Under the pieces are notes generated by a model. It was not told the origin of the DNA. It did not search any database and was given only the letters and a program-made list of their open reading frames with translations. From Candidatus Woesearchaeota archaeon (GTDB lineage Archaea; Nanobdellota; Nanobdellia; Woesearchaeales; ARS49), in the NCBI GenBank assembly GCA_038884975.1, contig JAWAAW010000001.1, forward strand, positions 18,476 to 82,475: 64,000 nucleotides of DNA, in the 5' to 3' direction. Both the position numbers and the translations under genes were made by a program. Of the stretch, positions 1 through 64,000 are shown in pieces. How positions within the stretch are numbered: the stretch's first letter is position 1; the number at the start of each line of letters is the position of its first letter.

Positions 1-563
1 CAGTACTGCGCAGAAAAACAAAACCAATGCTCATAGTAGCAAACAAAATGGACCTTCCAACAGCAAAAACAAACCTGGAACGCATCAAAGAACAATTTCC
101 GGACTACATCTTCGTACCATGCTCTGCAGAAAGCGAGCTCGCCCTGAAAGAAGCCTCAAGAAAAGGGCTGATTGAGTACATCCCGGGAAGCAAGGACTTC
201 AAGCCAACAGGCGAATTGCAGCCAGCACAAGAAAATGCATTAAGGTTTATCAAGGAAAACGTGCTTGACATCTTTGGCTCGACAGGAGTACAACAGGCAA
301 TTGATACAGCAGTCTTTGAGTTACTCAAATACATCGCGGTTTTCCCAGGCGGAGTAACAAAGCTTGCAGACCAGTTCGGAAATGTACTTCCAGACTGCTT
401 CTTATTGCCTTCAGGAAGCACTGCACTTGACTTTGCGGCAAAAATCCACACAGACCTTGCAAAAAACTTTGTTGCGGCAATAGACGTGAAGACAAGAAGA
501 AAAGTGGGAAGGGACCATGTTCTGAAGCACAGGGACGTGATTGAGATACTAACCACAAAATAA
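1..563 (+). CDS. Obg-family GTPase (YchF/DRG-like), C-terminal part with TGS-like domain; 5' end lies outside the window
   Basis: Reading frame is open from the window edge. G4 motif NKMD (ANKMDL) is present. C-terminal segment GSTALDFAAKIHTDLAKNF...RDVIEIL resembles a TGS domain. Confidence 0.6.
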   Translation, partial: VLRRKTKPMLIVANKMDLPTAKTNLERIKEQFPDYIFVPCSAESELALKEASRKGLIEYIPGSKDFKPTGELQPAQENALRFIKENVLDIFGSTGVQQAIDTAVFELLKYIAVFPGGVTKLADQFGNVLPDCFLLPSGSTALDFAAKIHTDLAKNFVAAIDVKTRRKVGRDHVLKHRDVIEILTTK

Positions 564-1550
564 TTAATTGATTTTACCAAGCCCTGATGCCTGCTGGATG
601 TCAATAACGCCGAGAGACTTGTCAAGTATCAGAAAATTCCTTGTCTGGTTCTTGCCATTGCGCTTTGCAGCATACAGTGCCTTGTCAGCCTCTTTAAGCA
701 AGGTTTCAGGCGACACAGATGCATTCATGCACGTGGCAATCCCTATTGAGATTGTTGTTGGAAATTTTTCCTGAACAATCCCCCTCAAGCGCTCAGCAAA
801 CGCAAAAGCACGGTCATGCTGAGTTTCAGGCAGGATTATTGCAAATTCCTCACCGCCATAACGGGCAGGAATGTCAATTGACCTTATTGTCGCACGCAAA
901 ACCTCGCCAAGCTGCTTGAGCAGATTATCTCCCTCAACATGTCCATGGGAATCATTTAATTCCTTGAAGTTGTCAAAGTCAAACATCACAAGCGATATTG
1001 GGCGCTGAGACCTTGCGGACCTTGCCACTTCGTTCTTAAGCGCTTCAAGGAAGTATGCTTTGTTGTAAATCCCTGTGAGGGCATCAGTCATCGCAGAATA
1101 CTTAGCGTTCTGATAACACTGAGCCCTTCCAAGCGCAATTGACAACTTGTCAAGCAATAATGAAATAAGGTCAGTGCTGAGCAACTGCGCTGAAACACCA
1201 AGCACGAGCGTGGCAACATGCCTGTTCTGCAACCGAACAGGAAAAGCATAAATTTGTGCAGTTATCTTGTCAGAATCAGGAACATGCGAGGTCAGCACGT
1301 CTTTTCCTGAATTGGTAACCAGGACAAAAGAATTGTTAGAACTCACGTGATTATGCAAAGCCCTGCTCACTGCAAGAAAAACGTTGCTTGCAGGAACCCC
1401 AGAAACATTCTCGCCATTAACCCAAAAGGCACAATGTTCTGGCTTAAACACCCTTGACATGAAATCAGCTGTCTGATGAATCAATTGCTCAACAGTAGTG
1501 GCAGAATTAAGGCAGTCAAGATAATTCAGCAGGATATCCTTTTGGTCCAT
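564..1550 (-). CDS. GAF-like sensor domain fused to a GGDEF diguanylate cyclase
   Basis: C-terminal motifs are MFDFDNFKELND (metal site), RSID (RxxD I-site) five residues before RYGGEEF (A-site), and AKRNGKN. The N-terminal ~150 aa look like a GAF-type sensor. Confidence 0.85.
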   Translation of the reverse strand: MDQKDILLNYLDCLNSATTVEQLIHQTADFMSRVFKPEHCAFWVNGENVSGVPASNVFLAVSRALHNHVSSNNSFVLVTNSGKDVLTSHVPDSDKITAQIYAFPVRLQNRHVATLVLGVSAQLLSTDLISLLLDKLSIALGRAQCYQNAKYSAMTDALTGIYNKAYFLEALKNEVARSARSQRPISLVMFDFDNFKELNDSHGHVEGDNLLKQLGEVLRATIRSIDIPARYGGEEFAIILPETQHDRAFAFAERLRGIVQEKFPTTISIGIATCMNASVSPETLLKEADKALYAAKRNGKNQTRNFLILDKSLGVIDIQQASGLGKIN

Positions 1551-1650
1551 AAAGGGAGTTTATGCGTTGCTGTATAAATGCATTGCTGTGATTATGTAAG
1601 AATAAAATTATAAAAATAATTCAAAAAAACAAAAATTATTCCTTTACTGT

Positions 1651-2118
1651 TTAAGGTGTGCAGCAGTAAAAGTCCTCATAGCCTGAGGGGATTCTGCCAT
1701 CGCTGATTGCTTCTTCAGGCATTATTCCGGACCTTATGCAATTGCGTCCTGCTGCATTAATCGCAGTGACCTTCACAGTGTAAGGCGCGTATGGGCACGG
1801 ATTGTCCTTTACTGGACCTGTGCGCTTGTAATCACTGTTATACGTTGGTATTGGAACTGGCGCTCCACCGGTGTCCTTTATGCGCTCTGGGAAAACATAC
1901 TCTGCGCCGGCATAAACGCGATTATCACTGTACCGCACAAACCCTCCGTCGCTGTATTGGTCAAGCCCATAGGTTATTTCTCCGCCACCGTAGACCTTGG
2001 GTTGTTCCATCACTACCTTTCCTGCTCCGCCCTTGAAAAGCAGGACAAGCCCTACCACTGCAATAACTGCAACTATTCCGAGAATCGCGTACGCAACTCC
2101 CTTACCTTCATCTGCCAT
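1651..2118 (-). CDS. Small membrane-anchored Cys-containing protein (paralog family with 5227..5682)
   Basis: N-terminus MADEGKGVAYAILGIVAVIAVVGLVLLF is nearly identical in pattern to MAEEGRNLSLVILGIVAIIAVVGLVLLL of 5227..5682. C-terminus ends in YCCTP. Confidence 0.6.
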   Translation of the reverse strand: MADEGKGVAYAILGIVAVIAVVGLVLLFKGGAGKVVMEQPKVYGGGEITYGLDQYSDGGFVRYSDNRVYAGAEYVFPERIKDTGGAPVPIPTYNSDYKRTGPVKDNPCPYAPYTVKVTAINAAGRNCIRSGIMPEEAISDGRIPSGYEDFYCCTP

Positions 2119-2121
2119 GGT

Positions 2122-3279
2122 TTATTCACCTCTTTGTTGTTCTTGATTTTTCTTATTAGTATATAAATTTTTGCCAAGAGCATTAACAATTCTTTGCCTA
2201 AACCTCTGCAAGTCTGCGGGCCTGAAATGCGCACCTGCAGCAGGCACATGACCGCCCCCATTAGCACTCTTTAATCCCTTAACCGCACTCTTGAGTAGTT
2301 CGTTCATTCTCACGCGCTGGCTCTGACACCTTCCTGAAACGCGGACAATGTCCTTTCCCTTATCAACAATTATTATTGCATAATCATAATATTTCGTGTC
2401 AAGAGACAGCATTGTTGAAAGAGGCGAGTTAATATGGTATTTGGGAGTGATTTCATACCATATCAGCTTCAGCGTCTCATCCTTTTGCGCAATCTTTGGA
2501 GCAAGCCTTGCCCACTTACTAATTTCCTTCTCAAGCGATTTTCTGAGTGAAACAAGCTTCTTGTCTTTCAGGATGTCTGCAGGCGCTTTTGCCTTCATCA
2601 AAACATCATAACAATAATTAATGTTTTTGTCGTCAATAATCATTGCGGCAAGCAAAAGCTCTGAAACCTTACCAAGCTCTGTTTTGAACCAGTCCTTGGG
2701 ATTTGGCTTGATCTTGTGGCGCTCAAAAACCTGTGCCAGGAATTCAGGCCATGCGCTTCCTGCCATGTCACCAATCAACCCTATCGCTGCAATCCACGCA
2801 ACGTCCTCAATGCCCACATGTCTGTCTGCAAAATCATAAGCAAGCTTGCTTGCAGGATATCTTGAAGGATCAACCTCGTCTGCCAAAAGCTGAGGCATTG
2901 CAAGCACAGCCCTTTCAGAGGTTATGTCGTGAAAGAATGCGTGATGGTCAATTACAAGGATTTCACACTGCTTCTCAAGGCGCTTGATTGACGCCGCATC
3001 CTCGTGAACAGGAAGGTCTGTAAAAATCACCTTAAAGATTTTCCTGGACTTCAGCATTTTTAAAATGTCAGGAGTAACGCTGTTACGAACAAGCTTCCTT
3101 GTTGAATAATGGAAGTCAGCAGGCTTTCCGCGCAAGCGTTCAATCATCCTGCTAAGAACGACAGAAGAGCACAAGCCATCAGGGTCTGCATCATGGATTA
3201 TTGCAATCTTTTCCTTTGGCGAGAAAGACATTAGGAATCTATCAATTTTTGCCCATTGCTCCGGGTTTTTTGGTATCAT
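2122..3279 (-). CDS. DHH/DHHA1 family phosphoesterase (RecJ-like / nanoRNase-like)
   Basis: Motifs HDADPDG, VIDHH and C-terminal GGGHVPAAGA (DHHA1 GGGH) are present. Confidence 0.8.
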   Translation of the reverse strand: MIPKNPEQWAKIDRFLMSFSPKEKIAIIHDADPDGLCSSVVLSRMIERLRGKPADFHYSTRKLVRNSVTPDILKMLKSRKIFKVIFTDLPVHEDAASIKRLEKQCEILVIDHHAFFHDITSERAVLAMPQLLADEVDPSRYPASKLAYDFADRHVGIEDVAWIAAIGLIGDMAGSAWPEFLAQVFERHKIKPNPKDWFKTELGKVSELLLAAMIIDDKNINYCYDVLMKAKAPADILKDKKLVSLRKSLEKEISKWARLAPKIAQKDETLKLIWYEITPKYHINSPLSTMLSLDTKYYDYAIIIVDKGKDIVRVSGRCQSQRVRMNELLKSAVKGLKSANGGGHVPAAGAHFRPADLQRFRQRIVNALGKNLYTNKKNQEQQRGE

Positions 3280-3304
3280 TGGGCATCACAGCCCGCTGCA
3301 GAAT

Positions 3305-3686
3305 AAAAAAGGGGCGCGTACCAGAATCAGCATTGGCGATACGCGCCTGGTGAGAGAGGGGGATGAATGCGATTTCATTTTTTTCACAGGAGTGTGAGCC
3401 AGGACAGCTTTCCTGTCCTGGGGTGATTGTTGGTGTGGTTGCATTCTGTGCGCGCCAACGCAACTGATGCAATGCCACGCCTTGATGCAGTTTTTATTCT
3501 CTGTTGTTTCTGCTACCCGGCCCTGTCATCTCCACTGTTTCTTTGAGCGGGATTATTCGCAATGAACAGCATATCAAGGGTTTGTGCCCGGGCATTAGCG
3601 ATTACGTGTGGTTGGCGCTCAGCAAACCGGGTCAATGACTCGCGAACGCAAGTTTGTGCGCCGTTGCATCATGCGCTCGCGCCCTA
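3305..3686 (-). ncRNA. Candidate structured RNA of unknown class (free-standing ncRNA or long structured leader of the DHH gene)
   Basis: GC-rich stretch with no convincing ORF. On the minus strand, 5' GGGCGCG (3684..3678) is complementary to 3' CGCGCCC (3318..3312) and is followed by a U6 tract (3310..3305). An AT-rich TATA-like element TTTAATAA lies ~25 nt upstream (about 3710..3717). There is a perfect 9-bp hairpin CCAGGACAG-GAAAG-CUGUCCUGG and an 8-bp long-range pairing UGAUGCAA/UUGCAUCA. Confidence 0.4.
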
Positions 3687-3792
3687 TTTGTTGTTGCTCA
3701 TTTGGATACTTATTAAACAAAACAATTATATATACATAACGTACTTACAATATTACTAGTACGACAAGTAAGTACAAAACAGGTGGTAGTTA

Positions 3793-4725
3793 ATGCACAT
3801 CCGCAAGTTAGTCAAGGCAGGTCAGGCAAGCCACACAATTTCATTGCCAAAGGAATGGCTTGAAAAAAACAAACTCAGCAAAGGAGCAACTATTTACGTC
3901 TATGAAAAGTCTGATTCAGAACTCTTGATAACACCCACCCTAACCGAGAAAAAACCAACAGAACAAAATACAGTAACGATTAATGTGGACAACAAACAAC
4001 CAGATACAATACAACGCGAGATTTCTGCAGCGTATTTGAACAATGCAAGCACGATTGAACTTGTTGGCGAAAGCATAACCAAGCATGCAAAAGAAATCAG
4101 ACGAATGCTTCATGACTTTGTCGCGCTTGAAATATCAGAGCAAAACGCAAACAAAATAATCGCAAAAGACCTACTGAACCTCAAGGAAATTTCTGTTGAC
4201 AAGAGCATCAAGAGGATGGACATGATTACAAGGACGATGTTGCAGGACTGCAGAACGACAGTTGCAGGAAAAGACCTGAGCGAGAGCGTGATGTTCCGTG
4301 ATTATGACGTGAACAGGCTTTATTTCCTGCTCACAAGGCTTTTGAAAAGCGCGCTGGCAAGCCCAGAAATGGCATCATTGCTCGCGTTGGAGCCTGCAAA
4401 AGTGCTTGGCACATGGATGCTTGTGCATTACATTGAGGGACTTGCCGACGCTGTAAAAGCATTGTGCAAGGAATGCTCCTCCCTAAATGGGGGCCAGAAA
4501 AAGACAGTCAACTCACTCCTTAGTCTTTTGGAACAGGATTATCTTGACGTAATGAAGGCAGTCCACGAAGGAAACAGGCAGCTGGCTGACGAAGTTGCAA
4601 GAAGAAGAAGCGAAAGACTTGAACTGTGCACAAAGATAAACCAATTACCTGAAGTTTCTCACGCCTGCAGTTCCATAGCCTCAATACTGTCAGACATTGC
4701 AAGGCTGGTCATTGACGAGAACTAA
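3793..4725 (+). CDS. AbrB/SpoVT-type DNA-binding domain fused to PhoU-like domain (putative regulator)
   Basis: N-terminus MHIRKLVKAGQASHTISLPKEWLEKNKLSKGATIYV is a swapped-hairpin AbrB pattern, followed by a helical PhoU-like body. AGGTGG lies 7 nt upstream of the ATG. Paralog at 61285..62157. Confidence 0.7.
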   Translation: MHIRKLVKAGQASHTISLPKEWLEKNKLSKGATIYVYEKSDSELLITPTLTEKKPTEQNTVTINVDNKQPDTIQREISAAYLNNASTIELVGESITKHAKEIRRMLHDFVALEISEQNANKIIAKDLLNLKEISVDKSIKRMDMITRTMLQDCRTTVAGKDLSESVMFRDYDVNRLYFLLTRLLKSALASPEMASLLALEPAKVLGTWMLVHYIEGLADAVKALCKECSSLNGGQKKTVNSLLSLLEQDYLDVMKAVHEGNRQLADEVARRRSERLELCTKINQLPEVSHACSSIASILSDIARLVIDEN

Positions 4726-5093
4726 ACAAGGGTTTGTGGCTGACCGATGTTCTCAAATACCGGCGCTGAACGGCATTTCATCTGCACCATAAGCTTTGAA
4801 TGATAAATACAGTCTGCCTTAAGCCCCTGCCTACCGGGATTAAGGTATTCGCACTGGCGGTGGATGAACGAGTCCAGCGTGGTCGGCCTTTCCCTTGCAA
4901 GCACGCAAACCCCCTCATCAACCGGCACGTGCTGAGCAGGGTCGTTCTGATAAATGATTTCACCCTGCCCACGTATCTGCTGATACGCAGAAACCATTCC
5001 AGTTGATGCTGAAGAAAACGTAAGCGCAATTCCTGCAACTGCAACAACAAGAACAGCGCCAACAATCATAAGCATAATTGCCCTGTCTTCCAT
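4722..5093 (-). CDS. Small membrane-anchored Cys-containing protein
   Basis: Start trimmed to MEDRAIMLMIVGAVLVVAVAGIALTF (single N-terminal TM). Extracytoplasmic part carries 4 Cys. Confidence 0.5.
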   Translation of the reverse strand: MEDRAIMLMIVGAVLVVAVAGIALTFSSASTGMVSAYQQIRGQGEIIYQNDPAQHVPVDEGVCVLARERPTTLDSFIHRQCEYLNPGRQGLKADCIYHSKLMVQMKCRSAPVFENIGQPQTLV

Positions 5094-5226
5094 ATTATCA
5101 CTCTTTTTTGACCAATTTGTCACATTGCTATATAAACATTTTCATCGGATTAGCGTTAAGCACATGGTCTAGGCGTTTTTCAGGACCAACAAAAAGAATG
5201 AAAGAAAAAGAAGAAACAACAAAAAA

Positions 5227-5682
5227 TTATCTCTCTATCACGTATGGTCCGACAGGGACTCCAGAATCGCGCTCATTCGGAACGCCTGCAAAGTCATTGA
5301 ATGGCGGTCCCTTGACGAGCGACTCATCACCGTGGAGGATGCTCCTGTCATTCACTGTCGGGCAACAGCAGTACAGGTTGTCATCACCACTTACCAGAAC
5401 GCCTGGATAGCGCGGGTCCTGATAACCTGTCTTGAAGCAGCTCTTGCCAAACGCCTTCTCAAAGTCCTCTTTCTGATACAATGCGTCACGCTCTGTCGGT
5501 CCCATGAGTACTGGCGTGCACGGGCTGTCGCACATCGGCTTTCCGCCAAGTGCAGGAACGTTAAGTATCTGGCCCGTCTTGGCTGCCTTGCCTCCTGACA
5601 ACAGCAGGACCAGACCCACCACTGCAATAATTGCGACTATTCCCAGAATCACGAGACTCAGGTTTCTGCCTTCTTCAGCCAT
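5227..5682 (-). CDS. Small membrane-anchored Cys-rich protein (paralog of 1651..2118)
   Basis: Shares the N-terminal anchor with 1651..2118. Contains a YCCCP motif and several other Cys. Confidence 0.6.
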   Translation of the reverse strand: MAEEGRNLSLVILGIVAIIAVVGLVLLLSGGKAAKTGQILNVPALGGKPMCDSPCTPVLMGPTERDALYQKEDFEKAFGKSCFKTGYQDPRYPGVLVSGDDNLYCCCPTVNDRSILHGDESLVKGPPFNDFAGVPNERDSGVPVGPYVIER

Positions 5683-5762
5683 TGAGTATCACCTCTTGAT
5701 ACGGATGTTTATTTGTTTTGCTTTACTCATATATAAACCTTTCCTTGTGTCGACGAGAATGC

Positions 5763-6077
5763 TTAGTGCAGTCCTGCAGTGCCGACAGAAGGATTCTGTT
5801 GCCACAATTCATAAGGCGGGCAGCAATTGCTTGTCCTAAAACAGCAGGGCGTTATACCATCATACCCAAAAAAGCACTTGTGCCCAAGCCGCTCATACCA
5901 AGCAATCTCCTTCAAATAAACCCCTGCGCCCTCAGCAAGAATCGGAGTTGAGCCAGGCGGGCAGATGCCAGTGCTTACTGCACCAGTAACTGAAGGACGC
6001 AAAAAATAAAACAGGAGCAACAGCGCAATGAGTGCAACAACTGCAACAACGCAGATGCACAGCGTCCTGAACTTCAT
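5763..6077 (-). CDS. Small membrane-anchored Cys-rich protein
   Basis: N-terminal TM MKFRTLCICVVAVVALIALLLLFYF. Mature part has PCC and NCC pairs. Confidence 0.5.
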   Translation of the reverse strand: MKFRTLCICVVAVVALIALLLLFYFLRPSVTGAVSTGICPPGSTPILAEGAGVYLKEIAWYERLGHKCFFGYDGITPCCFRTSNCCPPYELWQQNPSVGTAGLH

Positions 6078-6457
6078 TTCTTTCTCATCCTCCTAAAAGT
6101 TTCTGCAATGTCAATTATGTATTTGCCATCAGCGAGCTTGAAAATCAAAGGCTCGCCCTTGAACAACTGCACAAGGTCCAGCTCGTACTTGCCCGGCTTC
6201 AACACTCTCACGCTTTCAAGGTCAAGAACAACAGGCTCCTCTGACTCCTTCACGCCAAGAACATCCAGGACATCATTCTCAATCTGCCTCCGCTCCTCCT
6301 CGCTTACCTGTGGTGGCGTTTCGTCAGCCTTCTTTATCTGCTCAAGCCGCTCTTTCTTTATGAAAAAGAAAAGCTTTGCACCACACGGGCATCCTTTCAG
6401 GATTACATCATTCCCGTCGTCATAGAAAGTGTTGCAGCGCACGCACTGGTGTGGCAT
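6074..6457 (-). CDS. Zn-ribbon protein (DUF2072-like), member of the GTPase/DUF2073/Zn-ribbon triad
   Basis: N-terminal CxxC...CPC pattern (HQCVRCNTFYDD...LKGCPCG). ATGA overlap with the downstream gene at 6074..6077. Confidence 0.55.
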   Translation of the reverse strand: MPHQCVRCNTFYDDGNDVILKGCPCGAKLFFFIKKERLEQIKKADETPPQVSEEERRQIENDVLDVLGVKESEEPVVLDLESVRVLKPGKYELDLVQLFKGEPLIFKLADGKYIIDIAETFRRMRKK

Positions 6458-6460
6458 TGT

Positions 6461-6844
6461 TCACCTTTTGCGCTTCCGCTTTTCAGAAGTCAGCAATTCA
6501 ATCTTGTTCGGGTCCTTTTTTATCTGCTTGACAATGCTTGCAGGCCCAATAATTGTCAACCCTTGCCTGTCCCCAAGCACTGCGCCAATCAAATCGTTTT
6601 TAAGCTTTTGAAGCCCGCTGAGATTTGCTGCAGCCGGGTTGATTACGGCGAGTTCAATACCCTTGAATTCCTTGTTAATCTCTTCCATCGTCACCTTGAT
6701 AAGCTCTGTTTCCTCATCCTTCTTCAGCCTGCCCTGCAAAAGCACTATCTTATCCTGCTTGGCAATATTGAGAAGCTTCCTTATCCTTCCAACAGAACTC
6801 AATGACTCAATTTCTGTGTATGGAAGCAATTGTATTGTAACCAT
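6461..6844 (-). CDS. Conserved archaeal protein (DUF2073-like)
   Basis: Sits between the small GTPase and the Zn-ribbon gene with 2-3 nt spacers. The assignment rests on recalled synteny, not on a motif. Confidence 0.4.
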   Translation of the reverse strand: MVTIQLLPYTEIESLSSVGRIRKLLNIAKQDKIVLLQGRLKKDEETELIKVTMEEINKEFKGIELAVINPAAANLSGLQKLKNDLIGAVLGDRQGLTIIGPASIVKQIKKDPNKIELLTSEKRKRKR

Positions 6845-6846
6845 CT

Positions 6847-7491
6847 TTACTTCACCAGCTCAAAGATTTTTTCATAAAGCTCCTTGACATTCCTGCCATA
6901 CTTTGCCGAAATCCCTATGACATCATACTGCGGGAACGCTGCCTGCACTTTCTTTATGTTTGCGCGCTTCAAGTCAACCTTGTTTGCCACGATAAGCACA
7001 GGAATGTCGCGCGCCTGCAGGTTTCCAATAATTGTGACATTAACTTGGGAATAAGGGTCCTGCGTTGCATCAAGGACAACAAGGACAGCATCCATCTCAT
7101 CAAGCCACTTGATGGCCTCAATCACACCTTTCGTTGCTTCCCTTGCCCTGCGCTTTGCCTTTGATTCTGACATCCCTGCCTTGAGGAAATCCTCATAATC
7201 AATCTTTGTGGCAATGCCAGGCGTGTCAACAAGGTTGAACATCAGCTCCTTTCCGTCCTTGCTCTTTATCGACACCTGCTCCTTAATCTGAATTTCACGC
7301 GTTTCATGAGCCAAAGGGCTTACCTTACCAAGCTCCTCTCCAACCCAGTCAAGGCATATCTTATTCGCAAGAGTTGTTTTTCCAGAGTTAGGAGGACCGT
7401 AAAGACCAAGCTTAAGATCCTTCCTCACCGCAAAAAAATCTCTCCAGAACTGGTTGAATACCCGTTTTACAAAACTGAACACCACAACCAA
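6847..7491 (-). CDS. Small GTPase (Arf/Era-like P-loop)
   Basis: G1 GPPNSGKTT, G3 DTPG, G4 NKVD and G5 SAK motifs. Confidence 0.8.
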   Translation of the reverse strand: MVVVFSFVKRVFNQFWRDFFAVRKDLKLGLYGPPNSGKTTLANKICLDWVGEELGKVSPLAHETREIQIKEQVSIKSKDGKELMFNLVDTPGIATKIDYEDFLKAGMSESKAKRRAREATKGVIEAIKWLDEMDAVLVVLDATQDPYSQVNVTIIGNLQARDIPVLIVANKVDLKRANIKKVQAAFPQYDVIGISAKYGRNVKELYEKIFELVK

Positions 7492-7600
7492 CCACTCTCT
7501 TTTTGCTGTTTTTTATTGCTGCTTTCCACTGACGAGTTGCTGTCTATTTATACTTTTCGGAATTCAAAACAAGATAATAAAAAGATAAAAAAAAGCGGCT

Positions 7601-7834
7601 TTATCTGCCGCCGCGCGCCATCTTGGCACGTGAAATATCTCCTGCCTTGTCTATGAAGTACAAGTATCCTTTTGCCTTCTTGACACCAACCTTTGCAACC
7701 TTTTCAGGCCTGCCGCCCGCACCCTTCTTGCGGCCGCGCGCCATCTTTGCCCTTGAAACATCTCCTGCCTTGTCAACGAAGTACAGGTATCCTGCTGCCT
7801 TCTTGACACCAACCTTTGCAACTTTTTCTGCCAT
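7601..7834 (-). CDS. Small basic protein built from two tandem ~38-aa repeats
   Basis: EKVAKVGVKKAAGYLYFVDKAGDVSRAKMARG is repeated as EKVAKVGVKKAKGYLYFIDKAGDISRAKMARG. The protein is K/R-rich. Confidence 0.6.
   Translation of the reverse strand: MAEKVAKVGVKKAAGYLYFVDKAGDVSRAKMARGRKKGAGGRPEKVAKVGVKKAKGYLYFIDKAGDISRAKMARGGR
7611..7834. repeat. Intragenic tandem duplication, two copies of roughly 117 bp
   Basis: The DNA copies starting near 7611 and 7731 align along their length with scattered substitutions (by eye). Confidence 0.7.
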
Positions 7835-7982
7835 TGTAGATTCCTCCTTTTATGGAAACCATCTGGAAAACCAGATGACCCCCCACATGACGTTTATCGT
7901 CAATTTTCAACTCCAAAACACAAGTCCTTTATAAACTTTTCGTCGAAAAAAGGCAGTTTCTCGTCGAGTAGTAACCAAAAAA

Positions 7983-8204
7983 TTATTTTTTCTTAAGCCT
8001 TTTGCCGGGCTTATCAATGTCCTTAACGAACCACTCTGGCTTCAGGAGCTTTTGCAGACGGCGGGCTTCCTCAATCCCCTCACGATAAATTTTAGAAATT
8101 TCCTCTCTTGAAGGCTCTGGGATTTTTTCAAGCTCCTTTGCGGCAGCAAGCGCCTTTTTTTCTATTTTGCAATTCTTACTGTGCTTTTTCTGCATAAGCA
8201 GCAA
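7983..8204 (-). CDS. Hypothetical small basic protein
   Basis: ORF only, lysine-rich, no recognisable motif. Divergent from the Mre11-like gene. Confidence 0.3.
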   Translation of the reverse strand: MLLMQKKHSKNCKIEKKALAAAKELEKIPEPSREEISKIYREGIEEARRLQKLLKPEWFVKDIDKPGKRLKKK

Positions 8205-8272
8205 TTGTGAATAACCAATATATAATATTTCTCTTCACAAATCTTTATATTGACCATCAGGATTGGATTTTT

Positions 8273-9478
8273 ATGAAATTCGCACACCTTGCAGACGTTC
8301 ACCTTGGAGGTTGGAGAGAACCAAAATTAAGGGAGCTTAATACAAAGAGCTTTGTTTATGCGATTGATAAATGCATTACGGAAAAAGTTGATTTTGTAAT
8401 AATAGCAGGAGATTTGTTCAACACATCACTGCCTTCAATGGACGCATTGAAGGTGTGCGTGCAGAAACTTAGAGAACTCAAAGACAATGGCATTTCAGTT
8501 TATCTCATACCTGGTTCGCATGACTTCTCGCCAAGTGGAAAGACAATGATAGACATCCTTGAGCAGGCAGGAATTGCAGTCAATGTTGCAAAAGAGGAGC
8601 CAACAAGCAGCAGAATACATCTAAGTTTTACTACAGACAAGAAAACAGGAGTAAAGATTACAGGAATATTTGGCAAAAGAGGTGGGCTTGAAAAGCACAC
8701 GTATGAAAAACTTGACAAGGAAAAACTCGAAGCAGAAGCGGGAACAAAAATATTCCTCTTTCATTCTGCAGTCACAGAATTAATGCCTAAATCACTTGGC
8801 TCAATCGATGCACTGCCTGTTTCCTCAATGCCAAAAAAATTTGATTATTACGCAGGAGGACACATACACATAAGAGAAAGCAAGTTCATTGACGGCTACG
8901 GCACTTTCGTTTATCCAGGCCCCCTCTTCCCCAACAACTTTTCAGAACTGGAAGAACTTGGGTGCGGAAGCTTCACAATTTATGACAATGATAACATAAG
9001 GTATGAAAAAATACAATTGCAGCCTGTTGTAAGAATAAGCGCAGACGTGACAGGCAAAAGTGCGTCAGAAGCAGAAAAAGAAATACAAAACAAGCTCAAC
9101 ATGACGGACGTGACAAACGCAATAGTGCTCATACGAGCTGAAGGAATGCTGAGAGAAGGAAAACCGGGAGACATCCCATTCAACCTGATAATTGATTCGC
9201 TGAACAGAAAAGGAGCATATGTGGTACTGAAGAACACCAATAAGCTAGAAAGCAAGGAATTTGAGGAAATCAAGGTAAGCAAAGGAACAGTCGACGAGAT
9301 TGAAGAAGACATAATCAACAAGCACATAGGCCAGCTCAAGATAATGCCAAAAGAAAAAGAGGGTTTTTTTGCAAAAGAGCTTATGAGAATTCTCAGCGCT
9401 GAAAAAGAGGAGGGTGAAAAAGTTGCTGACTTTGAAAAAAGAATATCGCATGAGGTGGACAAGCTACTTGGGCTCTAA
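8273..9478 (+). CDS. mre11: Mre11/SbcD-like metallophosphoesterase nuclease
   Basis: Start trimmed to the ATG at 8273 (MKFAHLADVHLGG); the track start is a GTG. Motifs DVHLG, GDLFN, PGSHD and GGHIH are present. Confidence 0.75.
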   Translation: MKFAHLADVHLGGWREPKLRELNTKSFVYAIDKCITEKVDFVIIAGDLFNTSLPSMDALKVCVQKLRELKDNGISVYLIPGSHDFSPSGKTMIDILEQAGIAVNVAKEEPTSSRIHLSFTTDKKTGVKITGIFGKRGGLEKHTYEKLDKEKLEAEAGTKIFLFHSAVTELMPKSLGSIDALPVSSMPKKFDYYAGGHIHIRESKFIDGYGTFVYPGPLFPNNFSELEELGCGSFTIYDNDNIRYEKIQLQPVVRISADVTGKSASEAEKEIQNKLNMTDVTNAIVLIRAEGMLREGKPGDIPFNLIIDSLNRKGAYVVLKNTNKLESKEFEEIKVSKGTVDEIEEDIINKHIGQLKIMPKEKEGFFAKELMRILSAEKEEGEKVADFEKRISHEVDKLLGL

Positions 9479-9678
9479 AACCTCTTGAAATACACATGCA
9501 CAAAATGCTTTCTTCTCTTTCTGTAAAAAAGAGAGATAAGCCAGAGTATTACTGCCGCGACAACCGCAACAGGAATAAAGATAATGATTACATTAAGGAC
9601 AAAAAACAGTACAACAAGTATAAGAAGCACCACTAAAAAGAAGACGACAAGCCCTTTCAGCCCATTGAATTTAATCAT
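9475..9678 (-). CDS. Small two-TM membrane protein
   Basis: Highly hydrophobic 67-aa ORF. Its start codon overlaps the DedA stop codon by 1 nt at 9678. Confidence 0.4.
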   Translation of the reverse strand: MIKFNGLKGLVVFFLVVLLILVVLFFVLNVIIIFIPVAVVAAVILWLISLFYRKRRKHFVHVYFKRF

Positions 9679-10319
9679 TAATTCCTCCTTGAGAGTTTAA
9701 GTATAAAATTCTTTATGGTCTTCCTGAACAAACACACAAAAATTGCGAACATCACAAAAACAATAAGGAGAAGAAATGGGATTATCGCATCAACAGAATA
9801 CACAAATGCTAATAATTTCTCAACCTGAGGACCAAGCATTCTGCCAATCCACACTAGTATTGGCGTCTGAATTACTGCTCCAAAAGAATCTGCAAAAAAG
9901 AATCTGCTCTGCCTCATTCCAGAAGCGCCTGCAACCCACGCCGTGACCACACGGGTGCCAGGGATAAACCGCGCGAAAAAAACAGCATAAGGGCCGTGCG
10001 AATCAACAGCATTTTGCACATGCGCAATTAACCTATCATTAACAAAACACTTCAGGATGGAGTGACCGTGGCTTGCGAGATAAAAATGAAAGTTATCAAC
10101 AACAATCACGCTGATTAATGCAACAAGAACAGCAGGCCAAAAGCTGAAAACAGTCTCAAAAACAAGGCAGCCAGTAAGCAAAAGAATAACTTCCTCAGGA
10201 ATTGGCAGGAAACCAGAGCCATTAAGCAGAATAACAACAAATATTGCAAGATATGAGAGTTGTGCTGTGTAAGGAATTGTTATCTCTGCAACCATTTCAA
10301 CTTTTTCAAGAATGCTCAA
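9678..10319 (-). CDS. DedA/VTT-domain membrane protein
   Basis: Multi-TM protein with FIPGTRVVTAWVAGASGM, typical of the DedA family. Confidence 0.7.
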   Translation of the reverse strand: MSILEKVEMVAEITIPYTAQLSYLAIFVVILLNGSGFLPIPEEVILLLTGCLVFETVFSFWPAVLVALISVIVVDNFHFYLASHGHSILKCFVNDRLIAHVQNAVDSHGPYAVFFARFIPGTRVVTAWVAGASGMRQSRFFFADSFGAVIQTPILVWIGRMLGPQVEKLLAFVYSVDAIIPFLLLIVFVMFAIFVCLFRKTIKNFILKLSRRN

Positions 10320-10326
10320 TAAAAAG

Positions 10327-11709
10327 CTATTGCTTCAATGCATTTTTCAACAGCGCAAGAACTGCTTGTTCCTTTGCCCTTCCTTGGCTTGCCCTGATGA
10401 CCTGCCCAACAAGGAACTGCATTGCCTTTTCCTTTCCTCTCTTCACGTCACTGACTGCCTGCGGATTTTCCTTGATGACCTTCTCAACAATTTCTTCTGT
10501 TTCCTTTTCCCCCAAAGCCAGCAAACCAAGCTTTTCAGCTAATTGTCTTGCAGGAGCAGGATGCAACAACAATTCCCTAAGCAACAATTCAGCACCTCGC
10601 TTTGAAACAACACCCGAAGAAAGCATGCCAAGAAAATCATTCATATGCTCTGCCTTGAATCCGGTCCTGTCAAAACGCACCGCATTAAAGTTCAGGATTT
10701 TCTGAACATAAGAATACCACATTGCGGCAAGGGAGGCATCATTTTTCCTCACAACCTCCTCAAACTGGTCTGCAAGTGCGCGCTCTGACATCAAGGACTC
10801 TGCCTGCTCCTGCTTGATTTTGTATTCCTTCACAAAGCGGGCAATCCTCTTTCTTGGAGGCTCTGGCATTTCCAACCGTACCTTCTCCAATTGCTCATCG
10901 GTTATTATTAATGGTGGAAGGTCAGGTTCAGGAATGTAGCCGTATTCTTCCTCTGTTTCCTTATGCCTCATACTATCAGTGGTACCTGTACGCTGGTCAA
11001 AAGAGCGCGTTTCTGTGACTCCCCGTTCCCCTCTTGCAACGATGCTTTCCTGGCGTATTATTTCAAACTGGGCTGCGCGTTCAACATCGCGAAAGCTCGT
11101 AATATTCTTTACCTCAACCCTTGGGTGACCTTCTACTGAAACATTCACGTCAGCCCTTATTTTACCTTCCTGCGCATCAAAAATTCCAATGTAGTCAGCA
11201 AGACGCATCAGTTCCTCAAGAAATTCCCTAGCCTCAGCAGGACTTGAAAATACTGGCGGAGTAACAATCTCGCACAAAGGCGTGCCTGAACGATTGTAAT
11301 CAATAAGCACGTACTCCGTGCCTTTCTTTCCCTCAACATGCTTCAATGACGCAGGGTCCTCCTCAATATGAATTCTTGTAATTGGAATTTTTCTGTCCTT
11401 AAGCTCAAGCAATCCCTCTGTTGCGAACGGCTGGTCATACTGCGTAATCTGGAAGTTCTTGGGCAAATCAGGATAAAAGTATGTCTTTCTTGCAAAAAAA
11501 GATATTTTCTGGATTTTGCAATTCATTGCCAAAGCAAGCTTTATGGCAGCAATAAACGCGTCAGTGTTCAGCCGCGGCTTCGAGCCGGGCATTCCCAAGC
11601 AAGTCGGGCACACTTTGGTATTAGGTTCAGCACCCTCTGTCGAGCACGCACAGAACAGTTTGCTTTTGGAGTTCGGCTGCAGGTGAATCTCCAAGCCAAT
11701 CTTAACCAT
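10327..11709 (-). CDS. gatB: Asp-tRNA(Asn)/Glu-tRNA(Gln) amidotransferase subunit B
   Basis: Start trimmed to MVKIGLEIHLQ (ATG at 11709; 8-nt overlap with gatA). GatB-like along its whole length, including the YqeY-like tail. Confidence 0.9.
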   Translation of the reverse strand: MVKIGLEIHLQPNSKSKLFCACSTEGAEPNTKVCPTCLGMPGSKPRLNTDAFIAAIKLALAMNCKIQKISFFARKTYFYPDLPKNFQITQYDQPFATEGLLELKDRKIPITRIHIEEDPASLKHVEGKKGTEYVLIDYNRSGTPLCEIVTPPVFSSPAEAREFLEELMRLADYIGIFDAQEGKIRADVNVSVEGHPRVEVKNITSFRDVERAAQFEIIRQESIVARGERGVTETRSFDQRTGTTDSMRHKETEEEYGYIPEPDLPPLIITDEQLEKVRLEMPEPPRKRIARFVKEYKIKQEQAESLMSERALADQFEEVVRKNDASLAAMWYSYVQKILNFNAVRFDRTGFKAEHMNDFLGMLSSGVVSKRGAELLLRELLLHPAPARQLAEKLGLLALGEKETEEIVEKVIKENPQAVSDVKRGKEKAMQFLVGQVIRASQGRAKEQAVLALLKNALKQ

Positions 11710-12988
11710 AATTCTCACCCACCTGCACAAGCAGTTCATCATTGTTATGGTCCGCAATCAAGTGCAACCCCACAGGCATCCCTTTTGCAGTTCCGCAAGG
11801 AATGCTCAAGTGTGGCAATCCAGCAAGATTTGCAGGAACAGTCAAGACGTCCATTGAGTATTCCTCCAAAGGCGACAGCTTTTTTATTTCCTCAAAAGTC
11901 GGCGCAACAATCGGCATAGTAGGTGCAGCAATAACGTCAACATCCTTGAATGCCTTCTTGAAATCATTGATCAGCAATTGCCTAATTTTCTGTGCCTGTA
12001 CGTAATACTTGTCACGGTAGCCTGCCATGCGGACAAAAGTGCCAAGCAATATCCTGCGCTTTGCTTCTGTGCCAAAATATTTGCTGCGCACCCTGCTGAA
12101 ATATTCCCAGTACTCGCCACCACCCTCAAGCGGCAAGGTTGAGCCGTATCTTAATCCGCAATACTTTGCAAGGTTTGTTGATGCCTCTGCGAGCGCAATG
12201 ATGTAATAAGCAGCAAGGGCATAAGGTGTTGTGGGAATGCTGATTTCCTTAACAGCAATTCCAAGCGATTCAAGCTTTTTTACTGCATCATCAAAGCATT
12301 TTTTTACTCCTGCGTCTATTTCTTGAGCAAGCCATTCCTTTGGAATTCCAATTGTTACTTTCTTTGACAATTTGGGGGGGTCCCTGAACCGCACACCCTG
12401 ACAAGTCTCGTCTTTTCCATCAGGACCAGAAATGACTTCAAGGGCCCTGCTTGCATCACGCACTGTTTTTGCCACAACACCTATCTTGTCCAACGAGTTT
12501 GCATAATCAATCAACCCATACCTTGAAACCCTCCCATAAGTTGGCGTCAATCCAACAACCCCGCAGAAAGCAGCAGGAGCGCTGATTGAGCCGCCTGTTG
12601 ACTGCGCAAGAGCAAACCTTGCAAACTTTGATGCGGCAATGTAGCCAGCACTACCACCTGACGAACCACCGCAGGAACGCTTTGGGTCGTGAGGGTTTTT
12701 TGGAACCCTGAAAGTATTTGCTGAAAAAGTGCCAAATCCGAATTCGTCCATCGCAGTCTTTCCGAGAATGCTGTAGCCATTTGCCTTGAGCCGCACCACT
12801 ACGGTGGCATCAAATGGGGGAATATATTGCTCGAGTATTTTTGAGCCTGCAGACGTTGGAATTCCTTTTGTGCAAATGTTATCCTTGACCGCAACAGGAA
12901 TTCCTTCCTGCGGATGCTTAAGCGTGATGAAGAAATTATATTGCTCATTCAGTTTTTTGGCTTCCTCAACTATTTCTGCATTGCTCAT
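11702..12988 (-). CDS. gatA: Amidotransferase subunit A (amidase signature family)
   Basis: GGSSGGSA amidase signature. ATGA overlap with gatC. Confidence 0.9.
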   Translation of the reverse strand: MSNAEIVEEAKKLNEQYNFFITLKHPQEGIPVAVKDNICTKGIPTSAGSKILEQYIPPFDATVVVRLKANGYSILGKTAMDEFGFGTFSANTFRVPKNPHDPKRSCGGSSGGSAGYIAASKFARFALAQSTGGSISAPAAFCGVVGLTPTYGRVSRYGLIDYANSLDKIGVVAKTVRDASRALEVISGPDGKDETCQGVRFRDPPKLSKKVTIGIPKEWLAQEIDAGVKKCFDDAVKKLESLGIAVKEISIPTTPYALAAYYIIALAEASTNLAKYCGLRYGSTLPLEGGGEYWEYFSRVRSKYFGTEAKRRILLGTFVRMAGYRDKYYVQAQKIRQLLINDFKKAFKDVDVIAAPTMPIVAPTFEEIKKLSPLEEYSMDVLTVPANLAGLPHLSIPCGTAKGMPVGLHLIADHNNDELLVQVGENYG

Positions 12989-13260
12989 TTTGTCGGCGGG
13001 CCCTTAATGAAGCCATCCCCCTTAAGTTCAGTATTCCTTAGCGCGTCCTCTCTTGACAACCCTTCTGCAACAACATCCTTTCTTTCCATTGGCAACAAAG
13101 GAACGGGGTGTGTTGCTGGCTGAACCCCCTTTGTGGGCGCTTTGGCTATGATGTCAAATGCCTTGAGAATGCTGTCTAATTCCTTTGCAAATCTTTCACG
13201 CTCTTCTTTTGTAAGGTCAAGCCTTGCAATTTTTGCAAGCTTGTCGATAGGCTCGTCCAT
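12985..13260 (-). CDS. gatC: Amidotransferase subunit C
   Basis: 91 aa. LAKIARLDLTKEERERFAKELDSIL is the GatC pattern. Located directly upstream of gatA. Confidence 0.85.
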   Translation of the reverse strand: MDEPIDKLAKIARLDLTKEERERFAKELDSILKAFDIIAKAPTKGVQPATHPVPLLPMERKDVVAEGLSREDALRNTELKGDGFIKGPPTK

Positions 13261-13264
13261 AAGA

Positions 13265-13337
13265 CGCCCGAGGCAGGACTCGAACCTGCGACTTCCTGGT
13301 TAACAGCCAGGCGCTCTACCTGCTGAGCTACTCGGGC
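13265..13337 (-). tRNA. tRNA-Asn (anticodon GUU), no encoded CCA
   Basis: Minus-strand read GCCCGAG-UA-GCUC-AGCAGGU-AGAGC-G-CCUGG-CUGUUAA-CCAGG-AAGUC-GCAGG-UUCGAGU-CCUGC-CUCGGGC-G folds as a canonical cloverleaf. Confidence 0.9.
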
Positions 13338-13381
13338 AGGATAAGAAAACAAGGTCAGAAAGCTCTATAAAAAGGTTGTGT

Positions 13382-14692
13382 TCACGGCTCCAGTCTTTCA
13401 GGGTCCCTTGGGAAAAGCACCGCCTCTCTGATGTTCTCAAGCTGGCAGATTGTCTGCACCATTCTGTCCATGCCAATGCCAAAGCCGCCGTGAGGTGGGA
13501 TGCCGTACTTAAAGGCGTCAAGGTAGAACTCAAAATTGTCAGGGTTCATGCCCTTGTCAGCAATTTGCTGTTTCAAAACTTCGTACCTGTGCTCTCTTTG
13601 GCCTCCTGATGCAAGCTCAAGACCCCTGTACATAAAATCAAATCCCCTGCAGTATTCGCCATCATTCATTATGTAGAACGCCCTGACTTTTGTCGGGAAT
13701 TTCGTGAGGAAATAAGCGCTTGCGCCGTACTTCTTCTGCACGAGTTTGCCAAGCTTTTTCTCATCCTCTGAGCCCAAGTCATCGCCGAGCTTCATCTTTG
13801 AGCCAGAGGCATTAAGCATCTCAACACCTTCCTTGTAAGTGATTCTTGGAAAAGGGAACTTGGGAATGTCAAGCTTGATGCCAAGCAAATCAATCTCTTC
13901 CTTGCACTTTTCTTCAACCTGTTTCATCACGTACATAAACATCCTTTCCATAACCTTAAGGACATCGTCTTCGTCATCAATGTAGGCCATTTCAAAGTCA
14001 AAATGCGTGAATTCAGTCAGGTGCCTTGTTGTGTGTGATTTCTCTGCACGAAAAGTAGGGCCGATTTCAAACACCTTCTCAAAACCAGCAGCAAGCATCA
14101 TTTGCTTGTACAATTGCTGACTCTGACTCAAGAATGCCTTTTTGTTGTAATAAATAACGGGGAATAATGTTGCTCCTCCTTCAGCGCCTGCAGAAATCAG
14201 TTTTGGAGTCTGCATTTCAATAAATCCCTCTCCTATCAGGAATTCCCTGATTGCCATATTGACCCTGCTTCTGATTTTGAAAATGGCAAGAACTTTAGGA
14301 TTCCTCAAATCAAGAATGCGAAAATCAAGGCGCTTGTCAAGGTTTGTCTCAATCCTGCCAGTGAAATCAATTGGAAGGTTTGGCTGAGCTGCACTTAGGA
14401 CCTCAAGCTCTTCCAACTGCAGTTCCTTTGCTCCGCTCTTGAGCTTGCTTGCCTTGACCTTCCCTTTTACTACAATCACGCTTTCTTTTGTTATTCCCTT
14501 TATGTCCTTGAAATGATGATTGTCGGAAGTGGCTACAATCTGCACTGTACCAGAACGGTCGCGCAAAGTTATGAATGCAATCTTGCCCATTTCCTTTGCA
14601 TCAGCAGCAAAACCAGCAACAAAAACAACATCCCCTTCCTTCTTTTTCTGCACGTCTGCTGCAGGAATCCTTTTAGCAAGCGATAAAGCCAT
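13382..14692 (-). CDS. aspS: Aspartyl-tRNA synthetase, archaeal type
   Basis: Class II motifs FRAEKSHTTRHLTEF and GGFGIGMDR, with an N-terminal OB anticodon-binding domain. Confidence 0.9.
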   Translation of the reverse strand: MALSLAKRIPAADVQKKKEGDVVFVAGFAADAKEMGKIAFITLRDRSGTVQIVATSDNHHFKDIKGITKESVIVVKGKVKASKLKSGAKELQLEELEVLSAAQPNLPIDFTGRIETNLDKRLDFRILDLRNPKVLAIFKIRSRVNMAIREFLIGEGFIEMQTPKLISAGAEGGATLFPVIYYNKKAFLSQSQQLYKQMMLAAGFEKVFEIGPTFRAEKSHTTRHLTEFTHFDFEMAYIDDEDDVLKVMERMFMYVMKQVEEKCKEEIDLLGIKLDIPKFPFPRITYKEGVEMLNASGSKMKLGDDLGSEDEKKLGKLVQKKYGASAYFLTKFPTKVRAFYIMNDGEYCRGFDFMYRGLELASGGQREHRYEVLKQQIADKGMNPDNFEFYLDAFKYGIPPHGGFGIGMDRMVQTICQLENIREAVLFPRDPERLEP

Positions 14693-14731
14693 AAGTATCA
14701 GCGAATAAGGGCGTTATTTAAAGGTTTTGAA

Positions 14732-15313
14732 CTATTTTTTCTTCATACGTATCTGCAACGCGAGGTCCTCGAGCTTTTCAAGGCCATACTTTATTGAGTC
14801 AAACTTCCTTCTTACAGGAAGGTTCCTGAAATCAAAAAGTGAAAGCTCCTGATGCAATTGATTGACAAAATCGCGTATCTGAAGTGCGGTCATCGTGTCG
14901 CCCCTTATTGCGCTGTTTATTGCCTTTCGCACAAGCTCGCCAACAAGGTCGCACAAGCCAGGCAAATAAGTATCAATGTCAACCCCCAACTGTTTTGCGG
15001 TAGGCAAAGCCTTTTTTGTTAACAGCGACAAGTAGCAGGATGCCTCAACATATTCCTCAAGCGCCTCAAGATAAGCCCCTGTTGCTGCAAGATGCGTGTC
15101 CTTTTTTATCAGTTTTTGTATCCTTGCTATTGTCTTTCTTGCAATTGCAATCTGTTTTTTTGCTGTTCCTACTTCATTCCTGTGCAATGAATAGATTGAT
15201 TTTTTGCTTAGTGCAAGAACATCGCGCGAAAGCCGTATCAATTGCTCACGCAAGGCATCATGGCTTTCAATATGCCTGCGCATCATTTCAAATGCCTTCT
15301 TGTCAATCCTCAT
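14732..15313 (-). CDS. Translin-family protein
   Basis: Helical 193-aa protein with EALEEYVEA and PGLCDLVGELVRKAI, resembling the translin/TRAX core. Confidence 0.55.
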   Translation of the reverse strand: MRIDKKAFEMMRRHIESHDALREQLIRLSRDVLALSKKSIYSLHRNEVGTAKKQIAIARKTIARIQKLIKKDTHLAATGAYLEALEEYVEASCYLSLLTKKALPTAKQLGVDIDTYLPGLCDLVGELVRKAINSAIRGDTMTALQIRDFVNQLHQELSLFDFRNLPVRRKFDSIKYGLEKLEDLALQIRMKKK

Positions 15314-15378
15314 TTTGTCCGACGAAAGTTTTATATAGGAACGTATTTAAAGTTATCGAAAGAAAAAGAGATGAGGAA

Positions 15379-15945
15379 ATGGCAGCACCAACAGTATTAG
15401 GGAATGTCCTTTTGTTCTTCCAGCGTATTGGCATTTATGACGTTGTGCTCCCCTTTCTATTGGTATTCACAATCACATTCGCAATCTTTGAAAAAAGCAG
15501 GATTCTTGGAATAGAAAAGATTGAGGACAAGGAATACACAAAGAAAAACCTCAACGCAATGGCATCATTCGTGATAGCATTCCTTGTCGTGGCTTCAAGC
15601 AAGCTTGTGGAAACAATCACAAGGGTAAGTTCAAACATAATCGTTCTCGTCCTGCTTGGGGTTTTCTACCTGCTTCTTGTCGGCACATTTTGGGCGCCAA
15701 AGGAAGAAAAGGAAAAATGGGTTGGTCTTCCCAAACACTGGAACACATTATTTATGGTAATAATGTTCATCGGCATCGTCATAGTTTTCCTTGACGCGAT
15801 AAGAGACGAGTCAGGAAGAAGCTGGCTTGACGCCTTATGGGACTACTTGAGCCAATTCTGGACATCAACTGCTGTAGCATCGATAATCTTAATAATATTC
15901 CTTATTGTCTTTGTTTACTGGATGGCAAAGGGAGAAAAGAAATAA
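15379..15945 (+). CDS. Polytopic membrane protein, paralog 1 of 3
   Basis: Start trimmed to the ATG at 15379; the upstream part of the track ORF is antisense to the translin gene. Shared motif GIYDVVLPFLLVFTITFAIFEKSRILG. Confidence 0.65.
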   Translation: MAAPTVLGNVLLFFQRIGIYDVVLPFLLVFTITFAIFEKSRILGIEKIEDKEYTKKNLNAMASFVIAFLVVASSKLVETITRVSSNIIVLVLLGVFYLLLVGTFWAPKEEKEKWVGLPKHWNTLFMVIMFIGIVIVFLDAIRDESGRSWLDALWDYLSQFWTSTAVASIILIIFLIVFVYWMAKGEKK

Positions 15946-15955
15946 GAGGTGACTT

Positions 15956-16579
15956 ATGGTATTATTCCAATTTTATGGCGGTTATAGGGGATGGGGCTGG
16001 GGAGGATACTTCAGCGACTTTGTCTACTGGCTTGATTACTGGGGAGTCCGCGACATAATACTGCCGTTCATACTGATATTCACGATCTTTTTTGCAGTAC
16101 TGCAAAAAATAAACCTATTTGGAACTGGCTCCAAGAAATACAACATTGTGCTTTCATTAGCAATTGCACTCCTAGTTGTTATTCCTCACGCAACAGGCTT
16201 TTATCCACCCCAAGCGGATGTTGTTAACATAATAAACGACTCAATACCAGAAGTGGCGCTGCTAGTAGTTGTTGTGGTATTATTGCTTTTTATGGTCGGT
16301 CTTGCAGGAGGAGAAGTGCCCAAAAAAACAGGACTTACTTCAGTTATTGCGCTGGCAGCAATGGCATTAATAATACTAATTTTCGTCAATGCATGGACGC
16401 CAATTCCAATCCTTCAATATATTGACCCAAGCATCCAAGCATTAATCGTAATACTCCTCGTATTTGGAATAATAATATGGTTTGTAACAAAACCAGAAGC
16501 GCCTCCACCAGGAGCAAAAGGGCTAAAGGAATGGCTGTGGGAAGAATTCGGAGGCACACCTAAACAAGGCGGTGGCTAA
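15956..16579 (+). CDS. Polytopic membrane protein, paralog 2 of 3
   Basis: Shared motif GVRDIILPFILIFTIFFAVLQKINLFG. G/W/Y-rich N-terminus. Confidence 0.65.
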   Translation: MVLFQFYGGYRGWGWGGYFSDFVYWLDYWGVRDIILPFILIFTIFFAVLQKINLFGTGSKKYNIVLSLAIALLVVIPHATGFYPPQADVVNIINDSIPEVALLVVVVVLLLFMVGLAGGEVPKKTGLTSVIALAAMALIILIFVNAWTPIPILQYIDPSIQALIVILLVFGIIIWFVTKPEAPPPGAKGLKEWLWEEFGGTPKQGGG

Positions 16580-17144
16580 TAAAGAGATGGCAACACTATT
16601 AGATATCGGATTGTTGCAAAAGTTTGACGTAATCTTTCCCTTCATTTTTGTTCTCGTCATAGTTTATGCTGTGCTGACAAGGACCAAGTGGATGGAGAAC
16701 AAACAAGCGCTTGCGTTCCTCCTGGCTTTCGTGCTTGCTGTAATGACCTTGTTCAGCAGTATTGCGGTAAAGACAATCAATCGCATGGCTCCTTGGTTCA
16801 TAATCCTCGTCATTTTCGGCATCCTCTTAATCCTTGCTTACCAGGCATTTGGGGTCAAGGAAGAAACAATACTGGACGTGCTTACAAAGAGTGAGTACCG
16901 CCACAACTTTGCCTGGTGGGTTCTGGCACTAATGCTTATAATAGGAATTGGCACACTAACATCAGTCGTTTCTGAGGAAAAACAGTTCACAAAACTCGCT
17001 GCTGGAGAGAACGTGACAGGAATTCCTGCAGAGGGCGAGCAGATTGGCTTCTGGGCAACGATATTCCATCCCAAAGTCCTCGGGCTTGCACTAATCCTGC
17101 TGATAGCCATGTTCACAATACAGAAGCTGTCTTCTACGGATTGA
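16572..17144 (+). CDS. Polytopic membrane protein, paralog 3 of 3
   Basis: Shared motif QKFDVIFPFIFVLVIVYAVLTRTKWM. 8-nt overlap with paralog 2. Confidence 0.6.
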   Translation: MANKEMATLLDIGLLQKFDVIFPFIFVLVIVYAVLTRTKWMENKQALAFLLAFVLAVMTLFSSIAVKTINRMAPWFIILVIFGILLILAYQAFGVKEETILDVLTKSEYRHNFAWWVLALMLIIGIGTLTSVVSEEKQFTKLAAGENVTGIPAEGEQIGFWATIFHPKVLGLALILLIAMFTIQKLSSTD

Positions 17145-17173
17145 CACTGAGCAATTCTGAAACCTGATGCTGC

Positions 17174-17857
17174 TTATTTCTTTCTTGCGGGCGCTGCAGC
17201 TGGCTTTGCTGTCTTTGCAGTCTTTGTTATCCTAGACAACTCTGCAACAGAACCAGTCAGCTCAGGAAGGACTTTCTGGAAGACCTTTTCCATTGCCTTT
17301 ATTTCAGTGCCCACATCAAGAAGGTTCTTGTCATATTCTGAAATCTTGCTCACGATTGCCTTGTGCAGGTTGTCAAGATCAGATTTCATATCTGCCAAGG
17401 ACTGGTCAAGCTTGTCAAGCCTGGATGTTGTTGCTTCCTTCCACTCATTAATCTTGCCAATCTCCTTCATAAACTCATTCCATTTTTCCTCAACAACCGC
17501 CTCCGCAATTTCCTCAAAGCCCTTTGGAGTCTCAGCCGCGCCCTTCGGAGCGGTCTCTGCTGCAGGAAACTCTCCGACACCAGCACTCGGCGCTTCTGGC
17601 ATTGGCTCCGCACCGCCCTTCATCTCTGCCTGAGCCATGGCATCATAAATCTGCTGGGGCTGATAGCCTTGCCTTTGTAAGGTCTGGATTATTTGGTTAT
17701 TAGTCAATCCCTGCTGCCGCATTGCCAAGACCTGGTCTGTCGGAACTTCAGGAGGCATTGGTCCTGGCACAGGCATTCCCATAGGCACGGGATAACCCGC
17801 AACAGGCGCAGGAGCCTCTGCTGCGGGCTTTTTCTTGAAAATGTCCAGCAATCCCAT
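17174..17857 (-). CDS. Soluble coiled-coil protein with Pro-rich N-terminus (FlaC-like coiled coil?)
   Basis: N-terminus MGLLDIFKKK, a P-rich linker, a small helical module LAMRQQGLTNNQIIQTLQRQGYQPQQIYDAM, then a heptad-rich C-terminus (LDKLDQSLADMKSDLDNLHKAI...). No TM segment. Confidence 0.5.
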   Translation of the reverse strand: MGLLDIFKKKPAAEAPAPVAGYPVPMGMPVPGPMPPEVPTDQVLAMRQQGLTNNQIIQTLQRQGYQPQQIYDAMAQAEMKGGAEPMPEAPSAGVGEFPAAETAPKGAAETPKGFEEIAEAVVEEKWNEFMKEIGKINEWKEATTSRLDKLDQSLADMKSDLDNLHKAIVSKISEYDKNLLDVGTEIKAMEKVFQKVLPELTGSVAELSRITKTAKTAKPAAAPARKK

Positions 17858-17897
17858 TTTATTCCTCTTTTTCCCTTGTTGCTCGTCAAATTACTTA

Positions 17898-18395
17898 TTA
17901 AATGTTTTGGTCGCCCGGCTTACTAGCAAGCTTTTCCTCAACAACCTCGCGGGCAATCTTTTCAGCATAGTCAGCAGTCACGAACTTCACAGGGTCCCAC
18001 AGCTCAATATAGCGCTTCATCACATCCATGTCACTTTTTCTTGCAGTAAGCCTCAACTCCTTGATGATTGTTATCACCCTGTCCTCAACCGCCTCAAGCT
18101 TGTGCCTGAGCTCGTCAATTTCCTCATTTGACAACTTTATCTCGCTTAATGTTTTTTTATGGTTGTTTAACATGTTTTGCTCAATGAAAAGAAGCTTTCT
18201 GCGCAGTTCGTTAAATCGCTCCTCATTGACCCTTATGCGCGAGGCAAGAGAATTAATCTGTTCAGCAAGACCAGTGACTTCTGGGCTTGGTCCTGGCGCT
18301 GGCTTTGTGCCACCAAAAAGCCTTTTTTTTGCAGGAGGGGTAGGCATTGCGCCAAATGCGTACTGGTCAGTGAAAGGCACAGCTTCATCAGCCAT
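17898..18395 (-). CDS. Soluble coiled-coil protein
   Basis: Heptad-rich (INSLASRIRVNEERFNELRRKLLFIEQN...EIDELRHKLEAVEDRV). No TM segment. Upstream of 17174..17857 on the same strand. Confidence 0.5.
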   Translation of the reverse strand: MADEAVPFTDQYAFGAMPTPPAKKRLFGGTKPAPGPSPEVTGLAEQINSLASRIRVNEERFNELRRKLLFIEQNMLNNHKKTLSEIKLSNEEIDELRHKLEAVEDRVITIIKELRLTARKSDMDVMKRYIELWDPVKFVTADYAEKIAREVVEEKLASKPGDQNI

Positions 18396-18538
18396 ACTTG
18401 AATGAAAAATGAGGATATACTTTAACTTTGTGGTGCTCTTGCCCAGTGGTCATTTATATTATAAAATATATATTTTCAGATTTCATATGTCAAGAAAACA
18501 CAAAATATATAAAATAATATGTTTGCACTGCGCCAAGG
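18396..18538. promoter_or_regulatory. AT-rich divergent promoter region between the coiled-coil operon and the RHH-ATPase operon
   Basis: TATA-like tracts tttatattataaaatatatatt and aaaatatataaaataat. The latter ends ~20-25 nt before the RHH ATG at 18539, consistent with a short-leader or leaderless archaeal transcript. Confidence 0.35.
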
Positions 18539-18682
18539 ATGAAAAAACCAATTTCGGCAACAATAGAGGAAGACCTCATTGCCTGGATTGACAAAAAGGT
18601 TGCAAAAGAGAGAAAAAGATTTCGAAACAAGTCGCACCTCATAGAAGTCGCACTTGAAAAACTGCGCGAGGAGGAAGACTGA
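18539..18682 (+). CDS. Ribbon-helix-helix (CopG/Arc/MetJ-type) protein, 47 aa, absent from the ORF track
   Basis: Translation MKKPISATIEEDLIAWIDKKVAKERKRFRNKSHLIEVALEKLREEED fits the strand-helix-helix pattern (xxISxxIEEDL ... RNKSHLIEVALEKL). Its TGA overlaps the ATG of the ATPase gene (TGATG). Confidence 0.7.
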   Translation: MKKPISATIEEDLIAWIDKKVAKERKRFRNKSHLIEVALEKLREEED

Positions 18683-20955
18683 TGGCAGCGAAATGCGGGG
18701 TAAGCGAAGTCATCAAGGAAGGAGAGGAAATCACTATCAGGATAGACTGCGAATCATGCCCATACTTCCCATCACTTGAAGACGACCCCCGAGTCATGGC
18801 AATGGTGATTGACACCCTTGCAGAAGCAGGAACAGCCACAAAAATCGTTCTTGTACAAAAGCGTGACTACGAGTACGACTACAACCAGACTGCAATGCTC
18901 ATAGAGATTGCAAAACTTTTCAAACAATTAAGCAAGGAAAGGCTTTCTGCAGGAATACTCGCAAACCCCCTGACCAGAAGATTTGTCGAAGCAAAATATA
19001 CCGAACTGCAAAACATAATCCACCGTTCTCTGAAATCCGACCCCCTTGGCGCCTATGTGGAACTGGTGCGAATAGCCCGCCGGGAACGAACCCAGCTAGA
19101 GCAAGGCGCCATACCCCGAGAAGGTGTACCCTGCATCCAAACTTTCTTGGGCTTGGTCGAGACCATCGTCAGCCGAATGGAAAAAACACGGCTGATAACT
19201 TTGGCCAAGCCCGCCCTGGCGGGTTACACCCTTGGAGACAGAGAGATTTACAGGCGATTCTTCTCCCCCCTCGTAAAGCCTGACTTCATGTATACCAAGC
19301 TTCAGGCAAGCTACCCTGCAGAAGGAGAGGAAATCGAAAGCTACGAGGTTGGCGAGAATGAAGTAACAATATTCTCAATACCACAAACAGTCCAGTACCT
19401 TTACCACCTCTCGCCGCCAGAATTCAAGCTCAACGAGGAAAAATACGAGCTCCTTGACGCGGCAAGAAAAATACTTGCAGAACACAAACCAAAACGCTCC
19501 GAATTCGTTGACCCTGAAAGAATGAGGCAAGTCTTCACAAACGTCGGAATGGATCTTCTTGAAGAACTTGCAGGATACAGGAACATAAGGCTCAGAGAAA
19601 AAGAACTTGAGGAACTCACAAAAATACTTGTGAAGTACACTGTCGGCTTCGGGCTTGTCGAGAACATTCTTGAAGACGAAAAAGTGCAGGACATCACAAT
19701 CAATAGCCCAATGGGAAGAACCCCTATTTTCATTGTCCACGCAGAATACGGGGACTGCATGACAAACATAATGCCCACAGTCACAGAAGCAGAAAGCTGG
19801 GCATCAAAGCTAAGAATGATTTCAGGAAGGCCATTGGACGAAGCAAACCCCATCCTTGACACAGAGCTTGTCCTCCCAACTGCAAGGGCAAGAGTTGCCG
19901 CAATCACTGCCCCACTGAATCCAACAGGACTCGCTTATGCATTGAGAAGACACAGGGACAAGCCATGGACTCTGCCCTTATTCATCAAAACAAAAATGAT
20001 GACCCCTCTTGCTGCAGGAATCATCAGCTTCCTTGTTGACGGCTCAAGAACAATACTAGTGGCAGGAACAAGGAGCGCAGGAAAAACATCTGTGCTCGGC
20101 AGCATAATGACAGAAATAATGAGAAAAGGCCGCATAGTCACAATTGAAGACACCCTTGAACTACCTGTTGACGCATTAAGAAAACTCAATTACAACATAC
20201 AAAGCATGAAAGTGGCAAGCGCGCTCACAAGAGGAACAACAGAAGTCAGCGCTGACGAGGGCATAAGAACAACCCTGCGCCTTGGCGATTCTTCCCTAAT
20301 AGTCGGAGAAGTCAGGAGTGTTGAAGCAAAAGCACTATATGAAGCAATGCGTGTCGGCGCACTTGCCAATGTGGTGGCAGGAACAATACACGGAGACAGC
20401 CCTTACGGCGTATTTGACAGGGTCGTGAATGATTTAGGAGTGCCAAAAACATCATTCAAGGCAACAGACATAATCATTGTTGCAAATCCCGTGCGTTCGC
20501 CTGACGGACTTCACAGGTTCAGGCGAATCACCCAAATAACAGAAGTAAGGAAGAAATGGGAAGAAGACCCCCTTACAGAAGGAGGTTTTGTTGATCTCAT
20601 GAAGTACGAAAGCAAAGACGACATGCTCCAAGCAAGCCGCGACCTGCTAGCAGGCGACAGCGACATAATAAAGGCAATTGCTGGCTCTGTAAGAGAATGG
20701 GCAGGCAACTGGGAAGCAGTCTGGGACAACATACTCCTAAGGGCAAACATCAAGCAGGAGCTTGTAAGCACTGCAGACAAGCTAAAAAGACCTGAACTGC
20801 TTGAGGCAAATTTCAGCGTGCTAGCAAATGATGAATTCCACCGCATAAGCGAAAGAATAAGAGAGGAAGTTGGAGCACTTGACAGCAAGAAAATCTTTGC
20901 GGAATGGTGCGAATGGCTCAAGCGCACAATCAAGAAGCCAATGGTTCTCGAATGA
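18682..20955 (+). CDS. Type II/IV secretion-family ATPase (FlaI/ArlI/PilB-like), 757 aa with long N-terminal extension
   Basis: Walker A AGTRSAGKTS, Asp box TIEDTLEL, Walker B LIVGEVR and His box GTIHGDSP. Confidence 0.85.
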   Translation: MAAKCGVSEVIKEGEEITIRIDCESCPYFPSLEDDPRVMAMVIDTLAEAGTATKIVLVQKRDYEYDYNQTAMLIEIAKLFKQLSKERLSAGILANPLTRRFVEAKYTELQNIIHRSLKSDPLGAYVELVRIARRERTQLEQGAIPREGVPCIQTFLGLVETIVSRMEKTRLITLAKPALAGYTLGDREIYRRFFSPLVKPDFMYTKLQASYPAEGEEIESYEVGENEVTIFSIPQTVQYLYHLSPPEFKLNEEKYELLDAARKILAEHKPKRSEFVDPERMRQVFTNVGMDLLEELAGYRNIRLREKELEELTKILVKYTVGFGLVENILEDEKVQDITINSPMGRTPIFIVHAEYGDCMTNIMPTVTEAESWASKLRMISGRPLDEANPILDTELVLPTARARVAAITAPLNPTGLAYALRRHRDKPWTLPLFIKTKMMTPLAAGIISFLVDGSRTILVAGTRSAGKTSVLGSIMTEIMRKGRIVTIEDTLELPVDALRKLNYNIQSMKVASALTRGTTEVSADEGIRTTLRLGDSSLIVGEVRSVEAKALYEAMRVGALANVVAGTIHGDSPYGVFDRVVNDLGVPKTSFKATDIIIVANPVRSPDGLHRFRRITQITEVRKKWEEDPLTEGGFVDLMKYESKDDMLQASRDLLAGDSDIIKAIAGSVREWAGNWEAVWDNILLRANIKQELVSTADKLKRPELLEANFSVLANDEFHRISERIREEVGALDSKKIFAEWCEWLKRTIKKPMVLE

Positions 20956-23105
20956 GCAACAACAAACTTCCAGCGGACCTAGTACAAAAATACAAGCAGA
21001 AACTACAAAGCCAGCTGGACCTCTCAACTGCAGAACCAATTCCTGTAGTAAGCAGGGAGTACAAGACATTCAAGCAGGAATCAATGCCGGGTCACATGAG
21101 CGTCTACGAAAAGGGATGCAACTTTGCAGGCAGACTTCTTAAAATCAGAGTTGACCCAAAAAGGGCGCAAGAACTGCAAGAATCAATTGACATCGCCCAC
21201 CTGAACATAACCCCTTCAGGAGTTATTGCCTTCAGCGTCGTCTTCCCCCTCGCGTATATAATATTTGGTTGCCTGCTCAGTCTTGCAATCGCAACATCAT
21301 TGTTTTTCACACTATTCTTCCTCGTATCCGGAATCACCCTCATGATTGTATTTGGAAAATACCCAATGTTCCTGGCAAACAACTGGCGCATGAAAGCAAG
21401 CAACCAAATGGTGCTCTGCGTGTTCTACGTTGTCACGTACATGCGCCACACAAGCAACCTCGAGCTTGCAATAGAATTCGCATCAGAACACCTCACCCCG
21501 CCATTGGCGCTTGACCTGAAAAAAATATTGTGGGATGTTGAAACCCAAAAGTATGAAAGCGTCAAAGAAAGCCTTGAAATGTATCTTGAAACGTGGAGGA
21601 AATGGAACAATGAATTTGTTGAGGCATTCCACCTAATAGTGAGTTCGCTTTACGAAACATCAGAAGAAAGAAGGCTCGCTCTTCTTGACAAGTCGCTTGA
21701 CGTCATACTTGAGGAAACGTACGAGAGAATGCTGCATTATGCACAAAACCTCAAGGGACCAATCACAATGATTCACATGCTCGGAGTAATACTACCAATC
21801 CTCGGGCTAGTTATACTGCCGCTCGTGGTAAGCTTTATGAGCAATGTTAAATGGTACCACATTGCAACCCTTTATAACATAATACTGCCTGTTGTCGTGT
21901 ATTTGCTTGGAAAGAACGTTCTCAGCCGGCGTCCCACAGGATATGGAGACACAGACATCGCAGAACTCAATCCCGCGCTCAAGAAATACCGAAACATAGT
22001 AATAAGGCTTGGCAATACAGAACTGCAAATAAACCCCATCTTCATCTGCGCAATCATCGGAGGCCTGTTTTTACTCCTCGCCCTTATTCCAGTAATACTC
22101 CACACAATACAACCAGACCTAAGCTATGACATTTCATTACCTTTTGACTGGAAACTGCTTGAATACCGCCAAAACACTGAAACAGGCGAAATAATAGGTC
22201 CTTTCGGAATGGGCGCATCACTCCTAAGCCTTGCATTCCCCCTTGCCCTCGCATTCGGAATCGGCCTTTATTTCAAGATGCGGTCGCAGAACGTGATAAA
22301 GATAAGGGAACAGACAAAAAAACTTGAAGACGAGTTCGCAAGCGCGCTCTTCCAACTCGGAAACAGGCTCGGCGACGGCCTGCCTGCAGAGATTGCATTT
22401 GCAAAGGTAGCAGAAGTAATGCCTGACACCGTAAGCGGGCACTTTTTTGAGGTCGTTGCCACAAACATCATGAAGCTTGGAATGGGAGTCAAAGAAGCCT
22501 TATTCAATCCCAGAACAGGCGCGCTCGTGTACTTCCCAAGCAACGTAATCCAAAGCTCAATGAAAGTGCTGGTGGAAAGCATCAAGAAAGGACCTGCAAT
22601 AGCTGCGCAGGCACTTCTCAACGTGGCAAGATACATCAAAGAAATCCACAAAGTAAACGAACGCCTAAAGGACCTTATGGCAGACGTCATTTCAGACATG
22701 AAGTCACAAATAAGCTTTTTGACGCCGGCAATAGCAGGGATAGTAATAGCAATAACAAGCATGATAACCTTCATCCTCGGCTCGCTCACATCAAACATCC
22801 AAAACCTCGGCGCAACAGAACTCGCAGGCAAGATGAGCGACATTGCAGGAATGTTCGGAATGGGAGTCCCAACATACTACTTCCAACTCGTTGTGGGGGT
22901 TTATGTGTTCGAAATAGTATTCATCCTCACAATAATGGCAAATGGAATTGAGAACGGAGCTGACAAACTGCAGGAAAAATATAACCTGGGAGCAAACCTC
23001 ATCAAGAGCACAATGCTTTACTGCATGCTCAGCTTCATAATGATGATAATATTCAACATGATTGCCTCACGCATAGTTGGCGTTGCAGGAGTCATGGCTG
23101 GATAA
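20952..23105 (+). CDS. FlaJ/ArlJ/TadC-like polytopic platform protein (two T2SS-F-like helical domains)
   Basis: Start set at the ATG 20952 (ATGA overlap with the ATPase stop). Two cytoplasmic helical modules (ELAIEFASEHLTPPLALDLKKILWDVE... and EDEFASALFQLGNRLGDGLPAEIAFAKVAE...) are separated by TM blocks. Confidence 0.75.
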   Translation: MSNNKLPADLVQKYKQKLQSQLDLSTAEPIPVVSREYKTFKQESMPGHMSVYEKGCNFAGRLLKIRVDPKRAQELQESIDIAHLNITPSGVIAFSVVFPLAYIIFGCLLSLAIATSLFFTLFFLVSGITLMIVFGKYPMFLANNWRMKASNQMVLCVFYVVTYMRHTSNLELAIEFASEHLTPPLALDLKKILWDVETQKYESVKESLEMYLETWRKWNNEFVEAFHLIVSSLYETSEERRLALLDKSLDVILEETYERMLHYAQNLKGPITMIHMLGVILPILGLVILPLVVSFMSNVKWYHIATLYNIILPVVVYLLGKNVLSRRPTGYGDTDIAELNPALKKYRNIVIRLGNTELQINPIFICAIIGGLFLLLALIPVILHTIQPDLSYDISLPFDWKLLEYRQNTETGEIIGPFGMGASLLSLAFPLALAFGIGLYFKMRSQNVIKIREQTKKLEDEFASALFQLGNRLGDGLPAEIAFAKVAEVMPDTVSGHFFEVVATNIMKLGMGVKEALFNPRTGALVYFPSNVIQSSMKVLVESIKKGPAIAAQALLNVARYIKEIHKVNERLKDLMADVISDMKSQISFLTPAIAGIVIAITSMITFILGSLTSNIQNLGATELAGKMSDIAGMFGMGVPTYYFQLVVGVYVFEIVFILTIMANGIENGADKLQEKYNLGANLIKSTMLYCMLSFIMMIIFNMIASRIVGVAGVMAG

Positions 23106-23118
23106 AAGAATTATAAAA

Positions 23119-23233
23119 TGGGAGCGGTGAGATTTGAACTCACGACCCCACGGTAACAGAGGACCGCAAAGCCCGCTTCAGCCGTCTAAGCCAACCTTTT
23201 GGGCTGAGTGCTCTCCCGCTGAGCTACGCTCCC
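23119..23233 (-). tRNA. tRNA gene with ~43 nt of extra sequence between D and T arms (intron-containing); isotype unresolved, best guess Phe(GAA)
   Basis: Canonical acceptor GGGAGCG/CGCUCCC with discriminator A, D arm GCUC-AGCGGGA-GAGC and T arm GUGAG-UUCAAAU-CUCAC. The internal 66 nt contain a perfect arm AGCCC...CUGAAGC-GGGCU plus a second hairpin GCGGU-CCUCUGUU-ACCGU. Confidence 0.7.
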
Positions 23234-23277
23234 ATCAAGCAACCATTTCACTCTAAGCCCTTTAAAAGTCTTTTGCT

Positions 23278-24774
23278 TCAAATCTGGCTGAAGCGCGTCT
23301 GACCTGTATAGAGTTCGTAAAGAATATTCTTCAAGTCCTTTATTTTTATGCGTTTCTGCTCTGTCGTGTCGCGATCACGCAGAGTCAAGTCCTCATTCTT
23401 AAGGCTATCAAAGTCTATCGTTACAGCCCACGGACAGCCAATCTCATCCATCCTCGCATAGCGCTTCCCAATGCTGCCTGACTCATCGTAAAATGCATCA
23501 AAGCACTTCAGCACTTCATAAACCTCCTTTGCCTTTTTCTTAAGCTCATCCTTGTTGCTAAGCAATGGGAAAACCGCAACAGTCAAAGGAGCGAGCAAAG
23601 GCTTTATTCCAAGAACAATGCGCTTTTCATTGTTCTTTTCCTCTTCCCTATAAGCATGCTCGAGGACTGCATAAAAGGTACGGTCAAGCCCTATCGAGAT
23701 TTCCCATACGTGTGGGATTATTTTTTTGCCATCAGGATAAACATAGCTCAAGTCCTGCTTGCTTCCTGCTGCGTGCCCTTTCAGGTCATAGTCAGTGCGG
23801 TTGTTGTTAGCCACAAGCTCAACCCAACCAAGGCTTGTTTCGACCTCAAAATCCCATGTTTCTTTTGAGTAGAACGGACGTTCATCACTTCCCACTTCCC
23901 TGAAGCGCATTTTTTCCCGCGGAATTCCAAGGGACTCAAAAAAGCGCTGCGTATGAGCCAAATAATACGCAATAAGCTTGCCTGACACAATGCCCTTGTC
24001 AACAAGCGAACGAGCCAAAACACTTTCAATTTTATCAGAGCCAATGCGCATTATCTGCACAGGATGGTCTTTTATTTCATCAAAACCCTCAACCTCATTT
24101 ATTGCAACTGGATCAAAAAACACCTCTGCCTCCATTTGCGAGAACTCAACCTGCCTGAGTAAGGTCTGCCGTGGAGAAATTTCGTTCCTAAAACTCCTAC
24201 CCACCTGCGCAACACCCTGCGGAAGCTTTATTCTCATAGTTTTCATCAATCTCTGCCAATCACAGAAAATACTCTGGCACGTCTCAGGGCGCAAATAAGT
24301 GTCTGCCTTTGTTGAAACACCCACTTCTGTGCGGACCATCATGTTAAACCGCCTAACTGCTCCAAGGGCTCCCTTGCACTTGGGGCATGTAAGCTTGTGA
24401 GCCTGTATTTCCCTGTCAAATTGCTCATTGCTCATTGCTTCAGGATAATGTTCTCCTGTCGCATCCTCAAGCAGTTTGTCCGCACGGTGGATTGTGTTAC
24501 ATTTTGAACACTGTGTGACAGGGTCATTGAAAGAAGCCAAGTGTCCTGAACTCTTGAAAACATCAGCAGGCATTATCTGACAGCCGTAAATCTCAAGCAT
24601 CCCTGTCTTCTGAACAAGCTCCTTTCGCCAAACATCAATGATTTTCCTTCTTATTGTTGCTCCGTAAGGACCAAAATCATAGAATCCTGCAGGAGCATTT
24701 GCATAAATCTCGCTGGCAGGGAAAAAAATTCCCCTGCGCAATGCCCAGTTGACAACATCATCATATCTTGACAT
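23278..24774 (-). CDS. glyS: Glycyl-tRNA synthetase (alpha2 archaeal/eukaryotic type)
   Basis: N-terminus RRGIFFPASEIYANAPAGFYDFGPYG, class II core, C-terminal anticodon-binding domain. Confidence 0.85.
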   Translation of the reverse strand: MSRYDDVVNWALRRGIFFPASEIYANAPAGFYDFGPYGATIRRKIIDVWRKELVQKTGMLEIYGCQIMPADVFKSSGHLASFNDPVTQCSKCNTIHRADKLLEDATGEHYPEAMSNEQFDREIQAHKLTCPKCKGALGAVRRFNMMVRTEVGVSTKADTYLRPETCQSIFCDWQRLMKTMRIKLPQGVAQVGRSFRNEISPRQTLLRQVEFSQMEAEVFFDPVAINEVEGFDEIKDHPVQIMRIGSDKIESVLARSLVDKGIVSGKLIAYYLAHTQRFFESLGIPREKMRFREVGSDERPFYSKETWDFEVETSLGWVELVANNNRTDYDLKGHAAGSKQDLSYVYPDGKKIIPHVWEISIGLDRTFYAVLEHAYREEEKNNEKRIVLGIKPLLAPLTVAVFPLLSNKDELKKKAKEVYEVLKCFDAFYDESGSIGKRYARMDEIGCPWAVTIDFDSLKNEDLTLRDRDTTEQKRIKIKDLKNILYELYTGQTRFSQI

Positions 24775-24817
24775 AATGTTTTGGGAATTAGGTCTGCTTA
24801 AAAAGCTTTCCCGAACA

Positions 24818-26029
24818 CTACTTTACCAACCACTGCATTTCCTCCTCATCAAGGTCAAGCTCTTCTGCCAAAAGTTTTGCCTGTTCTGGCTGGTTTTTTG
24901 CAATAACCTGCAGCATTGGCAGTGTTTGTTGTATTGCTGTTGAAGACGAGCAGTGAGTTACTTTTGCAACTTTCTGAGCAATATTCTTGCGCTTATTGTA
25001 AATCATGTTTGCCCGCCAGATTTTAAGCAACCTTGTTGTCTGTTCATATTCAGGCGGGCTTTTTGATCTGGCATCCTTTGCAACAGCAACCCCTGCTGTT
25101 ATAAGCTCAAAAATGTGGCTGAGGAAGCGCCAGTGCTGCTGCCTTTTAATCCTTCCCCTGAAAACATCCGCCCTGCTCAAGATATCATAAGCCCTATCCC
25201 TATCATGCGGGTCGGAATATTCCTTCGCAAGATTGTGGTCCAGCCAATGAAAAATCTCGTCAATGTCCGTGTCTGTATTGTCAAAAGCGCCCAGCGCAAG
25301 TGCGGGGTCTGAGTTCCTGAAAACCTTGATAAGCGCATTCCTGATTTGTTCAAGCCTGTTTCTCTCACCAAGGGTTTCAAGGCTTTTTTGAGTTATTCTT
25401 CCACCTTGGCTCAGCAATTGAAAGTCATTTATTGCAGAACGCAAGTCACCACCTGACCGCCTGGCTATTGACTTGAGGACATCAGGCTCTGCCTCAAGAC
25501 CTTCCTTTTTGCAAATTTCCTGAAGTATTCCCGCGATTGCATCAGCAGAAAGTGCTGGAAACTCAACAAGCACAGACTTGCTCCTGAGAGTTGAGAACCT
25601 CCTGTCCCAAGGGTCCTGGGCAGTCAGGATTATAGGAAAACTTGATTTTGCAATCAGGTCAACAAGCGCAGGAATGCCTCCACGATCATCACTTCCCGAA
25701 ACTCCATCTATCTCGTCAACAAGGAAAAGCTTGCCTGCAAAGAACAATGAACGCTGCTTCAATGCATTCCCAAGCCTCTCGTTAATCTGCTCTTCATTGC
25801 GAACATCAGAGGCATTAAGCTCAACAATCTCCCAATTCAAGTCCTTTGCAAGGGCGTGGACAGCGCAGCTCTTACATGTTCCTGAAGGACCATAAAGGAG
25901 CATGGCCCTCTTTTTCTGTCTCGCAAAATTTTTAACAAACTTCTCAAGTGCGGCAATTCCGTCAGGCTGCGGAACAGACTTCAAAGTAGAAGGCCTGTAA
26001 TGATGAATCCATAAACGACTCTCCCCCAT
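24818..26029 (-). CDS. rfcL: Replication factor C large subunit
   Basis: Start trimmed to MGESRLWIHHYRP. Walker A GPSGTCKS, Walker B LVDEIDG, and an RFC-box-like N-terminus. Confidence 0.8.
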   Translation of the reverse strand: MGESRLWIHHYRPSTLKSVPQPDGIAALEKFVKNFARQKKRAMLLYGPSGTCKSCAVHALAKDLNWEIVELNASDVRNEEQINERLGNALKQRSLFFAGKLFLVDEIDGVSGSDDRGGIPALVDLIAKSSFPIILTAQDPWDRRFSTLRSKSVLVEFPALSADAIAGILQEICKKEGLEAEPDVLKSIARRSGGDLRSAINDFQLLSQGGRITQKSLETLGERNRLEQIRNALIKVFRNSDPALALGAFDNTDTDIDEIFHWLDHNLAKEYSDPHDRDRAYDILSRADVFRGRIKRQQHWRFLSHIFELITAGVAVAKDARSKSPPEYEQTTRLLKIWRANMIYNKRKNIAQKVAKVTHCSSSTAIQQTLPMLQVIAKNQPEQAKLLAEELDLDEEEMQWLVK

Positions 26030-26110
26030 AAAAAAACACTTTAATAACACTTATTTATAAGACTTATTGGCTCGAAACCTATAAAAACAAGCATTTAATG
26101 ATGTGTTTTA

Positions 26111-26506
26111 ATGAAGACTGTGCCACTAAGATTTATCAGCGCAGAAGTTGCATCATACAATGCGCGTGATGAGCACCTTGAAATCAAGATTCTGCTAAAC
26201 GATGGAAAGGACAAGCAAATGATAAAGCAACTTCATATTGAAGACCCTTCAGGGCAAGCAAATGAAATACTCAGGGAAGTCAGGGAAAAACTCAAGAAGG
26301 CACACTCGTCAGGACCAAACTATGACGACAATCCATTGAGTGGCATTGTCAACATCAGACTCTTGCAGGATGAGGAACTCGTGGAAGAACGGCTTGCCAA
26401 GTTCATCGCTGCACTGAAAGAAAAAATCAGGAATGCAAAAAGAAAAAATATAAGCTATTACGACCTTGAACAACAAGTGAGACTTTTGAAGACTGGTTTT
26501 GGTTAG
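26111..26506 (+). CDS. Hypothetical protein
   Basis: 131-aa ORF with no recognisable motif. Converges on valS with a 4-nt overlap. Confidence 0.4.
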   Translation: MKTVPLRFISAEVASYNARDEHLEIKILLNDGKDKQMIKQLHIEDPSGQANEILREVREKLKKAHSSGPNYDDNPLSGIVNIRLLQDEELVEERLAKFIAALKEKIRNAKRKNISYYDLEQQVRLLKTGFG

Positions 26507-28905
26507 AATTCTATTGTAACTTTTATTTTCGGCGCGATTTCCTCAAGCGCTTTGCCTTTCTCGATTACAGCAGCACAAGATGTTGCCTTAAGGTCTGCAA
26601 GCGCTGGCAAAATATCAACCTCACTCTCATAAACAATTCTCTTAACAGGCGCCTTTATTGAAAGCTTGTTCTCTGATTTCTTCTTTCGCACAGCTGCAAG
26701 AATTGCAACAACCACCACTCCAACTTTGCTTGCTTCCTCGCACTTCTTTGGAACATCAGGCCATGACGAAACATGAACGCTTGGGAACCCCTCGTGAGCG
26801 TGCAAGTACTTGTGATAAACTTCTTCAGTTATAAAAGGCGTGAAAGGGGCGAACAAGCGGACAAGCGCGCTCAGGCATTTTGCAATAACCACCTGCGCGC
26901 TTTCCTTTTCTTCAGGCTTCCTTGGCTCGTACAACCTTTGCTTTGAAAGCTCAAGATAATTATCGCAAAAATCATCCCAAAAGAATTTCTCAATAACCTC
27001 CTTGGCACGCGAGTATTCATAAGCATCAAAATGACGTGTTGCCTCCTCAATTGTTACTGCAAGCCTGTGCTGAATCCACTTATCAATAATTTCTGTCGGT
27101 TCCTTCTTTGACAATTTCTTAAGGTCGGCATCCTTTAGGTGCATTGCAGAAAATTTTGCAGCATTCCAGAATTTCGTGACGAACTTATCGCCTGTAATAA
27201 TTTCCTTTTCCTGATACGCAATGTCCTCTCCAAGTTTGCTCGATCCAGCCCAATAACGCAAGGCGTCAGCACTGTATTTTGCAAGGATTGCCTGAGGCTC
27301 TATCACGTTTCCCTTGCTCTTGCTCATCTTTTCACCGAGTGGGTCAGTGACATACCCTGAAAGAACCACATCCTTCCACGGGTTGCACTTGTAATGCAAA
27401 CGGCTCTTGACAAGAGTGTTGAAAAGCCAGAAAGAAATAATCTCGTGAGCCTGAGGCCTTAAAGACATGGGGTAAAGCTTTTTGCGATATTTTTCAGGAA
27501 CAAGCTGAACAGACAATTGTGGAGTCATGCTTGATGTTGCCCACGTGTCCAAAACATCCTTTTCTGGAACAAACTTGTCGTTCTTGCACTTCGGACAGGC
27601 CTTTTTAGGAGGCTTGTCCCTCAATGGATCAACAGGAAGCTTTTTTTCATCAGCAAAAACAGGCTCATCACACTTTGAGCAGTACCAGACAGGGAAAGGA
27701 ACACCGAAAAACCTCTGTCTTGATATGAGCCAGTCCCACTGCAGGCCCTTCACCCAATTATCATACCTGTGCTTCATGAATTCAGGATGCCACTTGAGCT
27801 CAGCACCCCATCTTAACAAGTCCTCTTTCAAATCAAGATATCTAATGAACCACTGCTTGCTGTTTATGATTTCAATTTCTGTCCCGCAACGCTCATGAAC
27901 CTTGACCTCGTGAGTGATTGGCTTTTGTGCTTTAAGCAACCCTGCTGCTTTCAAGTCTTCAATTATTGCCTTTCTCGCCTTGTGCAACGACATTCCCTTG
28001 TACTTGCCGGCAATTTCAGTCATGCCACCATTTTTGTCAATCGCCTGTTTCAATGGCAGTTTGTGCGCAAGATACCAAGCAATGTCTGTTGTGTCACCAA
28101 ATGTGCAACACATCACAATCCCTGTGCCTTTTGCAGGGTCTGCACGTTCATCAGCAATTATGGGAACCTCAAAATCAAACAATGGAACCTTTGCCTTCTT
28201 GCCAAACAAGTCCTTGTATCTCGCATCAGTCGGGTGTGCAAAAACTGCGACGCAGGCAGGTAAAAGCTCAGGTCGTGTTGTTGCAATGAGCACGTCCTTT
28301 CCGTCAACCTTGAAAACAACATCATTGAAGGTGCTGTTCTTTTCTTCATCCCTACATTCAACCTGCGAGATTGCGGTACCACAAAGCGGGCACCACAATG
28401 CAGGAGCCTCCTTACGGTAAACCCTGCCTTGATTGACCAAATCAAGAAATGACCATTGAGAAATCCGTCTACAATGCTCATTTATCGTGCTGTAAAAAAG
28501 ACTGAAGTCACAACTCATTCCAATGCGCTTCCAATCCGCAACAAAAGCAGGCCTTATCTCCTTAAGCGTGTCCTCGCAAAGCTTGATGAATTCCTGCCTT
28601 TCCATAGCCGCGCCCTTGACGTTCTTCAGTTTCTCAACAAGGCGCTCTGTCGGAAGCCCATTGTCATCAGTTCCAAACGGATAAAAGACATTGAATCCTC
28701 TCAAACGCTTGTAACGGACAAAAATGTCCTGCTGGGCATAGCTGAATGCATGACCTATGTGCATCTTGCCAGAAACAGTCGGCGGAGGGGTATCCACGCT
28801 AAAGACTTCACCCTTCGCTTCAGGATTAAAGGCAAATATTTTCTCTTTTTCCCAATACTGTACCCACTTGGGCTCCTCAACCTTTGCGTCATAACGCTCT
28901 GCCAT
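26503..28905 (-). CDS. valS: Valyl-tRNA synthetase (archaeal-like type)
   Basis: TPPPTVSGKMHIGHAFSY (HIGH region), FGTDDNGLPTE and KMSKSKGN. Confidence 0.8.
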   Translation of the reverse strand: MAERYDAKVEEPKWVQYWEKEKIFAFNPEAKGEVFSVDTPPPTVSGKMHIGHAFSYAQQDIFVRYKRLRGFNVFYPFGTDDNGLPTERLVEKLKNVKGAAMERQEFIKLCEDTLKEIRPAFVADWKRIGMSCDFSLFYSTINEHCRRISQWSFLDLVNQGRVYRKEAPALWCPLCGTAISQVECRDEEKNSTFNDVVFKVDGKDVLIATTRPELLPACVAVFAHPTDARYKDLFGKKAKVPLFDFEVPIIADERADPAKGTGIVMCCTFGDTTDIAWYLAHKLPLKQAIDKNGGMTEIAGKYKGMSLHKARKAIIEDLKAAGLLKAQKPITHEVKVHERCGTEIEIINSKQWFIRYLDLKEDLLRWGAELKWHPEFMKHRYDNWVKGLQWDWLISRQRFFGVPFPVWYCSKCDEPVFADEKKLPVDPLRDKPPKKACPKCKNDKFVPEKDVLDTWATSSMTPQLSVQLVPEKYRKKLYPMSLRPQAHEIISFWLFNTLVKSRLHYKCNPWKDVVLSGYVTDPLGEKMSKSKGNVIEPQAILAKYSADALRYWAGSSKLGEDIAYQEKEIITGDKFVTKFWNAAKFSAMHLKDADLKKLSKKEPTEIIDKWIQHRLAVTIEEATRHFDAYEYSRAKEVIEKFFWDDFCDNYLELSKQRLYEPRKPEEKESAQVVIAKCLSALVRLFAPFTPFITEEVYHKYLHAHEGFPSVHVSSWPDVPKKCEEASKVGVVVVAILAAVRKKKSENKLSIKAPVKRIVYESEVDILPALADLKATSCAAVIEKGKALEEIAPKIKVTIEF

Positions 28906-28944
28906 AATGCAAAAAAACAGCCGATGTATTTAAAAACGTTATGC

Positions 28945-29385
28945 CTACCTTGCGCTTCTTTCTCGCCTCAAAAAGTCGCCAATGTCATAATAGTTCTTTA
29001 TGCCTTTGCCGTCAAACAAGCCATAACCAATGCATTCATTACGCTGTGTGAGCACAAGTACAAGTTCCCCTTCCTTCGCCTCATTCTTCACAATGCTTTC
29101 TGCGAGCGCAGGGCGCTTACATACAAACATCCAAGCGCCCTTTTCATTAAGCCATGCCTTTTTTGCATTACTTCTTGCAAGCATTCGAAGCAAGTCAAGC
29201 GAGGGTTTTGCAGCATTGTCCTGAAACCTTCCAAGATATTTTCCTGCATAAAGGGGCGGAAGCTTTATTTTGTTAAGAAAAGATGAAAGTTCAGGAGAAA
29301 GAATAAAAAAATCATTACCAATCCTTCTGATCAGGGCATCATCAAACAGTTTTTGTTTGGTGAACTGTGTAATGAACCTTTTCAT
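28945..29385 (-). CDS. NIP7-like PUA-domain protein
   Basis: C-terminal PUA pattern ELVLVLTQRNECIGYGLFDG...KNYYDIGDFLRRE. ATGA overlap with the NSUN methyltransferase gene. Confidence 0.55.
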   Translation of the reverse strand: MKRFITQFTKQKLFDDALIRRIGNDFFILSPELSSFLNKIKLPPLYAGKYLGRFQDNAAKPSLDLLRMLARSNAKKAWLNEKGAWMFVCKRPALAESIVKNEAKEGELVLVLTQRNECIGYGLFDGKGIKNYYDIGDFLRRERSAR

Positions 29386-30275
29386 GTTTTCCTCACCTTT
29401 GCTATGAAAAACCCTTCTGTTCCTGTCTTGTGAGGCCAGAAGCGCCTGCAGTTAGCAATTGAACCGTGCAATCTTCTTCCAAACACATCAGTAAGGCCCC
29501 GGTCACCAACATTTACACAAACGGGCTCAAGATTCACATCATAATTCTCAATCAACCACTGCATGTTCAGCTCGTTTTCTTCCGGCTCAAGCGTGCAAGT
29601 GCTGTAAACAAGCACTCCTCCGGGTTTAAGGACACTGATTGCTGCCTTCAACAAGCCACGCTGAAACTTAGCACTTTTCATTATGTCATTAATTTTCCGC
29701 TTTGAAAACCATCCCTTATCCGAGGCATAATTTCCAGAACACGGCGCGTCAAGAAGGACTTTATCAAACATTATTCCAAGCTTTTCTGCCTTCACAGCAT
29801 CAAGATGATAAACAACACAGTTTGAAACTCCGAGCCGCTCAAGATTGTTGCGCAAAGAAAGTAGACGGTGCGACTTCTTTTCCAACGCGATTATTGCGCC
29901 CTTGTTCTGCACATGTTGGGCAAGCTGAGTTGTTTTCCCGCCAGGAGCAGCACAGCAATCAAGAACAACATCTCCAGGCATTGGGTCAAGTATTTCAACA
30001 GGCAACTGCGCAGCGGCTTCCTGCAAGTAATAATAGCCGAGAAGGAATTCAATAGTTGCCCCTAGCGAGAATTTAGAGCGCTCAATCCGGTAACCATGAG
30101 TCAACCAGGGAATCTTTGAAAGACTGACGCCGAGGGAATGCAGGCGGTTGACAAGGACATCCTCTTGAATCCTCAAAGTATTGACCCTCAGAGCAGGCTT
30201 CAGTTCAATCTTTTCAGGAACAGTCTCGCCAAGCCTTGAATATCTGTCAAGAAAAAAATTCACGCTCGCTTCCAT
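29382..30275 (-). CDS. NOL1/NOP2/Sun-family RNA cytosine-C5 methyltransferase
   Basis: SAM motif DCCAAPGGKT; catalytic DAPCSGN and YSTCTLEPEENE. Confidence 0.85.
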   Translation of the reverse strand: MEASVNFFLDRYSRLGETVPEKIELKPALRVNTLRIQEDVLVNRLHSLGVSLSKIPWLTHGYRIERSKFSLGATIEFLLGYYYLQEAAAQLPVEILDPMPGDVVLDCCAAPGGKTTQLAQHVQNKGAIIALEKKSHRLLSLRNNLERLGVSNCVVYHLDAVKAEKLGIMFDKVLLDAPCSGNYASDKGWFSKRKINDIMKSAKFQRGLLKAAISVLKPGGVLVYSTCTLEPEENELNMQWLIENYDVNLEPVCVNVGDRGLTDVFGRRLHGSIANCRRFWPHKTGTEGFFIAKVRKT

Positions 30276-31660
30276 CTAACACCCTGCGGCAAATCCTCAA
30301 GGATAATACCCTTTTCCTTCAGCTTCTCACGCAATTCATCTGCCTTTCTCCATTGTTTTGCCTTTCTTGCCTCTTCGCGCTCATCAATCAGCTTTTGCAG
30401 TTCATCAGGAAGCGTTTCTTCCTTCCTTTTAAGAATGCCAAGCACCTTGTCAACATCCTCAAAAGCCCCTCTTAACACTCTCCCGTCTTCTGCACTCAAG
30501 GAATTATTTGCAATCATCAAATTGACATCCTTTACAAATTCAAACAAAGCAGCAAGTGCGGGAGAAATGTCAAGATCATTGTCCATTGCATCAGTGAATT
30601 CCCTCTTAAGCCTCTCAATGCGTTTATGCACTTCAGGATTGTGCTTTGGCGAATTCACGATGCCGAGTTTGTCATAACAGTCATAGATTCTCTGCAATGA
30701 TTGCTTTGCTGCATCAATGCCTGCAAAAGTGAAATTAAGCTGCTGCCTGTAGTGCGTACTAAGCAGAAGATAACGTATTGCCAATGGGTCATAACCCTTT
30801 GCAAGAACATCCCTAAAAGTGTAAAAATTGCCAAGACTTTTTGACATTTTCTTTCCATCAACAAGCAGCCATTCGTTGTGCATCCAGAATTTGACAAACT
30901 GCTTTCCTGTGACCCCTTCGCTCTGCGCAATTTCATTCTGGTGATGGGGAAAGATAAGATCAACGCCACCCGTATGAATGTCAAACTGCTCTCCAAGATA
31001 TTTCATGCTCATTGCCGAACACTCGATATGCCACCCAGGCCTACCCTTGCCAATTTCAGTTTCCCAGAACACAACACCATCCTCAGGAGTCCAGAATTTC
31101 CACAAGGCAAAGTCATGCGCATTCTCCTTTGCATACTCATCAGCCTTTACGCGACCTGAAGCGCCACTTTCAAGCTCTTCGAGTTTTATATGCGCGAGCT
31201 TGCCATAATTCTTGAATTTATTGATGCTATAATAAATGCCATCGTCGCTTTTATAAGCAAGCCCCTTGTCAAGCAATTTCTTTATCAGCGCAACCATTTC
31301 ATTTATGTGTTCTGTCGCCCTAGGAAAAATATCAGCAGGCAGAATGTTCAAAGTTTCAAGATCCTCAAAAAAAGCATTCTCGTACTTTTGCGTGAATTCC
31401 TTGAGGGAAATCTTTTCCTTCTGCGAGTCCCGTATAGTCTTGTCATCAACATCAGTAATATTCATTACGTGAGTGACATCAAATCCTTTGTACCTGAGGT
31501 AACGCTTCAAAATGTCGCTGAACACATAAGCCCTGTAATTCCCAATGTGTGGATAATTGTAGACGGTGGGACCACAGGTATAAATACCTATCTTTGGTGC
31601 TTTTAAAGGAACAAACTCCTCTTTCTTCCTTTTCAAAGTGTTGTATAACTTCAACGCCAT
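30260..31660 (-). CDS. cysS: Cysteinyl-tRNA synthetase
   Basis: CGPTVYNYPHIGN (HIGH region) and KMSKSLGN. Confidence 0.9.
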   Translation of the reverse strand: MALKLYNTLKRKKEEFVPLKAPKIGIYTCGPTVYNYPHIGNYRAYVFSDILKRYLRYKGFDVTHVMNITDVDDKTIRDSQKEKISLKEFTQKYENAFFEDLETLNILPADIFPRATEHINEMVALIKKLLDKGLAYKSDDGIYYSINKFKNYGKLAHIKLEELESGASGRVKADEYAKENAHDFALWKFWTPEDGVVFWETEIGKGRPGWHIECSAMSMKYLGEQFDIHTGGVDLIFPHHQNEIAQSEGVTGKQFVKFWMHNEWLLVDGKKMSKSLGNFYTFRDVLAKGYDPLAIRYLLLSTHYRQQLNFTFAGIDAAKQSLQRIYDCYDKLGIVNSPKHNPEVHKRIERLKREFTDAMDNDLDISPALAALFEFVKDVNLMIANNSLSAEDGRVLRGAFEDVDKVLGILKRKEETLPDELQKLIDEREEARKAKQWRKADELREKLKEKGIILEDLPQGVRWKRA

Positions 31661-31699
31661 GGCAAGAAAATCACTGTGTTGGATTTATATATCTTATGC

Positions 31700-33511
31700 C
31701 TACTGTGGTTGTTCCTTCTTCGGGGCTGACTTTGCAAGGTATTTAAGGAATAACTTGTTCTTCATGCCATAATAAACCACAAGGACGAGCAAAATGCTGA
31801 CTGCGGCAAATAATGCAAGAAGCACAAGACCTGCCCAAATTTCTGCAAAGGACGCATTGAACACTATTGTCCTCCTGAGCAGGTTAATGCCGATCACCAA
31901 GGGGTTATACTCCGCAATTTGCATAACGACCGCAGGCATGCTTTCAATCGGTATTATTATATCAGAGATGAACAAAAAGATGCTTCCAAGAGCCATCGCT
32001 GCAAGCATAGCGGTCTCCTCGGAATTGAACATATAGCCGATAATCATCCCAAGACAAGTATAAAGCACAATCATCAGTGCAAGCACAAGAGCAGCGTATG
32101 CAAATGCACTGAATATCTGCGTGAAGAATATGCCTGCAATTGCAAGAATAATCACCAACTGAACGACAAGCAAAAACGCAGTAGTCACAAAGATAGAGCT
32201 TATGAAAACAACATCACCTGTTGGAGTCATGAAATTCCTGAAGTAAGCCGGCGAATTGCGCTCAAACAAAATCAAGGTTGGCGCAAGAAGGAGTGCACTA
32301 AAAAGCATTACGAGTGCAATGAGTGTTGGAAAGAGGTAGTTCAAGTAGCTTCTTTCTGCAACAACAGGCACGATTGTGGTCTGAACCGGCTGGACTATTG
32401 CCTGCGGATCAGTAACAGGTATTGCGCCAATCACCTTCTCAATTTCGTTCAAGGACTTCTGAATTGTAAGGATGTTGAGCAATGCCTGGTCAAGAAGTTT
32501 TGTAATTGTGTTAAGTTCATCAAGCGTGAAACCCTTAGCATTCTCAGCAAGGTCAATCTGTGATTTTGTCTGGGTAATCCTGCCAGCAAGATGGTCTATC
32601 AAACTGCTTAGACGGGAATATTCCTGATCAACAACTTCGCTGGTTGTTTGCAGTCGTTCCTCTATTTGCCCAATGTCATCAAGGCTTGCCTGCAATGATG
32701 CTGCAAGACTGTTTGAGACTTGCGAACCTGCAGAGCTCTTCTTGACAAGGTCATCAACAACATTGATGAAGTGTTTTGCCTCGGCAAGCGAACTCCTACC
32801 AAGATTGAGCGAATTATCAACCCAGTGCTTGACTATTGTCTTTGCACTAGTAAGGTTTGAAATGCCGAACTCGCCAGGATCAAGGCTTAGCTCAATTTCC
32901 AAAAGCTCTGCCTGAATGTTGCCAACGCGTTGCCCAATCTCGTCATTCTGTGTAGTCAAGGCAACAAGATTCTGCTTCCTGTCCTTTACTGCCTTCCTTG
33001 TAAAGTCTACAGCCTGCACAAGAACGGAGGTAAGGTTCCTGCTAAGCTCTGTCGCACGCGCAGAAATGCTTGTCGTCATCACATTAAGTATTGTCCAAAC
33101 AAGGTTTATCTGCGAATAATCAACAGCAAACCGAATTTCGTTGGAACCGTTCTTCCCTATAGAAAAGTCAGGCGCGAACATAATGCACGTATGAATCTCG
33201 CCACGCCTTATTCCCTGCGTGCAGGTCTCTTCTGTCGGATACCTCGTTATCTTAAACTGCTTTTCAGCAAGCTTGTCAATGAATGAATTTGAAAGATCGT
33301 TGTAAGACTGCGAGTAAGTCCCTATTCTCACCGCATAAAGATTTGTGTTGTCAAACGCGAGCCCCGCAAGAAATATTATGAGCAAAGGACCAAGAATAAC
33401 CACTAGCGCGGAGGCCCTTGCTCTCAAAAGGAGCTTGAGATTTTTCTGTACCAAAACAAGCAAGTTCTCTATCCCTCTTTTGGTCCTCTCAGTGGAGTGT
33501 GTGGGTGTCAT
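31700..33511 (-). CDS. ABC-2-type transporter permease with large extracytoplasmic coiled-coil insert
   Basis: One N-terminal TM, a ~330-aa soluble helical region, then about five C-terminal TMs. 23-nt overlap with the ATPase gene. Confidence 0.65.
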   Translation of the reverse strand: MTPTHSTERTKRGIENLLVLVQKNLKLLLRARASALVVILGPLLIIFLAGLAFDNTNLYAVRIGTYSQSYNDLSNSFIDKLAEKQFKITRYPTEETCTQGIRRGEIHTCIMFAPDFSIGKNGSNEIRFAVDYSQINLVWTILNVMTTSISARATELSRNLTSVLVQAVDFTRKAVKDRKQNLVALTTQNDEIGQRVGNIQAELLEIELSLDPGEFGISNLTSAKTIVKHWVDNSLNLGRSSLAEAKHFINVVDDLVKKSSAGSQVSNSLAASLQASLDDIGQIEERLQTTSEVVDQEYSRLSSLIDHLAGRITQTKSQIDLAENAKGFTLDELNTITKLLDQALLNILTIQKSLNEIEKVIGAIPVTDPQAIVQPVQTTIVPVVAERSYLNYLFPTLIALVMLFSALLLAPTLILFERNSPAYFRNFMTPTGDVVFISSIFVTTAFLLVVQLVIILAIAGIFFTQIFSAFAYAALVLALMIVLYTCLGMIIGYMFNSEETAMLAAMALGSIFLFISDIIIPIESMPAVVMQIAEYNPLVIGINLLRRTIVFNASFAEIWAGLVLLALFAAVSILLVLVVYYGMKNKLFLKYLAKSAPKKEQPQ

Positions 33512-34610
33512 CTTTCACGAGCGATGCAAATACCTCTGCCATTGAAGGCCTGTCAACCCGCAGGTACGTGACAGAAATCTTGCTTTTAGCAAGGAAGGCA
33601 AGCAATTGCTTCAACGCCATACGCGGTTGAGAGGTCTGTGCAACAAAACAGCCATCCTTCTCTGCTGTTCTCGAGTAAATTTTACGGTTCCTGCTGCAGA
33701 ACGACTTTATCTTTTGATAATCATTTTTATCAGTCCTGAGGAAAATCTCGTAGTGCTTTGAATAAATGTCTCGCAATTGCGTTGTGGTTCCAACTTCAGT
33801 AATTTTATGGTTACGCAAAATCGCAATCCTGTTGCAATATTGCTCGAGTTCTGAAACAACGTGCGAGGCAACAATCACTGTGGTGCCCTGCCTGTTAATC
33901 TGCACCAAAAGCGCCCATATCTGGTCACGGATTATTGGGTCGAGGTCAGCTGTCGGCTCATCAAGTATGAGTATCGAAGGGTTGTGCACAATGGCGCAAG
34001 CAATATCAAGGCGCTTCTGCATCCCTCCGGAAAGGTTCTGGGCAAGCGTGTGCTGCGCCGATTCAAGACCTACAAGCTTCAAGAGGCCGTCACATTTTGA
34101 GATGCGCTCTGCTGGTGGGATATTGTAAAGTGCTGCAAAATGCTCAATATTCTCGCGTACAGTCAGTTTTCCATAAAAAGAAGGCACCTGTGCTGCAAAG
34201 CCGAACATCCTTTTTGCAGCATCCTTTGCATTAATCACTGAAACCTCTGTCTTGTCAGGAAGCTGCAGCAAGACCTCACCCTCATCCGGTTTTATGAAAC
34301 CAACAATTGTGTTAAGGAGTGTTGTCTTTCCAACCCCACTGAGCCCGATAATCCCAAAAAGTTCTCCTGGCGGAATGTCAAGGTCAACATGATCAAGAAC
34401 AACATTGTCCCCAAAGCGCTTCGTGACCCCTTTCAGCCTCACAAGAGCAGGGCCCTTGGGCAAAACAACCTCCTGCGCCTCGCAAAGATATTCGTCAACA
34501 ATCTCCTTGGGCCAGCCTGCGCTGACGAGGAGCTTTTCAAGGTCCTTTCGCTGAGCCCCTCTTGCAATTGCCTGCATTATGTGCTCCCGCAGGGCTAACG
34601 CCGTTGCCAT
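33489..34610 (-). CDS. ABC transporter ATP-binding protein with ~55-aa N-terminal helical extension
   Basis: Walker A GLSGVGKTT, signature LSGGMQKR and Walker B ILILDEPT. Confidence 0.85.
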   Translation of the reverse strand: MATALALREHIMQAIARGAQRKDLEKLLVSAGWPKEIVDEYLCEAQEVVLPKGPALVRLKGVTKRFGDNVVLDHVDLDIPPGELFGIIGLSGVGKTTLLNTIVGFIKPDEGEVLLQLPDKTEVSVINAKDAAKRMFGFAAQVPSFYGKLTVRENIEHFAALYNIPPAERISKCDGLLKLVGLESAQHTLAQNLSGGMQKRLDIACAIVHNPSILILDEPTADLDPIIRDQIWALLVQINRQGTTVIVASHVVSELEQYCNRIAILRNHKITEVGTTTQLRDIYSKHYEIFLRTDKNDYQKIKSFCSRNRKIYSRTAEKDGCFVAQTSQPRMALKQLLAFLAKSKISVTYLRVDRPSMAEVFASLVKDDTHTLH

Positions 34611-34729
34611 ACCTGAACCCGAGCCATTTTGTTTTAAAATATAATAGCACTACTCTTAAATAGTCACAGTCGCTGTTCACGAGTTAAAAAACGGAAATTT
34701 ATTTAAACGGACAAAAATGAGCCAATCTT

Positions 34730-35185
34730 ATGAATTGCGAAATGTGCGGAAAGGACGCAGAACTTTTTAACGCAGTGATTGAAGGAATCCAGCTACGCGT
34801 CTGTGCCCATTGTAGCAAATTCGGAAATGTGATTAAAAAAGTTGTTCCAAAAACGACAACCAAACCTGCAAAGGTCAAACAAGAACCAGTCGCTGTAGAA
34901 CAAGTAGTGAGCGATTATGCGCAAAGGATAAAAAATGCAAGGGAAAAACGCAATCTCACCCAGAAGGATTTTGCAAAGCTTGTGGCAGTCAAAGAATCGC
35001 TTATTCACAAGATAGAAACAGGGCATTTTGAGCCGCCAATAGAGCTGGCGCGCAAAATGGAAAAAATACTAAGAATTACACTCGTCGAAGTGCGCGAAGA
35101 AAATGCAGTTATGCCGCAAGAAAAAGGAGAAAAATATGTAGGAATGACAATAGGAGACATAATAAAAATAAAACAAAAATCTTAA
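34730..35185 (+). CDS. mbf1: Archaeal multiprotein bridging factor 1 (Zn-ribbon + XRE HTH)
   Basis: CEMCG...CAHC zinc ribbon followed by RNLTQKDFAKLVAVKESLIHKIETG (HTH). Confidence 0.8.
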   Translation: MNCEMCGKDAELFNAVIEGIQLRVCAHCSKFGNVIKKVVPKTTTKPAKVKQEPVAVEQVVSDYAQRIKNAREKRNLTQKDFAKLVAVKESLIHKIETGHFEPPIELARKMEKILRITLVEVREENAVMPQEKGEKYVGMTIGDIIKIKQKS

Positions 35186-36603
35186 CGAGCGTATATCGAA
35201 TACCAGCACCTGCCTGACTGGTCAAAGAAAACCTGTCTGAAATGCTCATTCAGGAAAAAACGCATTTTCTCAATCTCAACAGGACATTGCTTATCATCAG
35301 GCGAGCAAACAAGACCGCCTCCACAGTTGTCGAGCAGGACAGCCCCAACCTTTTCTGAATTCTGCGCAAGATACTTATTGAAATCAGTGGCAGTTTCCAT
35401 CCCATAAATCGGATAATATATCTTGCTGATTTTCTGATTGGTGAAAGCAGCAACGACCGGGTTGCTGGTCCAGATTTCACCATCAATCTTTCTATTCTCA
35501 AGCCAGCGGAAAAATCTTTCTGAAGCAAGGTCAGGAATTCTTGGCTCGTTGTTGTGATAAAAAAGGATTGCGTGCAAGGCAGAAACAACAAAAACAACAA
35601 CAATTGAAATTGCCCAGACATACTTCGCGATTTGTTTTTTATTCTCAAGCCAGCTTACACAAGCTTCAATGCCAAATCCTGCAAACAAGGCAACAAAAGG
35701 GAGAAAAATCACCAGATAGCGATAATCCCTGCAATGAAGCTGCACAAAATAAGCAAGAGGAAGAAGAAGCGAAAGCAAAGGCAACAAATACTGCTTTTTC
35801 CAGCCCTTAACAGCAGATATTATTCCAACAACGGCAAATGCATTAAGCACATTATCAAAGAGAATCCACCCAAAATACTGATACCACGGCTTGTAGCGCA
35901 AAATATTACAACCAACAACCATCAAAATACTCTTTTGCGCCTCAAGAATGGGCAAAAGCATTGAGCCGTACATCATTTGATTGAACATAAGAAAAGGAAT
36001 TGAGGGAATTGCAAAACCAATCAATAAATATGCCATTTGCTTCCAGCGCTTTTGAATAACAAGACAAATGCCAAGAACAAGAAGGAAGACCCCTGCAGGA
36101 AACTTCATAAGGAAAGCAAGACCTGCAAAAATCCCTGCCAAAAAATTTTTGCCTGAAATAAATGCAAATACTGCGGCAAGGACAAGTGTCACTTCAGGTA
36201 TTTCGGTGTACTCGTGAAAACCCAGATAAAAGACAATCGAGCTGAAAGCCCATAAAATGCTGGAGATGACTGCAGCACGCTTGGAAAATAGTTTTCGGGA
36301 AATCAAATAAACAAGAAGTATTGAAATTATTGAAAGCAAAAACTCAATAATCCTTGCAAACCACACAATGTCAAGCTTCAACCACCAACCAAAACCAATA
36401 ATCAAAGGCCAAAGAACAGGCCTTATCGGCTCCCACAATCCTGAAGTTCCACCCGACCACAAGTATTTAGCCATTCCAAAATAAACACCCGAATCCCACC
36501 AAACCTCATGCCAGTCAAACAAATAAATCAACCTGGCAAGAGCGGCAACAATAATTACAGAACAAACCAGCCAATGCTTTCGAAAGCAATGGATCACATT
36601 CAT
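35182..36603 (-). CDS. GT-C fold glycosyltransferase (PMT_2/ArnT-like)
   Basis: More than 10 TM segments. The N-terminal loop HEVWWDSGVYFGMAKYL is typical of the dolichyl-phosphate-sugar transferase family. ATGA overlap with the upstream gene. Confidence 0.6.
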   Translation of the reverse strand: MNVIHCFRKHWLVCSVIIVAALARLIYLFDWHEVWWDSGVYFGMAKYLWSGGTSGLWEPIRPVLWPLIIGFGWWLKLDIVWFARIIEFLLSIISILLVYLISRKLFSKRAAVISSILWAFSSIVFYLGFHEYTEIPEVTLVLAAVFAFISGKNFLAGIFAGLAFLMKFPAGVFLLVLGICLVIQKRWKQMAYLLIGFAIPSIPFLMFNQMMYGSMLLPILEAQKSILMVVGCNILRYKPWYQYFGWILFDNVLNAFAVVGIISAVKGWKKQYLLPLLSLLLPLAYFVQLHCRDYRYLVIFLPFVALFAGFGIEACVSWLENKKQIAKYVWAISIVVVFVVSALHAILFYHNNEPRIPDLASERFFRWLENRKIDGEIWTSNPVVAAFTNQKISKIYYPIYGMETATDFNKYLAQNSEKVGAVLLDNCGGGLVCSPDDKQCPVEIEKMRFFLNEHFRQVFFDQSGRCWYSIYAR

Positions 36604-38690
36604 TTTACAACCCTCGGATTAGGATCATCAAAGCTTGTCTGCTTAGGAAACTCCTTAAGCAACAAATAACCATAAGGATATGAAACTGAGTGGAAAAGAA
36701 TAGCGCGATGCTGTCCTGACTCCACAAGCCATTTCCTAAGAATGTCATAATCGTTTGAGTTGAAAACCCTTGCAGCAATCACTTTTGCCCCAACCGACTT
36801 TGCCTTTTGAACAACCTTTTCCATCTGATTAAAGCCATCAATTTGGACATAATAAATCTTAAGCGGCACTGACTCCTGCAATGTACTGAAATAATTTGCA
36901 GGAGTCTGGTAATACCAGACCGCATAAGGCCAGTCTGTTGAGTTCATCACAACAATTGGCTCTATCGTCTTGATTTCAACAGGCTGACCACCAATAATAA
37001 TCTTGCTGCCAACACGTTTAATCGGCGGGCTTCCAACAATGCTCAAATTATGCCCTAACGCAAGATTAAGATACTTATCAGTCAAGCAGATCACAGGAAC
37101 TCTTTTCTTTGCCAGATATTCAGCTGCCTTTATTTTTCCAGGATGATCACAGCAGCCCATAACCGCAGATACATTCCTCCTCAGCGCTTGCTCAACAAGC
37201 ATGTTAACGCCATGGGTGTCCATAATTACTGTAAGGTCGTCCCTCAAGAATCTCGTTGTGGGGTATAACAGCTTGTCAAGCGGAACCTCAAACCTGAAAA
37301 TGCCGTTCTCGTCAGAAGCATACCACTTGTCACGCAACCTGGCAACAAGAGTCCCGTAACCAACAACCGGCTCAATACCTGCCTTTGCCAGCTCATCCAT
37401 CCTGCCACCTTCGTGCCAACCAATGTCCTCGCGCAATTCAGAAGAATTGTAAGTCAGGCGCTCTGAGAAAGTCGTGAGAACCTGACTGCCAAACAAGTCA
37501 TCCTTTACCTGCAAGCCTAACCAATCCCTTTTCATGCGGTCTGACTGAGTGAGCACGGCGTCCCCTTGCTGCAGGACGATAGACGTTTCCCCGATAATGA
37601 TGCGCGAAGCGTTCTGCAAGAAAAGTGCAGAATCAACATCGCCAGTTTCGAACTTCAGGTTTGTCTTTTGATACGTTGCAAGGGACTCGTCAAGCTTTGC
37701 GCGTGCGGAATTGTTCAGCAACACCCATCGCTTTGCGGCTTCAAGCAAAAATGCCCTTTTGTTCCTGCCGCAATCGATTGATGCAATCGTCTCGTAAATT
37801 AATGCCTGCTTTTCCATATTGTTTGTTTCCTGCAATGCGCGGTCATACCACTGCAGGCTTTCACAAATCATTGAATCGTTCTTGGTTATCCTTCCAAGCA
37901 TCAGCATCAGGTCTGCGCGGGCATATGCAGAAAGGCTTCCTGAAAGCATTGTGGAAATGTTTCCGACAAACTCGCTGACATTTATACCCACAGAATTCAG
38001 GACGTAAGTAAAGTCATATTGCTGGCCGTAAGGGTCTGCACGCCTTAGCAAATTCATTATTGTTGCATTAAGTTCGCCTGTGTAAACAAGCCCTTCCTTT
38101 TTCTGGCTGTCAAAAATTATTGTGGGCGCCGTGGTGACATTGTATTTTGTCACCAAAAGCTTGACAAGGGGCTCGTCCTTGTAATCCTTGTCGATCGAGA
38201 GAACAACAACCTGCCGCTCATATTCCTTGCTCAGGTCTGCAAGAATAAATCCCTGTCTCTCGCTAAGGTCATCATCAATCTTGTAAAAGAAGATAATCGG
38301 AATGTAAGGCCTGTTGCATTCCTTGTTAAGTTGCTCAATCAAGGCGAGAAATTTAAGCTCAAGGAGGAAGTATTTGCGCTTCAAGTAATCATAGTCATTT
38401 TTCTTGAAAAAGCTGAAAGCGCTGTAACTGCCAAGGTCTGCGCCGACAGTCTTGATTTCCTCCTTTAGCTGGGCAATGCGGGCATTCATTATCTCACACC
38501 TGTTCCCGCCAAAGGAATCTGTGAACTCCTGCTCAGCCAAGTATGCAGCGGTATTAATCTCATGCTTAACCATTACATCAGCAATCGTGCTTATGCGCAC
38601 AAAATCAAGCCCGTAATTCAGCAGGATACCAAACGAAAAAATAAGTATTGTCAAAAAGAGACTGCTGATAATGATGCGCGTGCGCACCAT
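36600..38690 (-). CDS. Membrane-anchored 696-aa protein; N-terminal ~200 aa paralogous to 38693..39325, C-terminal ~480 aa unknown
   Basis: N-terminal TM. Shared blocks YLAEQEF...C, NDYDYLKRKYF and NVTTAPTIIF. Confidence 0.6.
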   Translation of the reverse strand: MVRTRIIISSLFLTILIFSFGILLNYGLDFVRISTIADVMVKHEINTAAYLAEQEFTDSFGGNRCEIMNARIAQLKEEIKTVGADLGSYSAFSFFKKNDYDYLKRKYFLLELKFLALIEQLNKECNRPYIPIIFFYKIDDDLSERQGFILADLSKEYERQVVVLSIDKDYKDEPLVKLLVTKYNVTTAPTIIFDSQKKEGLVYTGELNATIMNLLRRADPYGQQYDFTYVLNSVGINVSEFVGNISTMLSGSLSAYARADLMLMLGRITKNDSMICESLQWYDRALQETNNMEKQALIYETIASIDCGRNKRAFLLEAAKRWVLLNNSARAKLDESLATYQKTNLKFETGDVDSALFLQNASRIIIGETSIVLQQGDAVLTQSDRMKRDWLGLQVKDDLFGSQVLTTFSERLTYNSSELREDIGWHEGGRMDELAKAGIEPVVGYGTLVARLRDKWYASDENGIFRFEVPLDKLLYPTTRFLRDDLTVIMDTHGVNMLVEQALRRNVSAVMGCCDHPGKIKAAEYLAKKRVPVICLTDKYLNLALGHNLSIVGSPPIKRVGSKIIIGGQPVEIKTIEPIVVMNSTDWPYAVWYYQTPANYFSTLQESVPLKIYYVQIDGFNQMEKVVQKAKSVGAKVIAARVFNSNDYDILRKWLVESGQHRAILFHSVSYPYGYLLLKEFPKQTSFDDPNPRVVK

Positions 38691-38692
38691 CT

Positions 38693-39325
38693 TTATTCCT
38701 CCCGGACCAGTGCCACAAGCTCTTCATATGGTGTCAGGCCCTTGCGCACAATGTCAAAGTTCACAACAATGGAAGGTGTGCTTGTGATTTCATAATACTC
38801 CTCAAGGAAACGCAATTCTGGAGAATAATTGTATTCTATTGCAAAAACATTCGCATCAAAACCACTAACTATCTTATCAAGTATTGCACCCTGCTCAAGC
38901 GACTTTGAGTCATTCTGGCTGTAATAAAAAAGTATTATAGAAACATCAACTTCACAGTCCTGACTCAATCGGTGGTATAGCGTGTAAGTCTTTATCTGCA
39001 TCAAATGGAATTTTCGCTTAAGGAAATCATAATTTGCATTACCAAGATCCTCTTTAGCAGTTTCTGAGCCAAGAAGCTTGCCAAGCCGCCAAAGTTCACC
39101 TGACAGCGCAGAAAGCCTTAGCTTTGCAAGGTCACAATTATTTTCCATATCTGCAAACAATTCCTGCTCAATAAGGTATGATTCAGTGGCCAGCTCGCTC
39201 TGCTTGATGAACCTGTTGACCTCAGAGAGCTCAGGATTGCTTACACTTCTGCCCACAATTATCCCAATCGCAAATACCAGAATCAGAAGAAGAATCATCG
39301 AAATGTATGTTTGGCGCCTTACCAT
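38693..39325 (-). CDS. Membrane-anchored thioredoxin-fold-like protein (no CxxC)
   Basis: N-terminal TM. Blocks YLIEQELF...C, NYDFLKRKFH and EITSTPSIVVN (resembling the cis-Pro loop of thioredoxin folds). Confidence 0.5.
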   Translation of the reverse strand: MVRRQTYISMILLLILVFAIGIIVGRSVSNPELSEVNRFIKQSELATESYLIEQELFADMENNCDLAKLRLSALSGELWRLGKLLGSETAKEDLGNANYDFLKRKFHLMQIKTYTLYHRLSQDCEVDVSIILFYYSQNDSKSLEQGAILDKIVSGFDANVFAIEYNYSPELRFLEEYYEITSTPSIVVNFDIVRKGLTPYEELVALVREE

Positions 39326-40563
39326 TTTTTCCTTGTTCCCAGCGCCTCGTGAACTATTGCGGAAATCCAGTGCATCGTGGTAATGTAAGGTGCAATAAAC
39401 ATGTAGATTGCAATGTAGTGCGCGTGCCTGAAAAACCGCTCATTAAATTCCTTATGCGCCAAATACATCAAGTAAATCCCCAGCAGTATGCCAAGCAGTA
39501 TTGGCAAAGTTACTTGCACGTTTTGTGCAAGAAAAAACTTTTCAAAACCAGGAAAATCAAGTACGTGGTTGAAAAAATAGCCTTTAATAGTAAGGCTCCT
39601 GTAGAGGGTTTCATAGAGGTCGCCAAGTGTGCCGTATGCGGCAAGAGAGACTGTCAGAAGCAAAAGGAATATGCTGAGTATATTAAGCGGCATCTGAAAC
39701 AAACCGTAAATTCCATGCGCCTTTTTGAAAAGGAGTCTGCGGTAATTCCAGTGGTTGACTGCAAAGCCACGATACCACCTTATGCGCTGGCGCCAGAGTT
39801 CGTTCCAGCTCCGAGGTGCCTTTGTGTACATTATTGCGCGAGGGTCCATCCGCACTTCGTATCCATGTGAGCGCAGGCGCAAGGCAATCTCAAGGTCCTC
39901 TGTTAGGCCTCCATCACGAAAACCCCCAACTTTCTTCAACACCTTTGTGTTAAACATGGACAGCGCTCCACCCGGCGCGATTGCAAGAGTTCCAAGTGAA
40001 GACATCATCCTCCTGACAAAGTTGCTGATTATGTATTCAATGCGCTGAAGCTTCTCATAAATGTTTTTTGGCTCGTCAACTTTGACCTGACCGATAACAG
40101 CACCAATCTTTGGGTCTGAAAAATGCTTTACTAAGTGGTTCAATGCTTCTGGATGAACTCTTGTATCGCAGTCAAGACAGGTAAACAATTCCCCTACTGC
40201 ATGTGCAAGGGCAGTATTGACTGCGGCTGCCTTGCCCTTGTTGCATTCATGATGCAAAACCTGAATTGGCAGTGCTGGAAACTCCCTTTGCAAACGCTTG
40301 GCTTCTTTAAGAGTATCGTCTGTCGAGCAGTCATCAACGAGAATTATTTGCAGAAGTGTTTTTGGATAATTAAGATTGTTCAGCGACTTTATCGTCTTTG
40401 AAATTACTTTTTCCCTGTTGAAGCAAGGAATTGCAAAAGTGACTGTTGACAACTGTTTTGGCAAAGCCCTTCTTGGGCTGGGTTCAAAGACTATCATGTT
40501 AAGCCATATCAGCGATATCCAAAGGCTGATAAATGAAACTCCCCATAATATGTATTGTATCAT
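39319..40563 (-). CDS. Processive family-2 glycosyltransferase (NodC/IcaA/PgaC/cellulose-synthase-like)
   Basis: DDCSTDDT, DCD, TEDLE and QRIRWYRG (QxxRW), with flanking TM helices. Confidence 0.85.
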   Translation of the reverse strand: MIQYILWGVSFISLWISLIWLNMIVFEPSPRRALPKQLSTVTFAIPCFNREKVISKTIKSLNNLNYPKTLLQIILVDDCSTDDTLKEAKRLQREFPALPIQVLHHECNKGKAAAVNTALAHAVGELFTCLDCDTRVHPEALNHLVKHFSDPKIGAVIGQVKVDEPKNIYEKLQRIEYIISNFVRRMMSSLGTLAIAPGGALSMFNTKVLKKVGGFRDGGLTEDLEIALRLRSHGYEVRMDPRAIMYTKAPRSWNELWRQRIRWYRGFAVNHWNYRRLLFKKAHGIYGLFQMPLNILSIFLLLLTVSLAAYGTLGDLYETLYRSLTIKGYFFNHVLDFPGFEKFFLAQNVQVTLPILLGILLGIYLMYLAHKEFNERFFRHAHYIAIYMFIAPYITTMHWISAIVHEALGTRKKW

Positions 40564-42014
40564 TCTGGCTTATTGGGTGGAATGACTGCCCAAATATCGA
40601 CGAAAGCTGAGTGATAAATGTTTTTAAAGGTTTCGTTGTTTCTCAGAAGGAAAAGAAGGTCCTGCTCAGGCAAATCCCACACAAGCCCATCTTTCATGTC
40701 CCCGGTGATGACAAGAGCGCCTATCTTATGCTTGTAAAGCAAAGCCCTTGCATTTGTTATATCCTGCGAGTGCCATATTGCTTGAGCAACAGCCCAACGA
40801 GTTGCAATACCAGGAGTCAGGGAAGGCCAGCCGTCAAGATAAACCTGCCTTCCAGACCAGTACTCCAACCAGAAACCGTTCTTAGGATGCGACAAAAGAA
40901 CTGTTTTTTCAGGTAATAGGGACCTTACTGCAACGGCAGCGTCCTTTATTTCCTTTGTTGGCGGTCCTCTTGCCAGGAAAATACCTTGCGTAAGTGTTGA
41001 GAAAAGCAAACCGCACACCAGCACAAACACAGTAAGAACCCTTATGTCATCAAACACCCATTTCCTGCCTGCAAGGAATGCAAGCGCATTGCCTGCCAGG
41101 AAAGCCGTTAGCGGATGGGCAATCGGAAGGGCAGAAGGCATTATTAATGAAACTACGAGTGTGATTCCAACCGCAATCATTGCTGCAAAATATTTTTTCT
41201 TGAAATGCCAAAGCAGGACAAAGCCTATAAGGGCAAGCAGCCACGCAAAAAGGCTCATCCCACCCACCCCTCCAAAGTCGCTTATTGCCTGAATTACAAA
41301 AACCTGCTTTCCAAAGGAAGGCTGCTCGTACTGAAGGAACTGCGGAAGTGCAACCGTCACAAGCACGATAAACGCAGCAATGCTGGAGGCAACAATTGAT
41401 GAAGGAATCCTTCTGCTCAATGTACGCAAAAGCAACGGAAGCACAAACGCAGCCAAGGCAGGAATTATTCCGAATGAAGCAAGCAATGCAGCAACAAAAA
41501 CTGCAATAATAACGAGCAGAATGCCTCTACTTGCAGAACGCTTTCCTTCAGGTAGAGAAAGTAATAGTAAAAACAGGACGAACAGGAAAAGCTCAAGCGA
41601 CCTTGGAATTGCCTGAGTGAATGTAGTGACAAAAAAAGGTGAAATAACAAAAACAACAATTATTGAAAGTACAATTACGGGAGACAATTGCCATTTTCTA
41701 AGCACAGCATAAAAGCACAAAACAGACAATACCCCAAGAACCAATGGCAAGAGAATTGCCGCTGCCTCAATTCCGACTAGTTTTGCAAAACCTGCGAGCA
41801 GAATGTCGAAAGCATTAGGAACATACTTTCTTTCAGGCATTAAAGGGTCATACTTCGGAATTCCTGACTGCGCAATTATTCCAGCCATCCTTGCGTGACC
41901 ATAACTTTCACTACCAAGCATTAAGGGCATTCCATTAAGCGCCCTAATCAAGACAGGCAAAAGCAACAGCAATACACCAAATACAATTACTGCCTTAACA
42001 ATCAGTTTTTTCAT
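40560..42014 (-). CDS. GT-C polytopic protein, AglB/STT3-like paralog with degenerate catalytic motifs
   Basis: About 12 TM segments plus a C-terminal soluble domain. The N-terminal loop GSESYGHARMAG and C-terminal LPEKTVLLSHPKNGFWLEYWSGRQVYLDG occupy the positions of the DxD-type and WWDYG motifs. Confidence 0.45.
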   Translation of the reverse strand: MKKLIVKAVIVFGVLLLLLPVLIRALNGMPLMLGSESYGHARMAGIIAQSGIPKYDPLMPERKYVPNAFDILLAGFAKLVGIEAAAILLPLVLGVLSVLCFYAVLRKWQLSPVIVLSIIVVFVISPFFVTTFTQAIPRSLELFLFVLFLLLLSLPEGKRSASRGILLVIIAVFVAALLASFGIIPALAAFVLPLLLRTLSRRIPSSIVASSIAAFIVLVTVALPQFLQYEQPSFGKQVFVIQAISDFGGVGGMSLFAWLLALIGFVLLWHFKKKYFAAMIAVGITLVVSLIMPSALPIAHPLTAFLAGNALAFLAGRKWVFDDIRVLTVFVLVCGLLFSTLTQGIFLARGPPTKEIKDAAVAVRSLLPEKTVLLSHPKNGFWLEYWSGRQVYLDGWPSLTPGIATRWAVAQAIWHSQDITNARALLYKHKIGALVITGDMKDGLVWDLPEQDLLFLLRNNETFKNIYHSAFVDIWAVIPPNKPE

Positions 42015-43516
42015 TCAACAACCTCCACGCGGCAGTATGGCAGCTTCACGAAAACCTCGTGCCCTTTTTCTGAAAACGTCTGTGAGAAGCATTTGCTTTT
42101 TTCTATGTATCTCAGAGTGGTTATCCTATACTTATTCTTTGTTTCCTGCGAAAGAAGGATAACATTTGCATTATAGCGCTCCATAATTTCTGCAGCTTCA
42201 ACACCAAGCACTGTGCCAAAAACCCTATCAATATCGTGCAACCTCTGCTTAGCATCGTGCTGGAGCAGGAAATGGCTGTCGACGACATTTTTCCTCTGGG
42301 CGAGCTCTGCAATCTTGTGCCCCTCGTCAACATAAGCAACAACTGTTGAATCAGCGGGCGTCTGGGTACGCACCCATTCATAGGCCCGGATTTCGGCTGG
42401 CGAAGGCGCTTTCGCCTGCATTGCCCAGCCAGAACTAAGAGATGGCACGAACCCTGTGAGGACAAATGCAGCTACAAGCAGGGTAACAATTAATGGAACA
42501 ACGCGGTGAAATCTTGTTGTTGGAACATACGTAAGAAAGAAATCTACCCATCTGCTGAATAGGACAATCAGGAACATTCCAAGCATAATCATTCCCTGTT
42601 GGATAGGAATGAGCCTGAACCAGAGCAAGACTGCTGCCGCAAGCGTAAAGGATATCAGGAAATACGTCATCTTCTGCTTCCGCCTGAAAAGATAACGATA
42701 GACGACAAAAACACCATAAAGCACAGGAAGTATTCCAATCTGGTAAATTGCTGACAAGATTGTCACCTCAGCAAACTGCGATGACAACAATTGAGAAGGA
42801 ATGTTCTGCCAAATGACAGCAGGACCATGGGCAAGAATAAAGTTCTTGTAAAGCAAAAACTGACTCCAAAGGACAAAAAAAAGAGAAAACAACATTATCT
42901 CAAGCTCTGCATGCTCCATCTTAACACGCTCAACAAGAACAAGGAACAAATAAACTGCCAAACCAAAGGCAAAAAGCAGCGCAATCGGGTGCGTAAATGA
43001 AAGAACAATGAGTCCTGCAATATAAAGGTAGCGCCACTTGGGCTCCTGAACCCTCATCAGGGAATAAATAATGAAAAAAAGCAAAAATGCCGCAAGCGTG
43101 AGTGGCGAGAGCGTGTTGATAGTGTAAGCAAACCAGACAGGAACAAAGGCTGAAAAGACCGCAGTAAACAATGCAACACCACGATTTTTTGTAATCCTGA
43201 GCACAATCCCAAATATTAGTGGAATAAGCAATACTGCCAGCAGGTTAGGAATAACTTTTGCAGCAATCCCAACAGGCATTAACAATGAGAATGCAGCAAC
43301 AACATAATGAAAAACAGGACTGAAGAAGTAAGTCCTTCCACCCCAGCTCAATTGGTCTTCAAATAACGGCAGGCCTGTACGTCTTATGTGTTCTACTTGC
43401 CTCAGATGGAAGTAAGCATCATCACTGCTGAAGCCTTCAGCACTGAAAGCAATCCATAATCTCAGGGCAAAAACAGCAACACATACCAATGCAAGCAGCC
43501 ACGCTGTCCCCTTCAT
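42011..43516 (-). CDS. GT-C polytopic protein, AglB/STT3-like paralog with degenerate WWDYG
   Basis: Start set at the ATG 43516 (MKGTAW; the track start is a TTG). Loop-1 SSDDAYFHLRQVEHI resembles the AglB first-loop motif. C-terminal AYEWVRTQTPADSTVVAYVDEGHKIAELAQRKNVVDS parallels the WWDYG region. Confidence 0.5.
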   Translation of the reverse strand: MKGTAWLLALVCVAVFALRLWIAFSAEGFSSDDAYFHLRQVEHIRRTGLPLFEDQLSWGGRTYFFSPVFHYVVAAFSLLMPVGIAAKVIPNLLAVLLIPLIFGIVLRITKNRGVALFTAVFSAFVPVWFAYTINTLSPLTLAAFLLFFIIYSLMRVQEPKWRYLYIAGLIVLSFTHPIALLFAFGLAVYLFLVLVERVKMEHAELEIMLFSLFFVLWSQFLLYKNFILAHGPAVIWQNIPSQLLSSQFAEVTILSAIYQIGILPVLYGVFVVYRYLFRRKQKMTYFLISFTLAAAVLLWFRLIPIQQGMIMLGMFLIVLFSRWVDFFLTYVPTTRFHRVVPLIVTLLVAAFVLTGFVPSLSSGWAMQAKAPSPAEIRAYEWVRTQTPADSTVVAYVDEGHKIAELAQRKNVVDSHFLLQHDAKQRLHDIDRVFGTVLGVEAAEIMERYNANVILLSQETKNKYRITTLRYIEKSKCFSQTFSEKGHEVFVKLPYCRVEVVE

Positions 43517-43594
43517 GATTATTGCAAGCAAAACCCCTTTTATAAAGTCTTCGCAGCAATATTTTTATAGCCAGTGCAACATTTTGTTTAAGCG

Positions 43595-44266
43595 ATGGAG
43601 GGCAGGATATCCACCGGAACAGAAGTCCTTGATCAACTGCTCGAAGGCGGATATGAGAACGACGCAATCACAACAATTTACGGCCCTGCAGGAGCTGGAA
43701 AGACAAACTTGGCTTTGCTTGCAGCTGTTTCTACTGCTTCCAAAGGCAAAAAAGTGATTTACATTGACACAGAAGGTGGGTTTTCAGCAGCAAGACTCAA
43801 GCAAATTGTTGAAAACCCAAAAAAAGTCCTTAATAAAATAATGTTTTTGCGCCCGACTAATTTTGAAGAGCAGAAAAAGGCATTTGCAAGGCTAAAAAAC
43901 ATCAAAGGCAAGCAAGTTGGGCTAATTGTTGTTGACACAATTGCAATGCTCTACAGGCTACAAAGGAATAATGAGGACATTCACGAAATCAATCGCGAGC
44001 TTGGAATGCAAATAGGAATCTTGAACGAGATTTGCAGGAAGCACAAGATACCTGTGGTTGTCACAAACCAAGTTTATTCTGAATTCACAACCAACCGCAT
44101 TAATATGGTTGGTGGGGACATTCTGAAGTATGGCAGCAAATGCCTTCTGGAGCTTCAGCCGTTAGCTTCTGGCTGGAGAAAAGTCATCCTCAGAAAACAC
44201 AGGAGCATAGCAGGAGAGAAAGAAGCATTGTTCCAGATAGTTGATAAGGGAATCAGCGGAAAATAA
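43595..44266 (+). CDS. radB: RadB (RadA/Rad51 paralog)
   Basis: 223 aa with a Rad51 core only. Walker A GPAGAGKT and Walker B LIVVD. Confidence 0.8.
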   Translation: MEGRISTGTEVLDQLLEGGYENDAITTIYGPAGAGKTNLALLAAVSTASKGKKVIYIDTEGGFSAARLKQIVENPKKVLNKIMFLRPTNFEEQKKAFARLKNIKGKQVGLIVVDTIAMLYRLQRNNEDIHEINRELGMQIGILNEICRKHKIPVVVTNQVYSEFTTNRINMVGGDILKYGSKCLLELQPLASGWRKVILRKHRSIAGEKEALFQIVDKGISGK

Positions 44267-44500
44267 TCATTTCCAATTCTTGGTGAGCTCGTAGATTGAG
44301 CCAAGCACCCACGCAGCATTCAGTATGAGGAATGGCACACTATTGAGAAGGTATGCGTAGTATGTTAGCAAGGTGCTTCCCACTATATTTGCTGCGAGAA
44401 ATGTCTTGTTGTACGGGTCGATGTGCTTGAAAAGCTCGAGCAGATAGGCTGTGAGTATAATCGCTCCGCCTATTGCTCCGAAAATTAAAGGCTCAATCAT
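44267..44500 (-). CDS. Small hydrophobic membrane protein (multiple predicted TM segments)
   Basis: 77-aa hydrophobic ORF. ATGA overlap with the rps2 stop, so probably co-transcribed. Confidence 0.45.
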
Positions 44501-45099
44501 TCTTCGGTAAAGTCCTCAATGGTGAACTTTGGCTCCTCATCCTTTCCAAGCAAACCCCTGCCGCGCAAATACTCTCTTGCGAGCAAATAAAAGAGCAATC
44601 CCAGCGACTTCTTTCCCTTGTTGTTACACGGAACAATAAAGTCAACCTCGTTTGCCTGGTTGTTTGTGTCGCACAATGCAATGACAGGAATTCCGACAAG
44701 CATTGCATCCTTGATTGCATTCCTGTCAGGCCACGCATCTGTTACAAGGATAAGCTTGACCTCCATATAACTCTCAAGATTTGGATTTGTCAAAATTCCC
44801 GGAGGGTAACGTCCAGCAAAGACCTTGCAACCAGTATTCTTGCCAAATGCCTTCACTGCTTTCCAGCCATTTTCTCTCCTTGAACAGATAAGAATATCCT
44901 GCGGCTCATACTGTGAAAGTATGCTTGCTGCCATTCTGATTCTTTCATCAATCTTCTGAAGGTTAAGGACAGAAAGACCATCTGGGCGAGTCTTATAAAT
45001 AAAAGGCTCCATGTACTTTGTCCTGAACTTTGTGCCTATATGTATCCCTGACTTCAAATAAATGTCCTGCGCGACAAGGAATTGTGGTTCTGATGTCAT
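44497..45099 (-). CDS. rps2: 30S ribosomal protein uS2
   Basis: [34 protein letters not shown] and ALCDTN are typical of archaeal S2. Confidence 0.9.
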
Positions 45100-45203
45100 T
45101 TTCTGTTTTCTCCGCCACGGTTATTTGTTGCCTCACGTGGCATTTGCCTTGCACCAAGCAAGTGCAAAAGCATTGGCAATGTATCTGAAATACAGGAGTG
45201 TGT

Positions 45204-45737
45204 TTATAAAGCTTGTGCCTTGCTAATCTCCATCAACTGCTCGTGCACGGCACCTGTTGGGCTGAGCTGGCTCTTGAAAAGAACAAGCTTGTTCACTTCA
45301 AAAGTCAAAGGGTCAACCTTTATCTGTTTTAACGCATTAAGGAATTTTTGCTTGTCAGCAACATATTTAACCCGCGCAATAGTCAAATGGGCCTGGAAAC
45401 GCTTTTCCTTTGGAAACAATTTTTCAAGAGCACTGTCAACAAGCAGGTGCAATTCCTCAAACTTCTCACCCGGAGTCAGACCAACCCACACCACACGAAT
45501 AAAATCCTCTGTAAAAACCCCAACGCCATTAAGCGTTGCCTTGAAAGGCTTGAACCTTATCTCTGAAAGCTTTTGCTTTATTTCCTCAATCTTTGTGTCA
45601 GGGACATCACCCAAGAACTTTATGGTTAAGTCTATGTTCTTGGGCACTGTGAGTTTCGCTTCTGGCAGCCGCTTTGCCAATTCATGAATGTAATCAGATA
45701 TTTCCTTTGGCACTTCGCATGATATAAACAAGCGCAT
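45204..45737 (-). CDS. 2H-phosphoesterase (LigT/ThpR-like RNA 2',3'-cyclic phosphodiesterase), first HxT motif altered
   Basis: Start trimmed to MRLFISCEV. Second motif is HLTIARV. The first motif position reads DLTIKFLG instead of HxTxKFLG. Confidence 0.65.
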   Translation of the reverse strand: MRLFISCEVPKEISDYIHELAKRLPEAKLTVPKNIDLTIKFLGDVPDTKIEEIKQKLSEIRFKPFKATLNGVGVFTEDFIRVVWVGLTPGEKFEELHLLVDSALEKLFPKEKRFQAHLTIARVKYVADKQKFLNALKQIKVDPLTFEVNKLVLFKSQLSPTGAVHEQLMEISKAQAL

Positions 45738-45770
45738 AAGAATCAAAAAAAACAAAATAAAAAAACGAGC

Positions 45771-46208
45771 TTACTGCTCGCCTTCTTCCTCGCCAAAGCT
45801 CTCTGAGTCCTCAGCAGTCTCTTCTGCCGGCGCTTCCTCTTCTACAGATTCTTCTCCTTCAGGAGTCTCTGCTGCAGGAACTTCTTCTGCATTGGCTTCT
45901 GCTGCTGGTGCTGCTTCCTTCCCAACGACCTCTGCAAAGCCAACCTTACGCAATACCTTTGTGACGCGGATGCGGACCTGTTCGCCCTGCTTTACTCCAG
46001 GAACAAAAAGCACAAATCCGTCCTTTTTTGCAATTCCATCTCCCTTTTCGCCGACTGCCTCGATTGTGACATCGAGCTCGTCGCCAACCTTTACAGGGGC
46101 AGTGCTTTGCCTGTAGCCTCCTCCGTATCCTCCGCCATAGCCGCCTTCGCCGCCATAGCCACTTCGATCTCCTCCACGTCCTCTATTTCCATACATTTTT
46201 CTTTTCAC
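45771..46208 (-). CDS. TRAM-domain protein with RGG/YGG-rich N-terminus and acidic C-terminal tail
   Basis: Core VKVGDELDVTIEAVGEKGDGIAKKDGFVLFVPGVKQGEQVRIRVTKV (TRAM). Flanked by GNRGRGGDRSGYGGEGGYGGGYGGGY and an E/A-rich tail. Confidence 0.75.
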   Translation of the reverse strand: MKRKMYGNRGRGGDRSGYGGEGGYGGGYGGGYRQSTAPVKVGDELDVTIEAVGEKGDGIAKKDGFVLFVPGVKQGEQVRIRVTKVLRKVGFAEVVGKEAAPAAEANAEEVPAAETPEGEESVEEEAPAEETAEDSESFGEEEGEQ

Positions 46209-46384
46209 CTACCAATTCAATTATTCTCGTGACTTAAGCCACGATAAAACCCATCCTAAATACTTCGGTTTTTAAAAGTTGTGTATTCAAACACCATAAT
46301 CTGGAAATAATTAAAATTGCGGCGCTTACCAGTACAAAGACACAAAACTATTCTTCATTGTTGTTCAATAAATGAAATAAAAAC

Positions 46385-47395
46385 TTAAACATCCTTTATC
46401 CCGCTGTCCTCGACAACAAATGTCGCTTCTGCTTCAGCAAGGTTGGGAGCGTCAACCATTTTCGCCACCCTTGTCCCCTTCTTTCCCTTGCGCAAATAAA
46501 GCCTGTAAGTCGAGTTGTGACCAACAATGTGCCCTCCAATCGCCTCTGTCGGGTCTCCAAAGAACACATCAGGCTTTGCCATTACCTGGTTTGTCACGTA
46601 AACAGCAAGATTATACTTATCAGCAAGCTTCATCAACGAATGCATGTGCTTGTTTATCTTCTGCTGGCGGTCAGCCAAAGTGCCCCTACCAATGAATTCT
46701 GCCCTGAAATGCGCAGTTAAGGAATCAACAATCACAAGCTTGACAGGCAATCCCTGCTTCTTTATCAAATCCTCAACTTTTTCAGCAAGCAATGCCTGAT
46801 GGTCGCTATTAAAAGCCCTGGCAACCCTGATGTTCTTGAGCACTTCCTCTGGCTCAAGGTCAAGACCCTTTGCTATCTGAACAATCCTTTCAGGACGAAA
46901 AGTGCTTTCTGTGTCAATAAAAACACAAGCGCCGCCAGCACCGCCCTTCTCAACAGGCAACTGGCACCTTACTGCAAGAACGTGCGCAATCTGCGACTTA
47001 CCAGCGCCGTACTGCCCATACGCCTCTGTAATGCTTCCTGTCTCAAAGCCCCCACCCATCAACTTGTCAAATTCCTTGCTTCCTGTTGTTATCCTGATGC
47101 ATTGCTCACGCTTCCTAAGGACTTCCTCACCTGACTGAAATTCCATTTCAAGATTAGCCCGAGCAATCGCAATGACTTTCTTAGCAGTAGCCTCGCTCAT
47201 CTCGGTAGCACCAACAAGCTCTCCAGGAGTTGCGACAGCAATACTCATAAGGTCAGAGAATCCTGCAGCCTCAAGCTTCTCTATCGTTGCAGGACCAATC
47301 CCTGGCAGGTCAGAAACTGACTGCACTCTCTTTGCAGTAACCTTGGGTCCGCTCTCATCCATCTCGATTTCCACCACTTGCGTCATGTTAAGCAC
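46385..47395 (-). CDS. radA: DNA repair and recombination protein RadA
   Basis: N-terminal HhH (LPGIGPATIEKLEAAGF), Walker A GQYGAGKSQ and Walker B LVIVDS. Confidence 0.9.
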   Translation of the reverse strand: MLNMTQVVEIEMDESGPKVTAKRVQSVSDLPGIGPATIEKLEAAGFSDLMSIAVATPGELVGATEMSEATAKKVIAIARANLEMEFQSGEEVLRKREQCIRITTGSKEFDKLMGGGFETGSITEAYGQYGAGKSQIAHVLAVRCQLPVEKGGAGGACVFIDTESTFRPERIVQIAKGLDLEPEEVLKNIRVARAFNSDHQALLAEKVEDLIKKQGLPVKLVIVDSLTAHFRAEFIGRGTLADRQQKINKHMHSLMKLADKYNLAVYVTNQVMAKPDVFFGDPTEAIGGHIVGHNSTYRLYLRKGKKGTRVAKMVDAPNLAEAEATFVVEDSGIKDV

Positions 47396-47466
47396 CTCTT
47401 TTGTTCTTTATATGATTTTCCATTGAAAAACCGGAAATCTTCCGGTCATCAAAATAATAAAAAAAA

Positions 47467-47790
47467 TTATTCCACAACAACCTCTTCTGACTGGGCGCCG
47501 TTAAGGGTCAAGTGCCTGTAAGCTTCCTGAATCACAAGCGCTGCCTTTGGCAAGTCCTGAATCCTGAAAGAATTTGCGTTCTTCCAGTTTCCTGACTTGT
47601 CCTTGTAGCTGCGCTCAAGAGAAATTGTGTGGTAGGAAAAACTCTCACCAGTTGCCTTTACCCTATCGTTTTTCCACACGGTAGCGCTTACTGCACCTGC
47701 ACGGAACTTCTTCTCAGGACCCCTGCCATCAGAAATGTGCGGCAGTCCTGCATCGTCAGGGGCTGTTTGGCCCATTGGTATTGCTTGCAT
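47467..47790 (-). CDS. Possible PC4/YdbC-like single-stranded nucleic-acid-binding protein
   Basis: VSATVWKN...YHTISLERSYKDKSGNWKNANSFRIQDLPKAALVIQEAY parallels the PC4 C-terminal domain pattern. Weak, by-eye assignment. Confidence 0.35.
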   Translation of the reverse strand: MQAIPMGQTAPDDAGLPHISDGRGPEKKFRAGAVSATVWKNDRVKATGESFSYHTISLERSYKDKSGNWKNANSFRIQDLPKAALVIQEAYRHLTLNGAQSEEVVVE

Positions 47791-48026
47791 TTTATTGCAC
47801 CTCTTGCTTTCGCATTTTTTTTCATTTCTCCCTTGGAATGGAGAGGAGGTGGCCGCCAGTTGAAGGCAAACTGGCGGCTGTTTACTTGAACAATGCGAGC
47901 ATTGTCAAGTATGTCACCAATGTCTCATTGGCGAGACTTGGCGCAACGTTATTCATTGATAATCGAATCATTTATATACGCTATCTGGCAATGTCCAGTG
48001 ACCAGTGGACGGGATAATCCCATAAA

Positions 48027-48629
48027 ATGGCTAAAAAAGAGCGTGTTTTGAACTTTCTTGGATGGATTTTTATAGCATTAGGGCTCGTATCCGTTATTAC
48101 CCATGTTGTATTTGGAAACTGGCGGTATGCAGTGTGGTTTTGCAATCACGCAATGATAATCTCAGGACTTGCAATAATGTACAAGAACAGGTTCTGGCTT
48201 ACTGCAATGCTAAACTGGTCATTAATACCAGTAAGCATGTGGACAATTGATTTTGTCAGCAAGGTCTTGTTTGGTATTTTTCCCTTTGGAATCACGCAAT
48301 ACATGTTTGAAGGACCAATACAAATAATCAGCCTCCAACACTTGTTCACTGTGCCATTGATGCTTTACGCGATGCACCTGCTAGGCAGACCTACAAAATG
48401 GGCTTGGCTCGGAACAACAGCACATGGAATAATCCTGTGGATAATTTCTTACTTTTTCATAACGCCAGACTACAACGTGAACTGCGCACACCAAGCATGC
48501 ACGCTTCTGAAAGGACTTCCCTATTATGTGGCGTTATGGCCTTTCATTGCAATACTGATGTTCTTTGTGACAAACAAATTCCTTGTGTGGGCATTCAGTG
48601 TACCAAAAGCAAAACATCCAAAGCAATAA
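48027..48629 (+). CDS. Polytopic membrane protein, unknown function
   Basis: About 6 hydrophobic segments. No motif recognised. Confidence 0.5.
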   Translation: MAKKERVLNFLGWIFIALGLVSVITHVVFGNWRYAVWFCNHAMIISGLAIMYKNRFWLTAMLNWSLIPVSMWTIDFVSKVLFGIFPFGITQYMFEGPIQIISLQHLFTVPLMLYAMHLLGRPTKWAWLGTTAHGIILWIISYFFITPDYNVNCAHQACTLLKGLPYYVALWPFIAILMFFVTNKFLVWAFSVPKAKHPKQ

Positions 48630-49050
48630 CAACAAAAAACAAAAGCGTTTCCATAAGTGTTCCTGTCTGGACAGGCCCCCTGACCTTATAGTGAGCTATC
48701 GGGTTAAGGAAGCCAACGCCTGATAAGGTCAAGGCGTCGCTGACAAGATGAGAAAGATAGCCTATTGAGACTCCAAAACCATAAATGAAACCCTGCCACC
48801 ACCACAATCCTGCAAAAACAAGAATTACTGCAAAAATGCTATGAAAAAAACCCCTGTGGCCAAAAATAATTGGAATAACCTTTGTGATTTTCAAGGAATT
48901 GTTAACCTTGCTTTCGGGATGGTCAATGTCTGGCAGAAAAACACCAAGAATCACAAGAGCAATGAACAACAATTCGTTCTGAACACTTGTGTACTTCAGG
49001 GTAATCAGGCCTGCAAGAATTCCAAAAGCAACATGAGTCTTAGCAAGCAT
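48595..49050 (-). CDS. Membrane-bound metal-dependent hydrolase (YdjM/DUF457-like)
   Basis: MLAKTHVAFG, PDIDHPES, HRGFFHS and SHLVSDALT. Confidence 0.65.
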   Translation of the reverse strand: MLAKTHVAFGILAGLITLKYTSVQNELLFIALVILGVFLPDIDHPESKVNNSLKITKVIPIIFGHRGFFHSIFAVILVFAGLWWWQGFIYGFGVSIGYLSHLVSDALTLSGVGFLNPIAHYKVRGPVQTGTLMETLLFFVVIALDVLLLVH

Positions 49051-49126
49051 AAAAACCCCTGTTGAAGCACTATTATAAATACTTCACGATAAGTTTATAA
49101 GAAATCAGGAATGACTGATTACAGTA

Positions 49127-49642
49127 ATGGAACAAGTAATATTGGTTGACAAAAACAACAAAAAAATTGGTGTTGAAGAAAAAATAAGAGCTCACAAGGA
49201 AGGCATGCTTCACAGAGCGTTCTCAATCTTTGTTTTCAATTCCAAAGGAGAACTTCTTATCCAACAAAGAGCCACTAACAAATATCATTCTGGTGGATTA
49301 TGGTCGAATACAGTCTGCAGTCACCCAAAACCACACGAGACTTATCATAAAGCAGTTCATAGGAGGCTGAAGGAGGAAATGGGGTTTGACTGCCCCCTAA
49401 AAAAGGCATTCAGTTTTACTTACAAGACACGCTTTCAAAATGGACTGATTGAAAACGAACACGATTCTGTCTTTATCGGCAGCTTTGACGGAAAACCAAA
49501 ACCCAACCCTGAAGAAATAATGAATCACAAATGGGTTTCTGTAAAAAAACTAAAGAAGGACATAACAAATAACCCCAACAAATACACGATTTGGCTGAAA
49601 ATCGCCCTTGAAAAAATGACTGCCTTAAAAGAAAATCACTGA
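49127..49642 (+). CDS. idi: Isopentenyl-diphosphate delta-isomerase, type 1 (Nudix)
   Basis: GMLHRAFSIFVFNSKGELLIQQRA..K..SGGLWSNTVCSHP and a Nudix-like RRLKEEMG. Confidence 0.8.
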   Translation: MEQVILVDKNNKKIGVEEKIRAHKEGMLHRAFSIFVFNSKGELLIQQRATNKYHSGGLWSNTVCSHPKPHETYHKAVHRRLKEEMGFDCPLKKAFSFTYKTRFQNGLIENEHDSVFIGSFDGKPKPNPEEIMNHKWVSVKKLKKDITNNPNKYTIWLKIALEKMTALKENH

Positions 49643-50661
49643 GAGGGCGGCTGGACTGGCTGAGAAACAGTTGCCTGAAGCCGTGCCAGTTCTTCCTGAG
49701 GGTCAGGATTAAGAAATACCATCTGGACATTGAACTCAAGCCGGTCAAAAAAAGTGTTTTTCTTAACCCGTCCAACCAATTTCACAATCTGCCCAAGCAA
49801 TTCTGTCTTCAAAGGCTCAAACTGCTCAGGAACATGACGCAAAGGCAACAACTGGTCAATTGTTTTGCCAAGCAAACGCTCTGCCTGCTGGCGAAAAAGA
49901 ACGCACCTTATATTATCAGTGCCGTCATCAAGGAAAAGGTTCATTACAAAAGCATAATCTGGCTTAACAACTCCATGCTTTTCGCAAACAAAATTGCCGT
50001 CCTGCTCCTTTGCCCTTCCATTGCATGTGGGACAAATCTCAAAAAACCTCGGATCAAAAACCTGGACTATTGTGCCGAGCACTTCAACATTCTCATCACC
50101 ATCCTGCAAAGCCTTGATTTCCTTTCTTATGGCAGCAGCCCTCTGTTGCAACTGCCTGACCTCCCCAAAAGCAATGCCTGCAGGATTGACAATCAAATGG
50201 GCTTTCTCATTAACATGAACTTCTGGATAGCCGCGCTGGTTTTCCTTGGCCAGCCCGCCAGAAACCTTAACAATGTTGCCAATCTCAAGCTTGCTAATTA
50301 CTTCCGCCTGCTCACCCCAACCAACAACACGCATAACACCAGTCTCATCAGCAACCATGCAACTTGAGACCTTCCCTTCTGTACCGTCCTGCCTCGAAAA
50401 AGTATTCAACGGATAAACCGCCTGCACCTTGCCAGCAAACTCAACACTCCTCATTCCAGCATAAATATCCTTAATCTTGCCTGAATTCTCCAAAAGTTTA
50501 ACGCCAAGCTCATTCGCAATGATGTGAGCAGCACCTTCCTTGCTTATCAGCCCAGAGAGCTGCTTTAGTTTGGTATCAATTCTTTCCTGAATCTGCTGGC
50601 GAGAAAGACCTGTCTTTTGCTCGATCTTTGCAAGCATTTCATCATAAGGAATTCTTATCAC
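49636..50661 (-). CDS. rpa: Replication protein A-like ssDNA-binding protein (OB folds + Zn finger)
   Basis: N-terminal helical domain (LISKEGAAHIIANELGV), OB-fold regions and CPTCNGR...CEKHG. Confidence 0.75.
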   Translation of the reverse strand: MIRIPYDEMLAKIEQKTGLSRQQIQERIDTKLKQLSGLISKEGAAHIIANELGVKLLENSGKIKDIYAGMRSVEFAGKVQAVYPLNTFSRQDGTEGKVSSCMVADETGVMRVVGWGEQAEVISKLEIGNIVKVSGGLAKENQRGYPEVHVNEKAHLIVNPAGIAFGEVRQLQQRAAAIRKEIKALQDGDENVEVLGTIVQVFDPRFFEICPTCNGRAKEQDGNFVCEKHGVVKPDYAFVMNLFLDDGTDNIRCVLFRQQAERLLGKTIDQLLPLRHVPEQFEPLKTELLGQIVKLVGRVKKNTFFDRLEFNVQMVFLNPDPQEELARLQATVSQPVQPPSQ

Positions 50662-50721
50662 TCAAACCACCCTTCCCTGTGAGAATCACAAGGAACAGGA
50701 ACGGGTATAAATAGTTTTGGA

Positions 50722-51579
50722 TTATGTTGCAGCACTCCAAGATTCAGGTGCATAAAGAGCAAAAATAATGTCACTCATTGAGCCATAGGGGTTAATTACG
50801 GGATTCTTCGCTGTGCAAACAAGATAGTCAGGATTTGAAGAACTCCTGACAGCAGAAAATGCAGTTATTGTTTTCAGACAATCATCAACAGAATAAGCAT
50901 CAGTGCATTCATAAAATGTCCTTACTGCCGCCTTAAGCGAATCATAAACCTCAAGCCTTGCACTGACAGGAACAGTAAATGAAGGCTTGAAAGAATACTC
51001 ACCAATTGCAGCTTTTTTCAATACCGCAGTTGTTATTGTTATAAACCACCGTTCGTATTTGCGCAGTTCAGGAGGAGGCTGCAACAAGACTCTGGCTGAC
51101 TTAATAGCAGTCCCAGTAACTGAATTATTCTGGACAAAAATCACGTAATTGCCAGCAGGCAGCATTGCGGACTGGTATTTGCTTGTGAAAACATCCATTT
51201 GCTTGTTGAATGCGGCATTTAGTGCCTCATAAGGTTGCACAGAATCCAAACAAAGCATTCCTCTTGCAGACCAAGCATAAATTTTTTTGTTAGCCTCTTC
51301 AATAATGCCACACTTCGCCTCAACCACAGCCCCTGAAGCGGCAACTTCATCAAGCGCGCGATAAACAGACATTTTTGCAGACTGATCAACGTAAAGCAAG
51401 GCATTCTCGCCAGACTGGTACGCATTCAACAGAGCCACCTGAGAACCGCCCAGCGGAGTCTCAAATGACTCAACCTTTGACGCGAGCTGTATGTACATAT
51501 AAATAACAAGTATCAGCGTTACAAGCACCATCATTGCTGAATAATCAATCCCTTTCTTGTTTTTCAGCATCTGAATCAT
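50722..51579 (-). CDS. Secreted/anchored protein with prepilin-like N-terminus, unknown function
   Basis: MIQMLKNKKG|IDYSAMMVLVTLILVIYMY. ATGA overlap with the upstream gene. Last gene of the operon. Confidence 0.55.
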   Translation of the reverse strand: MIQMLKNKKGIDYSAMMVLVTLILVIYMYIQLASKVESFETPLGGSQVALLNAYQSGENALLYVDQSAKMSVYRALDEVAASGAVVEAKCGIIEEANKKIYAWSARGMLCLDSVQPYEALNAAFNKQMDVFTSKYQSAMLPAGNYVIFVQNNSVTGTAIKSARVLLQPPPELRKYERWFITITTAVLKKAAIGEYSFKPSFTVPVSARLEVYDSLKAAVRTFYECTDAYSVDDCLKTITAFSAVRSSSNPDYLVCTAKNPVINPYGSMSDIIFALYAPESWSAAT

Positions 51580-51968
51580 TGGCGCTTCACCTCAACCCTG
51601 TATTCTGAAACTGCGCCATCATAACTGGGAAGAACGGTTTTCATCACAGCACTTGGCAGGTCAATCTTGGAACCGCACAAAAATTTGTCATTCCGATAAA
51701 CTGCAATCTGTGCCTGTGGCCCATAAGCATCACGTGTGACCTGGTCAACCCTTGAGCAGTCATTGCGTTCCAAATCATCAGCGACAGCAGCAAGCAAAAG
51801 CCGCAGCTGGTCTGAGGTGTCCAAATCGATTATTTCTGCCTTGATGTCAAATGCCTGCTTTTTAATGAATGCGCTGGTTGTTAACGTAAAGCCCACCAGC
51901 ACCAACGCTATTATTCCAACCGCTGCGAGCAAAGTAAATGCCCTTCCTGCAAGACCGCGCTTGTTCAT
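51576..51968 (-). CDS. Prepilin-like protein
   Basis: MNKRG|LAGRAFTLLAAVGIIALVLVGF. ATGA overlaps at both ends. Confidence 0.55.
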   Translation of the reverse strand: MNKRGLAGRAFTLLAAVGIIALVLVGFTLTTSAFIKKQAFDIKAEIIDLDTSDQLRLLLAAVADDLERNDCSRVDQVTRDAYGPQAQIAVYRNDKFLCGSKIDLPSAVMKTVLPSYDGAVSEYRVEVKRQ

Positions 51969-52453
51969 CTAAAACCTCCCGGTGGCTTTGGAGCATAAAC
52001 CTGGTCTATTTCCAGCAAGGCAAACTTCTGGCTGTCCTGAATCCAGACAGGCCTTGTCTCAATGAAGTTCTGATACCTAACTGGCGACAATGGTTTCGCT
52101 TCCTTGTATAGCCCTTCATTGAAATACGCTTCATCATGGTCAAGCGTAAGCTTCATCGCAAGTCTTCTTGGAGTGCCCGCAGTCGTAAACGCATCCACAA
52201 TCATTTTCTTGTCCCATAAGCCCTTGCTTGCAAGCACACCCGAATAAATCCTGTGAGTGAGGGGGGATTGCCATGCAGTTTTTGTCAGGATACGCTCTGT
52301 AAAAATCACGTTCTCAAGCCCTGCGGTGTCTGTCTTTTGCGAAAACACACTTGAAGGTGCCTGAACAATAAAGAAAATAACTGCAACAGTAAGCGCAATG
52401 TAAAATATCCAAAAAACCACTGCCTCACTAATTTGAGCCCTGCGATCAAGCAT
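51965..52453 (-). CDS. Prepilin-like/anchored protein
   Basis: ATG at 52453 gives MLDRRAQISEAVVFWIFYIALTVAVIFFIV. The track start at 52462 is a GTG. Overlaps the upstream gene by 8 nt. Confidence 0.5.
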   Translation of the reverse strand: MLDRRAQISEAVVFWIFYIALTVAVIFFIVQAPSSVFSQKTDTAGLENVIFTERILTKTAWQSPLTHRIYSGVLASKGLWDKKMIVDAFTTAGTPRRLAMKLTLDHDEAYFNEGLYKEAKPLSPVRYQNFIETRPVWIQDSQKFALLEIDQVYAPKPPGGFR

Positions 52454-53381
52454 TGGAAACACCCCTCATTATTGCAGTGGCAATCATCATCTGATGACTT
52501 GGGTCTACAAACAAGCTTTGGTCTGAAGCGCTGATTTCAAGCAACACACCAGCAGTTCCTTTTGAAATGACAGAATCATCAGCTGAAGTCTGGTCAGGAT
52601 TAACAGGAATAACTGCCGCACCTGTTACTTCAAAACCCATCCTGCCAAACTCTGTTATTAGCGCATTCACAACCTCGCAGCCAAGGCGCTGGCTTTGGCC
52701 AAGAATCTCAGGAACATTGTCTCCATTTACGAAAGCCTTAATAATTAATTCGCCAGGACTGGAATTGCTCAGTTTTATTGCAAGCAAATTATTTCCCTGC
52801 TTTGGGCCCAGCATTCCACTTGCCATTCGAGCAATCACCTGTTCTGCTTCAGCATTGGAAGCGTGCGCAGACACTACCGAAACCCCGCCAGCGAGCTTTT
52901 CATCACTGCACGTAAGATATTCGCGATAATAATCATAATTGCGCTCATTCAGGTTGCGGACAAGCAAGTTTTTGCCCTGCTTGACAAAGACAGGAATTAC
53001 TTTCTTGTCGCTAAATGACAGGAATGATTCTTCAGTGCTTATGCCCGGATCTGGAGTGAAATAAAATAAGCCGGGAGATGGATCATCAATCTTTGCAAGA
53101 GCACTGACGCTATTCCTTGAAAAGTTGTATAAGTAATTGATGCTGAAGTTCTCACCAACCTGAGGTATATAAATCAAGAAAAGATTTCCCGGCTGAGGCA
53201 TTGCAGGAATTGCATCCTGTATGAGCGCAAGGTCTGTTGCGAGAAAGCGCTTTTCAAAAGTGGTTTTTTCACCAACACCATGAATGTACGACAACATTGT
53301 TATCAGAATCATTACGGCAACCATGGTTTCAAACAAAGGATGCAATACAAAACCTATCCAAGCGCCTTTTTTTGATTTCAT
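52446..53381 (-). CDS. Prepilin-like/anchored 311-aa protein
   Basis: ATG at 53381 (ATGA overlap) gives MKSKKG|AWIGFVLHPLFETMVAVMILITML. The track start is a TTG. Confidence 0.55.
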   Translation of the reverse strand: MKSKKGAWIGFVLHPLFETMVAVMILITMLSYIHGVGEKTTFEKRFLATDLALIQDAIPAMPQPGNLFLIYIPQVGENFSINYLYNFSRNSVSALAKIDDPSPGLFYFTPDPGISTEESFLSFSDKKVIPVFVKQGKNLLVRNLNERNYDYYREYLTCSDEKLAGGVSVVSAHASNAEAEQVIARMASGMLGPKQGNNLLAIKLSNSSPGELIIKAFVNGDNVPEILGQSQRLGCEVVNALITEFGRMGFEVTGAAVIPVNPDQTSADDSVISKGTAGVLLEISASDQSLFVDPSHQMMIATAIMRGVSNA

Positions 53382-53833
53382 GAGCAAGCAGCACCAATAT
53401 GCACTGAATTATCCATCTTGCGGCATATCCTGACAGGCGTGCCTTGAGCAACAGCAACAACTTCAGGCTCAGGATTTATGGCACACATTCCTTTTTCGCA
53501 ATTGCTCTCAATCTTTTGCAGTATCACGCACGTCTTGCTTTCTGAATCGCAAATGCAGGGCTTGCCCTTGCAATAATCATTAGTGTTTCCTGCACCATAA
53601 AACTCAAGAACATAACCACCGCCAGTAGTAATAACGTCAATTGCCTGGTTTGGCTGCAATGCTGCAATTTCCTTGACAACCCTTTCGCGGTCCCTCACCA
53701 CAAGGGTTGTTGGTTTCTTAGATACTTCCCAAACGCCGTAAAATATTGAAAACAAAATAAGGGCAATCATGACAGAAAAAAGAAGTATTCCTGCATGAAT
53801 CACCGGCACTTCAACCTGTCCCTTTTTGTCCAT
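53378..53833 (-). CDS. Prepilin-like Cys-rich protein
   Basis: MDKKGQ|VEVPVIHAGILLFSVMIALILF. The mature part has 8 Cys (CKGKPCICD...CEKGMC). Confidence 0.55.
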   Translation of the reverse strand: MDKKGQVEVPVIHAGILLFSVMIALILFSIFYGVWEVSKKPTTLVVRDRERVVKEIAALQPNQAIDVITTGGGYVLEFYGAGNTNDYCKGKPCICDSESKTCVILQKIESNCEKGMCAINPEPEVVAVAQGTPVRICRKMDNSVHIGAACS

Positions 53834-53873
53834 ACTTTAAAGCCAACAAACAAGGGATATAAATGTTTCTATC

Positions 53874-54179
53874 TCAGCTGACTTCGCAGCAAGACATTCC
53901 TTTTGGCGTGCAGTCAGCCCAAGTGCCTGGAAGTGTGATTGAGTTTGGAACTTCAGAACAACTATTGGCGCACTTTCTTGTGTGGAGCGCAAAAAGGGTT
54001 TCACAAACGTCTGCCTTTGCCTGCTGTTCTGCAGTTTCAGAAATGTTAACATACTTTTTGGAACCTTTCTGCAGCTGCGTGGTTATCAAGACAATAAGAA
54101 CCACCAGCACAACAAGCCCAAGAACAGCAAGAATAATTGTGTTGATTGGCAAACCCTGACCGCGCTTCATAACATTCAT
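53874..54179 (-). CDS. Small type IV pilin-like protein (paralog C)
   Basis: M(NVM)KRGQG|LPINTIILAVLGLVVLVVLIVL. C-terminus contains a CC pair. Confidence 0.7.
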   Translation of the reverse strand: MNVMKRGQGLPINTIILAVLGLVVLVVLIVLITTQLQKGSKKYVNISETAEQQAKADVCETLFALHTRKCANSCSEVPNSITLPGTWADCTPKGMSCCEVS

Positions 54180-54206
54180 TTTTTGCTGCTCCCTATTTAA
54201 TCTTTT

Positions 54207-54851
54207 CTAGTGTATTGCCATCATTATGATGTTGCTGGCCTGTGCGGGATCAACACCGCCCGGCTGAATGTTGCCAACTTGCACGCCACCAAGGCTTCCA
54301 TCACTACCAAGTCTTGAGCTGTCATCCTGCACAAAATCATGATAAACGCCTTGACGGACCTGATTAAAGACAAAAGGCCTGCTCTTTGAATAATCAGAGC
54401 CCCACACAATGCGCAAGTCATTGCCAACAGCCCTCCGCCAGTCCTCATCAATAAAAATATGTGTTTCAAGAACGCCATTCATTGAACGCTCAACCATAAA
54501 ACCCTGCAAAATTCCATCATTTGGATTGAGAATTGGAGTGACTTCCATCATCAGCTTTCCATTTTCATCAAAGTACTTGGTGCCAAAGAAATTTCCCTTG
54601 TAAATCCCCTCGTAAGCAAAAGCAGTAAAGCCCATACCCGGAATCAAAACCTGCTCATTAACATCATTGTATTTCCCTTTGCCACGCGTTGCTTCTTTCA
54701 CATCAACAGAAACACCACCAGGAACAGGCGAAAGCCAGTCAGCAGGATTGTTGCTGTACACGTGCCTTTTTGGCATCATGACCCAACGAATTCCGAGAAT
54801 AATCAGGATTACAATAAGCAATGCCAAGACAACAGCTAAGAGTTTTTTCAT
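54207..54851 (-). CDS. N-terminally anchored/secreted protein, unknown function
   Basis: ATG at 54851 (ATGA overlap with the stop of the 1032-aa gene) gives MKKLLAVVLALLIVILIILGI. Confidence 0.55.
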   Translation of the reverse strand: MKKLLAVVLALLIVILIILGIRWVMMPKRHVYSNNPADWLSPVPGGVSVDVKEATRGKGKYNDVNEQVLIPGMGFTAFAYEGIYKGNFFGTKYFDENGKLMMEVTPILNPNDGILQGFMVERSMNGVLETHIFIDEDWRRAVGNDLRIVWGSDYSKSRPFVFNQVRQGVYHDFVQDDSSRLGSDGSLGGVQVGNIQPGGVDPAQASNIIMMAIH

Positions 54852-57800
54852 GGCCATTTCTCCCAAGCCTCCAATACAACATCAGTCGCTGCAGATATAA
54901 GCCCGGTCGAGAGCAACGCGACAGGGGTTGCCAGTCCGGAAGTAAAGCCAATCATAACTGCATCAACCGCCAGCGAAGCCATTGTTACAACATTCCTAGC
55001 CCATTCCAGCCGAGGAAAGTTATCATAGCAATAAGTTCCGTCAAGAATGTTCGCCTCTATCTCAAGGCAGTCTGGCTTGAAATACTCGTCCTTAAGGAGA
55101 GAATTCAGCATGTTTTTCTTGGCTTCAGAACTCATTGATTCACCCCAAATATTGCCGCCAGCCAAATAGCTATAATAAAGAGTGCCTCCAAAATTCATCA
55201 CGTCCTTCACAAATCCTGCTTGGTCGCACTGCTTGACAGCATGGGAGGCATCATACCATTCTTTCATCCGTTCACCTGCCATAATTGTAGAAGGCCCTCC
55301 CTGCACCTGCCGGGTTCCAGCAAGCCAGTGTATCAATCCATCCCTGCCCTTCACAAGACCGCCGACAGGAGAAACAACATCACTGAAGAAATTGTCATCG
55401 TATTTTTCCATTTCCTCGTCAAGGTATTGTGCGAATGCGTACTTATCATACGAATCGCCGTACACATTTAATTTTGTCATCGCATCAAGAGCATTCCATT
55501 GCGCACGCCAATTCTCAAACTTCACTGCCTTGACAACATCCTCCCACTGCTTCTTGAATTTTGCCTCAAGAACAGCACCTGACAAAGGCTTCACTGAACC
55601 CGGCTCAACATTAATTGTTCCAGTCGGATAAGTGAACTTGTGCAATTGTGGATTCTTGTAACAAGTGCACTTGCGCTTATAAACAACAAGGTCTGCCTTG
55701 CACGGGCTAACATAATACATCCTTTGTCCATACTTGTCCTTGTTGTGCACGAAAAAATCATACGATGCGTTGTTAAGGTCAAGGGGCAACGTTGGACCAA
55801 GCAGTGTTGGCTGGTTGATTGCGAGGGAATTTGCACCAACAGGCCTGAATTTCTCATTAACAGAATCTTGTGCCTCAATAAACCAACCAATTAACAGCAT
55901 TGCAGGATAACTGTGCTGAGCAACCCAGACTGGCAAATTGACCAGTGTCTTGATTGCGGTTCCACCAATTACAAGCCCGCCAGCTGACAGTTTTACAGGT
56001 GATTGTGCTGTAATGAATGCAAAAAGCTCACTCGGCTTCCACACTTTTGGGAAGTTCTTTGTTGAGAACCCGCCAAGAGTTCCTGAGAGGAGAATATCAA
56101 GCATTTCGCGACTGCCACCCAAAGCCTTCTGAACACCTGTCGGATTTATCTTGCCTATAGCATTAAGACTCTTGATTGCTGACTCTGCATTCTTTGTGAA
56201 CAGGTCAATATCCAGTGTTCCCTCTTTTGTAATCATCCCTGAAAGAAGGTCCTCATAAGCGCGCTTTCTGATAATATTTGCTGCCATTTCTTTGCTCAAA
56301 TCTCGCTCTATAAGCTCCTTAAACCCGCCCTTAACCTCTGCGCCAGCAAATGACATTGTTTTCTTTGCGCCAGCTTCTATCGCTTCCTCAGGCAATTCCT
56401 TTCCTTCAATAATGAACTTTTTGATAGATTCCTTATATGCCTGCAAAGCCTTCGCGCGGATTTCTGCTTCAGAAAGCCCCACCTGGCCAGGACCCACCAA
56501 CTCGGTTATCGGTGCCTTTTCCTTCCAAGCCTTGACAAACACATCAGGAACATCATTAATCCTTTTTTCAATAACATCATCAATCTGGCTTGCAAGACCT
56601 TTTTCCATTGCTTTTTGCCACGCTCTTGGTCCAGACCTGGTTCCGATGGATTTCAAAATGACATCTGTAATTTCTTCTGCCACATCATCAGTCATTCCTT
56701 GCACTCCCATCATTGCCTCTTTCATCACCACTGCCTTCATCGTGTTTTCAACGCCGTTCCTGGCAAGCCTGTTAATAATCACTTTCTCTACTTCAGTAAT
56801 TCCACGCTTTGCCAACGCCTCGCCAGTCTGTTTTGCAATTTCTTTTGCCTCTTTTTCAGCAACCTTCTTGACAGCCTTTGCACCCTTTCCAATACCACCA
56901 AACATATTAAAAAAGCCAGAAGCAGTAACTGTTGCGATTGTCCAGAGATTGAACATGTCGCTCCATTCCTTATGCCAGTACTCAGCAGCCTCAGGAGGGA
57001 AGGACTCATAATAAACAAGCCATCGTGGGTCTCCATATGCTGAAAGGAATAGTTTTGCCATTCCGCCACCAACATCCTGCGGAAGCTCAAAACCCTTCAC
57101 AGAGCACGAAAAAGTGTCAGTGGCATCAATATCACAATCATTAATGCTGATGTACTGATGAAAATTGCCGTGCCTGAAATCAATGCAGAAAACCATATCC
57201 TGATTCCTGAAAATTTTTCCTTTATTGAAACTTGTTTGTATCTCAACAGCATTCTGGAATGCCATGTTTGTTTTTGAAAGCAATTCATCAATAACTTTTT
57301 CCTGTCCCGGAAATTTTGCCTTGTTATTTTTCATATAAGAAACCAGCTCGTCCTCATCAATTGAAAAATCATCACCCCGCCTTTTGTAATCAACATAAGC
57401 GCAACGCAAATCCTGCTTAAGGAACGGGTCTGACTTTATCTTGCAGTCTATTATTTGCTTTGAAAGCTCATAAATTACGTCTTCTTTTTTTGCAGGCGCT
57501 ACAACCCGAACAGGCGCAATTCCAGAGCACTTAACAACTGAAGAATCATACTGTTTTGGCTCTGTTGTTGTCATTCCCGTAACAACAGCCCAAGCCTTGC
57601 CTGTCGGAGTCTGCGCCATTTGTTGCGGCACTGCCTCAAGCGGAGGGGGGCAGACTTTAGGGTCATTCGGCCTGAACTCGCCCAAGGCAACACTATTCAG
57701 AGCACAACGCAAAGCATTCACCGAATTCATCACCTTGCGCTCTTCTTCAGTGAGCGGCGGGCCGGTATAAGGAACAAAAACCTTTTCGGCAGGCGCCCTT

Positions 57801-57946
57801 CCAAGAACACCTCTCTCGCCAAAAATTTTTTCTTTGGCAAACTGATAGCCCAGGTTCCCCAGACCATAAACAACAAGAAGTATAACTATTGCTCCGAGCA
57901 CTATGCTGATGAATGCCATTGCCTTTTTGTGCATCATCTCAGCCAT
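54848..57946 (-). CDS. Giant (about 1030 aa) multi-pass membrane protein, unknown function
   Basis: N-terminus (MAEM)MHKKAMAFISIVLGAIVILLVVYGL. Further hydrophobic segments near aa 330, aa 640-690 and the C-terminus. Contains a ~300-aa K/E/A-rich helical region. An alternative start at 57937 gives an ATGA overlap with the upstream smORF. Confidence 0.7.
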   Translation of the reverse strand: MAEMMHKKAMAFISIVLGAIVILLVVYGLGNLGYQFAKEKIFGERGVLGRAPAEKVFVPYTGPPLTEEERKVMNSVNALRCALNSVALGEFRPNDPKVCPPPLEAVPQQMAQTPTGKAWAVVTGMTTTEPKQYDSSVVKCSGIAPVRVVAPAKKEDVIYELSKQIIDCKIKSDPFLKQDLRCAYVDYKRRGDDFSIDEDELVSYMKNNKAKFPGQEKVIDELLSKTNMAFQNAVEIQTSFNKGKIFRNQDMVFCIDFRHGNFHQYISINDCDIDATDTFSCSVKGFELPQDVGGGMAKLFLSAYGDPRWLVYYESFPPEAAEYWHKEWSDMFNLWTIATVTASGFFNMFGGIGKGAKAVKKVAEKEAKEIAKQTGEALAKRGITEVEKVIINRLARNGVENTMKAVVMKEAMMGVQGMTDDVAEEITDVILKSIGTRSGPRAWQKAMEKGLASQIDDVIEKRINDVPDVFVKAWKEKAPITELVGPGQVGLSEAEIRAKALQAYKESIKKFIIEGKELPEEAIEAGAKKTMSFAGAEVKGGFKELIERDLSKEMAANIIRKRAYEDLLSGMITKEGTLDIDLFTKNAESAIKSLNAIGKINPTGVQKALGGSREMLDILLSGTLGGFSTKNFPKVWKPSELFAFITAQSPVKLSAGGLVIGGTAIKTLVNLPVWVAQHSYPAMLLIGWFIEAQDSVNEKFRPVGANSLAINQPTLLGPTLPLDLNNASYDFFVHNKDKYGQRMYYVSPCKADLVVYKRKCTCYKNPQLHKFTYPTGTINVEPGSVKPLSGAVLEAKFKKQWEDVVKAVKFENWRAQWNALDAMTKLNVYGDSYDKYAFAQYLDEEMEKYDDNFFSDVVSPVGGLVKGRDGLIHWLAGTRQVQGGPSTIMAGERMKEWYDASHAVKQCDQAGFVKDVMNFGGTLYYSYLAGGNIWGESMSSEAKKNMLNSLLKDEYFKPDCLEIEANILDGTYCYDNFPRLEWARNVVTMASLAVDAVMIGFTSGLATPVALLSTGLISAATDVVLEAWEKWP

Positions 57947-58098
57947 TCAAGCCAGGCAGCCTGCCTTTGCCCTGCCTTGGCAATCAGCCATATCGCGAAC
58001 AAGAGGACAAACAAGCCAATAATCAAGGCAATAACGTAAGCCCATCCTGGAATGTCCCCTTTCTTATTCCTCAACATTGAATAAAGTGTTCGTATCAT
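57934..58098 (-). CDS. Unannotated small prepilin-like ORF (54 aa)
   Basis: Hand translation MIRTLYSMLRNKKG|DIPGWAYVIALIIGLFVLLFAIWLIAKAGQRQAAWLEWLR. Starts 3 nt after the stop of 58102..59067, and its TGA overlaps an ATG of the giant gene. Confidence 0.5.
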   Translation of the reverse strand: MIRTLYSMLRNKKGDIPGWAYVIALIIGLFVLLFAIWLIAKAGQRQAAWLEWLR

Positions 58099-58101
58099 TT
58101 T

Positions 58102-59067
58102 TCAGTCCAAAAGGAACGTGCAATCACCCTGTGGCGCAACAATCAAGTCCTGCCTGTACTGCAAAATCTTGAGCACGTTTGCATCTTGCTTTATGCCACC
58201 AATGCTAATGCCAGCAATGTCTCCAAGCTGTTGGGCATTAATTCTTTCATAAAGGATTGCAATTCCTTCATCACTTAATTCAAAATTATTCTCTCCCATC
58301 TTAAAAAGGGCGCTTTTCACGGTCTGGCCCTCCTCGATGTATTCCATATACGACTTTGTTAAGTGTGGCACTGGATTATTTGACATAAATTCATTAAGGC
58401 TTGTAATGCTAGTCTTGCCAACAAGCTGAACTATCTGCGGGTCAAACGTGATGTGCGAGCAAAGAATGCAATTAGTTGGCGCTTTCTGCGCCTGCAGCTT
58501 GCCAGAAACAACTTCCCAAATTCCATAAATAGGAACTGCAAACGTGGCAAAATCCTCTAATTTTGAGCACGGCTCTGTCTTCCCATCCTTCTTGCAATTG
58601 TAAAGCCTCCACCACTCATCAAATATTGGAATCCTGCCTTTAAAGACTTTTTCCCAACAAGAAACCATCTGGTCTGCAATAATGCTATCAAGCGCGAACT
58701 CATAAACAAGCTGCTCCTCACTACGCTTTTCAGGATTATCCCTAAAATACGGCGCGGTGTCTTTGTACAATTCCTCACTTTTAATGGTTTTTAACCTTTT
58801 TTTGGCATAACTCACCTTATTGCGGAGGTCTTCTGGCTTTATTACAATACGGCTTGCACGACAACCTTCAGGCACCCCTTCTGCAATACTCAATGAGCCT
58901 GCCTTGCGGATGCCTGCAAGAAGCACAGCCCACTCACAAGCCCCTTTTTCTTCTGCTGCGTAAAGCTTTTTCTCAACAGTCGGATACAAACTAAGAAAAA
59001 CAACAAGAAAAACAACAGCAATACTGAGTGGTATAAGGGCATTAATAATCTCCCCTTGTTTTTTCAT
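58102..59067 (-). CDS. Prepilin-like 321-aa protein, unknown function
   Basis: MKKQG|EIINALIPLSIAVVFLVVFLSL. The mature part has 8 Cys. Confidence 0.6.
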   Translation of the reverse strand: MKKQGEIINALIPLSIAVVFLVVFLSLYPTVEKKLYAAEEKGACEWAVLLAGIRKAGSLSIAEGVPEGCRASRIVIKPEDLRNKVSYAKKRLKTIKSEELYKDTAPYFRDNPEKRSEEQLVYEFALDSIIADQMVSCWEKVFKGRIPIFDEWWRLYNCKKDGKTEPCSKLEDFATFAVPIYGIWEVVSGKLQAQKAPTNCILCSHITFDPQIVQLVGKTSITSLNEFMSNNPVPHLTKSYMEYIEEGQTVKSALFKMGENNFELSDEGIAILYERINAQQLGDIAGISIGGIKQDANVLKILQYRQDLIVAPQGDCTFLLD

Positions 59068-59183
59068 GCAACACCACCAGGAACAATCCTGCCGATTATT
59101 TTAAGGATAATATAAAAAAGTACAACAAGAAGCACAAGAACAACTAAAGTAGTAACAACCAAACGGGACGCACCTCTTTTCAT
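59064..59183 (-). CDS. Unannotated small prepilin-like ORF (39 aa)
   Basis: Hand translation MKRG|ASRLVVTTLVVLVLLVVLFYIILKIIGRIVPGGVA. ATGA overlap with the downstream gene. Confidence 0.45.
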   Translation of the reverse strand: MKRGASRLVVTTLVVLVLLVVLFYIILKIIGRIVPGGVA

Positions 59184-59229
59184 ACCTTGTTCTCGAGAAT
59201 ACTATTTATATAAGGCTTTCGGTGAAGAA

Positions 59230-59511
59230 TCAATAATTGTACTTTTCCTTTGTACAGCAGACTTCCATAAAGCCAAGCCTGGACTTGTCTTCCTTGACAA
59301 AACTGCCAATCTGTGGTTCTCCGCCAAGACTCTCACATTCTGATGCAGACATCACAGCATTAGCAGGACAAACAGATTCCTGCGCCTCACTCACGCCCTT
59401 CCCAAACTTTTGAGCCCTAAAGCCAAAAATGCCGAGAAGGACAAAAAGAACAATTAAACCCAGAGCTGCAATGATGATTACTGTTATTGGAAGACCTTGG
59501 GCTTTTTTCAT
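59230..59511 (-). CDS. Small type IV pilin-like protein (paralog B)
   Basis: MKKAQG|LPITVIIIAALGLIVLFVLLGIF. C-terminus has a CC pair. Confidence 0.7.
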   Translation of the reverse strand: MKKAQGLPITVIIIAALGLIVLFVLLGIFGFRAQKFGKGVSEAQESVCPANAVMSASECESLGGEPQIGSFVKEDKSRLGFMEVCCTKEKYNY

Positions 59512-59645
59512 GTTACTGATGACATTATTGGTATTACGATGTGCTTGTTAAGCACGAACAATGTTGTTATTAAGTAAATGAGTAACAACACCAGAAAGAT
59601 TAGGATAATAATCTTTCCAGGCGTTGCTTCTGTGACGAAGGGCAT
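59508..59645 (-). CDS. Unannotated small TM ORF (45 aa)
   Basis: Hand translation MPFVTEATPGKIIILIFLVLLLIYLITTLFVLNKHIVIPIMSSVT. TAATG overlap with pilin A and ATGA overlap with pilin B. Confidence 0.4.
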   Translation of the reverse strand: MPFVTEATPGKIIILIFLVLLLIYLITTLFVLNKHIVIPIMSSVT

Positions 59646-59962
59646 TATGCTATAGGCACGCAGCAACGCGTGCATTTGACGATATCTTCTGGCTTTATGT
59701 TCTGAGGTTGCCCTGGCTTTACGTAATTGCCACTAACCTCACGCTCAAAACCAGGAGTGCATTCCCTGTCAGCAGTAATCATTACTTTCGAATCACCAGA
59801 GCCTGTGTATTCGCCAACACAAATTCCTGGGCATTCTGCAGTAGCCCTACCAAAGATGGCAAGCCTGCCTGTTGTGATTGCGAACAAAATGACCAGAACA
59901 ACCAGGCCAAGAATGGCGATGATTATTGTTGTTATAGGGAGTCCCTGAGCTTTCTTGTCCAT
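59645..59962 (-). CDS. Small type IV pilin-like protein (paralog A)
   Basis: MDKKAQG|LPITTIIIAILGLVVLVILFAI. C-terminus reads CTRCCVPIA. Confidence 0.7.
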   Translation of the reverse strand: MDKKAQGLPITTIIIAILGLVVLVILFAITTGRLAIFGRATAECPGICVGEYTGSGDSKVMITADRECTPGFEREVSGNYVKPGQPQNIKPEDIVKCTRCCVPIA

Positions 59963-60031
59963 TCAAACACCTCGTTTACTGCAGTTCTGGGAAATAACTA
60001 GGTATATAAAGTTTACTCCTTGTTAAGGCAG

Positions 60032-60370
60032 TCAGTAACTCCTGGGCAGCCTGCCTGACTCGTAGCAGTCTATGACGCCATCCTTATTCTTGTCCTTTTC
60101 AGCAATAGTTTCCCGCATCATCCGCATCGCTTCCATAGCAGCCCTTTCGCGCTCATAGAACCTAACAGCAGCCCATAATCTTTCATTTTCCACCTTGTCC
60201 ACAACCAAATAATCAACGTAATTACTCTCAAGATAAGCCTTTTTAACTATGGAGCCAAAACCACCGCCAAGCGCAAGACCTACAAATGCAATTGTTGCAG
60301 ACTTGCACACATTATTCCAAAAACCAACCGGCTTTTTTTCGCCAATTTTTGAATCAATTGTCTCGTTCAT
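60032..60370 (-). CDS. Membrane-anchored protein with a single C-terminal EF-hand
   Basis: One TM (ATIAFVGLALGGGFGSIV). Canonical 12-residue loop DKNKDGVIDCYE. Confidence 0.65.
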   Translation of the reverse strand: MNETIDSKIGEKKPVGFWNNVCKSATIAFVGLALGGGFGSIVKKAYLESNYVDYLVVDKVENERLWAAVRFYERERAAMEAMRMMRETIAEKDKNKDGVIDCYESGRLPRSY

Positions 60371-60381
60371 TTTAACACCTC

Positions 60382-60690
60382 CTACTGGTTCCTGAGATAG
60401 AACAGGACCTCTTCTTCAGTGATTTTGCCGTCCTTGTTCCTGTCAAGCAAACGTTCAGGACAAGGATATTTTGCCCTGACCGCACCAGCAAGCTTCCTCA
60501 CCTTTTCTGATTCATACTCAATTGCCATTTCTTTTTTTCCATTGTTAAAAAAGCTTATTTTTGGAAGCGCACCTGTCATTTCAAGATGCCTGTAGCCGAC
60601 ATACATACAAACGGCGCAACAGGCTGTCACAAGCGCGAGGTCAAATGCCACACGGATTGCCTCATTTACTTTTTCCTCAAGCTCTCCCAT
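60382..60690 (-). CDS. Membrane-anchored protein with a single C-terminal EF-hand
   Basis: One TM (AFDLALVTACCAVCMYVGY). Canonical loop DRNKDGKITEEE. Confidence 0.65.
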   Translation of the reverse strand: MGELEEKVNEAIRVAFDLALVTACCAVCMYVGYRHLEMTGALPKISFFNNGKKEMAIEYESEKVRKLAGAVRAKYPCPERLLDRNKDGKITEEEVLFYLRNQ

Positions 60691-61156
60691 AACCCATCAC
60701 CTGCCCTGCGAGCGAAGGATCAGAAAGGAAGCTCTCACGCTTCAATTCCTCAACAATAAAATGAACCTCCTTTGTCTTCACACCATAAGATTGCTCAAGC
60801 TTCTCGCAGAATTCCTCAAGCTCACGCATGTCCCTAAAAACACATTCTGCCATGAAATCATAACCGTTATTGATACGCATCAAAGAATTAACATTAGTGG
60901 AGCACAACAAGTGTTCTTTCAGCTGATCACGCTTTTCCTTCAGCACCTTGAACATAATTGTTGCACAAGTATTAAAACCAAGCTTCTGGAAGTCAAGCAA
61001 AGCAGAAAGCCTTTTTATGCCTATCGAGTCAGGCGAATGAATCCTATCGAACAAGGTGCTGACAGGAATGCCAGTCAGCCTTGACAATTTTGACAGCTTT
61101 ATGCGCGCATCCTGCCTCAAATGCGCTGTTATTGCCAGCAATTTTTCCTCACGCAT
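60677..61156 (-). CDS. Lrp/AsnC-family transcriptional regulator
   Basis: Start trimmed to MREEKLLAITAHLRQDARIKLSKLSRLTGIPVSTLFDRI (HTH), with a C-terminal RAM-like domain. 14-nt overlap with the first EF-hand gene. Confidence 0.7.
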   Translation of the reverse strand: MREEKLLAITAHLRQDARIKLSKLSRLTGIPVSTLFDRIHSPDSIGIKRLSALLDFQKLGFNTCATIMFKVLKEKRDQLKEHLLCSTNVNSLMRINNGYDFMAECVFRDMRELEEFCEKLEQSYGVKTKEVHFIVEELKRESFLSDPSLAGQVMGYGRA

Positions 61157-61284
61157 CCAAATCACCTCCGAATAATTCGCAATATATCCGGAAACAACAT
61201 ATACTTTTCTCATATACCATATATATTACCATAAACATTTATATTCCACAAGATTTATATATATGAAAACAATAAGCGACATTA
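61157..61284. promoter_or_regulatory. AT-rich divergent promoter region (Lrp-led operon versus AbrB-PhoU gene)
   Basis: Several TATA-like tracts (catatatattacc, atttatattcc, gatttatatatatg) lie within 128 bp between the two start codons. Confidence 0.35.
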
Positions 61285-62157
61285 ATGCGACGCAAAGTCA
61301 TAAAACTTGGAAAGAATTCCCTGCTCGTCAGCCTGCCGAGCAGGTGGGCAAAACAACACGGAATAAAGAAAGGTGATGAGGTCGAAGTTAGCACTAATTC
61401 CAGCCAGGTAATCATCACCTCAAAACAGGCAGAAAAGAAAAACAAAATTATGGTCCTTGCAGAAGACCCCGAAGTTGCTGCAAGACAGATAAAAATCGCA
61501 TACAAGAAGGGAATTGATGAGCTTGAAGTGCAGTATGAAAACCCAAAAGCGTACGCAGCAGCATTATCAGAGCTCAAGAACCTCATCGGATTTGAGATCG
61601 TCGACTCAGGAAAAAAATACAGCAGGATAAAGAACATTGCAATAGGAGAAATAGAGGAATTCAGCGTTGTACTCAGAAGGGCATTCCTTTCCTTGCTTGA
61701 AATGGCGGAAAGCGTTGAAGAGTGTGCAAAAGGCTCAAAAGAAGCAATAGAGCACGTGAATGTTGCCGAGAACGACATTGACAGGCTGACTGACTTCTGC
61801 AAACGCCTATTGAACAAGCAGGGAGCAGAAGACAACAATACCCTAACAATGAATTACGGATTGCTCAAGGACATTGAACGCATTGCAGACCATTACTCAA
61901 GCATTGCACAAACAAGAATGCCAAAGGAAGCTCAAGGATTCCTAACGCAGGCAAGAGCACAATTAAGGATGGTTTACGAGCTTTTCTATTCCTACGACCA
62001 CGCAAAGGCGGGTAAGTTGCTGAAGGAACTGAAGCAACTTGATAGTTCAGCAGAGAAATTGTTGCGCGGGAAAAGTCCTCTAGCCGTGCACCATATTGCA
62101 GGCATAATACAAATGCTTAATGAGATGAGCTGGGCGGTGTGCGCGCGCTCAATGTGA
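61285..62157 (+). CDS. AbrB/SpoVT-type domain fused to PhoU-like domain (paralog of 3793..4725)
   Basis: MRRKVIKLGKNSLLVSLPSRWAKQHGIKKGDEVEV followed by a helical PhoU-like body. Confidence 0.7.
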   Translation: MRRKVIKLGKNSLLVSLPSRWAKQHGIKKGDEVEVSTNSSQVIITSKQAEKKNKIMVLAEDPEVAARQIKIAYKKGIDELEVQYENPKAYAAALSELKNLIGFEIVDSGKKYSRIKNIAIGEIEEFSVVLRRAFLSLLEMAESVEECAKGSKEAIEHVNVAENDIDRLTDFCKRLLNKQGAEDNNTLTMNYGLLKDIERIADHYSSIAQTRMPKEAQGFLTQARAQLRMVYELFYSYDHAKAGKLLKELKQLDSSAEKLLRGKSPLAVHHIAGIIQMLNEMSWAVCARSM

Positions 62158-63919
62158 TTAATTGGTTTTCGGCATCCTTTATCGCACAAGACAAGTAATT
62201 GTACACGTTTTGAGAAAGGGCTTCTTCCCTAAGAAGACACAAGTCATTTCTAGCGTTTTCAAGAAAGCTCAATGCTATATGATGCCTTGAGGGTTTTCCC
62301 CACACAAATGCAGCAAAGCGCAATGCCTTGTAAGGGCTTGCCCTGAGGACATATTCTGGAAAAACATTGGGCGGAATCTGTCTTTCACGAGACACCATCC
62401 GGTTATATTTCTCAATGCTCTCAACTAACAGGTCTTTCTGAGTTTCCCAAGAACCAACTTGCCTGCCCTGCCTGAGGAGCTTTGCATAATCAAAGGCAAT
62501 AGGACTGCACCCTCTTGGTTCAAGATCATAAATAGTAATCTGACCTGTTGTGTTATAATGCCTGTTTTCCCTATGGCCATCGCAGTCAGCAGCCTGATAA
62601 GTCCAGATAGGAGCAAGCAAAACACCCAAGGCATCGCTAAGCGCTTGTCTGTCAGTTTTCCACGGAATTCTGCTGACAAACGAGTCAATGTCTGTCTTTA
62701 AATCAAGCACCCGGTCGCTTGGAACAAGGCTGTGCAGTGCTGCTTGAGTAAGTGCTGCCTTTCGAATAACCTCAAAATCAGGTTTATTGTCAAGCAAATC
62801 GTAAAGCCGCGTGCCATCAGAAAAAGCCTCAAACAAATAACTTGTTCCACCGTAGTCCCAAACGCCAAAAGGACGCGCAACCTCAAAATCGTGCTTGCCT
62901 GAATATGGCAAGAGATATTGCAAATTCAATAATTCCTGCTCAAGTTTTTCTCTTTTGCCAGGTTTCCAGTACACGAGGCTTTTTTCATAATCAAGGCAGT
63001 TAGTGTCCACAGGCAGGCTATGCAACACATCCTGTCGTATTTTATCAGCAGTCTTTGTGTCGCCAACAAAATCAAGCAAAAAGGACTGGAAAAGCTTTTC
63101 CTGGAGCGTGCATGCAGGATGATAAACAATTCTTTCAGCAACGCGCGTTGCGCTCGCCTTGTCTTGCTTCATCAAATAAATGAATTCACGATGTACCAAA
63201 GTACATAAATCATCAGGATTCTTTTCAATCTTACGGGAATTAAGCCAAAGAAGAAGCGGAAACATTGTTTGCCGCGTCAATCCTTCAATCCAGTTAAAAG
63301 AAATAGCAACCTCAAATTCTGGACGGCGGCGCAACGTTTGCAGACTGGCATTACAATAATACAAAACATCTGACTTTTTACCAAGCATTGATGCAACTCC
63401 TGCCTTTGCGCTCAATGTTAAATCAGATTCGATTGCAAAAATAGACCCCATCAACTTTTCCCTTTTTCTGGGGTCACGAGTCGTAATAAACAGATAAACA
63501 TTTTTCAGGCAAGGGGAGCTATATTTTGAAATGTTGTCGTAAAACATGTAAGAGAACGCGCCAAATGAGGCAAGCATTACGCTTATCCAACCTGATAACA
63601 AAAACGGTTCATTCATAACCCTTTCAAGCGCATTTTCAGGATCACGAAGATAAAAAGGAATACCAGAACCCACTACAGCGGCAATGCTTGTTGCCAAAGA
63701 AAGCATTCCTGGATAGTCCAAAACTCTATCTATTCCTTTGTGTCGCTCAATAATCCTGTAGCGTTTCCGCGCTCGCCAAGTGCCGTATGCGCCAAGAAGC
63801 AAAGTGCCTGCTAATACCCCCAGTGCAGGCAGGCAATAATAAGCAGCCAAAGGAGGTCTATAATATTCTTTTTTCCCGCTTTTAGATAAAACAATAAAAT
63901 TTGGATTTTCAGACCACAC
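62117..63919 (-). CDS. Membrane-anchored protein with C-terminal protein-kinase-like (APH/ChoK-type) phosphotransferase fold
   Basis: Three or four N-terminal TMs. The C-terminal segment DCDGHRENRHYN...ITIYDLE fits the HxDxxxxN catalytic-loop and DxE/DFG-like patterns only loosely. Confidence 0.45.
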   Translation of the reverse strand: MWSENPNFIVLSKSGKKEYYRPPLAAYYCLPALGVLAGTLLLGAYGTWRARKRYRIIERHKGIDRVLDYPGMLSLATSIAAVVGSGIPFYLRDPENALERVMNEPFLLSGWISVMLASFGAFSYMFYDNISKYSSPCLKNVYLFITTRDPRKREKLMGSIFAIESDLTLSAKAGVASMLGKKSDVLYYCNASLQTLRRRPEFEVAISFNWIEGLTRQTMFPLLLWLNSRKIEKNPDDLCTLVHREFIYLMKQDKASATRVAERIVYHPACTLQEKLFQSFLLDFVGDTKTADKIRQDVLHSLPVDTNCLDYEKSLVYWKPGKREKLEQELLNLQYLLPYSGKHDFEVARPFGVWDYGGTSYLFEAFSDGTRLYDLLDNKPDFEVIRKAALTQAALHSLVPSDRVLDLKTDIDSFVSRIPWKTDRQALSDALGVLLAPIWTYQAADCDGHRENRHYNTTGQITIYDLEPRGCSPIAFDYAKLLRQGRQVGSWETQKDLLVESIEKYNRMVSRERQIPPNVFPEYVLRASPYKALRFAAFVWGKPSRHHIALSFLENARNDLCLLREEALSQNVYNYLSCAIKDAENQLITLSARTPPSSSH

Positions 63920-64000
63920 GTCAGAATACTTTGACTTTATTACGCCATACGCGCCCAGAGAGGCAATAGCTATCCATGGTAAGCATTTGAAGCAAAGTTT

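What the first reader, a model, noticed from the sequence alone, without database searches (positions are those of the whole stretch)
50722..61156. ~17-gene translationally coupled operon of prepilin-like and unknown membrane proteins: candidate undescribed surface filament/attachment system
From 61156 down to 50722 every gene is on the minus strand. Most junctions are ATGA, TAATG or 8-14-nt overlaps, for example at 60677-60690, 59645, 59508-59511, 59064-59067, 57934-57937, 54848-54851, 53378-53381, 52446-52453, 51965-51968 and 51576-51579. The gene order is: Lrp/AsnC regulator, two single-EF-hand membrane proteins, pilin A, smORF, pilin B, smORF, 321-aa protein, smORF, ~1030-aa multi-pass protein, 214-aa protein, pilin C, then proteins of 151, 311, ~163, 130 and 285 aa. 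At least 11 products begin with a short basic stretch ending in [KR][KR]-G/Q (KKAQG, KRGQG, KKQG, NKKG, KKGQ, SKKG, NKRG, MKRG) followed by a ~20-residue hydrophobic helix. That is the layout of archaeal class III (type IV prepilin) signal peptides. Beyond the N-termini I could not recognise any family in the mature domains. The operon contains no assembly ATPase, platform protein or prepilin peptidase. The only ATPase/platform pair in the window lies 28 kb away at 18.7-23.1 kb. This number of distinct pilin-like subunits, plus a giant polytopic protein and Ca-binding modules under one regulator, does not match the archaellum, Aap, Ups or Epd gene orders that I know.
Basis: partly seen in the sequence, partly recalled or inferred. 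Interest (0 to 1): 0.85.

Follow-up and report, generated by a model that had tools for sequence, protein, structure and literature searches.

The report
DPANN pilin cluster linked to wall-hydrolases
A Woesearchaeota genome carries a conserved, unannotated block of 17 genes, 12 of them pilin-like, and in related genomes the same subunits are fused to enzymes that cut bacterial cell walls, so the block probably builds a filament for gripping, and perhaps breaching, bacterial hosts.

Summary
Seventeen minus-strand genes lie between 50722 and 61156, with the stated overlaps, and 12 begin with [KR][KR][GA] followed by a hydrophobic helix. Only 4 of about 65 other ORFs in the window do (Fisher p about 1e-7).

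The window comes from a Candidatus Woesearchaeota MAG. Apart from the Lrp regulator and weak EF-hand hits, no Pfam, NCBIfam or PDB family matches.

The block is not unique. The same gene order recurs in about 25 DPANN loci, and the 1032-aa protein family has 642 representative clusters.

The 311-aa subunit belongs to an N-acetylmuramoyl-L-alanine amidase (Amidase_3) family. In relatives, the equivalent pilin-like subunits carry Amidase_2, NlpC/P60 plus SLT, M23 or PG-binding domains. The window's own amidase copy has lost two of its four catalytic residues.

The block is probably four or five transcription units rather than one operon. It continues beyond the window end with four more pilin-like genes and a 1687-aa adhesin-like protein.

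Best reading: these are the structural genes of a type IV filament, assembled in trans by the ATPase/platform pair at 18.7-23.1 kb, and used to bind or digest bacterial peptidoglycan. No prepilin peptidase was found and filament formation has not been shown. I class it as a new variant of a known kind.

The parts
60677..61156 (-). Lrp/AsnC-type regulator (159 aa; the ORF could extend to 61213)
   Evidence: PF01037, E = 1.7e-7, 31.4 bits, above cut-off. Orthologs occupy the same position in L003, L004, L005, L007, L023, L039 and L040.
60382..60690 (-). 102-aa membrane protein with one C-terminal EF-hand loop (DRNKDGKITEEE)
   Evidence: EF-hand_1, E = 4.4e-4, below cut-off. Found only here and in L003.
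60032..60370 (-). 112-aa membrane protein with one EF-hand-like loop (DKNKDGVIDCYE)
   Evidence: EF-hand_1, E = 0.055. Found only here and in L003.
59645..59962 (-). Pilin A (105 aa). Probable cleavage at KKA|QGLPITT. Six Cys. Candidate major subunit.
   Evidence: 68 homologs, all annotated as hypothetical. Q6, G7, L8, I10, C44, C100 and C101 are invariant. The AF2 model has pLDDT 82, with a helix at 10-37 and a small beta head. Its own TATA box and an SD-like GAGGTG lie upstream.
60003..60010 (-). TTTATATA box 40 nt upstream of the pilin A start codon
   Evidence: TTATATW occurs 26 times in the window against 8.6 expected.
59508..59645 (-). 45-aa (ORF up to 55 aa) single-helix membrane protein without the [KR][GA] motif
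   Evidence: Conserved directly after pilin A in 7 loci.
59230..59511 (-). Pilin B (93 aa), KKA|QGLPITV
59064..59183 (-). 39-aa helix-only pilin-like smORF, MKRG|ASRLVVTT...
   Evidence: Translation. Called as a gene in the Logan assembly L002. TTATATA at 59207-59213 lies 23 nt upstream.
58102..59067 (-). 321-aa Cys-rich pilin-like protein (MKKQG|EIIN...)
   Evidence: Orthologs in 20 loci. No PDB or Pfam match.
57934..58098 (-). 54-aa helix-only pilin-like smORF (NKKG|DIPGWAYV...), overlapping the giant gene
   Evidence: 26 family members; 23 of 26 carry [KR][GAS] before the helix.
54848..57946 (-). 1032-aa signature protein. It has a class III-like N-terminus (HKKA|MAFISIV), two Cys-rich ectodomains (about 32-327 and 701-978), a Cys-free K/E-rich helical middle, a weakly hydrophobic C-terminal hairpin and an invariant C-terminal WP.
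   Evidence: motifs DPxWLVYYE and SPCKA; AF2, pLDDT 59.5; 642 representative clusters. No structural or sequence match.
54207..54851 (-). 214-aa signal-anchored beta-rich protein, a constant partner of the giant gene
   Evidence: Present in 16 loci, on either strand. F89, D135, D137, W138, G168 and Y170 are invariant. Only 2 of 14 members have a [KR][GA] motif. No PDB match.
53874..54179 (-). Pilin C (98-101 aa), KRG|QGLPINT, six Cys
53378..53833 (-). 151-aa pilin-like protein (KKG|QVEVPV), eight Cys. A TATA-like ATTTATATCC lies upstream.
   Evidence: In L029 the protein at this position is 509 aa and carries Amidase_2 (E = 3.9e-13).
52446..53381 (-). 311-aa bimodular pilin-like protein (SKKG|AWIGF) with a degenerate Amidase_3 module at about residues 195-311
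   Evidence: In family alignment A3, 7 of 13 members hit Pfam Amidase_3 (best 7e-19). The profile hits the PDB amidases CwlV, LytH and AmiA/C (3e-9). The catalytic tetrad H-E-H-E reads -EKE here and is intact in 6 orthologs. The window copy has no Pfam hit.
51965..52453 (-). 162-aa pilin-like protein (RRA|QISEAVV)
51576..51968 (-). 130-aa pilin-like protein (NKRG|LAGRAF)
50722..51579 (-). 285-aa pilin-like protein (NKKG|IDYSAMM). Its family has variable C-terminal extensions.
   Evidence: Orthologs range from 270 to 1178 aa. The L012 ortholog carries NlpC/P60 (1.1e-14) and SLT (2.4e-5).
61285..62157 (+). Divergently transcribed AbrB/MazE-PhoU regulator, a conserved neighbour
   Evidence: PF04014 and PF01895. 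Same position in L003, L004, L005, L007, L023 and L040.
62117..63919 (-). Membrane protein of at least 600 aa (639 aa in the record; its start lies beyond the window). It links this block to four more pilin-like genes and a 1687-aa TSP3/Ig-like surface protein outside the window.
   Evidence: The same arrangement occurs in L023 and L040.
18682..20955 (+). Secretion ATPase (FlaI/TadA/VirB11 class), the candidate assembly motor acting in trans
   Evidence: PF00437, 4e-16. TadA-family and FlaI NCBIfam models score about 1e-34, below their cut-offs.
20904..23105 (+). 733-aa polytopic protein overlapping the ATPase gene, the candidate platform (TadC/FlaJ-like)
   Evidence: Only a weak T2SSF hit (E = 0.033, covering positions 13-125 of 125). 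No PDB hit. Its position beside the ATPase supports the assignment.

Best explanation
The block encodes the structural subunits of a DPANN-specific type IV filament (a pilus or short pseudopilus), together with two regulators.

**Proposed roles**
- Three small Cys-rich proteins share the mature N-terminus QGLPI(T/N)T and are the likely major pilins.
- sm39 and sm54 are helix-only subunits, comparable to Flp or Epd pilins.
- The 151-, 311-, 162-, 130-, 285- and 321-aa proteins, and probably the 1032-aa protein, are minor or 'modular' pilins. Each has a common N-terminal helix that inserts into the filament and a different head that does the work.

**Proposed function**
In the wider family those heads are peptidoglycan hydrolases or binders. 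The inferred job of the filament is to attach the small archaeon to a bacterial cell and locally bind or cut its murein. In this genome the amidase head has decayed, and probably binds rather than cuts.

**Proposed assembly**
Assembly would be driven in trans by the ATPase/platform pair at 18.7-23.1 kb, after cleavage by a class III signal peptidase encoded elsewhere.

**What is shown and what is inferred**
Shown: the gene set, the N-terminal motif, its conservation, the conserved synteny, and the amidase homology and hydrolase fusions in relatives.
Inferred: cleavage, polymerisation, use of the distant ATPase, and a bacterial target.
For: **Motif**
- The N-terminal motif is enriched in the block.
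- It is kept by orthologs across about 25 loci: 38/38 small pilins, 23/26 sm54, 21/25 giant, 13/13 of the 321-aa family, 9/9 of the 285-aa family and 11/12 of the 130-aa family.
- The co-conserved 214-aa signal-anchor protein lacks it (2/14).

**Pilin A**
- Its N-terminal 33 residues are nearly invariant while its head varies.
- The AF2 model is a long helix plus a small beta head.

**Family relationships**
- Different families share only the KKG-plus-helix module (hhalign probability 76% over 41 columns).

**Hydrolase link**
- Amidase_3 homology of the 311-aa family.
- Other hydrolase modules on pilin-like proteins at orthologous or adjacent positions: Amidase_2 in L029, NlpC/P60 plus SLT in L012, GDSL plus Amidase_3 and SLT in L018, and M23 and PG_binding_1 in L028.

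**Motor and literature**
- A T2SSE ATPase with an adjacent polytopic protein is present in the same genome.
- Pilin loci separate from the ATPase are known in archaea (PMC4858521; preprint 10.64898/2026.04.22.720090).
- Grafting functional modules onto pilins is established in bacteria (PMC8179133).
- Peptidoglycan hydrolases are known to be frequent in Nanoarchaeota/Woesearchaeota (PMC12352652, PMC8204110, PMC9723730).
Against: - No Pfam or NCBIfam pilin model hits any product.
- Foldseek finds no pilin match for the pilin A model. The best PDB sequence hit to a pilin, T. thermophilus PilA5, has E = 0.75.
- No prepilin peptidase lies in 82 kb of this contig or near the block in three other MAGs.
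- The ATPase is 28 kb away and is never within 10 kb of the block in relatives.
- The platform assignment rests on E = 0.033.
- The window's own copy of the amidase lacks two of the four catalytic residues and has no Pfam hit.
- Apart from Amidase_3, each hydrolase type was seen in only one locus.
- If the giant protein is polytopic, it cannot be extruded into a filament.
Confidence: 0.6

Rival explanations
1. The proteins are not polymerised. The [KR][GA]-plus-helix N-termini are uncleaved signal anchors that hold a set of ectoproteins (hydrolases, binders, the giant protein) in the archaeal membrane as a fixed contact or feeding patch. No ATPase is involved.
For: No peptidase was found. The ATPase is never linked to the block. 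No pilin model or fold match was found. The giant protein may span the membrane several times. The 214-aa partner is a plain signal anchor.
Against: A plain anchor does not explain the near-invariant QGLPITTIIIA...TGRL N-terminus of the small proteins. It also does not explain a small residue directly after the basic pair being kept in eight unrelated families but not in the 214-aa family. Helix-only products of 35-40 mature residues have no head to anchor.
Confidence: 0.2
2. The hydrolase-bearing subunits serve the archaeon's own envelope or act as released lysins. Either they are space-making enzymes that let the apparatus cross a wall of the producer, or this is a bindosome-like surface display of secreted enzymes with no role in host attachment.
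For: Bacterial trans-envelope machines often recruit lytic transglycosylases, amidases or NlpC/P60 enzymes (my own knowledge: VirB1, BfpH, CwlT, PrgK). The Sulfolobus bindosome shows that class III signals can be used for non-filament display. The ATPase scores weakly against the BasE model (3.5e-14, far below cut-off).
Against: No murein synthesis genes appear in the 82 kb inspected, and archaea other than pseudomurein producers are not known to have such a wall. The catalytic module has decayed in about half of the lineages while the rest of the subunit is kept. That pattern fits a binding or attachment role better than an essential self-remodelling one.
Confidence: 0.12
3. The pattern is a by-product of short, fast-evolving ORFs in an AT-rich genome and has no common function.
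For: Several products are very short (39-55 aa), and none has a database family.
Against: The same 17-gene order, with the same families including the smORFs, recurs in about 25 loci at 20-80% identity. Enrichment of the motif has p about 1e-7.
Confidence: 0.01

Closest known systems
Archaeal type IV filament 'system 1' / Epd pili of Methanococcus maripaludis (preprint 10.64898/2026.04.22.720090; PMC4858521)
   Same: Many different class III-signal subunits. [KR]G|Q-type cleavage sites. Helix-only pilins lacking a globular head. Some pilin genes sit away from the ATPase. This system is reported in methanogens and some DPANN.
   Different: Here there is no ATPase, no pair of platform genes and no dedicated peptidase in the cluster. 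No Epd or arCOG-derived Pfam/NCBIfam pilin model matches. The 1032-aa, 214-aa, 321-aa and hydrolase-bearing families have no Epd counterpart.
Bacterial modular minor pilins and tip complexes (S. sanguinis PilB/PilC; PilY1 with FimU-PilVWXE; PMC8179133)
   Same: A common N-terminal pilin module carries different functional heads. There are several minor subunits beside a few major ones. Very large tip-associated proteins are present.
   Different: The lineage is archaeal, with no detectable sequence or fold homology. The heads are murein hydrolases, which are not among the common bacterial modules discussed in that paper. Tip location is untested.
Sulfolobus bindosome (Bas system) (my own knowledge; NCBIfam BasE model)
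   Same: Class III signal peptides are used to mount functional, non-pilin proteins on the archaeal surface with help from a dedicated ATPase and membrane protein.
   Different: The cargo there is sugar-binding proteins. The Bas genes are adjacent to each other. The window's ATPase scores far below the BasE cut-off (52 bits against 1000).
Large extracellular lytic-transglycosylase proteins and other peptidoglycan hydrolases of Woese-/Pacearchaeota (fam00969 and Module 98, PMC8204110; PMC9723730; PMC12352652)
   Same: Same organisms, same inferred target (the bacterial wall) and the same idea of episymbiosis or predation on bacteria. Module 98 is a set of 51 mostly unknown families specific to these lineages and may overlap this block.
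   Different: Those reports treat the hydrolases as free or Sec/Tat-secreted enzymes. They do not connect them with pilin-like N-termini or with a conserved pilin gene cluster. The PLoS Biology survey found a known signal peptide in only 32% of them.
Cell-wall hydrolases of bacterial trans-envelope machines (VirB1, BfpH, CwlT, PrgK; my own knowledge)
   Same: Membrane-anchored NlpC/P60, SLT and M23 combinations are encoded inside the gene cluster of a filament or secretion machine.
   Different: Those enzymes open the producer's own wall. Here the producer is an archaeon with no known murein.

Membership tests
Archaeal type IV pilins / class III signal-peptide proteins | Short basic leader ending in [KR][GA], followed by about 20 hydrophobic residues at the extreme N-terminus | tested here: met
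   12 of 17 products have it. It is conserved in orthologs.
Archaeal type IV pilins / class III signal-peptide proteins | Match to curated pilin N-terminal models (Pfam Class_IIIsignal, Pilin_N; NCBIfam archaeal pilin/archaellin N-terminal models) | tested here: not met
   No such hit at E up to 0.1 (Pfam) or 1 (NCBIfam).
Archaeal type IV pilins / class III signal-peptide proteins | 'Lollipop' fold: a long N-terminal helix packed against a beta-sheet head | tested here: inconclusive
   The AF2 model of pilin A (pLDDT 82) has a helix at 10-37 plus three strands. Foldseek against PDB gives nothing below E = 2.8. The best pilin by sequence profile has E = 0.75.
Archaeal type IV pilins / class III signal-peptide proteins | Cleavage by a PibD/FlaK/EppA-type peptidase encoded in the genome | not testable with these tools
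   No Peptidase_A24 hit and no GxGD motif in record positions 49-131 kb. The rest of the MAG could not be read.
Type IV filament machinery | Secretion ATPase of the FlaI/TadA/PilB class | tested here: met
   PF00437, 4e-16, above cut-off. It lies 28 kb from the block.
Type IV filament machinery | Polytopic platform protein (T2SSF/TadC/FlaJ) | tested here: inconclusive
   T2SSF, E = 0.033, 14.6 bits against a cut-off of 25.2, though it covers the whole model. The gene overlaps the ATPase gene.
Epd pilus locus (M. maripaludis) | One cluster holding the ATPase, two platform genes, a dedicated peptidase and the pilins | tested here: not met
   None of these is in the block or within 10 kb of it in any relative.
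Amidase_3 (N-acetylmuramoyl-L-alanine amidase), for the 311-aa protein | Sequence homology to the domain | tested here: met
   Met at family level: 7 of 13 members hit the Pfam model (best 7e-19), and the profile hits PDB amidases at 3e-9. The window copy alone gives no Pfam hit.
Amidase_3 (N-acetylmuramoyl-L-alanine amidase), for the 311-aa protein | Zinc ligands H, E, H and the catalytic E | tested here: not met
   The window copy reads gap-E-K-E. Six orthologs read H-E-H-E.
Lrp/AsnC regulators | AsnC-type ligand-binding domain with an N-terminal HTH | tested here: met
   PF01037 is above cut-off. The HTH models are below cut-off, at E about 0.016.
EF-hand proteins | Canonical 12-residue Ca-binding loop recognised by the Pfam models | tested here: inconclusive
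   Scores are 20.1 and 13.5 bits against a cut-off of 25.4. Both loops fit the D-x-[DN]-x-D-G-x-I-x-x-x-E pattern by eye.

The most novel reading that the evidence does not exclude
The block, together with its upstream extension, is the structural core of a host-wall-breaching organelle common to several DPANN phyla. In this reading it is a type IV-derived filament whose minor subunits are interchangeable murein hydrolases or binders. Its 1000-aa signature protein, with two ectodomains and an invariant C-terminal hairpin ending in WP, would anchor or insert at the contact site. That would be direct genomic evidence that many Woese-, Pace- and Aenigmatarchaeota live on bacteria rather than on archaea, and it would name the machine they use.
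Probability: 0.27. Interest if true: 0.9.

Novelty: new variant of a known kind. Interest (0 to 1): 0.72.

Why it matters
Hosts and attachment mechanisms of the very abundant Woesearchaeota and their relatives are unknown, because almost none are cultured.

A vertically inherited cluster that occurs across DPANN loci, and that couples pilin-like subunits to murein hydrolases, offers three things. It gives a concrete candidate for the contact apparatus. It gives a marker (the 1032-aa family, with 642 representative clusters) for finding that apparatus in metagenomes. It gives a testable prediction that the partner has a peptidoglycan wall.

It would also explain why most archaeal peptidoglycan hydrolases lack a recognised Sec or Tat signal (PMC12352652): some may use class III signals instead. 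And it extends the 'modular pilin' principle from bacteria to archaea.

Tried and rejected
**Searches that gave nothing**
- Pfam, NCBIfam and PHROGs scans of all window products found nothing beyond Lrp and the weak EF-hand hits.
- Foldseek of the pilin A model against PDB: nothing below E = 2.8.
- Foldseek of the giant-protein model: nothing below E = 0.37 against PDB. Against BFVD the top hits were phage tape-measure proteins, but with E at or above 0.04 and TM-scores about 0.1, so I do not use them.
- Profile searches against PDB sequences for the 285-, 321- and 214-aa families and the giant family were all negative.
- The 1687-aa upstream protein was checked as a possible giant lytic transglycosylase. 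It has only TSP3 and Ig-like hits.
- A search for a prepilin peptidase, by GxGD motif and by precomputed Pfam hits over 82 kb, found none.
- tblastn of the ATPase/platform and their neighbours against 32 related loci found none within 10 kb of the block.
- hhalign between subunit families found only the N-terminal module shared.
- A literature search by accession number returned nothing useful.

**Rejected ideas**
- Mobile island: rejected because the flanking housekeeping genes RPA, YdjM, RadA and S2 are syntenic in relatives.
- T4SS-like system: rejected because there is no VirB4- or VirD4-type ATPase.

Full report
**Source and gene set.** The window is the reverse complement of positions 57314-121313 of contig JAWABN010000001.1 (227 kb) of assembly GCA_038884635.1. 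NCBI labels this MAG 'Candidatus Woesearchaeota archaeon'. Its products in the block are all 'hypothetical protein', for example QXR48_00450 for the 1032-aa protein and QXR48_00475 for pilin A. ORF listing and the record's own gene calls agree on sixteen minus-strand genes between 50722 and 61156. A seventeenth is a 39-aa ORF at 59064-59183 (MKRGASRLVVTT...), which was called in an independent Logan assembly and which overlaps the 321-aa gene by ATGA.

**Junctions.** They comprise 4-nt overlaps at six junctions, one each of 1, 8, 13 and 14 nt, and gaps of 3 to 69 nt at the rest.

**The N-terminal motif.** Twelve of the seventeen products start with a short basic stretch ending in [KR][GA] followed by a hydrophobic helix (the 321-aa protein reads KKQG). 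With one mechanical rule, 8 of 16 block genes pass against 4 of about 65 other ORFs in the window (Fisher p = 1.3e-4). The three small proteins share a nearly invariant N-terminus, [KR][AG]-QGLPI(T/N)T-IIIA-LGLVVLVILFAI-TGRL, across 68 database homologs, while their Cys-rich heads vary. That pattern is what a peptidase site plus a filament-core helix would give. It places the cut before Gln, as in the KG|Q sites of Methanococcus pilins (my own knowledge; see also 10.64898/2026.04.22.720090). An AF2 model of pilin A (pLDDT 82) is a helix (residues 10-37) followed by a small three-stranded head.

**No known family.** Apart from the Lrp/AsnC domain, which scores above its cut-off, and two sub-threshold EF-hand hits, nothing in Pfam, NCBIfam or PHROGs matches any product. 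Foldseek finds no structural neighbour for pilin A or for the 1032-aa protein. Profile searches of five families against PDB sequences were negative, with one exception described below. By curated models, therefore, these are not members of any described pilin family, although they are built like pilins.

**Conservation.** The 1032-aa protein is a good marker. A word-indexed search found only 12 relatives. A full HMMER scan with their alignment found 642 representative clusters at E up to 1e-3, and 162 at 1e-30. A pattern scan of one genome per species returned 32 loci in MAGs labelled Woese-, Nano-, Aenigmat- and Nanohal-archaeota. Several 'uncultured Methanosarcinales' TPA labels are probably placeholders, because the same loci carry the same DPANN-type neighbours.

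tblastn and iterated HMM searches over those loci, together with independent gene calls in three further MAGs, show one recurring order:
- AbrB-PhoU regulator (divergent)
- Lrp
- one to four QGLPI-type pilins with a small membrane protein between them
- a 321-aa family member
- sm54
- the giant protein
- the 214-aa protein, on either strand
- another pilin
- then the 151-, 311-, 162-, 130- and 285-aa families
- then RPA, YdjM and RadA

The block is therefore vertically inherited and embedded among housekeeping genes. It is not a mobile island. The two EF-hand genes are found only here and in the closest relative.

Orthologs keep the motif in 38/38 small pilins, 23/26 sm54, 21/25 giant, 13/13 of the 321-aa family, 9/9 of the 285-aa family and 11/12 of the 130-aa family. 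The equally conserved 214-aa family has it in 2/14. This internal control argues that the small residue after the basic pair is selected, and is not a side effect of the positive-inside rule. hhalign shows that the families share only this N-terminal module.

**The peptidoglycan link.** Long orthologs were scanned to see what their extensions contain.
- The 285-aa family member in L012 (1178 aa, in the conserved 311-162-130-285 order) carries NlpC/P60 (1.1e-14) and SLT (2.4e-5).
- The protein at the 151/311 position in L029 (509 aa) carries Amidase_2 (3.9e-13).
- 311-aa family members carry Amidase_3 (L004 at 4.6e-7; L018 at 4e-49, together with a GDSL esterase).
- In an alignment of thirteen 311-aa family members, seven hit Pfam Amidase_3 on their own (best 7e-19).
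- The family profile finds the solved amidases CwlV, LytH, AmiA and AmiC (best 3e-9).
- The precomputed annotation of another MAG agrees, as does one database homolog.
- A pooled scan of 56 other pilin-like proteins from these loci added M23 (5.5e-27), a second SLT (4e-14) and PG_binding_1 (7.9e-8). All three are on [KR][GA]-helix proteins next to the giant homolog in two Aenigmatarchaeota loci.

Five catalytic classes of murein hydrolase and one murein-binding domain are thus mounted on the pilin-like N-terminus in this system, in at least two DPANN phyla. Apart from Amidase_3, each was seen only once, so the generality of the other fusions is not established.

**This genome's copy.** The 311-aa protein aligns over its whole length with the family. 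It lacks the DPGHG block and has Lys in place of the second zinc-binding His, so the tetrad reads gap-E-K-E. Six orthologs keep H-E-H-E and about half of the lineages are degenerate. The window copy is therefore best called a pseudo-amidase, possibly retained as a binding module. No other hydrolase domain was detectable in the block, or in the 1687-aa TSP3/Ig-like protein upstream.

**Limits of the block.** Just beyond the window end the record encodes a 639-aa membrane protein, whose last 600 residues are in the window. Beyond that lie four more class III-like genes: 158 aa (KGQ|MEIMGLAI), 161 aa (KKAQ|IKMFETVG), 355 aa (KRA|IELQFNWIF) and 170 aa (NRAQ|TIGQIF). Then comes a 1687-aa Cys-rich surface protein. 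The same extension is present in L003, L023, L040 and others. The finding's coordinates therefore cover only part of the system.

**Transcription.** TATA-like boxes lie 40 nt upstream of pilin A (TTTATATA, with GAGGTG before the ATG), 23 nt upstream of sm39 and about 22 nt upstream of the 151-aa gene. The heptamer TTATATW is three-fold enriched in the window, and many copies lie in intergenic stretches just upstream of genes. Together with the strand flips of the 214-aa gene in relatives, this suggests four or five units:
- Lrp-EF-EF
- pilin A-sm45-pilin B
- sm39-321-sm54-giant-214
- pilin C
- 151-311-162-130-285

Each unit is internally coupled by overlaps. The block does not look like a single operon.

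**The giant protein.** AF2 gives a moderate model (pLDDT 59.5), with confident alpha/beta ectodomains at about 67-325 and 700-860 and a helical middle. All 14 cysteines lie in residues 32-327 and 701-978. There are none in the K/E-rich stretch 352-640, which is compatible with an in-out-in-out topology. However, only the N-terminal helix is clearly hydrophobic (Kyte-Doolittle 2.83). The other candidate segments score at or below 1.6. 'Multi-pass' therefore remains open. A single-anchor protein with a 1000-residue ectodomain and a C-terminal amphipathic hairpin ending in an invariant Trp-Pro is equally possible.

**Motor and peptidase.** The only secretion ATPase in the window is at 18682-20955 (T2SSE 4e-16; TadA and FlaI models about 1e-34, below their cut-offs). 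The overlapping 733-aa polytopic protein gives only a weak, full-length T2SSF hit (E = 0.033). No Peptidase_A24 hit or GxGD motif occurs in the 82 kb of the contig that could be read. None occurs near the block in other MAGs either. Makarova et al. already noted nanoarchaeal ATPases without identifiable pilins, and two nanoarchaea without a recognised peptidase (PMC4858521).

**Literature.**
- Diverse unannotated pilins next to FlaI/TadC in DPANN 'dark-matter islands' have been noted in general terms (PMC6393860).
- A 2026 classification of archaeal type IV filament systems mentions DPANN under systems 1 and 4A, but not this cluster (10.64898/2026.04.22.720090).
- Castelle et al. describe a module of 51 mostly unknown families specific to Pace- and Woesearchaeota, together with giant lytic-transglycosylase proteins (PMC8204110).
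- Vigneron et al. and the 2025 PLoS Biology survey report peptidoglycan hydrolases in these archaea. Only 32% of them have Sec or Tat signals, and no link to pili is made (PMC9723730, PMC12352652).
- Modular pilins are established in bacteria (PMC8179133).

I found no paper that connects a conserved DPANN pilin cluster with hydrolase-bearing pilin-like subunits. The library searched is not complete.

**Verdict.** The most likely mechanism is a type IV filament whose minor subunits present murein-binding or murein-cutting heads to a bacterial partner, assembled by a distant ATPase/platform pair. Cleavage, polymerisation and the target are inferred, not shown. It is a new variant of a known kind of machine rather than a new category. 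Its breadth across DPANN and the hydrolase link make it well worth follow-up.

Noticed in passing
window 564-1550 (-): A 328-aa protein with a GGDEF (diguanylate cyclase) domain according to precomputed Pfam hits. This is unusual for an archaeon.
   Followed up: no
window 23119-23233 (-): Rfam tRNA match of 115 nt (46 bits) that ARAGORN did not call. It is probably an intron-containing tRNA directly downstream of the platform-like gene.
   Followed up: no
window 1651-2118, 4722-5123, 5227-5682, 5763-6077 (all -): Four small Cys-rich proteins with N-terminal hydrophobic anchors (three share ILGIVA(V/I)IAVVGLVLL). A TTATATA box lies upstream of three of them (none was found for 5763-6077), and a second AbrB-PhoU paralog lies beside them at 3793-4725 (+).
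   Followed up: partly
window 15379-17144 (+) and 17174-18395 (-): Three paralogous multi-pass membrane proteins and two coiled-coil proteins lie immediately upstream of the secretion ATPase. None has a significant Pfam family and none was found near the pilin block in relatives.
   Followed up: partly
window 62117-63919 (-), continuing beyond 64000; L037 10833-20378: A 639-aa membrane protein, then four more class III-like genes (158, 161, 355 and 170 aa) and a 1687-aa TSP3/Ig-like surface protein, lie just outside the window. They are syntenic in relatives (L003, L023, L040).
   Followed up: yes
window 35182-43531: A cluster of large membrane proteins with a GT2 glycosyltransferase and a PMT_2/DUF2079-like protein. 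Four neighbours of 392-696 aa have no family. It may be a surface-glycan assembly locus.
   Followed up: no
L012 8099-8581 (-) and L014 6917-7402 (-): In these loci the 311-aa family member is only about 160 aa, with no amidase module. In L012 the 285-aa family member has gained NlpC/P60 plus SLT. This looks like hydrolase modules being swapped between subunits.
   Followed up: partly
L018 14085-16649 and L028 15138-17747: Two proteins of about 860 aa among the 56 scanned matched right-handed beta-helix/NosD models, and these two are the likely ones. They lie near the giant homolog in Aenigmatarchaeota loci and may be further adhesins or glycan-degrading proteins.
   Followed up: no

Follow-up and report, generated by a model that had tools for sequence, protein, structure and literature searches.

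Why would an array of small pilin-like genes contain one gene for a protein of more than a thousand residues, and what might this protein do? A large share of archaeal diversity belongs to the DPANN, which live attached to other cells, and we know of no protein that has been identified as making this contact or the cytoplasmic connections reported for it. The gene considered here, BIG, lies in a window of 64,000 nucleotides (the whole stretch of DNA analysed). An earlier note on this DNA had described its product as a multi-pass membrane protein and as a component of the apparatus to which the small pilins belong.

The BIG gene and its neighbours

BIG is confirmed as a real gene. Its reading frame starts with ATG and is, as previously stated at ~1030 aa, the largest of the window, no other frame in the ORF listing exceeding 800 aa. 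The ATGA overlaps described on both sides are present as well: the TGA stop codon of t54 (57936-57934) overlaps the fourth-codon ATG of BIG (57937-57935), and the TGA of BIG (54850-54848) overlaps the ATG (54851-54849) that opens the next gene, p219 (MKKLLAVV...). Homologs begin MHKK.. and MMQKK.., and by comparison translation of BIG probably begins at M4 or M5. One ortholog is 76% identical and further homologs share 22-57% identity; these and 642 family representatives have invariant motifs in common, and judged from such conservation BIG is under selection.

BIG carries a predicted pilin-type (class III-like) N-terminus, in which HKKA is followed by AMAFISIVLGAIVILLVVY, and most of the 155 listed homologs show this pattern too. 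The N-terminal 48 residues match the N-terminal profile of the cluster's pilins (hhalign 96.8%, E 2e-10), well above the generic signal anchor of p219 used as control (only 56%, over 6 columns), which bears out the prepilin-like or anchor N-terminus assigned earlier. Curated Pfam and NCBIfam pilin/archaellin models matched neither BIG nor the small pilins of the cluster, and no prepilin peptidase gene (PibD/FlaK/EppA) was recognised within the window.

The genes follow a fixed order: small pilins, p321, t54, BIG, p219, pilin, p151, p313, p165, p130 and p285 (Table 1). BIG co-occurs with the small pilins in this order, and its neighbour order is conserved, in loci of Woese-, Nano- and Aenigmatarchaeota; the orientation of p219 varies between genomes. 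Almost every product of the operon has a pilin-type (class III-like) N-terminus, with 12-13 consecutive genes encoding [KR][KR][GA] and a hydrophobic N-terminus. The conserved order together with the pilin profile match supports assigning BIG and the small pilins to one apparatus, and we regard BIG as the characteristic large subunit among some dozen pilin-like proteins that an operon encodes across DPANN. The BIG family itself is unannotated, comprises 642 cluster representatives at 50% clustering, and has relatives in archaeal MAGs only, nearly all of them labelled DPANN. The literature that could be searched contains no description of the family, its operon or the sequon and cysteine deserts reported below.

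Domains of peptidoglycan hydrolases occur in some of the partner families. The p313 family profile matches the MurNAc-L-Ala amidases 4rn7, CwlV and LytH (4e-9 to 6e-8), and Amidase_3 (PF01520) is matched by 6 of 12 p313 members, down to 7e-19; the p313 of the window is probably non-catalytic because the DPGHG and SIH histidines are missing. One p285 ortholog is fused to NlpC/P60 (1e-14) and SLT (2e-5) and another to a Peptidase_C39_2-like domain. In 12 of 40 loci p285 is immediately followed by RPA, a link kept in one rearranged locus (L018), and RadA is encoded a few genes beyond RPA. The type IV filament ATPase and probable platform genes, 32 kb apart from the array, likely encode its motor; archaeal pilins need not be encoded next to their ATPase and platform (PMC4858521).

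Table 1. Coordinates of BIG, its predicted segments, its neighbours and the filament ATPase and platform genes in the window
Feature	Position	Strand	Description
BIG	54848..57946	-	1032 aa, probable start M4 (57937); signature large subunit of cluster
BIG aa 9-27	57866..57922	-	pilin-type hydrophobic helix after HKKA
BIG aa 46-321	56984..57811	-	first Cys-rich alpha/beta domain, 8 Cys; AF2 pLDDT 80-96
BIG aa 300-725	55772..57049	-	sequon-free, nearly Cys-free zone (115 homologs)
BIG aa 706-969	55040..55831	-	second Cys-rich domain, beta sheet and helices
BIG aa 978-1032	54851..55015	-	two C-terminal Gly/Ala-rich helices, marginally hydrophobic
AsnC-type regulator	60677-61213	-	head of array
small membrane protein 1	60382-60690	-	head of array; sub-threshold EF-hand match
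small membrane protein 2	60032-60370	-	head of array; marginal EF-hand match only (E 0.055)
two small pilins	59645-59962, 59230-59511	-	within 59064..59962
two mini-ORFs	59508-59675, 59064-59183	-	within 59064..59962
p321	58102..59067	-	conserved Cys-rich partner, class III-like N-terminus, always directly upstream of BIG
t54	57934..58098	-	54-aa pilin-like mini-protein; stop overlaps BIG start (ATGA)
p219	54207..54866	-	signal-anchored partner, always adjoins BIG; probable start 54851
pilin	53874-54179	-	downstream pilin-like gene
p151	53378-53833	-	downstream pilin-like gene
p313	52446-53387	-	downstream pilin-like gene, degenerate Amidase_3 domain
p165	51965-52462	-	downstream pilin-like gene
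p130	51576-51968	-	downstream pilin-like gene
p285	50722-51579	-	downstream pilin-like gene
type IV filament ATPase	18682-20955	+	T2SSE 4e-16; FlaI and TadA models ~1e-34
probable platform gene	20904-23105	+	weak T2SSF 0.033; adjoins ATPase

Domain layout and the sequon and cysteine deserts

The previously outlined layout of N-terminus, Cys domain, hydrophobic segments and K/E/A-rich region is recovered, with the quoted N-terminus and segments all present. Cysteines are confined to aa 81-281 (8 residues) and aa 749-973 (6 residues), and the K/E/A-rich region (aa 357-650) has none. The family's most conserved motif, FELPQ...GDPxWLVYYESFP...W (aa 286-324), closes the first Cys-rich domain; SPCKA, C762, K905/C907 and C973 are invariant in the second Cys-rich region, and the protein ends in an invariant Trp-Pro (KWP; KWPNH in many homologs). 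Between the two Cys-rich domains lies a zone that holds helix 2 (aa 331-352), the K/E/A-rich helical domain (aa 366-644) and segment 3 (aa 651-700). AF2 predicts the overall fold with fair confidence (pTM 0.75); the arm, a helical domain of ~250 aa, reaches pLDDT 85-95, and confidence falls below 50 at helix 2 and in part of segment 3. As modelled, the arm is a folded helical domain with flanking Gly/Ala-rich, marginally hydrophobic helices, set between two Cys-rich domains.

In agreement with the earlier view that BIG has no catalytic or family motif, it has no match in Pfam, NCBIfam, PDB or Foldseek. Only designed helical proteins in the PDB are hit by the family profile, and no Foldseek match falls below E 0.1 (best E 0.75 in PDB and 0.12 in BFVD). 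Similarity to pore-formers, fusogens, translocators and adhesins is not significant, a weak Pfam match to SseC (E 1e-3) being seen in one of 42 members.

Hydropathy peaks at aa 9-27 (TM1; KD19 2.83), 331-352, 651-690 and 982-1028, with median KD19 values beyond TM1 of 1.58, 1.14 and 1.76. On an approximate dG scale, the family median of the summed dG is -2.0 for TM1 and +5 to +9 for segments 2-5, which never reach +2 or below in 115 members. By these measures TM1 is the sole segment with transmembrane-grade hydrophobicity, and segments 2-5 are Gly/Ala-rich and marginal. The four further helices are kept in every member and a K/R cluster follows helix 2 (4.8 versus 1.2). Marginal helices may still insert, given help from partners.

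The central zone is distinguished by what it avoids. In 115 homologs, no N-x-S/T sequon occurs at reference positions 300-725 as compared to 212 +/- 14 in shuffles, and none at aa 366-644 as compared to ~141 expected, the only N-x-S/T there being 11 N-P-S/T, which are tolerated. Among all 400 i,i+2 residue pairs, none is depleted more strongly than NxS and NxT; spacings of 1 and 3 are normal and the reverse sequon is at expectation. Sequons in cytoplasmic controls from the same genomes are close to expectation (18 observed versus 19.5 expected, and 86 versus 93), and other membrane or secreted proteins of these genomes contain 281 versus 242. The flanking domains of BIG are partly sequon-depleted (O/E ~0.3), as is the neighbour p321 (O/E 0.22). 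Cysteine makes up 0.1% of aa 300-725 and 0.04% of aa 366-644, as opposed to 1.44% in the cytoplasmic controls and 2.2-3.4% in the flanking domains (3.4% in the first).

Since the median pairwise identity of the arm is only 13%, the deserts are kept up by selection and not by ancestry. The loop between helices 2 and 3 departs from a cytoplasmic-type background in both sequon and cysteine content, and with the controls at background this disfavours reading it as an ordinary cytoplasmic loop. Of the earlier multi-pass description the hydrophobic segments therefore stand, but the repeated membrane crossing is doubtful, also because only TM1 is of transmembrane grade. The avoidance suggests that BIG works outside the cell, possibly on the membrane of a partner cell. 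In cultured Nanobdella aglB is present and surface proteins are sequon-rich (bioRxiv 10.1101/2023.10.27.564410). A desert of ~425 residues speaks for a specific physical demand on a segment that is exported, and such deserts may be a general and cheap signal for archaeal surface segments that must stay unmodified.

Possible roles of BIG

But what would require an arm to stay unmodified? We tentatively put forward, as possible rather than probable, that BIG is exported, anchored by its pilin-type helix, and serves as a subunit of a host-contact apparatus related to type IV filaments, its modification-free arm engaging a membrane. The pilin-like proteins would jointly form this cell-surface apparatus, with the distant ATPase and probable platform driving assembly. 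The pilin-type helix alone would hold BIG in the archaeon's membrane and the remainder would be exported; the arm would stay unmodified because, once outside, it must enter or traverse a membrane or a narrow conduit. Partners bearing hydrolase domains could open the wall of the partner cell, probably a bacterial one, and BIG would then supply the membrane-engaging element of the contact. Autotransporter passengers, which are Cys-poor, offer a parallel to the arm. Against this proposal, a folded ~250-aa helical arm would need help to cross a bilayer, the p313 of the window has lost its catalytic histidines, the ATPase and platform genes lie outside the operon (none within 10 kb in 40 loci), and BIG resembles no known pore-former, fusogen, translocator or adhesin. 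A bolder version, which we think unlikely, makes BIG the long-sought host-membrane-engaging protein of DPANN archaea: anchored by its pilin helix, delivered by a type IV filament and aided by wall-cutting co-subunits, its glycan- and Cys-free arm with fusion-peptide-like Gly/Ala helices would create a pore or fusion site in the host membrane and hence a cytoplasmic bridge for feeding.

The main rival, which we consider only slightly less likely, makes BIG a polytopic scaffold within the membrane of the archaeon itself, with five membrane helices, the Cys-rich domains outside and the K/E-rich domain in the cytoplasm, linking the pilin assembly base to cytoplasmic partners in the manner of GspL/PilMNO or FlaF/FlaG/FlaX; this corresponds to the membrane anchor of the earlier note. 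The Cys-rich/Cys-free/Cys-rich pattern, the four further helices present in all members and the K/R enrichment after helix 2 also fit this topology, the helices, rich in small residues, could assemble into a bundle or oligomer, and the global AF2 model is fairly confident. Yet a cytoplasmic domain is expected at background in sequons and cysteines, helices 2-5 never reach insertion-grade hydrophobicity, and AF2 confidence is low at helix 2 and part of segment 3. BIG might instead be a passive tip adhesin or envelope protein, a minor pilin of giant size or an S-layer-like protein with surface binding as its sole task, its central helices forming a packed stalk or oligomer core from which glycans are excluded by burial. 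The pilin-like N-terminus and the merely partial sequon depletion of the flanking domains agree with this, and large class III-signal proteins with conserved cysteines are often found in archaeal pilus loci and read as adhesins or S-layer-like proteins (PMC4858521). However, burial normally spares some surface, and total absence over ~425 residues in 115 divergent sequences exceeds what packing would produce; the four conserved Gly/Ala-rich helices are left without a role, and adhesin folds such as Ig, PKD, beta-helix or vWA were found neither in 42 diverse members nor in the five longest homologs. We hold this explanation to be improbable.

DNA uptake is a far less likely function, in which BIG would be the conduit of a competence-like machine whose pilins and hydrolases bring in DNA for processing by RPA and RadA. 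DPANN pili have been proposed as DNA importers (PMC9563170), and the RPA-p285 linkage, retained in the rearranged locus, with RadA nearby, would suit such a machine. RPA and RadA are housekeeping proteins, however, and their linkage may be plain gene-order conservation; in BIG no similarity to ComEC, ComEA or nucleic-acid-binding domains was found, and a ComEC-type channel would need more, and more strongly hydrophobic, helices than BIG has. Least credible is the alternative platform suggested earlier, with BIG replacing PilC/FlaJ/TadC. The pilin operon itself has neither ATPase nor platform gene, and no FlaI/PilB-type Walker-A protein lies within ~10 kb in 40 loci, but the window encodes a canonical ATPase with an adjacent probable platform, to which the BIG profile aligns at an hhalign probability of 0.5%. 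This separate gene and the lack of a T2SSF match in any of 42 BIG members speak against BIG as a platform protein.

The family is a concrete candidate for the DPANN contact interface, as it is widespread, almost confined to DPANN among labelled genomes, encoded in a pilin operon with hydrolase-bearing partners, and marked by the sequon and cysteine deserts. The family lends itself to testable predictions on topology, AglB dependence of the desert, lipid insertion and localisation at contact sites.

Relation to known systems

Archaeal type IV pilins and class III proteins (Epd of Methanococcus, Aap/Ups of Sulfolobus, PilA of Haloferax) share with BIG a basic leader ending in G/A, ~20 hydrophobic residues, an array with small pilins and conserved cysteines in the exported part. 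BIG differs in being ten times larger and in its four extra marginally hydrophobic helices and sequon- and Cys-free central helical domain. ClyA/YaxAB-type pore formers, the T3SS translocators SseC/IpaB/YopB and phage tape-measure proteins such as T5 Pb2 likewise have a long, Cys-poor helical domain with weakly hydrophobic Gly/Ala-rich helices, and tape-measure proteins share the genomic link to peptidoglycan hydrolases; these likenesses concern composition and architecture only, with no significant Foldseek match (tape-measure E 0.1-0.3, YaxA E 4.5). PilC/GspF/FlaJ/TadB-C platforms (T2SSF) are also membrane-associated with helical domains, and the genome has a pilus ATPase, but they show no homology to BIG and the window has its own probable platform gene. 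Closer in provenance are DPANN lineage-specific surface or membrane families without assigned function, including large murein-transglycosylase proteins of Woese- and Pacearchaeota (Castelle et al. 2021, PMC8204110), which come from the same organisms, are predicted to be membrane or extracellular, lack annotation and have a peptidoglycan-degrading link, although they were listed in bulk.

The large bacterial proteins GspK, PilY1, TadG and CofB/TcpB, associated with pilus tips or minor pilins, resemble BIG as large subunits among minor-pilin-like genes. They have no sequence or fold similarity to it (best Foldseek E 0.75) and lack both paired hydrophobic helices inside the chain and a central domain free of modification. 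A Ca-binding site is present in PilY1, and a small neighbour in the BIG locus has a sub-threshold EF-hand match.

BIG: gene, family and fold

BIG, the protein embedded in the pilin operon, is a genuine conserved gene. It is the largest ORF of the window, as the earlier note had it (the runners-up encode 800, 757 and 733 aa), and the domain layout described there is borne out by hydropathy and by the positions of the cysteines (see table). ATGA overlaps were likewise confirmed at both ends: the stop codon of the upstream 54-aa gene t54 overlaps the fourth codon of BIG, an ATG, so that the likely translation start is M4 or M5, matching the homologs, and the stop codon of BIG overlaps the ATG of the next gene, whose product begins MKKLLAVV.

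A word-indexed search returned 12 relatives with 22-76% identity, and an exhaustive profile search extended the family to 642 cluster representatives at E <= 1e-3 (470 at E <= 1e-10), which are mostly 850-1350 aa and at most 2049 aa long. Repeating the word-indexed search with the 115-sequence profile added no further proteins. Near or fully invariant among 115 members are F286-E-L-P-Q290, D306-P307, Y312-Y-E-x-F-P317, W324, G704, R742, S747-P-C749, C762, K905-x-C907, C973 and the C-terminal W1031-P1032, the last often occurring as KWPNH. Several homologs (P0009, P0025, P0042, P0054, P0056 and others) continue beyond the invariant WP and end in ...H(x)n[SG]GCF[S], perhaps another conserved motif of the C-terminus. 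Genome matches all lie in archaeal MAGs, labelled Woesearchaeota, Nanoarchaeota, Aenigmatarchaeota, Nanohalarchaeota or Nanobdellati, in two cases 'uncultured archaeon' and in some TPA MAGs 'uncultured Methanosarcinales', an automatic label that we doubt; one weak match is in a Thermoplasmatota MAG. The closest relative contig, CAYGVI010000003.1 (locus L009; BIG protein 76% identical, synteny complete), is deposited as 'uncultured Methanosarcinales archaeon', a label that is probably wrong since gene content and every other relative indicate a DPANN, Woesearchaeota-like source. The window itself is archaeal, as seen from RadA, RPA, ribosomal protein S2, RFC and, by inspection only, a KaiC/RadB-like ORF. 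A viral origin of the cluster was rejected, there being no relative among IMG/VR viral contigs, and literature searches found no description of the cluster.

That no family motif can be recognised in BIG still holds, as searches of Pfam, NCBIfam and PDB sequences gave no match for BIG or its five longest homologs, and 42 diverse members yielded scattered single weak matches without any that recurred. When a profile of 115 sequences was run against PDB sequences it retrieved designed helical proteins only, a compositional effect. The first AF2 model (13-sequence MSA) had a pLDDT of 60; the second (65 sequences) reached a mean pLDDT of 75 and a pTM of 0.75, with confident domains at about aa 65-105, 130-325, 395-560, 690-860 and 885-990 and scores below 50 at aa 329-385 (around hydrophobic helix 2), at aa 653-668 and at aa 996-1009. 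The structural comparison proposed in the earlier note returned no known fold: Foldseek gave nothing at E < 0.1 for the first model against PDB or for the second against PDB and BFVD (best E for the second 0.75 and 0.12, respectively). By hhalign no internal duplication of domain 1 and domain 2 was detected, nor any relation of either domain to the neighbouring p321 or p313. A PBP-like active site at S747-x-x-K750 was considered and rejected, because SxN and KTG do not occur in the right order and no PBP fold was matched. BIG stands outside every described pilin, platform, adhesin, pore-former and translocator family.

Features of the cluster and of BIG with their coordinates (window positions unless marked aa or with a locus)
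Feature	Position	Strand	Length (aa)	Remark
GGDEF diguanylate-cyclase domain protein	564-1550	-		E 9e-44
ORF with short polar leader, then long hydrophobic helix	1651-2118	-
ORF with short polar leader, then long hydrophobic helix	4722-5123	-
FlaI/TadA-like ATPase	18682-20955	+	757	T2SSE 4e-16; FlaI and TadA models about 1e-34
ATPase and probable platform	18682-23105	+
RPA gene	49636-50661	-
p285	50722-51579	-	285
p313	52446-53387	-	313
p219	54207-54866	-	219
BIG	54848-57946	-	1032
BIG, N-terminal segment	aa 9-27			strongly hydrophobic, KD19 2.83
BIG, region after N-terminal helix			~300	8 Cys
BIG, segment	aa 331-352			weak hydrophobicity
BIG, K/E/A-rich region	aa 357-650			0 Cys
BIG, segments	aa 651-690			weak hydrophobicity
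BIG, region after aa 651-690			~290	6 Cys
BIG, tail	aa 982-1028			hydrophobic
t54 (mini-ORF)	57934-58098	-	54	one hydrophobic helix
mini-ORF	59064-59183	-	39	one hydrophobic helix
mini-ORF	59508-59675	-	55	one hydrophobic helix
two small membrane proteins	60032-60690	-		between AsnC-type regulator and first pilin
p285 ortholog	L018:3673-7209	-	1178	NlpC/P60 (1e-14) and SLT (2e-5)
p285 ortholog	L020:4607-5809	-		fused Peptidase_C39_2-like domain

The pilin-like operon, its hydrolase domains and the probable motor genes

BIG is part of an 11-kb co-directional run of genes that overlap or lie <= 70 bp apart, in the order AsnC-type regulator, a pair of small membrane proteins, pilin, mini-ORF, pilin, mini-ORF, p321, t54, BIG, p219, pilin, p151, p313, p165, p130, p285 and RPA (numbers in gene names are lengths in aa). 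The linkage to pilin genes on which the earlier note relied recurs elsewhere: a phmmer comparison of the window cluster proteins with the ORFs of 40 related loci, which include five duplicate copies and many loci cut by contig ends, recovered the identical order on contigs of Woese-, Nano- and Aenigmatarchaeota. Of the 37 loci holding BIG, 26 have p219, 24 have p321, 23-25 have a pilin, 19 have p313 and 16 have p285. From the pilins through p285, p219 excepted, the proteins begin with [KR][KR][GA] followed by ~20 hydrophobic residues, which is the class III (prepilin-like) pattern. The prepilin-like character ascribed to the BIG N-terminus is strengthened by an alignment of the first 48 residues of the family with the profile of pilin N-termini (probability 96.8%, E 2e-10, 39 columns), as compared to 56% over 6 columns for the generic signal anchor of p219. 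A prepilin peptidase (GxGD) was searched for in the window and the loci and was not found. Since all three mini-ORFs are conserved at matching positions in other loci, they probably are genuine micro-proteins that belong to the apparatus.

Two of the pilin-like families carry hydrolase domains. Used as a profile, the p313 family finds MurNAc-L-Ala amidases (4rn7 4e-9, CwlV 5e-8, LytH 6e-8), and Pfam Amidase_3 is found in 6 of 12 members (best 7e-19), placed C-terminally behind a pilin-like N-terminus. Both motifs are retained in five orthologs, and the catalytic/Zn-binding histidines are lost in the window copy and one other; having lost the DPGHG and SIH histidines, window p313 is probably non-catalytic. 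In other genomes the p285 family is expanded, its ortholog at locus L018 bearing two peptidoglycan hydrolase domains and that at L020 a fused peptidase-like one (see table). As these archaea are not known to make peptidoglycan, the predicted murein hydrolases on pilin-like proteins point to an outward target and a bacterial partner. Such a partner has already been suspected for Woese- and Pacearchaeota (PMC8204110).

The FlaI/TadA-like ATPase of the window has a long N-terminal extension and is adjoined downstream by a membrane protein of 733 aa that matches T2SSF weakly, a probable platform protein. A distance of 32 kb separates both from the pilin-like operon, and in archaea pilin loci and motor loci can be separate (PMC4858521). 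Within ~10 kb no FlaI/PilB-type ATPase was detected in the 40 loci by a regular expression that was not validated on the window's own ATPase.

The central arm: sequons, cysteines, topology and possible role

The central arm of BIG (about aa 300-725) is devoid of N-glycosylation sequons. N-x(not P)-S/T occurs 0 times in 47,043 residues at BIG positions 300-725, all 115 members being free of it, against 212 +/- 14 (minimum 170) expected from composition-preserving shuffles. Within its helical mid domain (aa 366-644) NxS and NxT are the lowest of 400 i,i+2 pairs (O/E 0.06 and 0.09, the next 0.33), whereas N with S/T at spacing 1 or 3 meets expectation, and reverse sequons, QxS/T, DxS/T and NxA/G are near it. 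All 11 mid-domain N-x-S/T are N-P-S/T, the sole form that cannot be glycosylated. An alignment-free count from FELPQ to SPC in 143 sequences gave 24 sequons versus 295 expected; those 24 presumably lie near these anchors, as the alignment shows none at positions 300-725. Depletion in the flanking domains is about 3-fold (80 versus 236 and 59 versus 197 expected). Controls drawn from the same genomes were not depleted: counts were close to expectation in cytoplasmic proteins of the window (18 versus 19.5) and soluble non-cluster ORFs of the DPANN loci (86 versus 93), and other membrane or secreted ORFs had 281 versus 242. RPA orthologs had 4 versus 16, so that small conserved families can deviate and the argument rests on the size of the effect in BIG and on the N-P-S/T exception. 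Cysteine follows this distribution: it amounts to 0.04% of the mid domain, as compared to 1.44% of the cytoplasmic control proteins and 2.2-3.4% of the domains on either side in BIG. With a median pairwise identity of just 13% in the mid domain, both deserts are kept by selection and not simply inherited. The desert is a new observation of this analysis, and literature searches found no description of sequon avoidance in archaea. One cultured DPANN archaeon, Nanobdella, possesses aglB and has surface proteins rich in sequons (bioRxiv 10.1101/2023.10.27.564410). AglB (WWDYG motif) was not found in the limited DNA of the window and loci.

Where, then, would the arm reside? The earlier note called BIG multi-pass. 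Hydrophobic segments are indeed present, but across 115 members insertion-grade hydrophobicity is confined to the N-terminal helix: on an approximate dG scale, its median sum over 19 residues is -2.0 (<= 0 in 85%), whereas segments 2, 3, 4 and 5, in which Gly, Ala, Val, Ser and Thr are abundant, have medians of +5.0, +9.0, +5.3 and +5.6 and none is <= +2. Kyte-Doolittle medians are 2.71 for the N-terminal helix and 1.58, 1.14 and 1.76 for later segments, and 'multi-pass' is an insecure description. Neither sequons nor cysteines should matter in a cytoplasmic loop; the desert hence argues that residues 300-725 would be exposed extracytoplasmically, at least transiently, where a glycan or disulfide would be harmful. 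Autotransporter passenger domains, which have a narrow path to thread after export, show a similar scarcity of cysteines, a likeness that is an analogy alone.

Taking together the pilin-type N-terminus, the marginal helices 2-5, the conserved motifs at both junctions of the arm, the hydrolase partners and the desert, we tentatively suggest that BIG could be exported and anchored in the manner of a pilin, as a subunit of a host-contact apparatus related to type IV filaments, and that its arm would engage a membrane or conduit. This is the reading that we favour among those considered, though the odds are somewhat against it. The main rival, in which BIG is a polytopic scaffold of the archaeon's own membrane and its helical domain is cytoplasmic, agrees with the pattern of hydrophobic segments and with the K/R cluster following helix 2, but leaves the sequon and cysteine deserts unaccounted for, and we hold it to be slightly less likely than the first reading. 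A passive adhesin or stalk is an improbable alternative, and a DNA-uptake conduit tied to the neighbouring RPA and RadA genes a very unlikely one. The alternative platform put forward in the earlier note is hardly credible, as hhalign detects no similarity between BIG and the window platform candidate. While the cluster belongs to a known kind of system, the archaeal type IV filament-related sets of class III-signal proteins, no described counterpart was found for the BIG architecture with its modification-free arm. Were BIG, within the proposed host-contact apparatus, the host-membrane-inserting element of a DPANN cell-cell bridge, this would be of high interest; we regard this more specific role as doubtful.

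Further observations on the cluster

p219 always abuts BIG, yet its strand relative to BIG varies: besides the window, 6 further distinct loci have it co-directional, and in ~15 (homology E 1e-13 to 1e-49) it is convergent. An invertible element was rejected for lack of flanking inverted repeats, and the flip is an evolutionary inversion, not a switch. In 12 of the 40 loci RPA is the gene immediately after p285, and the two stay together at L018, where an inversion has turned the downstream half of the cluster. The first small membrane protein has a sub-threshold match to EF-hand_1 (DRNKDGKITEEE; E 4e-4, below the Pfam cut-off), which suggests possible Ca-dependent control; the match of the second is marginal (E 0.055). 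GGDEF proteins are unusual in archaea, and the window encodes one near its start. The two ORFs with a short polar leader listed in the table may be extra pilin-like proteins outside the main array.
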